Of a stretch of 33,614 nucleotides of DNA, positions 1 through 33,614 are shown piece by piece. The DNA is from a virus. Positions within the stretch are counted from its first letter, which is position 1. Each line of letters begins with the position of its first letter. Below the pieces are notes generated by a model. That model ran no database searches, was not told the origin of the DNA, and saw nothing but the letters and a program-made list of their open reading frames with translations. The stretch is from the IMG/VR virus record IMGVR_UViG_3300000052_000059, positions 1 to 33,614 of that record. One strand, given 5' to 3'. A program made the position numbers and the translations under genes.

Positions 1-52
1 CAGCCAAAGCCCGAGCCGATACCGTCGAAACCGTGGCCAGCGCAGAACTTAA
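1..52. repeat. Terminal overlap, copy 1 (identical to 33563..33614)
   Basis: Read directly: cagccaaagcccgagccgataccgtcgaaaccgtggccagcgcagaacttaa occurs at both window ends. It lies inside one continuous reading frame, so it behaves as the overlap of a circular or circularly permuted assembly. Confidence 0.9.
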
Positions 53-176
53 ACGCGCTCAAACACTGGAGACTCTGGGCAAGGTCGATGAGACTGCACA
101 GAACATGGCGCTCACAAATGCAGAGGCAGTCCAACAAATTTTGCAAGGCCAGATCGTTCAACCAGTTGTAAGATGA
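1..176 (+). CDS. Portal protein, 3' end (continues the ORF left open at 33614 across the circular junction); stop TGA at 174..176
   Basis: The frame starting at nt 3 (gcc aaa gcc cga...) is the same frame as 33541.. at the other end. It translates ...AKAAKARADTVETVASAELKRAQTLETLGKVDETAQNMALTNAEAVQQILQGQIVQPVVR*. Confidence 0.85.
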   Translation, partial: AKARADTVETVASAELKRAQTLETLGKVDETAQNMALTNAEAVQQILQGQIVQPVVR

Positions 177-250
177 ACGAAAAAGCGCGAGAATGTGATA
201 AACGGCATCCACCCAGCCGTTCTAATGGGTGAGTTTGATGGGGTCAGAAG

Positions 251-1147
251 ATGAACACAAAGGCAGTATCAGGAGAAGAAAACCAAGACGATGACACCAT
301 TGTTGTTGAGGACGATGATCAGAGCACTGAGCAAACCACCGATGAGCAAAAATCCATTGGTGACCAAGGCGAAGACCAAGATACCGAAAGCAACGAAGGC
401 GACAGCGACGAGGTGATCGTATCCATTGGTGAGGAAGCGCCACCTCCCGAAGAACAGACTCACGCGCCTGAATGGGTACGCGAGCTGCGTAAGACGAACA
501 GAGAATTGCAACGGCAAAACCGTGAACTGCAAGGAAAGCTGCAAAGCACCGCACAGACTGAGACCAAGCCGGTCGTGCTAGGCAAGAAGCCAAGCCTTGA
601 AGAACATGACTATGACGCTGACAAATTTGAGGCAGCACTGGCCAATTGGTTTGATCGCAAGCGACAAGCCGATGAAGCCGCAGCCAAGCAAGAAGCTGAA
701 GTTATGAATCAGCAAAAAGCATGGCAAGCCAAACTGGATGGCTACGGCAAGGCGAAAGCCGAGTTGAGAGTCAAAGATTTTGAAGACGCTGAGGCCGTGG
801 CCCAAGAGTTGTTCAACATCACCCAGCAAGGCGTGGTGCTCCAAGGTGCAGATAATCCTGCGCTCGTCATCTACGCGCTCGGTAAGAACCCAAAGAAGGC
901 CAAAGAGCTGTCCGACATTAAAGACCCTGTAAAGTTTGCCTTCGCGGTAGCAAAACTGGAGAAAGAATTGAAAGTTACAAACCGTAAGGCAGCCCCGCCA
1001 CCCGAGAGAATCGTGTCAGGAACTGGCCGAGTATCTGGGGCGGTGGACTCAACCCTCGAACGGCTGCGAGAAGAAGCGGCTCGTACTGGCAACATGACGA
1101 AAGTCGTGCAGTACAAGGCGCAGAAGCGAGCAGCTTCATCAAAATGA
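251..1147 (+). CDS. Scaffolding protein candidate (298 aa)
   Basis: Lies between portal and coat, as P22 gp8 does (similar size). Has a very acidic N-terminus (EENQDDDTIVVEDDDQ) and a charged helical composition. No enzymatic motif seen. Confidence 0.6.
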   Translation: MNTKAVSGEENQDDDTIVVEDDDQSTEQTTDEQKSIGDQGEDQDTESNEGDSDEVIVSIGEEAPPPEEQTHAPEWVRELRKTNRELQRQNRELQGKLQSTAQTETKPVVLGKKPSLEEHDYDADKFEAALANWFDRKRQADEAAAKQEAEVMNQQKAWQAKLDGYGKAKAELRVKDFEDAEAVAQELFNITQQGVVLQGADNPALVIYALGKNPKKAKELSDIKDPVKFAFAVAKLEKELKVTNRKAAPPPERIVSGTGRVSGAVDSTLERLREEAARTGNMTKVVQYKAQKRAASSK

Positions 1148-1164
1148 TTTTTTAAGGAAATATT

Positions 1165-2457
1165 ATGTCTAACAGTTTCTCAAAAGAAGAACGCGTTGCC
1201 TTTGAAGACCTCCTCGAAGGCTTCCAAGACGCATTGGTTTTGTCACGTCATGTCAACATCTACAACACAGATCAGACAATGATGGAACGCGCCAACAACA
1301 CCATCTGGCGTCCCCAGCCTTACATTGCACAATCTATTTCCAGCACTCCTGGCAATAGCATTGCTGGCCAATATCAAGGCATGACTCAGTTGGCCGTCCC
1401 CGCCACCTTGGGCTACAGCCAGACTGTGCCTTGGGAAATGACTGCCCTTGAGTTGCGCGATGCGTTGCAAGAAGGCCGTCTGGGTGAGAGCGCCAAGCAA
1501 AAGCTGGCCTCTGACATCAACGTTGCCATCATGAGCTCCGCTGCAAACCTCGGCTCTTTGGTTGTGCCTATCGCTGCTGCTGCTGGTGATTATGACGATG
1601 TCTCTTTGTGCGACACCATCATGAACGAGCAAGGCGTTCCTGACTACGATCGTTTCATGGCTTTGTCTAGCCGTGACTACAACGGTCTGGCCGGTAACTT
1701 GTCTCAAGCCAGCCGTTCGTTCGGTAATGCCAAGTCTGACAAGGCATACGAGCGCAACTACGTTGGCATGGTCGCAGGCTTCGACACCTACAAGATGGAC
1801 TACGCAAACCGCTTGGCAGCTGCTGCTGGCACTAGCAAGACCATCGACACAAACGGCTCCAACACACAAGCGAACTACGCTCCTCAAGCCACTTCCACAG
1901 CTGTGGGCGGCCAGATCAACGTGGACAACCGCTTCCAGACCGTGACCGTGAACAGCACCACCGGCATTGCTGCTGGCGATGCATTCAAGATCGCTGAAGT
2001 CTACGCTGTGCACCACATCACCAAGCAAAGCACTGGTCAGTTGAAGACTTTCCGTGTTGTCTCAGTGACCAACAGCACACAAATGGTTATCACGCCTCCT
2101 ATCATTGGCGCTCAAACCATCGGTGGCACAGGCCCAACAGACGCTCAGTTGCAGTACAAGAACGTGGAAGTTGCCATCGCAGCCGATGCAGCCGCCATCA
2201 CCTTCTTGAACGTCAACGCAGCTTCTGTGAACGTGTTCTGGCAGCGTGATTCCTTGGAAATCTTGCCTGGCCGTTACGCAGTGCCCTCTGATGCTGGTGT
2301 CGCAGTGATGCGTGCAAGCACAGACCAAGGCATTGAGTTGGTCTTGCAAAAGTGGTACGACATCAACAGCATGACGATCAAGTATCGTATGGACACGCTG
2401 TTCGGTGTGGTCAACAAGAACCCCGAGATGTCTGGCATCTTGTTGTTCAACCAGTAA
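1165..2457 (+). CDS. Major capsid (coat) protein, P22 gp5-like, 430 aa
   Basis: Same length as P22 coat. By-eye matches to recalled gp5 blocks: NNTIWRPQ, VDNRFQTVTV..TTG, FRVVSV...ITPP, NVFWQRDSLEI. AAGGA SD before the ATG and a strong terminator downstream. Confidence 0.85.
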   Translation: MSNSFSKEERVAFEDLLEGFQDALVLSRHVNIYNTDQTMMERANNTIWRPQPYIAQSISSTPGNSIAGQYQGMTQLAVPATLGYSQTVPWEMTALELRDALQEGRLGESAKQKLASDINVAIMSSAANLGSLVVPIAAAAGDYDDVSLCDTIMNEQGVPDYDRFMALSSRDYNGLAGNLSQASRSFGNAKSDKAYERNYVGMVAGFDTYKMDYANRLAAAAGTSKTIDTNGSNTQANYAPQATSTAVGGQINVDNRFQTVTVNSTTGIAAGDAFKIAEVYAVHHITKQSTGQLKTFRVVSVTNSTQMVITPPIIGAQTIGGTGPTDAQLQYKNVEVAIAADAAAITFLNVNAASVNVFWQRDSLEILPGRYAVPSDAGVAVMRASTDQGIELVLQKWYDINSMTIKYRMDTLFGVVNKNPEMSGILLFNQ

Positions 2458-2472
2458 TCTGGCCAAAAAACT

Positions 2473-2494
2473 GGGGGGCTTCGGCCCCCCTTTT
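2473..2494 (+). terminator. Rho-independent terminator after the coat gene
   Basis: GGGGGGC-TTCG-GCCCCCC is a perfect 7-bp GC stem with a UUCG tetraloop, followed by TTTT (2491..2494). Confidence 0.85.
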
Positions 2495-2510
2495 CCAATA
2501 GGAGATCACC

Positions 2511-2681
2511 ATGCCATTGACAAAAGGTTATTCGAGCAAATCCATCGGAAAGAACATCAAGATGGAAAAGAAGTCCGGCAAGCCAATGAAGCAGGCTGTG
2601 GCCATCGCATTGAATGTAGCCACCAAAGCAGCCAAGGCAGCAGGCAAGCCCAGCAAAGCGCCCAAGAAGGCCATGAAATGA
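2511..2681 (+). CDS. Small basic protein, 56 aa (MPLTKGYSSKSIGKNIKMEKKSGKPMKQAVAIALNVATKAAKAAGKPSKAPKKAMK); not in the ORF track (<60 aa)
   Basis: AGGAG at 2500..2504 sits 6 nt before the ATG. The KQAVAIAL motif recalls small Lys-rich phage/bacterial proteins. Its stop overlaps the next start (ATGA-type coupling). Confidence 0.6.
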   Translation: MPLTKGYSSKSIGKNIKMEKKSGKPMKQAVAIALNVATKAAKAAGKPSKAPKKAMK

Positions 2682-2854
2682 AGGCCGGTCTATACGCCAA
2701 CATTCACGCCAAGCGTGAGCGCATTGCAGACCAGAAGGCCGCAGGCAAAACGCCTGAGCGCATGCGCAAGCCTGGCACAAAGGGCGCACCTACAGCCGCA
2801 GCCTTCAAAGCCGCTGCGAAAACAGCAAAGCCCATGAAAAGAAAGGCCAAATGA
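2678..2854 (+). CDS. Small basic protein, 58 aa (MKAGLYANIHAKRERIADQKAAGKTPERMRKPGTKGAPT...)
   Basis: This is the credible part of track ORF 2405..2854, whose upstream part overlaps the coat gene and the terminator. ATG 2678 overlaps the preceding TGA. Its own stop overlaps the next ATG at 2851. Confidence 0.55.
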   Translation: MKAGLYANIHAKRERIADQKAAGKTPERMRKPGTKGAPTAAAFKAAAKTAKPMKRKAK

Positions 2855-3147
2855 TGCAGGACATCATCCTCACGCCAAGATACTCAAAGAACAAAAAGCC
2901 TGTCAAGGTGCGCAAGCCCTCTAAGCCAATCGACGGCATCAACCACCGATTGCTTCGTGAGCAGGCTGAGGCAGAAGCACAGGCAGCACAAGCACGGGAA
3001 ATCGTGCCAGAAGACGATGCATTGCCAACCCGCGAGGAACTTGAGGCAAAAGCCACAGAACTCGGAATTCGTTTTGATGGTCGCACAAAAGACAAAAAAC
3101 TGGGACAATTGATCCAAGACAGATTGTCTGAGAACACAGGAGAATGA
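2851..3147 (+). CDS. Hypothetical protein, 98 aa, with a HeH/SAP-like C-terminal helix-extension-helix motif
   Basis: ORF coupled by an ATGA overlap. The C-terminal TREELEAKATELGIRFDGRTKDKKLGQLI resembles the HeH/Rho-N-like motif common in phage proteins. Confidence 0.5.
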   Translation: MMQDIILTPRYSKNKKPVKVRKPSKPIDGINHRLLREQAEAEAQAAQAREIVPEDDALPTREELEAKATELGIRFDGRTKDKKLGQLIQDRLSENTGE

Positions 3148-3148
3148 C

Positions 3149-3631
3149 ATGGGATGGACAAAGCGCCAATTCGTCACACAGGCCTTCGAGGAAATTGGCC
3201 TTGCCTCCTACGTATTTGATCTGACACCAGAGCAGCAACAATCTGCTCTGCGCAGACTTGACACCATGATTGCAGCATGGAATGCCCTTGGCATTCGTTT
3301 GGGCTACCCACTGCCATCCAGCCCACAAGACAGCGATCTAGATGAGCAGACCAATGTGCCAGACAGCTCGAATGAGGCCATCTACACAAACTTGGCTATC
3401 AAACTAGCACCAAGCTATGGCAAGCAGGTCATGCCTGACACCAAGATGACAGCCAAAGAGTCGTACAACACACTCCTGTCACGTGCAGCCATGCCAATGG
3501 AGCAACAACTGCCAGGCACAATGCCAGCAGGTGCAGGCAACAAGCCTTGGCGCGTCTACGACAACCCATTCTTGCGTCGACCCTACGATCCAGTCTTGGC
3601 TGGTCAAGACGGCCCACTCGAATTCAACTGA
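3149..3631 (+). CDS. Head-completion/tail adaptor protein, P22 gp4-like (160 aa)
   Basis: Size and position match P22 gp4. The C-terminal MPAGAGNKPW block resembles the recalled MPTGSGN region of gp4. Recognised from memory only. Confidence 0.6.
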   Translation: MGWTKRQFVTQAFEEIGLASYVFDLTPEQQQSALRRLDTMIAAWNALGIRLGYPLPSSPQDSDLDEQTNVPDSSNEAIYTNLAIKLAPSYGKQVMPDTKMTAKESYNTLLSRAAMPMEQQLPGTMPAGAGNKPWRVYDNPFLRRPYDPVLAGQDGPLEFN

Positions 3632-3643
3632 GGAAACACAATC

Positions 3644-4099
3644 ATGCCAACCATCAATCAACTATCGGGCATCAGCCAAGTCTCTGGCGGTGATCTGCTT
3701 CCGGTTTATGTCTCCAACAATGGTGACGCTCGGAAGGTTTCGATCTCGCAATTGCTGCAATATTTTGAGCAGACATTTGCGGCTCCAACGGTGGCCACAA
3801 ACCTCTACACACCAGGCACTGGCTTCAACATCACAGTGCCAACTCCAACCAGCGAACAGCAGTGGATGGTCATTCAGCCTGCTGGCACACTGGCCGCAGG
3901 TACAGTTACTCTGCCACTGAACACTGGCGTGCCAGACGGCACTCAAGTGCTGATCACCACCACCCAGATCATCACCAGCTTCACGCTGGCGGTCAATGGC
4001 GCGGCTAATGCATTTGGTGCACCAACAACATTGGCAGCCAATGCGTTCTTCACCATGCGCTTCTACCAAGCCACCAACAGCTGGTATCGCATTGCTTAA
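3644..4099 (+). CDS. Virion structural protein candidate (151 aa) with a fibre-like N-terminal motif
   Basis: GAGGA SD. The N-terminus PTINQLSGISQVSGGDLLPVYVSNNGDARKVSISQLLQY resembles the conserved N-terminal motif of many phage fibre-like proteins. Confidence 0.5.
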   Translation: MPTINQLSGISQVSGGDLLPVYVSNNGDARKVSISQLLQYFEQTFAAPTVATNLYTPGTGFNITVPTPTSEQQWMVIQPAGTLAAGTVTLPLNTGVPDGTQVLITTTQIITSFTLAVNGAANAFGAPTTLAANAFFTMRFYQATNSWYRIA

Positions 4100-4117
4100 T
4101 TTTTAGGAGTCACTATC

Positions 4118-5308
4118 ATGTTCATTCAACCAGCACCACCCACAAGCGAGATTGATCTGCCAATTCCAGCAGGCCAATTGATCAGCATTGGCAGCACTGG
4201 CAACGAGCCAACCACTGTCCAGTTGCAAACTGCCTACCCAGGCCAGTCGTGGATTTACACCACCATTGGAAGCCTGTTCAATGCAGCCAAAACCTTTGGC
4301 CCTTACACCCAAGATCGTGTGATGCGCATTTCAAGCCGCAACGCACAGGTTGAGTACAGCATTGGCGCACAGCCTCAACTTCGCAGTTTTCCTGCTTTAG
4401 TGATTGGCAATCTAGAGGCAATTAGTTTGGTTGAGCCTGCTGCCACGTTCATTACCCTCACTTATGATGACGACTCTGGCAATGTCCGCCTAAATAGCGC
4501 TGGCGCTCATGGACTGACAGCTGCCGTGGCAGTTGGTGAAGATGTTTATGTGACATGGACTGGCGGCACTGGCACAAATGGCTTCTACGAAGTCACTGAC
4601 CTTGACACCGACACCACTGGCACAGCTGTTACCGTTGATTTGCCTTACATTGATTCCACAGTGACGATCAGCATCGCTGCACCTGGCGTGGTTACTTGGA
4701 CAAACCACGGTCTTTCTGCAAATGACACGATTCGATTTACGACCACTGGTGCATTGCCAACAGGCTTGTCCGCTGGAACGACCTACTACGTCAAAACTGT
4801 TTTGTCTGACAACACTTTTACTGTGTCTGCATCATCAGGCGGTACAGCCATTACGACCAGTGGCACACAGTCTGGAACACAGACTGCCTTGGTCTGGTAT
4901 GGCACCGCAGTCGTCGCTGTGGCCAACACAGCGGTCACACTGGCATCTGTCACAGTGCCAGGATGGTCAATGGGTGTTGGAGGCGGCATGGAGATCGATG
5001 CGCTGTACACATTGACCAACAGCGCAACAGCCAAGAATATTGGAATGACATATGGCGGTGGTGTTTTGATGGCAGTTAGTGCAGCAAACAATGCGAGTGC
5101 CTGTGCTCAGAAGCTCATGTGCAACCGTGGAAGCTCTCAGATCATAAGTAATGCAGTCAACCAAGTTGGCCACGGCTTGTCAACAGGCGCAAATGTGGTT
5201 CTGACCGTAGATGCAACGCAAGACCAGACGTTTGCTTTCACCGCACAGCCTGCGGCAGCAAACAATGTAGTTATCTTGGAAGCCTTCAAACTTCACATTA
5301 ACTTCTAA
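4118..5308 (+). CDS. T/G/A/V-rich beta-structural protein (396 aa) with internal HGL..G..V.....TG repeats; fibre/adhesin-like
   Basis: AGGAG SD. Two related segments (AHGLTAAVAVGEDVYVTWTGGTGTNGFYEVT and NHGLSANDTIRFTTTGALPTGLSAGTTYYVKTV) resemble a repeat seen in phage fibre proteins. Confidence 0.55.
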   Translation: MFIQPAPPTSEIDLPIPAGQLISIGSTGNEPTTVQLQTAYPGQSWIYTTIGSLFNAAKTFGPYTQDRVMRISSRNAQVEYSIGAQPQLRSFPALVIGNLEAISLVEPAATFITLTYDDDSGNVRLNSAGAHGLTAAVAVGEDVYVTWTGGTGTNGFYEVTDLDTDTTGTAVTVDLPYIDSTVTISIAAPGVVTWTNHGLSANDTIRFTTTGALPTGLSAGTTYYVKTVLSDNTFTVSASSGGTAITTSGTQSGTQTALVWYGTAVVAVANTAVTLASVTVPGWSMGVGGGMEIDALYTLTNSATAKNIGMTYGGGVLMAVSAANNASACAQKLMCNRGSSQIISNAVNQVGHGLSTGANVVLTVDATQDQTFAFTAQPAAANNVVILEAFKLHINF

Positions 5309-5309
5309 C

Positions 5310-5594
5310 ATGGCCACCAAAGACACTCGCCTTGCTCGCGTTGGTGTGGAAGGCTATAACAAGCCTAAGCGCACGCCATCGCATCCGACCAAAAGCCACG
5401 TTGTTGTGGCCAAGGCTGGTGACCAAGTGAAGACAATTCGCTTTGGTCAGCAGGGCGTGTCTGGGTCTCCAAAGAAGGAAGGCGAGTCAAAGGCATCCGA
5501 GGCTCGTCGAGAATCATTCAAGGCCAGACATGCTGAGAACATTGCCAAAGGCAAAATGAGCGCAGCATACTGGGCCAACAAGGTCAAGTGGTAA
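5310..5594 (+). CDS. Conserved basic phage protein (94 aa)
   Basis: The ORF abuts the upstream stop. The motifs GYNKPKRTPSHPTKSHVV...IRFGQQG...FKARHAENIAKGKMSAAYWANK are recalled as a conserved phage family of unknown function. Confidence 0.55.
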   Translation: MATKDTRLARVGVEGYNKPKRTPSHPTKSHVVVAKAGDQVKTIRFGQQGVSGSPKKEGESKASEARRESFKARHAENIAKGKMSAAYWANKVKW

Positions 5595-5597
5595 GCC

Positions 5598-7010
5598 ATG
5601 CAAATCCCAATCCTAAACGGCATCTACGCTGACAACACGCCAGAGCTACGCACAGCCTATCCTGTGAACATGATGCCAGTGCCAAAGCAGTCTGGCATCA
5701 GCAATGGATTCCTGCGCCCAGGTGATGGCATTGTGGCCAATGGAACAGGTCCAGGCATTGACCGTGGTGGTGTCAATTGGAACGGCATCTGCTACCGAGT
5801 TATGGGCACCAATCTGGTGACCGTGGCCAGCAATGGCACTGTGACGATTCTGGGCGATGTTGGTGGGCCAACAACAGAGTTGGTGACATTCGACTACAGC
5901 TTCGATCTGCTTGGAATTGCATCCGGTGGCCGACTATATTTCTGGAATCCAGTTTCATCTACTCTTACGCAGAACACCGACCCAGACCTTGGCGTGGTGC
6001 TTGACTTCTGCTGGGTCGATGGATACTTCATGACAACCGATGGCGAGTTTTTGATCGTCACAGAGCTGTCTAATCCACTGGCAGTCAATCCTCTGAAGTA
6101 TGGTAGTTCAGAAGTTGATCCAGACCCTGTGGTGGCATTGCTCAAACTTCGCAATGAGGTATATGCGCTAAACAGAAACACCATTGAGGTGTTCGACAAC
6201 GTTGGTGGTGAGTTGTTCCCATTTGCACGCATCGATGGCGCTCAGATTCAAAAGGGTGTAATCGGCACATTTGCATGCTGCGTCTACATCGAGCGCATCG
6301 CATTTTTGGGTGGTGGCCGCAATGAAGCGCCAGGCATCTATATTGGTGCGGCAGCAACCACACAAAAGATCAGTACTCAAGAAATCGACAATCTTCTTCT
6401 GATATACACAGAAGAACAACTGGCCACGGTCAAGCTCGAAGCACGCAACGACAAGAATCATCAGCACCTCTATGTGCACCTGCCAGACCGCACAATCGTC
6501 TACGATGCATCCGCATCTGAAGCACTTGGCGAGCAGGTATGGTTTACGCTAACCACCAGTGTTGTCGACTTTTCGCAGTACCGCGCACGCAATTTTGTCT
6601 GGGCTTATGACAAGTGGTTGGTTGGCGACCCTCAATCCAGCTCTATTGGTTACTTTGTGCAAGATACTGGCCACCACTGGAGCCAGCAAGTACGCTGGGA
6701 ATTTGGCACGCTCATTGTCTACAACGAAAGCAATGGCGCAATCTTCAATGAGCTGGAGCTAGTCAGCTTGACAGGAAGTGTGGAATTGGGAACAAATCCA
6801 CAGATCAGCACCAGCTACAGCGTGGATGGAAAATCTTGGAGCCAAGATCGCTACATCAGCGTGGGCACGATAGGCAACACAGCCAAGCGCTTGGCATGGT
6901 TTCAACAAGGCCACATGCGCAACTGGCGCATTCAGCGATTCCGTGGAGACAGCGATGCCCACGTTTCGTTCATTCGTCTTGAAGCCCAGATTGAGGCATT
7001 GGCATTCTGA
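5598..7010 (+). CDS. Tail hub / packaged-DNA stabilisation protein, P22 gp10-like (470 aa)
   Basis: 470 aa versus 472 aa for P22 gp10. The N-terminus YPVNMMPVPKQSGISNGFLRPGDGI resembles the recalled gp10 YLPVNMLATPKE..SSGYLRSFPGI. Gene order is P22-like. Confidence 0.65.
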   Translation: MQIPILNGIYADNTPELRTAYPVNMMPVPKQSGISNGFLRPGDGIVANGTGPGIDRGGVNWNGICYRVMGTNLVTVASNGTVTILGDVGGPTTELVTFDYSFDLLGIASGGRLYFWNPVSSTLTQNTDPDLGVVLDFCWVDGYFMTTDGEFLIVTELSNPLAVNPLKYGSSEVDPDPVVALLKLRNEVYALNRNTIEVFDNVGGELFPFARIDGAQIQKGVIGTFACCVYIERIAFLGGGRNEAPGIYIGAAATTQKISTQEIDNLLLIYTEEQLATVKLEARNDKNHQHLYVHLPDRTIVYDASASEALGEQVWFTLTTSVVDFSQYRARNFVWAYDKWLVGDPQSSSIGYFVQDTGHHWSQQVRWEFGTLIVYNESNGAIFNELELVSLTGSVELGTNPQISTSYSVDGKSWSQDRYISVGTIGNTAKRLAWFQQGHMRNWRIQRFRGDSDAHVSFIRLEAQIEALAF

Positions 7011-7432
7011 TGGCAACCGCACCAGTTTCCCGAAGACTTAATTTGACGCGAGACCAACTCGCGGCATTCCTGACTGATCAGCAACAAATCAGGCAGTTTG
7101 AATTGCTTTTTTCCACAGTCGACGAGTTGCAGGTGATTGTCGGCACAGACTTCGAGTATCAAGCAGACACGGCAGCGGCCACGGCAAACGAGGCACTTGC
7201 ACAGCTTAGTGCACTAGCACAAGACACCGCAGTCGAGGATGCTGTTCTCAATGCCAAAGTGCAGCAGGCATTGGATGCCATTCCTCGATTGGCGCAAGCA
7301 CTTGACTTGCTTGCATTGGCTCCTGTGCGTAACAATATCGAACTGGCGCATGATGTGAATGGCATCCTGCCTTATGCAAACCAAACCGCCTCAGTGCGAT
7401 CTAATCAGGTGCTCACATGGCTTTCGATGTAA
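7010..7432 (+). CDS. Coiled-coil protein (140 aa); tail needle/plug candidate
   Basis: TGATG start-stop overlap with the gp10-like gene. Ala/Gln/Leu-rich heptad-like sequence in the position of P22 gp26. I saw no direct similarity to gp26. Confidence 0.4.
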   Translation: MATAPVSRRLNLTRDQLAAFLTDQQQIRQFELLFSTVDELQVIVGTDFEYQADTAAATANEALAQLSALAQDTAVEDAVLNAKVQQALDAIPRLAQALDLLALAPVRNNIELAHDVNGILPYANQTASVRSNQVLTWLSM

Positions 7433-7752
7433 TCACACCAGCAAAACTTGGCCAAGCGGCCATCACCACAGGAGTGACCACGCTGTACACAGTACCGGCC
7501 AGCACTCGCACGCTGCTCAAAGAATTAAGTATGGCCAACACCACGGCAGCGGCCATCAATGTTCGCGTGTTTTTGGTTCCATCCGCAGGATCGGCAGGCA
7601 CTGGAAATGCATTCCTCTACGATGTGCCAGTACCAGGTAACAACACTTTGCAATATAACGGCATTGAGGTGCTGAACGCAGGTGACACAATCCAGATTCA
7701 GGCGGCATCTGCTGGCCTGACCATCATCGCAAGCGGTGGCGAAGCCACATAA
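7417..7752 (+). CDS. Small beta-rich protein, 111 aa (paralogue A)
   Basis: AGGTG lies 5 nt before the ATG. Shares length and a motif pattern with the next gene (N.T.A...V.V.LV.S.GS.GT.N ... AS.A..LTI.ASG.E.T). Confidence 0.6.
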   Translation: MAFDVITPAKLGQAAITTGVTTLYTVPASTRTLLKELSMANTTAAAINVRVFLVPSAGSAGTGNAFLYDVPVPGNNTLQYNGIEVLNAGDTIQIQAASAGLTIIASGGEAT

Positions 7753-7762
7753 GGAGAATGAA

Positions 7763-8098
7763 ATGACCGTATCAATCAAGGTGCTTATCCCACCAAAGCA
7801 GGCTGAAAACTCTCAGACCACGCAGTACACAGCAGTGAACTGTAAGGCGATCATTGACAAGTTCACGATCACCAACACTAGCGCAGGCAATGTGACGATC
7901 AGCGTCAACTTGGTGACAAGTGGTGGCAGTCCTGGCACGTCCAACTTGATTATGGACACCAGAGCTATTGCACCTGATGAGACCTATACCTGCCCAGAGC
8001 TGGTTGGCCAAGCGCTTGAGTCCGGTAGCTTCATCAGCACCATTGCAAGCGCAGCAACATCGCTCACAATCCGCGCATCTGGCCGCGAAATCACTTAA
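7763..8098 (+). CDS. Small beta-rich protein, 111 aa (paralogue B)
   Basis: AAGGAG at 7751..7756 sits 6 nt before ATG 7763, which I prefer over the track start 7736 because that start overlaps the upstream stop. Same length and motif pattern as 7417..7752. Confidence 0.6.
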   Translation: MTVSIKVLIPPKQAENSQTTQYTAVNCKAIIDKFTITNTSAGNVTISVNLVTSGGSPGTSNLIMDTRAIAPDETYTCPELVGQALESGSFISTIASAATSLTIRASGREIT

Positions 8099-8112
8099 TC
8101 AAGGAGAACAGC

Positions 8113-8514
8113 ATGGACAAATTCATGATGATGCCCAAGGGCTTTATGGGCTTGCCGATGGAGGAAGAATTCATCACTACAGCAGAAAACAAGAAGAACA
8201 CCCAGATCGCCATTGACGACTGGATGCTTGGCCCTGAGAATCCATCCAACGAGCCAACAGCCAACAAAACCTACTGGATTGCTGTTGGCAAAGCCATGCA
8301 AGTGGACGAAAAAGAAGCTCGTCGTCGTCGATGCTCCAACTGCGAGTACTACGACAACAGCACCATGACGCAGGCCAAGATGGAGCGCATTCCCCGCAAC
8401 AACTGGGACACCGATGCTGGTTTCCGTGGTTACTGCACCAAATTTGAGTTCATCTGCCACGACCTTCGCGTCTGCCAGGCATGGGATGAGCGTGAATTTG
8501 AAATGGAAGATTGA
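8113..8514 (+). CDS. Cys-rich hypothetical protein (133 aa), possible metal-binding
   Basis: AAGGAG SD. Contains CSNCEYYD...GYCTKFEFICHDLRVCQAW (five Cys, including a CxxC). Confidence 0.5.
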   Translation: MDKFMMMPKGFMGLPMEEEFITTAENKKNTQIAIDDWMLGPENPSNEPTANKTYWIAVGKAMQVDEKEARRRRCSNCEYYDNSTMTQAKMERIPRNNWDTDAGFRGYCTKFEFICHDLRVCQAWDEREFEMED

Positions 8515-8592
8515 CCAAATGCCAAAATGTGGGAAAATAAAGGCGCTGAGTCTATCGGGCCACCAGCAGCTCACCATGAACAGGAGTTGCAC

Positions 8593-9042
8593 ATGATTGG
8601 TATCGAATGGCTCAAGGAGAACCTGCAAAGGGTTTTCATGTTGCCTACGCCAGTCGTGGAATGGCTCGTTATGGTTTACGATGCCATTCAGGTGTTTGAC
8701 GATATTGCCGATGGCGACACGGTTGAGCGCAAAGACCTGAATGCGACCATTTGGAACACAATGGTTGGAATGCATCAAAACCAATTTTTTATCACAAACA
8801 GCCACCACCTCGTGCCATTGCTGGCAACAGCAATCATGAAGTGGCAAGCCTCCGACCAAGCAGAACGTGCAGGCGAAGCTGATGCCAGATCATTCGTCTG
8901 GCGTGCAGGCTACTACGACCTGATCTTGATGGCCGTATCGCTTACGCATGGCCCAGGCTTTGCCACAAAGAATGCTCATCTGGTCATGGAGTTATATGGC
9001 GAGAAATTTGAAGATTACATGAAGGAGTTCGGCAATGCCTGA
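8593..9042 (+). CDS. Helical hypothetical protein (149 aa) with an Asp-rich FDDIADGD motif
   Basis: AGGAG at 8582..8586 sits 6 nt before ATG 8593. The track start 8527 has no SD. The protein is predicted helical. Function unknown. Confidence 0.5.
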   Translation: MIGIEWLKENLQRVFMLPTPVVEWLVMVYDAIQVFDDIADGDTVERKDLNATIWNTMVGMHQNQFFITNSHHLVPLLATAIMKWQASDQAERAGEADARSFVWRAGYYDLILMAVSLTHGPGFATKNAHLVMELYGEKFEDYMKEFGNA

Positions 9043-9964
9043 TCCAGTCACAGCCCTAGTTGTTGGTGGAACCCAACTTGTTGGAAGTTCAATGCAGGCC
9101 AGCGCAGCTGGTGATGCCGCAGCCATTCAATCTGGCGCAGCACAAGCAGGCATTGAAGAACAGCGCAGGCAATTTGAAGCCATGCGTGAATTGCTCAAAC
9201 CTTACACAGAGGCAGGAGTTCCTGCACTTGCAGGACTGCAACCATATGCGCAAGCAGGAGCGCCAGCACTTGAACAACAGCAGGCATTGCTTGGACTGCG
9301 TGGCCCAGAGGCTCAACGTGCGGCCATTGCAGGCATTGAAGGCGGTGCTGGCTACCAAGCACAAGTTCAAGCTGGTGAAGAAGCATTGCTTCAGCGTGCA
9401 TCGGCCACTGGTGGCTTGCGTGGTGGCAACATCCAAGCCGCACTTAGCCAATTCAGACCACAAATGTTGCAACAAGAGATTGAAAGACAATATGGTCGAT
9501 TGGGTGGCATGGCCGACATTGGTCGTGTCACGCAACAGAACTTAGCCCAGATCGGTCAGTCTTCAGCAGCTGGTACTGGATCGGCAGGATTGCAAACAGG
9601 CACCAACGTGGCCAATTTGCTATCTCAGCAAGGCGCAGCATTAGCCGGTGGCGAACTTGGCGAGGCCAAAGCCTATGGCCAGCTCTTCAATCTGCCAGCT
9701 CAATTCCTTGGTATGCAAATGGGGGCAGGTGGTGGAAAATCTGTTGGAACACCAGGATTTGGTAATCTTTTTAGTGACCGTCGTTTAAAGAAAAACATCA
9801 AGAAAATCAGCACACGACCTGATGGATTAAACGTCTACGAGTTTGATTACATCTGGGGTGGTGGTCGTCAAATTGGCCTTATGGCACAAGAAGTGCAAGG
9901 CATGTATCCGGACGCTGTGTCTGAATCTGGTGGCTATTTGATGGTCAACTACAGCAAGGTCTGA
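9035..9964 (+). CDS. Gln/Ala/Gly-rich protein with a C-terminal Peptidase_S74 intramolecular-chaperone domain (309 aa)
   Basis: The C-terminus FSDRRLKKNIKKIS..GLNVYEFDY....IGLMAQEVQGMYPDAV matches the S74 autoproteolytic chaperone signature of trimeric fibres and spikes. Confidence 0.7.
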   Translation: MPDPVTALVVGGTQLVGSSMQASAAGDAAAIQSGAAQAGIEEQRRQFEAMRELLKPYTEAGVPALAGLQPYAQAGAPALEQQQALLGLRGPEAQRAAIAGIEGGAGYQAQVQAGEEALLQRASATGGLRGGNIQAALSQFRPQMLQQEIERQYGRLGGMADIGRVTQQNLAQIGQSSAAGTGSAGLQTGTNVANLLSQQGAALAGGELGEAKAYGQLFNLPAQFLGMQMGAGGGKSVGTPGFGNLFSDRRLKKNIKKISTRPDGLNVYEFDYIWGGGRQIGLMAQEVQGMYPDAVSESGGYLMVNYSKV

Positions 9965-9975
9965 GGAAAAAAAAC

Positions 9976-11397
9976 ATGGCAATCAATCCATTCCAAGCAC
10001 CCATCAACTACGCAGTCGATGTGCAAAGCCCATTCGAGGCTGTACTTAGTGGCTTCAAAATTGGCGCAGCTGGTGCAGAGGCACAAGCACAAGCACAGGC
10101 ACGCGAAAAGGCAAAGACAGCGCAAACAGAACTCACAGCTTTGTTCAATAATCCTAATGCGACAGCCGCAGACTATGCACGTGTTACACCTTTTTTACCA
10201 AAAGATCAGGCCGAAAGCGTGCGTAAATCTTTTGAGATGCTTACAGCAGAACAACAACAAAGTTCACTTCGGAATGCAGCTCAAGTTTATTCCGCAGTAA
10301 AGTCTGGTCAAGTTGATATTGCAAAAAATCTGCTAAAAGATCAGGCAACCGCATTTCGCAATTCAGGTCGTGAGCAAGATGCCAAAGCAACTGAAAATTC
10401 TCTACAGTTAATTGAACTTAATCCAGATGGTGCTCAAGCAATAGTTGGTGTTATGACCGCTATTCTTCCAGGTGGAAAACAATTGCTAGAAAATGTTGAT
10501 AAAGCATTGTCAACAATTAGAGAAGAATCTAAAGCTCCAGCCGCATTGACTGAGGCCATTGCAAAAGCTGACAAAGCTGTGGCAGATGCTAAAACAGCTC
10601 AGGCCACGGCCACCAACGCGCCAGAGAAAGCAGCCGCTGATGCTGCATTGGCAACTGCACAAGCGCAAAAAGCGCAGGTCGAGGCCAAGTACGCAGAACA
10701 GATCACACTTCAAGACTTGAAAAAGAAAGCCGCTGATCTTGGACTTACACAAGCCCAGACTAGTTCTGCATTGGCACAAACCAAAAAACTTGGTGTTGAA
10801 ACTCAAAGAGCTGCACTTGAGTTGGAAGCGCTCAAGGCAACTGGTGGAATGGACCCAACCAAGACATTCGAGCAGGAAGAAAAACTGCGCAAGGAATACC
10901 AAGGCCGCACTAAGGTCTATGGAGAACTTGGAACCACGTTCAACAACATCCAGTCTTCAGCAGGAGCAAAGACTGGTCCAGGCGACATTGCACTAATCAC
11001 CGGATTCATGAAAATGCTTGATCCAGGCTCAGTGGTGCGCGAAACAGAATTTGCCACGGCTCGCGATACAGCTGGTTTGTACACACGACTTGAAAACAGT
11101 TTAAAGAAAGCTGAAAGCGGTCAATTCTTACAGCCAAATCAAAGACAAGAATTTGTCAATCTGGCCAAGCAATATTACGAATCAGCTCAAAAGAAAGCAG
11201 AAGAAGACAAGAAAGCTCTTGGAGTAGTTGTCAAAAATTATCGCCTCAATGCTGAAAATGTGTTTGGACCTGAACAAGCGCCACAAGCACCATTGCCAAC
11301 TAGTGCAACTATTGGAGGTAAAACTTACCCAAGGCCAGCATCATTTACTGATGCACAATGGAGCGACTATCTTAAAGCCAATGGGGTGATTCAATGA
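9976..11397 (+). CDS. Internal virion / ejection protein candidate (473 aa), coiled-coil rich
   Basis: GAGGA SD. Long Ala/Gln/Lys coiled-coil stretch. The C-terminal block GPGDIALITGFMKMLDPGSVVRETEF is recalled from podovirus internal proteins. Position equals the P22 ejection genes. Confidence 0.5.
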   Translation: MAINPFQAPINYAVDVQSPFEAVLSGFKIGAAGAEAQAQAQAREKAKTAQTELTALFNNPNATAADYARVTPFLPKDQAESVRKSFEMLTAEQQQSSLRNAAQVYSAVKSGQVDIAKNLLKDQATAFRNSGREQDAKATENSLQLIELNPDGAQAIVGVMTAILPGGKQLLENVDKALSTIREESKAPAALTEAIAKADKAVADAKTAQATATNAPEKAAADAALATAQAQKAQVEAKYAEQITLQDLKKKAADLGLTQAQTSSALAQTKKLGVETQRAALELEALKATGGMDPTKTFEQEEKLRKEYQGRTKVYGELGTTFNNIQSSAGAKTGPGDIALITGFMKMLDPGSVVRETEFATARDTAGLYTRLENSLKKAESGQFLQPNQRQEFVNLAKQYYESAQKKAEEDKKALGVVVKNYRLNAENVFGPEQAPQAPLPTSATIGGKTYPRPASFTDAQWSDYLKANGVIQ

Positions 11398-13418
11398 GTC
11401 CAGAAGAATGGTTGGCATCACAGACTAAACAGGCAGCTCCAGCAGCTCCAGCAGCTCCTGCCCCTGCATCTACGGCCACAGCGCCAACTGCAGCAGAAAT
11501 GTCACCAGAGCAATGGCTTGCTTCACAGCAACCAGCGCCATCAACAACGGCAACAGGTCTTGCTGGTGCGGCAACTAGGGGCGTGGCTTTGCCTGCGGCA
11601 GGTGCAGCCTTTGGTGCAATGATGGGAGCACCATTTGCTGGTGTTGGTGCAGTTCCAGGAGCAATTGCAGGTGCTGGCGCGGCTACTCTTGCTGGAATGG
11701 TTGCAGATCCAATTGTAGGCTCGATTAACAGCATGTTTGGCACAACCTACACATTGCCCACTGATGCTCTACAAGATCTCCTGACCCGTGTTGGTGTCGC
11801 TGAGCCAAGAACAGCAGCAGAACGAATCATCCAGACAACAGCAGCTGGTGCAAGTGGTTCAGTGGGCGGTATTGCTGCTGGACAGGCGTTGCAGGCCGCA
11901 GGTAGAGTTCCAGCAAAAGCAAAATCATTAGCAGATGAAGGTAGCGCAGTCACTCGTGAAGTAGGAAGATTGTTAGCAAGTACACCAGTATTACAAACAC
12001 TTTCTGGTGGAACGGCTGCTGCCTCTGGAGCTGTTGCAAAAGAAGCAGGTGCTGGACCTATTGGTCAAATTGCCGCAACCATTGGCGGTGCATTTGCTCC
12101 ATCAATTCCATCGATGGTCAAATCAGCAACTCAGGCAACGGCCAAGGCAGTCGCACCTAGTGGAGCTGGCATCCGTGAACAAGTCGAGCCAACATTCCGC
12201 GAGTCGGTGCAAAGCATCAAAGCCACAGTCGGAGAGAAAATCTCGCCAGAGAATCAGCGAATTATCAAAAGTCAACTTACGCAGACGCCTGATTCTGTTG
12301 ATTTAGTAAATGTTCGGCTTTCAGGCACGCAGGTCGTACCTGATAACGAAGCAGTATCGGCCATCAAACAAGGCTGGAAAGATGGCACAGTCGCCAGCAT
12401 CAAAGCAGCGACCGATAAAGATCGCAACGCCATGACCAAAATGCTCAACATTTTTAAAATGGGCGAAAAGAGCGAAGCATTCAGGGCTATGAACAGGCCA
12501 GCCGACATCCTTGGCGATACAGTTCAATCTCGCGTGGACTTTCTGGCCAACTCAAACCAACAGGCAGGAAAAGCCATTGACAGAATTGCACAAACCAAAC
12601 TTCGTGGTCAGTCCGTTGATTACGACCCAGCTGTCAACACCTTTTTAGATGATCTTGGTTCCATTGGCGTAAAAGTCGAAATGGATCAAAATGGGCTTGC
12701 AAAAGTTAATCTACAAGGCTCACGCATTGAAGGCGATACAGGTGCAGAAAGACTGCTAAACATTGTCTTAAAACGTCTAAGTAAAACAGATGCGCCAGAC
12801 GCTCTTGGTGTTCATGATGCCAAGCGTTTCATTGATACGCAGGTCAACTACGGAAAAAAGAACTTAGCCAACCCTTTGACTGCTGAAGCTGAGAAAGTTG
12901 TCAAAAATCTACGTAGAAATTTAAACGATTCGCTTGGAGAAAAGTTTCCAGTTTACAAAGCAGCCAACGAAAAGTATTCTGAAACCATCACGGCACTAGA
13001 TGATTTGCAAAAAGCCGCAGGTACTCAGATTGACTTTGACTCGCCAAATGCCAACAAAGCTCTAGGCACTGCTATGCGCAAGCTGACAAGCAATTACGGT
13101 ACACGCGCCAACTTGATCGATTCTCTTGACCAAGCCAATCAGGTAGCAGGCAAATATGGAATGAAGTTAGACGATGACATCGTGAACCAACTTATCTTTG
13201 TTAACGAGTTAGACCGTATGTTCGGAGCTGCTGCTCAAACATCACTTAAAGGCCAAGTCTCTGAAGCCATGCAAACAGGACTTGACATTGCCAGAGGAAA
13301 CGCTGCTCAACGAGCCATGGAGTTGGTAGCTGAAAAAGCTCAAAATCTTCGAGGAGTAAACAAGGAAAATGCCATCAAAGAGATGGAAAAGATCCTTAAA
13401 CGAAAGGCCAACCAATGA
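11394..13418 (+). CDS. Internal virion / ejection protein candidate (674 aa) with an N-terminal repeat and a Gly/Ala-zipper hydrophobic segment
   Basis: ATGA coupling. MSPEEWLASQ and MSPEQWLASQ repeat 35 codons apart. The hydrophobic GAAFGAMMGAPFAGVGAVPGAIAGAGAATLAGMV is followed by a long helical region. Confidence 0.5.
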   Translation: MSPEEWLASQTKQAAPAAPAAPAPASTATAPTAAEMSPEQWLASQQPAPSTTATGLAGAATRGVALPAAGAAFGAMMGAPFAGVGAVPGAIAGAGAATLAGMVADPIVGSINSMFGTTYTLPTDALQDLLTRVGVAEPRTAAERIIQTTAAGASGSVGGIAAGQALQAAGRVPAKAKSLADEGSAVTREVGRLLASTPVLQTLSGGTAAASGAVAKEAGAGPIGQIAATIGGAFAPSIPSMVKSATQATAKAVAPSGAGIREQVEPTFRESVQSIKATVGEKISPENQRIIKSQLTQTPDSVDLVNVRLSGTQVVPDNEAVSAIKQGWKDGTVASIKAATDKDRNAMTKMLNIFKMGEKSEAFRAMNRPADILGDTVQSRVDFLANSNQQAGKAIDRIAQTKLRGQSVDYDPAVNTFLDDLGSIGVKVEMDQNGLAKVNLQGSRIEGDTGAERLLNIVLKRLSKTDAPDALGVHDAKRFIDTQVNYGKKNLANPLTAEAEKVVKNLRRNLNDSLGEKFPVYKAANEKYSETITALDDLQKAAGTQIDFDSPNANKALGTAMRKLTSNYGTRANLIDSLDQANQVAGKYGMKLDDDIVNQLIFVNELDRMFGAAAQTSLKGQVSEAMQTGLDIARGNAAQRAMELVAEKAQNLRGVNKENAIKEMEKILKRKANQ

Positions 13419-13431
13419 AGCCCTCAATGCA

Positions 13432-13460
13432 TTGCCACAAGTGCAACCTTGAGCGACAAT
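13432..13460 (+). promoter_or_regulatory. Possible sigma70-type promoter ahead of the tail-fibre genes (TTGCCA-N17-GACAAT)
   Basis: Read in the 62-nt gap before 13481: -35 TTGCCA at 13432..13437, a 17-nt spacer, -10 GACAAT at 13455..13460. The host is unknown, so this is only a motif match. Confidence 0.3.
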
Positions 13461-13480
13461 TCGACCAGGAGAACCAATAA

Positions 13481-13966
13481 ATGAGCACGATTGAAGTCCA
13501 ACCACCATACCCAGCATTTGCTGGCGCTGACGGTCAGCCGTTGGAGAATGGTTATATCTGGATTGGTGCGGCCAATCTGTCACCACAGACAAATCAGATC
13601 GCAGTTTATTGGGATGCAGCCAACACCATTTCAGCACCTCAACCAATCCGCACTCTTAATGGTTATCCATCTCGCAATGGCACGCCTGCACGTTTTTATG
13701 TGGCTAGCGACTACAGCATTCAAGTGCTTGACTCCAAAGGTAGTGTTGTCTATACATCACTAAGCAATAATTCATCTGGCCGTGGATTTATTGCTTCAAA
13801 TGCAACAGGAAATGGCGTGCAAACAATTTTTGCTGTCTCATCTGGACCAAGTGCAATTTACATCAATGGCGTATATCAGAATCAAAACACGTACACATTT
13901 GCTGCTGGTAATGTGACATTCAGCCAAGCACCACCACTCACTTCGGTGATCGAATTCTTGATTTAA
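13481..13966 (+). CDS. Tail fibre/tailspike N-terminal anchor module as a stand-alone protein (161 aa)
   Basis: AGGAG SD. FAGADGQPLENGYIWIGAANLSPQTNQIAVYWDAANTISAPQPIRTLNGYPSRNGTPARFYV is the conserved N-terminal particle-binding motif of many podovirus tailspikes. Confidence 0.7.
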   Translation: MSTIEVQPPYPAFAGADGQPLENGYIWIGAANLSPQTNQIAVYWDAANTISAPQPIRTLNGYPSRNGTPARFYVASDYSIQVLDSKGSVVYTSLSNNSSGRGFIASNATGNGVQTIFAVSSGPSAIYINGVYQNQNTYTFAAGNVTFSQAPPLTSVIEFLI

Positions 13967-13976
13967 GGAGAACAAA

Positions 13977-14504
13977 ATGCTAAAGACAGTAACAAATTCC
14001 ATCAACGCCAGTCAAATTCAAACGCCAATTACGTTACCTGGTGATGTAACTTTAAGCACAGGCAACCTAGTCATTGGCACATCTGGCAAAGGCATCGACT
14101 TTTCTGCTACACCAAGCGCTGGCACAAGCGAGTTGTTTGCCGACTATGAGGAAGGTGCTTATGTAGGAACTTTGACTCCTTACACATCTGGAACGATTAC
14201 AGTTGCTACTGGAGCCAACGTAATTAACTATACAAAAATTGGCCGTGTTGTTTACATCAGTGGATTTTTAGAAGTTGGCAGTGTATCTAGCCCTGTAGGA
14301 CCAGAGGTTTTGCTAAACGTACCTTTTACGATTGCCAATTTATCAAAAGATTCTGGTCGTTTTGGTACAGCCATTTTTGCTGATGGTGCGTTAAGGGCTG
14401 TTCAAGGATTCAACAACGGAACATCTGTTTACATTACTATCACAGCCGCAGACATTGCTGCTGGTGATCAGTTTTACATTTCGTTCAATTACATTGCTGC
14501 GTAA
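13977..14504 (+). CDS. Tail fibre distal/receptor-binding module (175 aa)
   Basis: AAGGAG SD. GNLVIGTSGKGIDFSATP...ELFADYEEGAY...YTKIGRVVYISG matches a motif recalled from short phage tail-fibre proteins. Confidence 0.55.
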   Translation: MLKTVTNSINASQIQTPITLPGDVTLSTGNLVIGTSGKGIDFSATPSAGTSELFADYEEGAYVGTLTPYTSGTITVATGANVINYTKIGRVVYISGFLEVGSVSSPVGPEVLLNVPFTIANLSKDSGRFGTAIFADGALRAVQGFNNGTSVYITITAADIAAGDQFYISFNYIAA

Positions 14505-14516
14505 TAGGAACATTTT

Positions 14517-16364
14517 ATGGCACTTACTAAAGTCACTTATTCGATGATCCAAAACGCGCCAGCCAACATTGTTGACTTTGGTGCAGTATCAGGCGCAGAC
14601 TCAACAGCAGCAATCTTGGCGGCAATTGCAAGCGGTGCAAACAGTATTTACATTCCTTCTGGGTCTTATAAATATTCAAGCAACATTACATTGCGATCAG
14701 ATTTACATTTCTTTTCTGACAGTGGTGGAACATTGGTTAGGACTAACCAGTCTCGAATCAATACACCCGCCACTACTGAAGTAGCAATTACTGCTGCTCA
14801 AAATTTGGTGCGTGGAGATAACTACTTGGTTTTGGGTAGTGTAGATTACGCTGCCATTAACATTGGCGACTTTGTACGAATGACTACTGATTCGTCAGTA
14901 ACTAGCATTTTAGCGCCTTACATTGCAGCATCAACATCGGAATTAAACGATACGTCTGACAGCATTTATCAAGAACAAGTGTTCAAAGTGTTGCAAAAAG
15001 TTGGTAGCAATACAGTTGTGTTGGACAACACAGCTAAGACAACTTTTTTAATAGCATCTGGAAACCCAGGCGCAGTGTACAAAGTGTCTGGCGTAATTCA
15101 AAATGTGTCTTTTAACAATATAACTTTTCAAAACGCAGATACTGTTCTTGATAACAACACTGAAGATGCTGTAATAAATATCTATTACGTCTACAACTTT
15201 AATGTTGAAAATTGTGACTTTCAGTTAAATGCTAAAACAGGCGGTATTTTTTGGTCATGGGGAACTGGCAGTGTAAACAATTGCACGTTTACTGATATTC
15301 GTCAGTTGCCTATTTATGCTAGAGCAGGGATTCACTCTACAAACATCACCAACAATAAATTTGTCTGCTCAACAACTTCTGATGGAGGCGTATTCATTCA
15401 AGCATTTTGTTACAACATCATGGTCGGCAACAACTCGTTTGACGGCTCAAGAGCATTGAACACTAATACTGAAGGAATTGCTGCAATTGATCTTAGCTGT
15501 AGAGCCAACAACATTACCGTAACAGGCAACACTGTTGCTGGGTATGCTCAAGGCGTTCGCAGTTTGTTTGGCGCTATGTTAAACACAATTACAGGCAACA
15601 CATTTCAAGATTGCATGACGTTTGGTGTTGTATGCAGTGCCTCACCAGCTAATGTAATTTCATCTAACGTGTTTACAAATTGCGCCCAAAATCCAAGCCC
15701 AACGGCTGGTTTCTACGCAAACAATCAAGCAACAATCAACACGCTTAATTCAGAGCAGTTGATGATTAACGGCAACATGATTTACACAGATACTGACAAA
15801 ACTCAAGTAATTCTATCTGGCGCGTTTAACTATTTTCTAAATAATGTTGTAAATGGAACAGGAAGCATTGTTGTTTACGCATCATCTTCAGAGATTGCAA
15901 ATAACAACATAAGTTACGATGGTACTAGCGATGCTATAACTATCTCTGGTGCTATTGCTGGTGCTTTTTACAACAGAGTAACTGACAACACAATTTTTGC
16001 ATCAACAGCAAATTCTGCGATTACCTTAACGGCTGCCACAGAATGTAATGAAATTAGCTACAACACATTTAGCACTGTAGGGTACTGTGTTTACATCAAT
16101 ACAGGCAACACATCTAAAGCGCAATCAATCTATCAAAACACAAATAGGTTTTCAAATACAACAACAGCTATTCAGTTTAGCAACACAACCATAACTGCGC
16201 CAGTTATGCCAGCGACTGCGTCATTGCCAAGAAATTTCCGCATTTATGAAATGCTGAACCCAAACGACACCAATGGTCAAAAATTCTGGGAATTTTCAAA
16301 CACCAGTGGTGGTAGCAATAGATTTCAACAGTATGCATATACTATTACTCCAGTAAACATTTGA
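14517..16364 (+). CDS. Tailspike with right-handed beta-helix / pectate-lyase-like depolymerase fold (615 aa)
   Basis: The N-terminus VDFGAVSGADSTAAILAAIASGANSIYIPSGSYKY is a Pectate_lyase_3-type start. N/T/I-rich repeats (NNITFQN, NITNNKF, NNITVTGN) follow. GC is markedly lower (about 30% in line 15121). Confidence 0.75.
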   Translation: MALTKVTYSMIQNAPANIVDFGAVSGADSTAAILAAIASGANSIYIPSGSYKYSSNITLRSDLHFFSDSGGTLVRTNQSRINTPATTEVAITAAQNLVRGDNYLVLGSVDYAAINIGDFVRMTTDSSVTSILAPYIAASTSELNDTSDSIYQEQVFKVLQKVGSNTVVLDNTAKTTFLIASGNPGAVYKVSGVIQNVSFNNITFQNADTVLDNNTEDAVINIYYVYNFNVENCDFQLNAKTGGIFWSWGTGSVNNCTFTDIRQLPIYARAGIHSTNITNNKFVCSTTSDGGVFIQAFCYNIMVGNNSFDGSRALNTNTEGIAAIDLSCRANNITVTGNTVAGYAQGVRSLFGAMLNTITGNTFQDCMTFGVVCSASPANVISSNVFTNCAQNPSPTAGFYANNQATINTLNSEQLMINGNMIYTDTDKTQVILSGAFNYFLNNVVNGTGSIVVYASSSEIANNNISYDGTSDAITISGAIAGAFYNRVTDNTIFASTANSAITLTAATECNEISYNTFSTVGYCVYINTGNTSKAQSIYQNTNRFSNTTTAIQFSNTTITAPVMPATASLPRNFRIYEMLNPNDTNGQKFWEFSNTSGGSNRFQQYAYTITPVNI

Positions 16365-16377
16365 TAAAGGAAAAATC

Positions 16378-16626
16378 ATGGCTCTCGAAAAAGTTATCTC
16401 TGTCGATCTGATTGAAGTTGTTGAAAACGGCTGCATTCAGGTTCGTACCAAAACCGCTATCAAAGAAGATGGCGTTGAAATCAGCAGCCAATTCCACCGC
16501 CACGTTGTCGTGCCTGGTGCTAACGTAAGCGCTGAAGATGCCAAAGTGCAAGCTATTGCATCTGCTGTACATACACCTGAAGTGATTAACGCATTCAATG
16601 CAGCCAAAGCTGCACAAGGAGTCTGA
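16378..16626 (+). CDS. Hypothetical protein (82 aa)
   Basis: AAGGA SD and a clean ORF in the late operon. No recognisable motif. Confidence 0.5.
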   Translation: MALEKVISVDLIEVVENGCIQVRTKTAIKEDGVEISSQFHRHVVVPGANVSAEDAKVQAIASAVHTPEVINAFNAAKAAQGV

Positions 16627-16627
16627 C

Positions 16628-16981
16628 ATGTCCACCAATTCGCAAATTGCATTTACCCCCCTTGGTAAAACGATTGCCGTTGCAGCAGCTGGAACTGCAC
16701 CCACTGGCGTGCAAGCTCCTGTATACGAGAAGTTCAACCCTCAGAACGCAGGTCAGTACCGTTTCATCAATAATGGCACGACCACTGTGTTCTTAGGCAC
16801 TGGCCCAACCGCTGCACTGGCCCAGGCCGCTGCCGTTGCACCAGTCGCTGGCACGCCTTCAGACGCTATCGTACTGGTGCCTGGTGCTGTTGAAATCCTT
16901 CGCTTCAACATTGACACTTTCTTCAGTGGCTTGTCCAGCAGCGCTGCGACCGTCTACGTTACACCAGGCCAAGGCCTCTAA
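16628..16981 (+). CDS. Hypothetical beta-rich protein (117 aa)
   Basis: AGGAG at 16617..16621 sits 6 nt before ATG 16628. The track start 16598 lies inside the upstream gene. The C-terminal pattern weakly recalls the 111-aa paralogues. Confidence 0.5.
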   Translation: MSTNSQIAFTPLGKTIAVAAAGTAPTGVQAPVYEKFNPQNAGQYRFINNGTTTVFLGTGPTAALAQAAAVAPVAGTPSDAIVLVPGAVEILRFNIDTFFSGLSSSAATVYVTPGQGL

Positions 16982-16998
16982 TCGTGGAGACTGACGTT

Positions 16999-17214
16999 AT
17001 GGCAGCAGAAGGAAACGAGATCGACCTTGTCAAATATGGCGTGCTCTGGCAAAAAGTTCAGGACATGGACAAAAAGATGGACAAGGTAGAGCGCCAGCTC
17101 GAAGAACTGGTGGCGCTGGCCAACAAAGGTCGTGGAGGCCTTTGGTTTGGCATGACCGTGGTCTCAGGCGTGTCTGCCGTGGTTGGTTATCTGCTGAATT
17201 ATTGGAAGCATTGA
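16999..17214 (+). CDS. Small coiled-coil protein with a C-terminal transmembrane anchor (71 aa)
   Basis: GGAG lies 9 nt before ATG 16999 (the track used GTG 16984). TM segment LWFGMTVVSGVSAVVGYLLNYW. Confidence 0.5.
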   Translation: MAAEGNEIDLVKYGVLWQKVQDMDKKMDKVERQLEELVALANKGRGGLWFGMTVVSGVSAVVGYLLNYWKH

Positions 17215-17347
17215 AATATGTACTTGCGATTGTTTTAACACTATCGCAAGCATCATCAACTGAATATAGATGCGTCCGATGGGCATGGACCGGTGATGTT
17301 TTTAATCGCAAAGTAATATGCCTTGAGTGGAAAAAGGTAGAGCGAAA

Positions 17348-17842
17348 ATGATCGATCCCATTACAGCCCTAGCAGGACTACAAAGTGCAATCAGCGTAGT
17401 CAAAAAAGCCAGCAAGGTCGCAAATGATCTGGCTGGTTTAGCTCCATCTATTGCCAAGATGTTTGATGCCAAAAGCGTGGCCACCAAAGCAATGGTGGAG
17501 GCCAAACGCTCTGGCAACAAGTCAAACCTTGGCACAGCCTTACAGATCGAGATGGCGCTCGATGAGGCCAAGCGCTTTGAAGCCGAGTTGATGATGTTGT
17601 TCCAAGCCACTGGCCGCGCTGATGTGTGGCAAAAAATCAAAGAGCGCCAACAGCAAATGGACATCGAGGACGCGCATCTTGCACGCCAAGCCAAAGCCGA
17701 AGAAAAGAAGCGAAAAGAAGATGAAGCCGAGCAAATGGCATGGGCTGTTGGCATTGTCGTGATCGTGATGCTTCTTGGTGCAGTCGGTTGGGGAATTGCT
17801 GAGATTCAAGACTTGTGCGCTAAAACGCGTTGTGGGCGATGA
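17348..17842 (+). CDS. Coiled-coil protein with a C-terminal transmembrane segment (164 aa)
   Basis: ATG 17348 (MIDPITALAG...) is preferred over GTG 17327. It has a charged helical middle and the TM segment WAVGIVVIVMLLGAVGWGIA. Confidence 0.5.
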   Translation: MIDPITALAGLQSAISVVKKASKVANDLAGLAPSIAKMFDAKSVATKAMVEAKRSGNKSNLGTALQIEMALDEAKRFEAELMMLFQATGRADVWQKIKERQQQMDIEDAHLARQAKAEEKKRKEDEAEQMAWAVGIVVIVMLLGAVGWGIAEIQDLCAKTRCGR

Positions 17843-17988
17843 ATGAGTATCAAAAGCAATTTGACCAATTCCTCAAAATCTTTGTGCGATTGTGCATTGT
17901 TTGGTGGGTGCTTGGCCTGCTCAAATTTTTGCCAGACGAGCTGGCCGACAAGGTTGTCAATAAACTACTTGGGATGATTGGACTATGA
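17839..17988 (+). CDS. Small membrane protein, 49 aa (MNEYQKQFDQFLKIFVRLCIVWWVLGLLKFLPDELADKVVNKLLGMIGL); not in the ORF track
   Basis: It exactly fills the gap between two genes, with ATGA overlaps at both ends (17839..17842 and 17985..17988). One clear TM helix. Confidence 0.55.
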   Translation: MNEYQKQFDQFLKIFVRLCIVWWVLGLLKFLPDELADKVVNKLLGMIGL

Positions 17989-18596
17989 GCGAAGAAAAGC
18001 CAGCAGATATATTGAGCAAGGTTCTGTCCTATGTGGATAGCCCATTCAAACTGTTTGCGCTGATACTCATGGCAGTGTTTGCATTTGCAGGGTACTTTGT
18101 TTGGCAAAACCAAGAGCTGCTGATGGGCGCGTACAAAGAGTCCAAGAAGATGCCAAGCATTGTTGAGGACAGAGTGGAGGACGCTGCGGCCCACTTATTT
18201 AAAACCACCAACGCCACCATTGTGGCCGTGTTCAAAGTGAACCCCATGTTTGGAACCCGAGTGCTGTATCGCGCTTACACCAAAGAGGGCAGGGACAAAA
18301 CCAATGATGGGCTTGATGTTGGCCTATTTACCCAGAACGCAGCCAACAACGCTGATGTTGTCAGGCTGATGGCAAGCGAGATTCCTTGCGGTGAATACCG
18401 ATCAGCGCAATCCGAGATGGGCCTGTGGTACATCGCCAAGGGTGTCACCTACACATGCCGAATCAGCATCCCACCTGACCCAAGCCGGTTTGTTGGCCAA
18501 ATCACTGTTGGCTGGGATAATGAACCCGCTGACATTCAAGTGGCAAGAACCATGATGGAAATTGCAGCAACCATGCTTTCAAGGAGCAAACAATGA
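17985..18596 (+). CDS. Membrane-anchored protein (203 aa) with an N-terminal TM helix
   Basis: TM segment FKLFALILMAVFAFAGYFVW. Coupled on both sides and lies directly upstream of the holin. Function unknown. Confidence 0.5.
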   Translation: MSEEKPADILSKVLSYVDSPFKLFALILMAVFAFAGYFVWQNQELLMGAYKESKKMPSIVEDRVEDAAAHLFKTTNATIVAVFKVNPMFGTRVLYRAYTKEGRDKTNDGLDVGLFTQNAANNADVVRLMASEIPCGEYRSAQSEMGLWYIAKGVTYTCRISIPPDPSRFVGQITVGWDNEPADIQVARTMMEIAATMLSRSKQ

Positions 18597-19003
18597 TCGC
18601 ACTCGACGCACTTCTGAATGTGGGCGGCAAGCTCATCGACAAACTGATTCCTGACCCAGAGGCCAAGGCTAAAGCGCAACTGGAGTTGGCAAAGCTGGCG
18701 CAAGAGGGTGAGCTGGCAAAGATGGCCAACGACACCAAGCTGTTCGAGGTGGAACAACAGAACACCACAGATCGATGGACAGCAGACATGGGGTCAGACT
18801 CTTGGCTCTCCAAAAACATTCGGCCTATGGCCCTCATAGCCATCTTCTTGGCCTATTTCATCTTCACTGCAATGTCGGCCTTCGGCTACAACGCTCAAGA
18901 ATCCTACGTCCAGCTGCTTGGCCAGTGGGGGCAGATCATTTTCTTGGCCTACTTTGGTGGCCGAACCGTTGAGAAACTCGCAGACATGAGGAGCAAAAAG
19001 TGA
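18593..19003 (+). CDS. Holin, GTA-type 3TM family-like (136 aa)
   Basis: The N-terminus GGKLIDKLIPDPEAKAKAQLELAKLAQEGELA...DRWTAD matches the recalled GTA_holin_3TM signature. Hydrophobic C-terminal segments. Lies directly upstream of the endolysin. Confidence 0.7.
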   Translation: MIALDALLNVGGKLIDKLIPDPEAKAKAQLELAKLAQEGELAKMANDTKLFEVEQQNTTDRWTADMGSDSWLSKNIRPMALIAIFLAYFIFTAMSAFGYNAQESYVQLLGQWGQIIFLAYFGGRTVEKLADMRSKK

Positions 19004-19437
19004 ATCTCACACCACATTTCACACTCGAAGAACTAACGGCCTCAGAGACCGCAGAACGCAACGGCTGGGACAACAGCCCCAATGACACCGAGCTGGCCAA
19101 TCTAACGCGCCTGGCAGACTTTCTGGAGCAGGTGAAAGTGGTGCTGGGTGGAAAGCCGATCATGATCAGCTCAGGCCTGCGCACAAAGCTGGTCAATGAT
19201 GCGGTTGGCTCAAAAGATTCGTCACAACATCGGACAGGTTGCGCTTGTGACTTTCGAGTGCCAGGCATGACACCGGATGAGGTAGTGCGAAAGATTATTG
19301 CCAGTACTATTGCTTACGACCAAGTAATTCGTGAGTTTGATCGCTGGACACATATCAGCATTTCAAATAGCGAGGACACTAGCCCACGCAAGCAGGCGCT
19401 TATCATCGATAAGGCAGGCACTAGACCTTTTGCATAA
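19000..19437 (+). CDS. Endolysin, peptidase M15 (L-Ala-D-Glu / D-Ala-D-Ala peptidase type), 145 aa
   Basis: HFTLEELTASETAERNGWDN...SSGLRT...SQHRTGCACDF...WTHISI carries the H-x-D...H zinc-ligand pattern of M15A phage endolysins. Confidence 0.8.
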   Translation: MNLTPHFTLEELTASETAERNGWDNSPNDTELANLTRLADFLEQVKVVLGGKPIMISSGLRTKLVNDAVGSKDSSQHRTGCACDFRVPGMTPDEVVRKIIASTIAYDQVIREFDRWTHISISNSEDTSPRKQALIIDKAGTRPFA

Positions 19438-19445
19438 CTAACCAG

Positions 19446-19907
19446 TTATTCAATCTCTACCACTAGATTGCCATTAGAGCGAATATATTGTTTTGTTTTT
19501 TGAATGTATTTTTCAAACTCTGATCTTGCGATACTGCCCTGTTGCAGATCAGCGTATTCAATTAATTCTCTAATCGCTTTAATGCCAATACCATCTAAGC
19601 CCATTTGCATTGTCTCTTGATAACGTAATGCGGCTTTGTGAAGGCTATCCTGTGCTATCTCGCATATGGGTAACACTTCTGGACCTACTCCACTTTTACC
19701 CATCATTTCGGATAGATTTAACACATCGACTAATGTGCGCCAATCAGAGATAGTTCCGGAACCCTTAACCATTGCATCCAAAGCTGAGTACTCCATGAGT
19801 CGCAGCTTGTTTAGTTTATCTCGCTCTGTTATGGCAGCTCCTGTGAGAGCATGTGTGATCGTGTTGATCTGAGTTGACCAAATCTTACGCTTAGTTCTTT
19901 TTCTCAT
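19446..19907 (-). CDS. Conserved hypothetical protein (153 aa), last gene of the leftward operon
   Basis: Clean ORF with ATGA coupling to the upstream gene. Basic N-terminus MRKRTKRK. The family is recalled from proteobacterial prophages. Function unknown. Confidence 0.55.
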   Translation of the reverse strand: MRKRTKRKIWSTQINTITHALTGAAITERDKLNKLRLMEYSALDAMVKGSGTISDWRTLVDVLNLSEMMGKSGVGPEVLPICEIAQDSLHKAALRYQETMQMGLDGIGIKAIRELIEYADLQQGSIARSEFEKYIQKTKQYIRSNGNLVVEIE

Positions 19908-20110
19908 TTTTTCATATTTCGCACAAAAACTGCAAATGATGCTGCCGTATCTCCAAACGGAAGTTTCGCAAGTTCTTGAGCAACTTCTTCCAACACTTGG
20001 TTTCTTTGTGATGGAGAAACGAAAATATCAAAGTGATACGGCTGGCCGGACTTCATGGCATTTTCATGTTCAATGCGTTCGAACTCGTCATCTTCGTCAG
20101 TGTGAATCAT
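19904..20110 (-). CDS. Small acidic hypothetical protein (68 aa)
   Basis: ORF coupled at both ends. Starts MIHTDEDDEFERIEHE. Confidence 0.5.
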   Translation of the reverse strand: MIHTDEDDEFERIEHENAMKSGQPYHFDIFVSPSQRNQVLEEVAQELAKLPFGDTAASFAVFVRNMKK

Positions 20111-20340
20111 GTGTTATTTTCCTTAAGCACTCTTTCTGCCCATTCAGCACCAGCAAAAAATGTTTCTGTCTGATAGCGTATATCAGGTTTTTGAATTTCA
20201 TCTAAACCTACCCATTTGCGATGTGCTATTAACTTAGCAAAGGCTTCAAGATAGTGAATAAACTTTTTTCTGTCTAGGCCCATGCCGTACAGCGCTAAAC
20301 CTGATGCCTCTGCCATCTCAATGATTTCATCTTGTGTCAT
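20107..20340 (-). CDS. Hypothetical protein (77 aa from ATG 20340; the track version begins at TTG 20454)
   Basis: MTQDEIIEMAEASGL... is a typical small phage protein start. The 38-codon upstream extension is W/C/G-rich and begins at TTG, so the start is uncertain. Confidence 0.5.
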   Translation of the reverse strand: MTQDEIIEMAEASGLALYGMGLDRKKFIHYLEAFAKLIAHRKWVGLDEIQKPDIRYQTETFFAGAEWAERVLKENNT

Positions 20341-20497
20341 CTTGACCACCAAGTCACCAACAGTACGGCCAAACCAGCACCAATGGCAAAAGCCAGCACA
20401 TACCCAGCCACACGCTCCCAAAGTGGCTCCTCGCGGCCATAACCCTGTACCCAAGTACAGTCTGCAAAATTACGTGGTGTTTGAAAATTTGAATTTT

Positions 20498-20704
20498 TCA
20501 TAATTTTTTAATCCGATAATCTGCTTTGTTGAAGTCACCCATGTAGTTGTTTTTCACAGCATAAGTTAATTCGTTTAGAAAATCTGCAAGTTCTGCTTCT
20601 GCTGCTTCGTAAGTATCAAACTGTACTGGAGTGTCGTTCAATGAGTCTGACCAAGTGTTTTCCCATGTGTCGGGATGTGTCAGCGTTTGCACTTCGTAAG
20701 TCAT
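20498..20704 (-). CDS. Small acidic hypothetical protein (68 aa)
   Basis: Clean ORF with 13 Asp/Glu against 5 Lys/Arg by count. Confidence 0.5.
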   Translation of the reverse strand: MTYEVQTLTHPDTWENTWSDSLNDTPVQFDTYEAAEAELADFLNELTYAVKNNYMGDFNKADYRIKKL

Positions 20705-20706
20705 TT

Positions 20707-20877
20707 TTACCCCCCAAATGCTGTTATGTAGTCGTCTACGGCCTCTGATAAATTCTCAGCAGGCCACCAACTAGGCGCGGTGTCTTTTACATCTTGTGCA
20801 TCTGCATCACTGAATTTGTAGCCCAGCTTGTCAGCGTAGGCTTTTATGTCCTCAAGGCTTGCATCTGCTAGTTTCAT
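20707..20877 (-). CDS. Small acidic protein, 56 aa (MKLADASLEDIKAYADKLGYKFSDADAQDVKDTAPSWWPAENLSEAVDDYITAFGG); not in the ORF track
   Basis: It fills an otherwise empty 170-nt gap. Its ATG overlaps the upstream TGA (ATGA at 20874..20877), and its stop lies 2 nt before the next ATG. Confidence 0.5.
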   Translation of the reverse strand: MKLADASLEDIKAYADKLGYKFSDADAQDVKDTAPSWWPAENLSEAVDDYITAFGG

Positions 20878-21041
20878 AATTCTTCAATTTCCGTGTCTGT
20901 CCATTCACCATTGTGCAAATAGTCGCCTTCGTCATGTTGTAGTAATCCAAGGGCTATGTTCTCAGCATCAGCTTGGTCGGTAGCTTCTACGGTGTAATGA
21001 GCGTAGGTTTCATATTTGAATGTAACTTGATAGCTTTTCAT
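20874..21041 (-). CDS. Small strongly acidic protein (55 aa from ATG 21041)
   Basis: ATG 21041 overlaps the upstream TGA (ATGA). The track start 21107 lies inside the upstream gene. 13 Asp/Glu against 2 Lys by count. Confidence 0.5.
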   Translation of the reverse strand: MKSYQVTFKYETYAHYTVEATDQADAENIALGLLQHDEGDYLHNGEWTDTEIEEL

Positions 21042-21253
21042 GATATTTTTTTTACATAATTCATAGCATCTCGCCACATTAACCATGCATCTTCGATGGT
21101 TGGCCATGTGTAAGTTAGATCGACTACAGACTCAGTTGCGTTATCTTTGTTGGCTAAAAAATAAAGCACATCATCACGATTTCCGATAGAAATACATCGC
21201 ATGTATGAATCCATGAATGCTTTTTCCATCTCGTTAGGGGTATAAGTTTCCAT
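21038..21253 (-). CDS. Hypothetical protein (71 aa from ATG 21253)
   Basis: Start 21253 lies 13 nt after the upstream stop (21267). The longer track version overlaps the upstream gene. Confidence 0.45.
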   Translation of the reverse strand: METYTPNEMEKAFMDSYMRCISIGNRDDVLYFLANKDNATESVVDLTYTWPTIEDAWLMWRDAMNYVKKIS

Positions 21254-21266
21254 GGTTTGCAATGCC

Positions 21267-21473
21267 TTATTTTTCAAGCCTATAGAACCACTTTTCACCA
21301 CGACGCTGACAGTCAATTTCAAATCCATTCTGTCTAAGTTCCGAAATAATGCTATTTACTGCACAAACATTAGCGTTCTTGATGATGTCTAGGGTAGTAA
21401 ATTCACCACCCTGAGACAGCAAATCAAGCACACGATTCAGGCGTTCGCTACTTTCAATGCTGGCTGCGTTCAT
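21267..21473 (-). CDS. Small winged-helix DNA-binding protein (HTH_39-like), 68 aa
   Basis: RLNRVLDLLSQGGEFTTLDIIKNANVCAVNSIISELRQNGFEIDCQRRGEKWFYRL matches the recalled pattern of small phage wHTH proteins. Confidence 0.6.
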   Translation of the reverse strand: MNAASIESSERLNRVLDLLSQGGEFTTLDIIKNANVCAVNSIISELRQNGFEIDCQRRGEKWFYRLEK

Positions 21474-21482
21474 GTTGACCTC

Positions 21483-21725
21483 TTAAAATGGAATATCAGA
21501 TTCGTCATCAAACTGTGGTTTGCGATTTTCTTGAGGTTTTGGGTCATTAAGATATGCCCAACCATCCCAACCACCTTCACGCAGTGGAATATTGTCCAAT
21601 TTAAGCATCGGACCATTTTTTGTTTCAATGATTGAGCCGATTCTCTGGTAACGCTTTTTTGTCTGACCCTCGCTGTTGCGGTATTCACCAACGATGCAGG
21701 AAATTTCTTTACTTACTTTTGACAT
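21483..21725 (-). CDS. Mini SSB-like protein (80 aa) with a canonical SSB C-terminal tip DDESDIPF
   Basis: GGAGA SD before ATG 21725. The track start 21878 lies inside the exonuclease gene. The C-terminal acidic D-I-P-F tail resembles bacterial SSB. It sits in the ERF/exonuclease module. Confidence 0.55.
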   Translation of the reverse strand: MSKVSKEISCIVGEYRNSEGQTKKRYQRIGSIIETKNGPMLKLDNIPLREGGWDGWAYLNDPKPQENRKPQFDDESDIPF

Positions 21726-21726
21726 T

Positions 21727-22362
21727 TCATTCTCCAATGATTGATTTAAGGGAAATAACTTTGGCATCGACTTCTGCCAAAAATGTGATGACTTCATCAT
21801 CTGCGATCTTGAGCCAATCGGCATTGCGCTCGACTCGATAAACAAAAAGTTGTGCTTTGGCCGGCATCCGTGGGTCAAAAACTACGTAATCGCACCAAGA
21901 CCTGTTAGCGCAACGCATTTGCCACTGCATCTGTGCATAATATTTTGCGTCTACTGGATTGCCATTTTGTGCATGAGTTAACCAACATTCCAAAGCAGTG
22001 CTTGATGATGGGCATTTGATCTCGACCATGCCATCATCGCCCACCAATCCATCAGGAGACGCTCCAGCCGCCTCAATATCGGGGTGAGGTATAAACCCCA
22101 CTTCCTCAACCATTTGACCTGTGTGCGTCTCATAAGCAGCTCGAGCAAATGGTTCTTGTTCCGTACCCCACTGCATTGCAGCATTGGAATATGACTCAGC
22201 TCTGGTTTGGGTAATACGTTCAAGCACAAGTTGCGTCATGTAATTGGTACGGCTGGCGCTGTAACCAGTTTTTGTTTTGGCAAGCACATCAGCCAATCGG
22301 CTTGCGGTGACTTTGCCCAAGCGATTTGCAAACCAGCTTTCAGTTCCTTGTTCTTCGTTCAT
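21727..22362 (-). CDS. YqaJ-type (lambda Exo-like) recombination exonuclease, 211 aa
   Basis: GTESWFANRLGKVTASRLADVL...GASPDGLVGDDGMVEIKCP is the YqaJ/PD-(D/E)XK signature. Confidence 0.8.
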   Translation of the reverse strand: MNEEQGTESWFANRLGKVTASRLADVLAKTKTGYSASRTNYMTQLVLERITQTRAESYSNAAMQWGTEQEPFARAAYETHTGQMVEEVGFIPHPDIEAAGASPDGLVGDDGMVEIKCPSSSTALECWLTHAQNGNPVDAKYYAQMQWQMRCANRSWCDYVVFDPRMPAKAQLFVYRVERNADWLKIADDEVITFLAEVDAKVISLKSIIGE

Positions 22363-22919
22363 GCTGTTTTCTCCTGTTTAGCACGCTCGACTCGTGCTTT
22401 CTTTGCTGCAATCACTTTTGCCTGGAGTCCCTGATTGCCTTCGCAAGCTGCAAGTGCGTCTTTATAGGCCTTTGCCAGCTCATCGCTGTTGCCACTAGCC
22501 TCAATTGCCGCCAGATGGTCAGTAATGTCAGGTGTAGGAATTGGCTTGCGTGTAGCAGCATTTCCGTCATCGTCCTCTGGAGCGATGCCACAAGCCGCCA
22601 TGAGGCTATATCTCCGAGCATAAGTCAAAGCACTACCGTAACCCTGAGGGTCTTGTTTGCTTGCTGGTACATGCAATTTGCCACATTCCAGCATCTCGCC
22701 TGATTCGTGAATAAATACAGTCTCTACTGTGACTCCGTTCATGTCTTCGCTTGTTCTTTGAATCATGGCAATGCCAGCTTCGTTTAAACCCTCAATGACA
22801 GCCTCTACGCAAGCACTTAGGTCTGCATATTTGCTTTTGAAATGCGGATTGGTAGATGATTTAAGAGCTGGCCCAAAGGCCTTTTGTGCCTTAACCAATG
22901 CAGTGGCGATATTTTTCAT
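22359..22919 (-). CDS. erf: ERF-family single-strand annealing protein, 186 aa
   Basis: ALVKAQKAFGPALKSSTNPHFKSKYADLSACVEAV...YGSALTYARRYSLMAACGIAPEDDD are typical ERF motifs. ATGA coupled to the exonuclease gene. Confidence 0.8.
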   Translation of the reverse strand: MKNIATALVKAQKAFGPALKSSTNPHFKSKYADLSACVEAVIEGLNEAGIAMIQRTSEDMNGVTVETVFIHESGEMLECGKLHVPASKQDPQGYGSALTYARRYSLMAACGIAPEDDDGNAATRKPIPTPDITDHLAAIEASGNSDELAKAYKDALAACEGNQGLQAKVIAAKKARVERAKQEKTA

Positions 22920-23095
22920 TTGTTACTTTCTAAAATTTCTGTTGTTTTGCCGAATAGAACTATTTCACATACGTTGTTCAAACCATCTTTGATGTAGATA
23001 TGTTTGACCAAGTATTCCGTTCCGTCTGTATGAGCGCAGACTGTTTCTTTTGTAGTTGTGGAAACTACGTCATGAATAAAATGAGTTGTTTTCAT
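22916..23095 (-). CDS. Hypothetical protein (59 aa from ATG 23095)
   Basis: GGAGAGG lies 6 nt before ATG 23095. The track start 23158 lacks an SD. Confidence 0.45.
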   Translation of the reverse strand: MKTTHFIHDVVSTTTKETVCAHTDGTEYLVKHIYIKDGLNNVCEIVLFGKTTEILESNK

Positions 23096-23179
23096 GCTTA
23101 ACCTCTCCATGCCAAAAGAACACCCCAGCCGCCAAAAATAATGATGGCCAAGGTGCATTCAATTAAAGTTGTGATGATC

Positions 23180-23452
23180 TTAGATTTCATTGCGGTCTTT
23201 CTGGATTTGATAAAAGTCAGCTTTAGCTTCTTGCATTAGGCGTTTGTATTCATCATTAGGAATGTCGTAAGTGATGTGATTGTCTTTAGCATCAAACACA
23301 AACACATCAAACATTTCCGCATAGTTATGATCGTGGGGATAGTTGATTTCTTCAGGGTAGTAGTCATAACCAACTTTGACGGTTTCAACTGTTTCGCCAT
23401 CGTCAAAAGAAACAACATCATCAAAATAGTATTGGAGTTTGATTTCAATCAT
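23180..23452 (-). CDS. Strongly acidic hypothetical protein (90 aa)
   Basis: Clean ORF with 22 Asp/Glu against 8 Lys/Arg by count. Confidence 0.5.
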   Translation of the reverse strand: MIEIKLQYYFDDVVSFDDGETVETVKVGYDYYPEEINYPHDHNYAEMFDVFVFDAKDNHITYDIPNDEYKRLMQEAKADFYQIQKDRNEI

Positions 23453-23461
23453 GATGACCCC

Positions 23462-23659
23462 TTAAGCGTATACAGCGTGGTGCATTTCGTAATAGGCTTG
23501 AGCATCTTCTGGAGTTGATGCTTCCCATTCACGGCAAATAGCAACCTCGTGACCATTGTTAAAAACAGCAATCCAAGCGGCAGGGATTGTGCAATTTAAG
23601 CGGTGATTGAAGTATTCAGCCTGAAGGTAAACTTCGGTGATTTCGAATTGTTTGCGCAT
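23462..23659 (-). CDS. Hypothetical protein (65 aa), first gene behind promoter module A
   Basis: AGGAG SD in the conserved leader ctatttaggagaaatcaaaATG. Confidence 0.5.
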   Translation of the reverse strand: MRKQFEITEVYLQAEYFNHRLNCTIPAAWIAVFNNGHEVAICREWEASTPEDAQAYYEMHHAVYA

Positions 23660-23705
23660 TTTGATTTCTCCTAAATAGACCCCAAGAAGTTCGGGGCATG
23701 TGTGT

Positions 23706-23733
23706 ATTGTATAGCGTTCTAAACAAGAATCAA
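23706..23733 (-). promoter_or_regulatory. Leftward promoter module A (TTGATT-N16-TACAAT on the minus strand)
   Basis: -10 at 23706..23711 and -35 at 23728..23733. The whole module of about 110 bp is duplicated at 24766..24880. Confidence 0.45.
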
Positions 23734-23751
23734 CAGTTTTTTATCTTTTTT

Positions 23752-23771
23752 TATTAGGACTTTCCCTAATA
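23752..23771. promoter_or_regulatory. Operator-like perfect inverted repeat TATTAGG-N6-CCTAATA (copy A)
   Basis: 7-bp arms read directly, 18 nt upstream of the -35 of module A and separated from it by an A-tract. Confidence 0.45.
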
Positions 23772-23775
23772 CGAT

Positions 23776-23789
23776 GAGGCCGAAGCCCC
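23776..23789 (-). terminator. Stem-loop downstream of the DUF932-like gene (GGGGC-UUCG-GCCUC on the minus strand, one G-U pair); no U-tract
   Basis: Read directly, 7 nt after the stop at 23797. It shares the GGGGCTTCGGCC core of the two strong plus-strand terminators but lacks a T-run, so it may attenuate or stabilise the transcript. Confidence 0.35.
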
Positions 23790-23796
23790 ATCTGTA

Positions 23797-24765
23797 TCAA
23801 GCCAATAAAAGTGATTCTGCTTCTGACTTCAGTCGGTTGCCATTGCCAAACCAAGCATTGTTCATGCGTGTATCTACGTTATGGCCTCGCTCATGGTCAA
23901 TGTATTGAGTCACCGCATTCAGCAAACCCCATCGTGTACCGTAAACGCCACTTTCTTGCGCTCCGATTCCAGCACCATCAAACAGTTCTAAAACACGCTT
24001 AAAGCCTCTAGATTCTTTGTAGGTTTGTGTTTGTGGGTCAAAGATTGCAGGGAATAATTCACTGACAAAACCTTTTGCATATCCGCTTGAAACACCAATT
24101 CGAGCAAGCGATCTGTATTTGTCCATCATTCCATCGAAGCCACCAACAATGATGCCGAGACGTTCACGCATCAGGCTTGCATCAAAGTCTGTGCCATGGG
24201 TCAACATCACGCGACTTGGTGAAGTCTCCGTATCAGCCGCAGAAAGTGTGTTATTGCACACAACTCGGATGCTGGTGAATTGACCGATCGTTGCAGCCGA
24301 ACCGTCAAATGATGTACTAAGAAGCAAATAACCTTTTACAGCATCATCATTAAGAACCACTGATTCTTTGTTGACATTTGCCAATGCCCAGATGCGCTTG
24401 CCGCCTTTTATCGCCCCTGCAACTTCAAGAGTAAAACCAGCCGATTGCACAAGCGTATTAAAAAAGTCCAAAACATCAGCTGGCTGGTGGATTTTGTAAC
24501 GATCTGAAACTACACCAAGTGGGATTTTGTTGTCATTGCGAAAAATTACATTTTTGTTTTCCACTTGTTGTGGTGCAGCAAGACCTTCAGGCCAAAACAT
24601 TACTGGAGAGACTTGTGCCTCCCAATCAAGTCCAGCCTCTTTGCGCCACACATCAATTGGTGCGTCTTGGGTAAGCTGTTGACCAAGACCATGCCAGGGA
24701 GTTTTGTTCGCGTATGCGATTTCTGCTTTGCCTGTTTGTGTGTTGTTTTCGATTAAATGTGCCAT
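23797..24765 (-). CDS. DUF932 / TIGR03299-like phage-plasmid protein (322 aa)
   Basis: The N-terminus AHLIENNTQTGKAEIAYANKTPWHGLGQQL and overall size match the recalled DUF932 family. It has its own promoter module. Confidence 0.6.
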   Translation of the reverse strand: MAHLIENNTQTGKAEIAYANKTPWHGLGQQLTQDAPIDVWRKEAGLDWEAQVSPVMFWPEGLAAPQQVENKNVIFRNDNKIPLGVVSDRYKIHQPADVLDFFNTLVQSAGFTLEVAGAIKGGKRIWALANVNKESVVLNDDAVKGYLLLSTSFDGSAATIGQFTSIRVVCNNTLSAADTETSPSRVMLTHGTDFDASLMRERLGIIVGGFDGMMDKYRSLARIGVSSGYAKGFVSELFPAIFDPQTQTYKESRGFKRVLELFDGAGIGAQESGVYGTRWGLLNAVTQYIDHERGHNVDTRMNNAWFGNGNRLKSEAESLLLA

Positions 24766-24812
24766 GATTTCTCCAAATAGACCCTTATGCGAAATTGCTA
24801 GGGCATGTGTGC

Positions 24813-24840
24813 ATTGTATATCTTTCTAAACAAGAGTAAA
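24813..24840 (-). promoter_or_regulatory. Leftward promoter module B (TTTACT-N16-TACAAT on the minus strand)
   Basis: -10 at 24813..24818 and -35 at 24835..24840. Paralogous to module A, including the conserved leader and SD. Confidence 0.45.
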
Positions 24841-24858
24841 TAATTAATGCGATATTTT

Positions 24859-24878
24859 TATTGGTACTTTCCCTAATA
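24859..24878. promoter_or_regulatory. Operator-like inverted repeat, copy B (TATTGGT-N6-CCTAATA, two mismatches in one arm)
   Basis: Same position relative to promoter B as copy A has to promoter A. It lies in the divergent control region. Confidence 0.4.
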
Positions 24879-24881
24879 CAG

Positions 24882-24896
24882 ATACAAAGTTTGTAT
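24882..24896. promoter_or_regulatory. Perfect palindrome ATACAAA-G-TTTGTAT overlapping a TATAGT -10-like hexamer
   Basis: Read directly. TATAGT at 24894..24899 ends 12 nt before the Cro-like ATG. Confidence 0.4.
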
Positions 24897-24910
24897 AGTA
24901 AAATGCACCG

Positions 24911-25069
24911 ATGTCAAAAAATGATGCAATTACAAAAGCTGGTTCACAAGCTGCCCTTGCAAGGTTGCTTGGTGTGACTCGAGGTGCTGTTTCTCAATGG
25001 AAACAGCTTCCAAAAGGTCGTCTGTATCAGCTCATGGTCATAAAGCCAGAATGGTTTGAGAAGATATAA
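24911..25069 (+). CDS. Cro/YdaS-like HTH regulator, 52 aa (MSKNDAITKAGSQAALARLLGVTRGAVSQWKQLPKGRLYQLMVIKPEWFEKI); not in the ORF track
   Basis: GSQAALARLLGVTRGAVSQW is the classic Cro/YdaS HTH. It is the first gene of the rightward operon. No SD was seen. Confidence 0.65.
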   Translation: MSKNDAITKAGSQAALARLLGVTRGAVSQWKQLPKGRLYQLMVIKPEWFEKI

Positions 25070-25172
25070 TTTTTGAAACACGGCTAGGTCTGAAGTCATG
25101 AGCAGATCGAAAAGGGTTACACCTTCCCCTGCCGAGGTTTCTTCACAAAGGTGCTGAAAAAGGTAAAACTTA

Positions 25173-25943
25173 ATGCATTACTACACATTCAATATCGGTG
25201 ACTATCGAGGTGCTACTGCACACCTATCAAATGAGGAAGATCTTGCTTATAGAAGACTCCTCGATATGTACTACGACACAGAAAAAAAAATCCCAGTAGA
25301 TAGCCAATGGGTTGCCAGACGCTTACGTTTGGATACCAAAGTGATTGATGATGTTTTAACTGATATGTTTGAAAAACATGAGGATGGTTGGTTTCATGCT
25401 CGTTGTCATGAGGTGATTGGTCAATATCATGCAATGGCAGAAAAAAATAGGATGAATGGTAAGTTAGGAGGTAGAAAAAAGAACCCAGTGGGTATCCCAG
25501 TGGATACCGACTCGGAACCCATCGCTAAGGCAACTATAAACCAAGAACTAATAACCAATAACCAACTAAATACCAATATATGTCCACCTGACGGTGAACC
25601 TGAGGAAAAATTACCTGATTGTGAACACAAAGCAGTTATCAGTCTCTACCATCAACACTTGCCAACACTGAGGAAGGTAGAAGTCTGGAATACAACCAGA
25701 CATGGTTACTTACGACAAAGGTGGCGAGAGGTCGCAATTGAACTATCGCAAGGAAAAACCATACAGACTGATGATGTGCTTAACTGGTGGGAAGACTTTT
25801 TCAAGCACATTGGACATTCAAAGTTCTTAACTGGCAAAGTCAACAGCAAAGATGGTCGAGCATTCACTGCCGATCTTGAGTGGATTCTGAAACCAAGCAA
25901 TTTCGCAAAAATCGTAGAAGGTAAATATCATGGCGCTAACTAA
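25173..25943 (+). CDS. Replication initiation/organiser protein, DUF1376 (YdaU-like) N-terminal domain, 256 aa
   Basis: YYTFNIGDYRGATAHLSNEEDLAYRRLLDMYYDTEKKIP is the DUF1376 signature. The C-terminal FLTGKVNSKDGRAFTADLEWILKPSNFAKIVEGKY is typical of phage replisome organisers. Confidence 0.75.
   Translation: MHYYTFNIGDYRGATAHLSNEEDLAYRRLLDMYYDTEKKIPVDSQWVARRLRLDTKVIDDVLTDMFEKHEDGWFHARCHEVIGQYHAMAEKNRMNGKLGGRKKNPVGIPVDTDSEPIAKATINQELITNNQLNTNICPPDGEPEEKLPDCEHKAVISLYHQHLPTLRKVEVWNTTRHGYLRQRWREVAIELSQGKTIQTDDVLNWWEDFFKHIGHSKFLTGKVNSKDGRAFTADLEWILKPSNFAKIVEGKYHGAN
25484..25590. repeat. Ori-like repeat block inside the replication gene linker
   Basis: Tandem CCCAGTGG(G/A)TA(T/C)C x2 contains the palindrome GGTATCC-N4-GGATACC (25491..25508). 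An AT-rich tract with four A(T/A)A(A)ACCAA copies follows (25536..25580). Confidence 0.45.
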
Positions 25944-26160
25944 TTTCAAACAGCAAAACCACCAGATTGACGAAACAAATCACAGTTTATGTAGCGTTCA
26001 TGGCTGTGGAAGACGTTGGGCAGTTCATATGGAAGGCCAACGACCGATGTGCTCACAACATCAATGGCCAGAAAAAACACAAGCAAAAAAACGTGATATT
26101 TCGACTGCTGCATTCACGCAGCCACCAATAAAGCACTGGCAAGATGATGAGGTGTTTTGA
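25930..26160 (+). CDS. Cys/His-rich hypothetical protein (76 aa)
   Basis: CSVHGCGRRWAVHMEGQRPMCSQHQW. Overlaps the upstream gene by 14 nt. Confidence 0.45.
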   Translation: MALTNFKQQNHQIDETNHSLCSVHGCGRRWAVHMEGQRPMCSQHQWPEKTQAKKRDISTAAFTQPPIKHWQDDEVF

Positions 26161-26163
26161 TGT

Positions 26164-26436
26164 ATGACCACAAATCCCTATTGGACAGAAGGCGGGAAGG
26201 CCAAGAATTTAGCCTTGCTGACATCAATCGAGCGTTGCGAGATGCTGGAGACCTTGCGCCAAAAGGAAGCGACAGAATGGATAAAACGTTATCGCAAGAA
26301 ACGACAAGAATTAGGCAATCAACAAACCCAAGTTTGGTGGGAGAACCTAAAGATGGACATCAAAAAACGTCGTGGGCAGGATGGTCTAGATACCTTGATT
26401 ACCAACATGAGGAATCAAAATGAGATACGCAGCTAG
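26164..26436 (+). CDS. Hypothetical protein (90 aa); frame choice uncertain against 26157..26423
   Basis: The sequence ERCEMLETLRQKEATEWIKRYRKKRQELGNQQTQVWWENLKMDIKKRRG looks like a folded helical protein. The competing frame is low-complexity but has ATGA coupling at both ends. Confidence 0.4.
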   Translation: MTTNPYWTEGGKAKNLALLTSIERCEMLETLRQKEATEWIKRYRKKRQELGNQQTQVWWENLKMDIKKRRGQDGLDTLITNMRNQNEIRS

Positions 26437-26686
26437 GGTGGATGCTAACCAAGAACAAATAGTCTCAGCTTTAAGAGCCGCTGGCGCTTATGTTTGGATT
26501 ATTGGCCTACCAATTGATCTGTTAGTAGGTTTTAAAGGTCATACATTCCTAGTTGAAATAAAAGATGGCCCTAAAAAGCGTTTGACAAAGTTGCAAACAG
26601 ATTTTTTCGAGAATTGGTGCGGTGGTACTTTGTGCCGTGTAGATTGTCCTGATGCTGCCTTACGAATGATTGGAATGATTAAATGA
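26420..26686 (+). CDS. Small PD-(D/E)XK-type nuclease (VRR-NUC/resolvase-like), 88 aa
   Basis: RVDANQEQIVSALRAAGAYVWIIGLPIDLLVGFKGHTFLVEIKDG carries the D...(D/E)xK pattern, as in small phage nucleases. Confidence 0.5.
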   Translation: MRYAARVDANQEQIVSALRAAGAYVWIIGLPIDLLVGFKGHTFLVEIKDGPKKRLTKLQTDFFENWCGGTLCRVDCPDAALRMIGMIK

Positions 26687-27012
26687 AACCAGAAGAAGCA
26701 GCTCAAACTATTAGGGACAAAGCACCAGCCTACGGAGAGGCCAAAGCACAAAGGGTATATCTTGAAGAATTTCGCAAGTCCAAAAAAGCACTTCTCATGA
26801 AAGACGCACTCAAACTTGGCGTGGAAGCAGCCAATGCACAGGAACGTGAAGCATATGCAGACCCTGCTTATCACCAGTTAATCAAAGGTCTGGCACTAGC
26901 AATCGAACAAGAAGAGACCTTAAAGTGGGAACTGGAAGCCGCAAGGCTGGACATAGAAATATGGCGTACAAGGGAAGCAACCAATCGAATGCAAGACAGG
27001 TCGCATCAATGA
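26683..27012 (+). CDS. Coiled-coil hypothetical protein (109 aa)
   Basis: ATGA-coupled ORF with a charged helical sequence. Confidence 0.5.
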   Translation: MKPEEAAQTIRDKAPAYGEAKAQRVYLEEFRKSKKALLMKDALKLGVEAANAQEREAYADPAYHQLIKGLALAIEQEETLKWELEAARLDIEIWRTREATNRMQDRSHQ

Positions 27013-27323
27013 TTCCGAAACACCCGTATGTCAGAAGCAAAAAACTTCTAAAACTCGTAGCAAGTCTCGATTGTCAACTTTGTGGGTCAGGTCATTTTGT
27101 CCAGGCAGCACATACAAATTGGGGTGGCGGTAAAGGCCGAGGCATCAAAGCTGACGATAATCTTACTGCCGCACTTTGTATGACTTGCCATTACGACATT
27201 GACCAAGGAGCGAAATGGTCAAAAGAGGAAAGGCAGCAAGCGTGGCAAGTAGCGCATTACAAAACAGTTCAGTTATTGGTAGACAGTGGCCAATGGCCTG
27301 TTGACATACCTATACCTATATAG
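27009..27323 (+). CDS. YbcO/DUF1364-like Cys-His protein (104 aa from ATG 27009)
   Basis: CQLCGSGHFVQAAHTNWGGGKGRGIKADDNLTAALCMTCHYDID matches the recalled DUF1364 pattern. ATG 27009 overlaps the upstream TGA. Confidence 0.55.
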   Translation: MIPKHPYVRSKKLLKLVASLDCQLCGSGHFVQAAHTNWGGGKGRGIKADDNLTAALCMTCHYDIDQGAKWSKEERQQAWQVAHYKTVQLLVDSGQWPVDIPIPI

Positions 27324-27329
27324 CAAAAT
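27301..27329 (+). promoter_or_regulatory. Candidate late promoter TTGACA-N17-CAAAAT
   Basis: A perfect -35 at 27301..27306, a 17-nt spacer and -10 CAAAAT at 27324..27329. It sits about 30 nt upstream of a strong terminator. Confidence 0.35.
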
Positions 27330-27360
27330 AAACACACTGACAAATGCAGTTGCCAGTTTT

Positions 27361-27381
27361 GGGGCTTCGGCCCCTTTTTTT
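27361..27381 (+). terminator. Rho-independent terminator between the early-right and late genes
   Basis: GGGGC-TTCG-GCCCC followed by TTTTTTT. Confidence 0.85.
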
Positions 27382-27390
27382 AAGGACATC

Positions 27391-28179
27391 ATGAATCCAG
27401 CAGATAAAGTCGAAAAATGGTCTATTGATAAGCTCATTCCTTACGCACGCAACTCACGCACGCACTCTGATGAGCAAGTGGCACAGATTGCTGCAAGTAT
27501 CAAGGAATGGGGCTGGACAACACCTGTATTGGTTGATGAACAAGGCGGCATTATTGCCGGACACGGTCGCACACTAGCAGCTCAAAAGCTCAATATAAAA
27601 GAAGTACCTGTAATGGTGGCCACAGGATGGAGCGATGCCAAGAAACGCGCTTACATCATTGCTGACAACAAACTAGCCTTAAATGCAGGTTGGGATGAGC
27701 AAATGCTGGCGCTTGAACTTTCAGAACTGCAAGACCTTGGTTTCGATTTGAAATTAACTGGATTTGATAAAAATGAATTAGATGAAATATTTGCTGATGA
27801 AGTACAGCTAATAGATCCAAATAATCCTTACACATCAAAAATCAAAACCCCGATTTATGAGCCACAAGGTAAGAAACCATCTGTAGAAGAACTCTATGAT
27901 GATTCTAAAGCAATGGAATTAATACTTGCAATTCGGGAAAGCAAGCTAAATGATAAAGAAAAACAATTTTTAATGACAGCTGCTTCTCGTCATGTTGTTT
28001 TTGACTATTCGAAAATTGCTAATTTTTATGCTCATTCTTCGAGAGAATGTCAGGAACTTATGGAGAATAGTGCTTTAGTGATTATTGATTTCAATAAAGC
28101 AATAGAAAATGGTTTTGTTCGATTAACAGAAGAAATCAATACCATGTTTGAACACGTTGAAGTCGAGGAAAATGAATAA
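27391..28179 (+). CDS. ParB N-terminal (ParB/Srx nuclease-like) domain protein with an unrelated low-GC C-terminal domain (262 aa)
   Basis: AAGGA SD before ATG 27391. The track start 27286 would read through the terminator. IPYARNSRTHSDEQVAQIAASIKEWGWTTPVLVDEQGGIIAGHGRTLAAQKL is a ParB-NTD signature. Confidence 0.75.
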   Translation: MNPADKVEKWSIDKLIPYARNSRTHSDEQVAQIAASIKEWGWTTPVLVDEQGGIIAGHGRTLAAQKLNIKEVPVMVATGWSDAKKRAYIIADNKLALNAGWDEQMLALELSELQDLGFDLKLTGFDKNELDEIFADEVQLIDPNNPYTSKIKTPIYEPQGKKPSVEELYDDSKAMELILAIRESKLNDKEKQFLMTAASRHVVFDYSKIANFYAHSSRECQELMENSALVIIDFNKAIENGFVRLTEEINTMFEHVEVEENE

Positions 28180-29125
28180 CGACTACATTTTCGTTAGGCA
28201 TGGTCAAACCTATTGGAATAAAAATGGGATTATGCATGGCCAATATGACATTCCGTTAAATTTCACTGGTATCAAGCAAGCAAAAAAAATATCAGAAGAA
28301 CTAAAAACGAATCATTTTGACATTTGTTTTTGCTCTCCATTACAAAGAGCAAAATCAACAGCATTTAGTATTTTAATTAATCATAAAAACACAAGAATTT
28401 TTTATGATGAAAGATTGAAAGAATTAAGCAAAGGATTGTTAGAAGGTAAGCATCTAAATAGTGAAAAATTGCTTAAGGATGAGAATTTGAATTTTTTACG
28501 CAAGTTCAACATCGAAAGCAAAATGGACTTTTTTTATAGAGTCAAATCATTTATTAATGATGTTGAAAAAAGATATAGAGGTAAAAGAATACTGATTGTC
28601 GCTCATAGCGGAACTATCAAAATGTTGTTCTTTGCTTTTAATTTCCCCAAAAAACCTTTGCACAAAGCGTATTACGACTTGCATATAAAAAACTGCAAAG
28701 CGTACAAAGTTGATTCAATCAAACTAGGAGCATCAAAAATGAAGATAGGTTTTTTCCCAATGGTTGCAGATATCCTGCACTCTGGCCATGTCTTAGCTTT
28801 AGAAGAAGCAAAAAAGCATTGCGACTTTTTAATTGTCGGCCTCCACTGCAATCCGAATTACAAAACTACCCAGCAATCAATCTATGAGCGCTACATGCAG
28901 CTACGTGCCGTCAAATGGGTAGATGAAGTCATCCCTTATGAAAACTCCGTTAAGGACAAAGACGTTTTCGTATCTCTTGATTACGATGTGTATTTTCTAG
29001 GCGAAGATCATAAAAGCGATGATTGGGAGCTAAAAGATACAGTTGAAAATTTGGAAAAAGAAATTGTGTATCTAAAAAGAAAACATAGCTTCAGCAGCAG
29101 CAAGATCAAAAATGACAGTAAGTAA
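28172..29125 (+). CDS. Fusion protein: histidine phosphatase (PGAM branch) + TagD/ECT/CCT-like cytidylyltransferase (317 aa; alternative start 28148)
   Basis: N-terminal domain motifs: FVRHGQTYWN, SPLQRAKSTA, VAHSGTIKM. C-terminal domain motifs: ADILHSGH, AVKWVDEVIPY, VYFLGEDH, SFSSSKIK. GAGGA SD before ATG 28172. Confidence 0.75.
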   Translation: MNNDYIFVRHGQTYWNKNGIMHGQYDIPLNFTGIKQAKKISEELKTNHFDICFCSPLQRAKSTAFSILINHKNTRIFYDERLKELSKGLLEGKHLNSEKLLKDENLNFLRKFNIESKMDFFYRVKSFINDVEKRYRGKRILIVAHSGTIKMLFFAFNFPKKPLHKAYYDLHIKNCKAYKVDSIKLGASKMKIGFFPMVADILHSGHVLALEEAKKHCDFLIVGLHCNPNYKTTQQSIYERYMQLRAVKWVDEVIPYENSVKDKDVFVSLDYDVYFLGEDHKSDDWELKDTVENLEKEIVYLKRKHSFSSSKIKNDSK

Positions 29126-30014
29126 CAACTATGCTGTTTTCATCCTGTCTCATGGCAGGCCTGACAACGTAATAACCTATGGCCAACTCAGGCGGCATGG
29201 TTATACAGGCAAAATTTTTATCATTGTTGACGACGAAGATAAGACCATTGATCAATACAAAGAAAAATATGGTGATCAAGTCATTGTTTTCAGTAAAAGC
29301 GAATATCAAGACAAGTTCGACATCATGGACAACTTTGCTGGCAACAAAGTCATTGTCTATGCTCGAAACGCTTGTTATGACATAGCACGAAATCTGAAGT
29401 TAGATTACTTTTTTGAGTACGAAGACGATTACACATCGTTTCAATACAGGTATGTCGAAAATTTCGCACTTAAAGCTAAAGTAGTAAGAAACCTAGATAC
29501 GATATTTGATTCAATGATCAAATGTTTAGATGAGACAAAGGCACACACAATAGCATTTGCTCAAGGTGGCGATTTCATTGGTGGAGCTACATCGTTTGAA
29601 AATAACACTTACAAAAGAAAAGCAATGAACAGCTTTGTCTTTAAAGTCAACAAAGACCCATCGGATGACATCATCTTTGTCGGGCGAATGAATGATGACG
29701 TCAATACCTATTTAACGCAAGGCAGAGTCGGTAAGCTGTTTTGCCAAATTACGGCTATAAATTTGGTTCAGCTTGCAACACAATCAAACTCTGGAGGAAA
29801 TACAGAGGCCTACAAATCATTCGGCACTTATGTGAAATCATTCTATAGCGTGATGGCTGCACCGGATTGTTGTAGCATTGATTTGATGGGTAGAACGCAT
29901 AAACGAATTCACCATAGGATTAGTTGGAACAACGCAGTACCCAAAATTCTTAATGAGCAACACCGTAAACCAAGGCTTTTATCGCGATTCACCAGCACGA
30001 TTCAGGAGATGTAA
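29112..30014 (+). CDS. GT-A-like transferase candidate (300 aa); family assignment tentative
   Basis: An alternating strand-helix N-terminus carries SHGRP, IVDDED, FEYEDDY and RMNDDVN acidic motifs, reminiscent of DxD glycosyltransferases (TAGT/GREB1-like by recollection). Low GC. Confidence 0.4.
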   Translation: MTVSNNYAVFILSHGRPDNVITYGQLRRHGYTGKIFIIVDDEDKTIDQYKEKYGDQVIVFSKSEYQDKFDIMDNFAGNKVIVYARNACYDIARNLKLDYFFEYEDDYTSFQYRYVENFALKAKVVRNLDTIFDSMIKCLDETKAHTIAFAQGGDFIGGATSFENNTYKRKAMNSFVFKVNKDPSDDIIFVGRMNDDVNTYLTQGRVGKLFCQITAINLVQLATQSNSGGNTEAYKSFGTYVKSFYSVMAAPDCCSIDLMGRTHKRIHHRISWNNAVPKILNEQHRKPRLLSRFTSTIQEM

Positions 30015-30016
30015 CT

Positions 30017-30430
30017 ATGGCCAAAACTGAAAAATCGGTATTAAAAAAGGTTGGACCTAATGGCGGTGCTAGACCAGGTGCTGGTCGTAAACCTTTTGAA
30101 CCTACAGATGATGAGCGCAAACAGGTCGAAATCATCTCTGGCTATGGTTTACCCTTAGAACAAATCGCAGTCCTAATTCGTGATGGAATTGACGCTGATA
30201 CCCTGCGTAAGTACTTTTCCACAGAACTGCAATCAGGCAAAGCCAAGGCCAATGCACAGGTTGGAAAAACTTTATTTCAGAAAGTTATGGCAGGAGATAC
30301 AACAGCAGCCATCTGGTGGAGCAAGACGCAAATGCGCTGGTCGGAGGTGCAAAAACACGAGCTGACTGGAGCAGACGGTGCGCCTTTAGAATTTTCCAAA
30401 ATTGAGCGTGTTGTTGTAAAAAATGGGTAA
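30017..30430 (+). CDS. terS: Terminase small subunit (137 aa)
   Basis: Immediately upstream of TerL and overlapping it by 8 nt. GRKPFEPTDDERKQVEIISGYGLPLEQIAVLI is a typical TerS HTH region. Confidence 0.7.
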   Translation: MAKTEKSVLKKVGPNGGARPGAGRKPFEPTDDERKQVEIISGYGLPLEQIAVLIRDGIDADTLRKYFSTELQSGKAKANAQVGKTLFQKVMAGDTTAAIWWSKTQMRWSEVQKHELTGADGAPLEFSKIERVVVKNG

Positions 30431-31649
30431 AACCCTACAAATTCAGACCCCAGAATGGGCGTTGCCATTGCTAGAAGGCAAGCGATACAAAGGTGCATGG
30501 GGTGGCCGTGGTTCTGGCAAATCTCATATGTTTGCCGAACTTATGATCGAAATGCACATCATGGATCAGAAACGCAGAAGCGTTTGTGTGCGTGAAATAC
30601 AAAAATCTTTGAATCAATCGGTAAAGCGATTACTGGAGACAAAGATCGAACAAATGAACGCTGGCGCTTATTTTGAAGTTCAAGATGCTGTCATCAAATC
30701 CAAAAAGGGCGATGGTGCAATTATTTTTCAGGGGATGCAGAATCACACTGCCGACTCGATCAAATCGCTTGAGGGTTACGACTGCGCTTGGGTAGAGGAG
30801 GCTCAAAGCCTAAGTCAAACCAGCCTCGACCTATTACGGCCAACCATCCGCAAACCAGACTCCGAACTGTGGTTCACATGGAATCCGCGCCAACAGAACG
30901 ACCCTGTGGATTTTCTACTACGTGGGCCAGAACCGCCAAGCGATGCTGTAGTAATTAAAGTAAATTTTGGTGATAACCCTTGGTTTCCGCAAGTCTTAAA
31001 AGACGAGATGGAGTACGACAAACGCAGAGACCCTGACAAATATCAGCATGTTTGGATGGGGCAATACTTAAGAAACAGCAATGCAAGGGTATTTAAAAAC
31101 TGGAAAATCGATGATTTCGAAGCACCACCAGATGCAATTCACCGTCTAGGTGCTGACTGGGGTTTCTCAGTTGATCCAACAGTGTTGGTGCGATGCCACA
31201 TTATTGGCCGCACTCTATACATTGACTACGAGGCCTACATGGTCGGATGCGAGATCGTCAACACGCCTGAGTTGTTTATGCAAGTACCAGAGTCTGAAAA
31301 ATGGCCAATCGTGGCTGACTCAGCAAGGCCAGAGACAATCAGTCACATGAAAAAGAATGGATTTCCTAAGATTATGAATGCGGTCAAAGGACCAAAATCA
31401 GTTGAGGAAGGCATCGAGTTTTTGAAGAACTACGATATTGTGGTTCACCCAAGATGCACACACACAATTGACGAACTAACGCTGTACAGTTATAAGCAAG
31501 ACCCATTAACTGGCAAAATCTTGCCTATGCTCGATGATAAGAAAAACCATGTAATCGATGCATTGCGCTACGCCTGTGAAGCTGTCAGACGTGCATCAGT
31601 AACAAAACCAGTGACATTCACTCCATTGCCAACTATGCACAAATGGTGA
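30423..31649 (+). CDS. terL: Terminase large subunit (PBSX/Terminase_3 type), 408 aa
   Basis: Walker A GGRGSGKSH, Walker B-like DCAWVEEAQ, and the nuclease-domain motifs GADWGFSVDPT and KNHVIDALRYA. Confidence 0.9.
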   Translation: MGKTLQIQTPEWALPLLEGKRYKGAWGGRGSGKSHMFAELMIEMHIMDQKRRSVCVREIQKSLNQSVKRLLETKIEQMNAGAYFEVQDAVIKSKKGDGAIIFQGMQNHTADSIKSLEGYDCAWVEEAQSLSQTSLDLLRPTIRKPDSELWFTWNPRQQNDPVDFLLRGPEPPSDAVVIKVNFGDNPWFPQVLKDEMEYDKRRDPDKYQHVWMGQYLRNSNARVFKNWKIDDFEAPPDAIHRLGADWGFSVDPTVLVRCHIIGRTLYIDYEAYMVGCEIVNTPELFMQVPESEKWPIVADSARPETISHMKKNGFPKIMNAVKGPKSVEEGIEFLKNYDIVVHPRCTHTIDELTLYSYKQDPLTGKILPMLDDKKNHVIDALRYACEAVRRASVTKPVTFTPLPTMHKW

Positions 31650-31677
31650 GAAAATCGCACAAAATGAGGATTTAATT

Positions 31678-33614
31678 ATGGCCCGAATCTCGAACGATCA
31701 ACGCCTTGCTAACCTACACGATGAAGCATTAGCACAGTTTGATGATGTCCAAAGCGCACTTCGCGATGAACGACTACAGTGCCTTCAAGACAGACGCTTC
31801 TACTCTTTAGCAGGCAGTCAGTGGGAAGGCCCACTCTGGGATCAGTACGAAAACAAACCCAAGTTCGAGGTCAACAAGATCATGCTGGCCGTGATCCGAG
31901 TGGTCAATGAATATCGAAACAACCGCATTACGGTCGACTTTGTCTCTAAAGATGGCGCTGAGAACGACAAACTAGCAGAGGTCTGCGATGGTCTATACCG
32001 AGCAGACGAGCAAGCATCTGTGGCCGATGAAGCCTACGACAATGCCTTTGAGGAAGCTGTCGGTGGTGGAATTGGTGCATGGCGTTTACGCACAGTCTAT
32101 GAAGATGAGGAAGATCCAGACGACGACCGTCAACGCATCCGCATAGAACCAATCTTTGATGCTGACAGTTCTGTATTCTTTGACTTACAGGCAAAGCGTC
32201 AAGATAAAGCAGACGCTAAATTCTGTTTTGTCGTCACATCGATGACGCGCCAAGCCTACAAAGACACATGGGGCGATGACCCAACTGATTGGCCAAAGAT
32301 CATTCACCAGTACGAATTTGACTGGTGCACACCCGATGTGGTCTATGTTGCTGAGTATTACAAAGTCGAGGAAAAAACCGAAACAATCCGAATTTTCCAA
32401 ACCATCACAGGCGAAGAAGAACGCTACACAAAAGCAGACTTTGACAATGATGAAATGCTTGAGGAAACTCTTGAGGCCATCGGAACAGTTGAGGTTCGAC
32501 AGCGCAGAATTAAAACCAAGCGTGTGCACAAATACATCATGTCTGGCGGCAAAGTTCTGGAAGATGCAGGCTACATTGCAGGCAAGTGCATCCCGATTGT
32601 GGTTGTTTATGGCAAACGCTGGTTTGTTGACAATGTTGAACGATGCATGGGTCATGTGCGTTTAGCCAAGGATGCCCAGCGCCTCAAAAATATGCAGCTT
32701 TCGAAACTTGGTGAAATCAGCGCCTTGTCATCAGTAGAAAAGCCAATCCTCACGCCTGAACAGGTAGCTGGCCACCAAGTCATGTGGGCTGAGGACAATC
32801 TCAAAGATTATCCATATTTGCTGATTAACCCGATCACAGACCAAAACGGCAACCAAGCAGTAAGTGGTCCGGTGGCCTACACTCGATCGGCAGCCATACC
32901 ACCAGCAATGGCCGCACTCTTGCAGATCACAGAAACTGACATGCAAGACATTTTGGGTAATCCAGCTGGTGCTGACAAGATGGTTAGCAACATTTCTGGC
33001 AAAGCTGTCGAAATGATTCAAGCCCGAGTTGATGGCCAAGCATTTATTTACATGAGCAACTTTGCCAAAGGAATGAAACGATGCGGTGAAATTTGGCTCT
33101 CGATGGCCAAAGACATCTACACCGAAGACAAACGCAAAATGAAGACGATTGCGCCAACTGGTGAGGCTGGAATGGTCGAACTTATGAAACCTTCAATTGA
33201 TCAGGAAACTGGTGCAGTTGTTCTTGAGAACGACCTCACATCTGCTACTTTCGATGTGATTGCAGATGTTGGACCATCGAGCAGCACCAAACGTCAGGCA
33301 ACCGTTCGCGCTCTGACAGGCATGCTCCAGATCACTCAAGACCCAGAGACAGCCCAAGTGCTGACTGCAATGGCCATGATGAATATGGAGGGCGAGGGTG
33401 TTGGAGATGCCAATGCCTATTTCCGCAAAAAGCTACTGCGCATGGGCGTAGTCAAGCCAACCGACATGGAGGCCGAAGAACTCATGGCCGAAATGCAGGG
33501 CCAGCCACAAGACCCGAATGCCATGTACCTGCAAGCCGCAGCCGAGAATGAGACTGCCAAGGCAGCCAAAGCCCGAGCCGATACCGTCGAAACCGTGGCC
33601 AGCGCAGAACTTAA
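31678..33614 (+). CDS. Portal protein, P22 gp1-like; the ORF is open at the window end and closes at 176 via the overlap (about 686 aa in total)
   Basis: GAGGA SD. Absent from the ORF track because there is no stop in the window. By-eye matches to recalled P22 portal blocks: GGGIGAWRLRTVYEDEE, YYKVEEKTET, IPIVVVYG, HVRLAKDAQRLKNM, DYPYLLIN, DVGPSSS. Confidence 0.9.
   Translation, partial: MARISNDQRLANLHDEALAQFDDVQSALRDERLQCLQDRRFYSLAGSQWEGPLWDQYENKPKFEVNKIMLAVIRVVNEYRNNRITVDFVSKDGAENDKLAEVCDGLYRADEQASVADEAYDNAFEEAVGGGIGAWRLRTVYEDEEDPDDDRQRIRIEPIFDADSSVFFDLQAKRQDKADAKFCFVVTSMTRQAYKDTWGDDPTDWPKIIHQYEFDWCTPDVVYVAEYYKVEEKTETIRIFQTITGEEERYTKADFDNDEMLEETLEAIGTVEVRQRRIKTKRVHKYIMSGGKVLEDAGYIAGKCIPIVVVYGKRWFVDNVERCMGHVRLAKDAQRLKNMQLSKLGEISALSSVEKPILTPEQVAGHQVMWAEDNLKDYPYLLINPITDQNGNQAVSGPVAYTRSAAIPPAMAALLQITETDMQDILGNPAGADKMVSNISGKAVEMIQARVDGQAFIYMSNFAKGMKRCGEIWLSMAKDIYTEDKRKMKTIAPTGEAGMVELMKPSIDQETGAVVLENDLTSATFDVIADVGPSSSTKRQATVRALTGMLQITQDPETAQVLTAMAMMNMEGEGVGDANAYFRKKLLRMGVVKPTDMEAEELMAEMQGQPQDPNAMYLQAAAENETAKAAKARADTVETVASAEL
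33563..33614. repeat. Terminal overlap, copy 2 (identical to 1..52)
   Basis: Direct comparison of the window ends. Confidence 0.9.

Follow-up and report, generated by a model that had tools for sequence, protein, structure and literature searches.

Related phage systems

The closest described systems are the ParB-dependent hypermodification clusters of phages built on 5mYOX, a thymine dioxygenase (O'Toole et al., PNAS 2026, PMC13229309). In these clusters, an orphan ParB-like protein adjoins a post-replicative DNA-modifying enzyme and often the terminase; it has a C-domain besides its nucleotide-binding N-domain, but no Pfam-detectable DNA-binding (HTH) domain. Both ParB domains and a cognate-specific pairing are required there (PMC13229309). 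The neighborhood formed by ParB, a GT-A glycosyltransferase and the terminase is already known from this literature (PMC13229309; bioRxiv 10.1101/2023.12.21.572611). The characterized TAGT/GT-A enzymes, i.e., the T2/T6 beta-glucosyl-HMC-alpha-glucosyltransferase and the 5mYOX-associated GT-A enzymes, all act on DNA and all need a hydroxyl acceptor, be it 5hmC, 5hmU or a DNA-borne sugar (PMC13216743; bioRxiv 10.1101/2023.12.21.572611), while 'solitary' TAGTs are explicitly noted as uncharacterized (PMC13216743). The 5mYOX-associated enzymes resemble structurally the base-J glucosyltransferase, and a pattern R...DDD...EDY/F has been described in JGT and in the phage enzymes of GT-A type that act on DNA. 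Concerning donor supply, the heptosyl-5hmC pathway of Contig-53 has been reconstituted, with a HAD-APH bifunctional enzyme, a CTP_transf enzyme and a glycosyltransferase all being required, and epimerase-glycosyltransferase pairs were found to be interdependent (bioRxiv 10.1101/2023.12.21.572611 for all of these).

The DNA analyzed here (the window, 33,614 nucleotides) represents a P22-like genome, circular and complete at 33,562 bp, its circularity being deduced from a 52-nt terminal overlap. It carries, next to the terminase genes, a cassette of three genes which we interpret, with a probability of about 0.6, as a self-contained module, expressed late, that modifies the phage's own DNA after replication, and in which gene 2 would make the donor and gene 3 would transfer it. 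Unlike in the 5mYOX clusters, the partner of ParB is a glycosyltransferase and not a dioxygenase, and no dioxygenase was found in the genome. A preliminary description had taken the system as undescribed. This holds for the fusion encoded by gene 2, as far as could be found, but not for the neighborhood nor for the logic of phosphatase, CTP_transf and glycosyltransferase, both already published. The literature search returned no description of a histidine phosphatase::cytidylyltransferase fusion, nor of such a module acting without a source of 5-hydroxymethylpyrimidine.

Organization and exchange of the cassette

The cassette comprises, on the + strand, gene 1 (27391..28179, 262 aa), gene 2 (28172..29125, 317 aa) and gene 3 (29112..30014, 300 aa), followed by the invariant downstream context (30017..31649) of terS (30017..30430) and terL (30423..31649), recognized by Pfam, PHROG and locus comparison. 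As read directly at the junctions, the overlap is 8 nt between genes 1 and 2 and 14 nt between genes 2 and 3, and 2 nt separate gene 3 from terS; the three genes are translationally coupled. Three co-oriented, overlapping genes between a strong terminator and terS had been described before, and all these features lie where they had been placed. Two alternative starts deserve mention: a GTG at 27286, not taken by gene callers, would extend gene 1 upstream through the terminator, and the mechanical ORF of gene 2 begins with TTG at 28148, while its database homologues begin at ATG.

The GC content, 0.464 in the whole genome and 0.453 in terL, is 0.320 in the ParB C-domain, 0.334 in gene 2 and 0.389 in gene 3. 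The dip is present in 32 of 32 related loci tested (cassette mean 0.361 versus flank mean 0.470). In blastn comparisons with the sibling phage L172, identity is 84–88% up to position 27765 (84% in the ParB N-domain) and 78% from 30076 on, with no alignment between these two breakpoints. By this comparison, the swapped unit (27766..30075, + strand) consists of the ParB C-domain, gene 2 and gene 3, and includes the first ~60 nt of terS. The breakpoints and the GC dip bear out the earlier proposal that the low-GC block was acquired horizontally.

Alleles of the locus in other phages

Seventy-nine viral contigs share the N-domain of gene 1 at 79–100% identity, with terL 76–99.8% identical. The allele preceding terS is an N6/N4 DNA methylase fused to the N-domain in 28 of the 79 loci, TAGT alone in 23, a C5 methylase in nine, Mom in five, TAGT plus radical SAM in five, TET/JBP in three, TAGT plus the phosphatase::cytidylyltransferase fusion in three, and combinations in the remaining three. 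The TET/JBP alleles place a Tet_JBP gene after the same ParB N-domain, as in the 5mYOX clusters, and the methylase alleles correspond to the prophage ParB-N::DNA methyltransferase fusions (phrog_498; PADLOC MTase_II; PF02195+PF01555), which also have the ParB N-domain upstream of terS; in the cassette, however, a separate glycosyltransferase, recruited through a C-domain of its own in gene 1, takes the place of the covalently fused methylase as effector. All the non-TAGT alternatives are DNA base-modifying enzymes, and the locus is shown to be a DNA-modification hot spot.

Genes 1–3 are the only genes common to all 60 cassette-bearing loci, which occur in several backbones, with gene 2 between ParB and TAGT in 60/60. 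This agrees with the previous view of the three genes as one functional unit. The order ParB-TAGT-terS-terL was found in 56/56 loci with a TAGT 48–59% identical to gene 3, and phages of Lactobacillus and Porphyromonas keep it too. Nocardia phage NTR1 has terL as the very next gene, and Haloarcula virus HHTV-2 has it ~3 kb downstream; in lambdoid E. coli prophages, the ParB-TAGT pair stands alone between lysis genes or trkG and terS.

Gene 3 and the target of the transfer

Gene 3 (29112..30014, + strand) encodes a GT-A glycosyltransferase of the TAGT family (PF20691, E 1e-33, 117.5 bits versus a cut-off of 27.5; phrog_842, E 6e-66), so that its former assignment as a GT-A-like transferase, and not to a non-transferase family, was correct. 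The residues R16, D40-D41-E42-D43 and E104-D105-D106-Y107 are invariant, and this catalytic pattern R...DDED...EDDY matches the one of phage DNA GT-A enzymes and JGT. The AF2 model is poor (pLDDT 53.6), which accounts for the weakness of its Foldseek matches to GT-A folds. With the functionally known phage TAGTs (T2/T6, 5mYOX-associated), gene 3 shares the Pfam and PHROG family, the motifs and the vicinity of ParB and terminase, although the likeness is at the family level only, the nearest of them being too distant for the comparisons made here, and those enzymes act on 5hmC, 5hmU or glucosyl-hmC, acceptors that the cassette genome does not make.

The evidence from context clearly favors DNA as the target, because the characterized members of the family all glycosylate DNA, and because the same-locus alternatives found after the ParB N-domain, or fused to it, are DNA methylases, Mom and TET/JBP. 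The preliminary description had considered virion proteins or the host envelope at least as likely as DNA, a weighting that the gene 3 family and the sibling alleles contradict.

Phage-encoded glycosyltransferases do glycosylate virions in mycobacteriophages and chloroviruses, and the transferase could decorate a packaging or virion protein (terminase, portal, capsid or ParB itself), with ParB as a mere scaffold at the packaging site. The rigid order ParB-TAGT-terS-terL in phages of Proteobacteria, Firmicutes, Bacteroidota and Actinobacteria, and the position of the haloarchaeal virus pair a few kb upstream of terL, would suit this explanation, as would the structural proximity of the PBCV-1 capsid glycosyltransferase to some phage GT-A enzymes (bioRxiv 10.1101/2023.12.21.572611). 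Nevertheless, the same-locus alleles all modify DNA, the N-domain is of the type found in fusions with DNA methylases, and the terminases 3′ of the cassette are unrelated across phages (terL 27–99% identical or of another Pfam family), which makes a specific protein acceptor unlikely. We regard a protein target as quite improbable.

Gene 1, a ParB-like chimera

The N-domain of gene 1 (27391..27795, + strand) has a ParB/Srx (ParB-CTPase) fold, as indicated by Pfam ParB_N (E 1e-6), phrog_498, a ParB::DNA methyltransferase family (E 5e-55), the N-terminus of PADLOC type II MTase (E 9e-44) and an AF2 model (pLDDT 80–93) matched by Foldseek to Noc, ParB and KorB. The residues G57-H58-G59-R60 and D92-N93 are invariant. 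Judging by the sibling loci, it is a backbone-linked adaptor module, common to the methylase, Mom and TET alleles.

The C-domain (27871..28179, + strand), helical, of ~100 aa and modeled with low confidence (AF2 pLDDT <50), behaves differently. Compared to L172, it is 45% identical versus 83% for the N-domain. Among the loci sharing the N-domain, it is present in every one with TAGT and absent from every one without it, and its identity tracks that of TAGT with r = 0.86, a correlation computed on related, non-independent sequences. The C-domain is glycosyltransferase-specific, in which it differs from the 5mYOX clusters, and probably serves as a docking domain for gene 3. This exclusive co-occurrence and co-variation match the 5mYOX system, where neither ParB domain is dispensable and the pairing must be cognate. 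The former designation of gene 1 as a ParB-NTD chimera was apt, since the N-domain follows the phage backbone and the C-domain follows the glycosyltransferase.

Gene 2 and the proposed supply of a donor

Gene 2 (28172..29125, + strand) encodes a branch-1 histidine phosphatase (~28187..28711; Pfam His_Phos_1, E 9e-37, residues 14–188) fused to a cytidylyltransferase (~28769..29113; CTP_transf_like, E 7e-14, residues 208–322). The motifs quoted earlier for a PGAM-type phosphatase and a TagD/ECT/CCT-like transferase (RHG, SPLQRAKSTA, AHSG, HSGH, VKWVDEVIPY, SSSKIK) are all present, with the catalytic residues intact in the phosphatase (RHG, AHSG) and in the transferase (HSGH, KWVDEVIPY, RxHxxSS); the transferase motifs are invariant or nearly so in 25 homologues. 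The best PDB matches of the C-terminal domain were TagD (1COZ, 53.8 bits) and ECT (3ELB, 44.6 bits), with only 15 bits for the heptose-1-phosphate enzyme HldC. HxGH, (R/K)(Y/W)VDEVIP and a C-terminal RxxxxS(S/T)(S/T) are shared with TagD, ECT and CCT, the synthases of CDP-glycerol, CDP-ethanolamine and CDP-choline. Gene 2 differs from them in the fusion to a phosphatase and in a context of phage DNA modification rather than envelope synthesis; moreover, the lysine-rich loop of TagD is cut down to NPNYK, and the score against the TagD equivalog falls far short of the cut-off (56.3 versus 165.4).

Homologous fusions number more than 355 in metagenomes and are always flanked by ParB and TAGT. In one locus table, every TAGT at least 60% identical to gene 3 occurs with a cytidylyltransferase and none at 51% or less does; outside that table, L072, L117 and L122 (TAGT 51–59%) carry one too. 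The enzyme stands alone in L068, L069, L071, L073 and L117. An HD phosphohydrolase adjoins it, upstream, in L072; in L122, which has the cytidylyltransferase 3′ of TAGT, the phosphohydrolase precedes ParB by two genes. In L167, an NAD-dependent sugar epimerase lies between ParB and TAGT. Since other phages fill this slot with an epimerase or with a cytidylyltransferase, either alone or accompanied by an HD phosphohydrolase, gene 2 most likely supplies an activated donor. Candidates are a CDP-sugar (heptose or hexose, from a sugar bisphosphate) or a CDP-polyol-phosphate. Heptose is not favored, because the motif (F/L)xxGxSTT of heptose enzymes was not found in the transferase domain. TagD and ECT, the enzymes closest to the cytidylyltransferase, activate phospho-alcohols; the resulting CDP-alcohols serve as donors in phosphotransfer, a poor fit to glycosyl transfer by a DxD GT-A enzyme.

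Gene 2 might instead be an unrelated metabolic 'moron' (e.g., for nucleotide or cofactor salvage), gene 3 using a host UDP-sugar. ParB-TAGT without gene 2 occurs in many phages, and the lowest GC of the block has been ascribed to gene 2. We consider this the least probable explanation, in view of the 60/60 linkage over different backbones, the overlap of stop and start codons, the restriction of the TAGT clade at ≥60% identity to cytidylyltransferase loci in that table, a contig where ParB and gene 2 form a single 560-aa ORF, and the non-homologous phosphatases and epimerase in the same or neighboring slots elsewhere. Furthermore, by PDB ranking the C-terminal domain belongs with TagD, ECT and CCT rather than with PPAT or with the NMN or FMN adenylyltransferases, the latter an identity raised earlier as a check.

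The resemblance to TagD, which makes CDP-glycerol for teichoic acids, and the label 'glycerol-3-phosphate cytidylyltransferase' of gene 2 in source databases would fit another role, in which the cassette would use a CDP-glycerol-type donor to alter teichoic acid, LPS or capsule in the host envelope for superinfection exclusion or release, as with prophage TarP, the best PDB neighbor reported for phage GT-A enzymes (bioRxiv 10.1101/2023.12.21.572611). This seems very unlikely: no signal peptide or membrane-associated features were noticed in gene 3, the module heads the late packaging operon, and is not close to an attachment site, no integrase was found in this genome, and ParB-TAGT is known from phages whose hosts are Gram-negative, Gram-positive or archaeal and have no envelope acceptor in common. 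There would also be no reason for the pairing with ParB.

Proposed pathway and its acceptor

Returning to the modification of phage DNA, we infer the feeding of gene 3 by gene 2, the order of phosphatase and transferase, the loading of the enzyme by ParB and the biological role as follows. The ParB-CTPase N-domain would engage DNA, as do ParB clamps and ParB-dependent phage thymine dioxygenases, and the C-domain would recruit the cognate transferase. The phosphatase of gene 2 would trim a phosphorylated host metabolite, and the cytidylyltransferase would then attach CMP to the product, which yields a CDP-linked donor. Before packaging or in its course, gene 3 would transfer the activated group to DNA, and the genome would probably be shielded from host nucleases. 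The scheme parallels the Contig-53 pathway in its succession of phosphatase, PF01467-type nucleotidyltransferase and DNA glycosyltransferase with a phage-made donor. It differs in that a histidine phosphatase is fused to the transferase, instead of HAD to a kinase, in the lack of kinase, methylase and TET, and in that the glycosyltransferase is GT-A, not GT-B.

A Pfam search of the complete genome gave no Tet_JBP, C5-MT, ThyS-like enzyme or kinase, and TET, Mom and C5-MT of the same lineage, used as tblastn queries, gave nothing better than E 0.16. At the level of these searches, the complete genome is shown to have no enzyme generating 5-hydroxymethylpyrimidine, and the absence of TET/JBP, hydroxymethylase and kinase asserted in the preliminary description is confirmed. 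The acceptor would be either novel or made by a partner hidden among ORFs of unknown function (e.g., 17985..18596 or 8527..9042). In the latter case, glycosylation would occur only on 5hmU or 5hmC provided by a divergent, unrecognized dioxygenase or hydroxymethylase from another part of the genome, and the route would be base-J-like with a hidden first step. Every characterized relative follows such a route, thousands of contigs have a 5mYOX missed by Pfam TET_JBP (bioRxiv 10.1101/2023.12.21.572611), and several ORFs of the window lack annotation. We think it unlikely, since not even the lineage's own TET/JBP sequences found a match, TAGT and TET are mutually exclusive (0 co-occurrences in the 79 sibling loci), the cassette loci share no further gene across backbones, and the ParB-TAGT pair of lambdoid E. 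coli prophages is likewise solitary. If the self-contained module is real, TAGT would act independently of TET, and a sugar-like group would be added to DNA without the base-oxidizing enzyme needed by every characterized relative.

Sequence signals upstream of gene 1

Direct reading of the + strand gave GGGGCTTCGGCCCC followed by T7 at 27361..27381, then the ribosome-binding site AAGGA and the ATG at 27391. This intrinsic-terminator-like hairpin (GGGGC-TTCG-GCCCC, with a stem of five G-C pairs, the loop TTCG and the T7 tail) was also found by a terminator scan which, overall, showed no enrichment (four sites versus 3.2 expected from shuffles). A promoter-like site (27301..27329, + strand; TTGACA, 17-nt spacer, CAAAAT), a consensus match only at 10/12 positions and of a kind no commoner than in shuffles, lies where the HNH gene has its 3′ end, with ~30 nt between it and the terminator downstream.

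Organization of the genome and of the cassette

The end of the window (33563..33614) is an exact copy of its 52-nt start (1..52), so the sequence represents a complete circular genome of 33,562 bp. According to Pfam, it belongs to a P22-like podovirus, with P22 portal, P22 coat, gp4-like and gp10-like proteins and a beta-helix tailspike; the portal gene (31678..) spans the circle junction and encodes 686 aa once joined. Pfam detected no integrase and no recognisable repressor, either in 19446..25000 or elsewhere in the complete genome, although it has the recombination genes ERF and YqaJ. The life style of the phage may be virulent, or lysogeny may depend on a module of unrecognised type.

The cassette is formed by three co-oriented genes, encoding a ParB-like protein of 262 aa (gene 1, 27391..28179), a histidine-phosphatase::cytidylyltransferase fusion of 317 aa (gene 2, 28172..29125) and a 300-aa protein of the phage GT-A DNA glycosyltransferase family TAGT (gene 3, 29112..30014). 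Reading of the sequence gave overlaps of 8 nt between genes 1 and 2 and of 14 nt between genes 2 and 3, and a gap of 2 nt between gene 3 and terS, the terS/terL pair occupying 30017..31649. Gene 1 is preceded by a terminator-like hairpin, GGGGCTTCGGCCCC, with a T7 run (27361..27381), after which come AAGGA and the gene 1 ATG. Against a genome GC content of 0.464, the gene 1 C-domain has 0.32, gene 2 has 0.334 and gene 3 has 0.389, and the dip was present in 32/32 related loci tested. Every particular noticed in the preliminary description (three genes, overlaps, terminator and low GC) was thus confirmed by ORFs, sequence reading and GC content. Two further low-GC stretches (0.37–0.43 versus 0.46–0.55) were found at 14001..16500, which covers the beta-helix tailspike gene (14517..16364), and at 19501..25500, which covers the leftward early region with ERF, YqaJ exonuclease and DUF932, so that atypical composition is not confined to the cassette. 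No match to the region was obtained by megablast in phage and E. coli collections.

Concerning the sequence upstream of gene 1, a promoter-like site close to consensus (TTGACA, 17-nt spacer, CAAAAT) was noticed some 30 nt 5′ of the terminator, and the layout of 27301..27381 is similar to that of lambdoid phages, where a late promoter is followed by a terminator that antitermination overcomes; the window gave no Q-like protein. Further upstream, an HNH endonuclease gene (26925..27323; phrog_131, DUF968-like) precedes the cassette and the terminase genes. An HNH gene at such a position is typical of the HNH-assisted terminases of HK97-like cos phages, yet the head genes of the window are of P22 type.

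Alleles at the locus and exchange of the cassette

The N-domain of gene 1 was found at 79–100% identity in 79 viral contigs (L173–L251), whose terL genes are 76–99.8% identical to that of the window. The interval from the ParB N-domain to terS (27391..30016 in the window) is hypervariable and is occupied in these loci by an N6/N4 DNA methylase fused to the N-domain (28/79), TAGT alone (23/79), a C5 cytosine methylase (9/79), a Mom-family protein (5/79), TAGT plus a radical SAM/SPASM protein (5/79), a Tet_JBP dioxygenase (3/79), TAGT plus the phosphatase::cytidylyltransferase fusion (3/79) or combinations (3/79). Since all the alternatives to TAGT are established DNA base-modifying enzymes, the locus can be described as a DNA-modification hot spot around a common ParB N-domain, and the interchange of methylase, Mom, TET and TAGT at one place makes TAGT appear as a stand-alone DNA-modification allele. 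The sibling phages constitute in this sense a natural experiment, with methylase, Mom, TET/JBP or TAGT following a ParB N-domain common to all. Among the 79 loci, the ParB C-domain accompanies TAGT without exception and is absent wherever TAGT is absent, and its identity follows TAGT identity.

The limits of the exchanged unit are marked by the sibling phage L172, in which gene 2 is lacking and both the ParB C-domain (45%) and TAGT (49%) differ from those of the window. Its DNA is 84–88% identical to the window up to 27765 and 78% identical from 30076 on, and cannot be aligned between these points. These breakpoints define an exchanged block composed of the ParB C-domain, gene 2 and gene 3, which coincides exactly with the low-GC stretch. 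As the ParB C-domain falls inside this block, the word chimera, applied to gene 1 before any database search, was justified. On a wider scale, ParB, fusion and TAGT follow one another in this order in all of 60 viral or metagenomic loci, and genes 1–3 are the only window genes common to all of them, the terminase downstream of the cassette ranging from 27% to 99% identity or belonging to another Pfam family.

Gene 1 and gene 3

The only Pfam match of gene 1 is ParB_N, without an HTH DNA-binding domain. The full-length protein matches phrog_620 (E 5e-67), and the N-domain shows a still stronger match to the N-terminus of ParB::DNA-methyltransferase families (phrog_498, E 5e-55; PADLOC MTase_II, E 9e-44), and its GHGR and DN motifs are invariant among homologues. 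The AF2 model was confident at residues 1–135, and Foldseek run on the N-domain retrieved Noc, ParB and KorB. A disordered linker follows, and then a conserved helical C-domain of about 100 aa, which gave no family match and was modelled with low confidence. This makeup is the same as that of the ParB proteins associated with 5mYOX (TET/JBP-type thymine dioxygenases), which consist of a ParB-CTPase N-domain and a C-domain without HTH; those proteins adjoin their cognate 5mYOX, whereas gene 1 adjoins genes 2 and 3. Phage thymine dioxygenases require the cognate ParB, with both domains, for action on double-stranded DNA (PMC13229309), and the coupling of ParB C-domain and TAGT observed here mirrors that need. 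The locus also fits an older proposal, as it is cited in PMC8256090, in which ParB guides modification enzymes to DNA during packaging (Iyer et al. 2013). If the product were identified, orphan ParB proteins might turn out to serve generally as loaders of DNA-modifying enzymes.

Gene 3, which had been described from its acidic motifs as a GT-A-like protein compatible with a transferase, is indeed a member of Pfam TAGT (PF20691; 117.5 bits versus a cut-off of 27.5), its residues 7–228 covering profile positions 1–204 of 205, and it also matches phrog_842 (E 6e-66). The TAGT family includes the T2/T6 beta-glucosyl-HMC-alpha-glucosyltransferase and the GT-A enzymes of phage TET/5mYOX clusters (PMC13216743; bioRxiv 10.1101/2023.12.21.572611). 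The active-site pattern of phage GT-A enzymes, R...DDD...EDY/F (bioRxiv 10.1101/2023.12.21.572611), has its counterparts in R16, D40-D41-E42-D43 and E104-D105-D106-Y107, which are invariant in 29 sequences. The AF2 model (mean pLDDT 53.6) was confident only at residues 1–150, and its top Foldseek matches, which are GT-A enzymes (ColGalT1, SpsA, GnT-I, glycogenin and TarS), had E values of 3e-5 to 1e-3 and a TM-score of only about 0.3; this model, like that of the gene 1 C-domain, was poor because the alignments held close homologues only. From the DNA-modifying alleles at the locus we infer that gene 3 would transfer a sugar to DNA.

Gene 2

The first domain of gene 2 is a branch-1 histidine phosphatase by Pfam (PF00300, 127.1 bits, E 9e-37), and its catalytic motifs VRHGQT, with the RHG histidine, and AHSGT, with the second histidine, are conserved in the aligned homologues. 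It reached no equivalog cut-off (CobC, 97.9 versus 162.9). The second domain is a PF01467 nucleotidyltransferase (Pfam, E 7e-14). Compared with PDB sequences, it ranks with TagD (1COZ, 53.8 bits), ECT (3ELB, 44.6 bits) and CCT (several entries, 25.5 bits), the HldC heptose enzyme giving 15 bits and E 0.16 (5X9Q). The motifs of the TagD/ECT/CCT group, HxGH, RYVDEVI and RTEGISTT, correspond in gene 2 to HSGH, KWVDEVIPY and RKHSFSSS, and R303, H305, S308 and S309 are invariant in the homologue alignment. The likeness to TagD, ECT and CCT noticed in the preliminary description was therefore borne out by both the motifs and the best PDB matches. Assignment of gene 2 as a glycerol-3-phosphate cytidylyltransferase by equivalog failed (TIGR01518, 56.3 bits versus a cut-off of 165.4), and the substrate is not assignable in this way.

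Another reading considered was the synthesis of an NDP-heptose, with gene 2 as a GmhB analogue joined to an HldC-like enzyme acting on host heptose-1,7-bisphosphate. It was prompted by phrog_7878 and by the precedent of contig-53, the published heptosyl-5hmC pathway (bioRxiv 10.1101/2023.12.21.572611). Heptose nucleotidyltransferases (HENases), such as HldC and domain II of HldE, carry the motif (F/L)xxGxSTT (PMC11461863), which is not fitted by the RKHSFSSS of gene 2, and the score with TIGR02199 (heptose-1-phosphate nucleotidyltransferases) was 48.2 against a cut-off of 181.5. The NDP-heptose reading was downgraded because of this missing motif and because the transferase domain is grouped with TagD, ECT and CCT by the PDB ranking.

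More than 355 homologues of the fusion were found in metagenomes. A scan of 185,579 species genomes gave no close homologue, only distant single-domain relatives, whose neighbourhoods (Sphingobacterium, Zambryskibacteria) were uninformative. Cytidylyltransferase relatives at 35–37% identity in viral contigs of 19–276 kb (L074–L083) were also discarded as a guide to the cassette, their neighbours being DegT aminotransferase or HAD-NTP-transferase, that is, other sugar-nucleotide contexts. PADLOC gave no match for genes 2 and 3.

Gene 2 as probable donor supplier

The occurrence of the cytidylyltransferase follows the identity of TAGT to gene 3. In the locus table, the cytidylyltransferase is always present when TAGT is at least 60% identical to gene 3 and never when it is 51% identical or less; the loci L072, L117 and L122, outside that table and with TAGT at 51–59%, also carry it. 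In other phages the partner of ParB and TAGT is a cytidylyltransferase alone, an HD phosphohydrolase plus a cytidylyltransferase, or an NAD-dependent sugar epimerase between ParB and TAGT. The HD phosphohydrolase, directly upstream of the cytidylyltransferase or a few genes away, is presumably a non-homologous replacement for the role of the fused histidine phosphatase. It accompanies a stand-alone cytidylyltransferase near ParB-TAGT in two loci (L072:7258-8408 and L122:3780-7303), which belong to larger phages with their own DNA polymerase and beta-clamp. In one contig, which is 98% identical to the window, ParB and gene 2 form a single 560-aa ORF (L005:6739-8421, same contig as L173:4001-5683; protein P0141). 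This ORF may be a true fusion of three domains or may result from a frameshift error; in the former case, it would tie ParB physically to donor synthesis.

Considering these observations, we estimate a probability of about 0.6 that genes 1–3 constitute a DNA-modification pathway with gene 2 as the donor supplier. The histidine phosphatase of gene 2 would dephosphorylate a metabolite (we infer both its identity and the order of this step relative to the next), the cytidylyltransferase would nucleotidylate the dephosphorylated product, and gene 3 would transfer the activated group. This sequence of dephosphorylation, nucleotidylation and transfer, already proposed in the preliminary description, is the best-supported reading, considering the linkage to the TAGT clade, the swapped partners, the 560-aa ORF and the precedent of heptosyl-5hmC, the synthesis of which needed a phage HAD-APH enzyme, a CTP_transf protein and a glycosyltransferase, all three (bioRxiv 10.1101/2023.12.21.572611). 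Pairs of epimerase and glycosyltransferase are likewise interdependent (bioRxiv 10.1101/2023.12.21.572611). A CDP-sugar and a CDP-polyol-phosphate are both candidates for the donor, which, given the dedicated donor-synthesis enzyme, is probably unusual and different from the common UDP-sugars of the host.

The acceptor

To our knowledge, phage DNA glycosylation depends on a 5-hydroxymethyl (or 5-hydroxy) pyrimidine. The setting of the characterised phage GT-A/TAGT enzymes includes a source of 5-hydroxymethylpyrimidine, either a TET/JBP 5mYOX or a dCMP/dUMP hydroxymethylase, whereas the genome under study lacks one. No Tet_JBP, C5-methylase, ThyS-like hydroxymethylase or kinase was detected by Pfam in the complete circular genome, and tblastn with the siblings' own TET, Mom, C5-methyltransferase and radical SAM proteins gave a best E of 0.16 (0.82 for TET), in agreement with the absence of hydroxymethylase, TET/JBP and kinase noticed at the outset. 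It follows that either a cryptic oxidase operates or the modified DNA position needs no prior oxidation. A cryptic oxidase encoded elsewhere in the genome would supply the acceptor usual for this family, but it is disfavoured by the lack of any Pfam or tblastn match to TET/JBP in a complete genome and by the fact that TAGT and TET occur together in 0/79 sibling loci. The other possibility, which we put forward as tentative, is that the ParB C-domain and TAGT act as a self-sufficient modifier, placing a glycosyl or CDP-derived group on an unoxidised DNA position (e.g., the exocyclic amine of A, C or G) without a 5-hydroxymethylpyrimidine intermediate, here with a dedicated CDP-activated donor from the gene 2 fusion. 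If true, DNA hypermodification would gain a new class of chemistry, and a widespread one.

About 65% of phage GT contigs are without 5mYOX or ThyS, for which no explanation was offered, and "solitary" TAGTs of undefined function occur in 288/753 GT-encoding phages (PMC13216743; bioRxiv 10.1101/2023.12.21.572611). The present lineage makes this open question on partnerless phage GT-A/TAGT genes sharper. The two-gene core ParB-TAGT was found alone, immediately 5′ of the terminase genes, in Escherichia/Salmonella, Lactobacillus, Porphyromonas and Nocardia phages, and in a Haloarcula virus, where it lies a few kb 5′ of terL. Phages of at least five phyla carry it. The missing acceptor hints at possibly new DNA chemistry in this very widespread module. 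In E. coli, the core consists of ynaK (ParB/Srx family) and a TAGT gene that bears the annotation "hypothetical protein"; 1,580/5,426 complete genomes contain this core, which adjoins trkG and the terminase genes of Rac-like prophages (e.g., L001:5217-6933). The literature search returned no functional work on ynaK/ydaY and no paper on a ParB-TAGT pair acting without 5mYOX; with the E. coli prophage pair, a direct test of the question is within reach of a model organism.

Concerning novelty, the preliminary description stated that the fusion plus partner is not known as a described phage system. This holds for the histidine-phosphatase::cytidylyltransferase donor-synthesis fusion, which is new, being found in no paper on phages returned by the literature search and in no reference genome, but not for the kind of system, as ParB-associated, post-replicative phage DNA glycosylation is already known. 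Equally new is the clear genetic evidence for a TAGT allele operating without TET/JBP. Once identified, the product might prove to be a DNA modification not described before, and type IV restriction or glycosylase defences might be found to have new substrates.

Other genes were observed beside TAGT. A 318-aa radical SAM/SPASM ORF lies 3′ of it in five sibling loci (L181, L182, L204, L210 and L251; e.g., L204:2943-3899), and an unrelated radical SAM gene and an ADP-ribosyltransferase-like gene lie just upstream of ParB-TAGT-cytidylyltransferase in L070 (L070:4958-5800). These neighbours might serve in sugar tailoring or base preparation.
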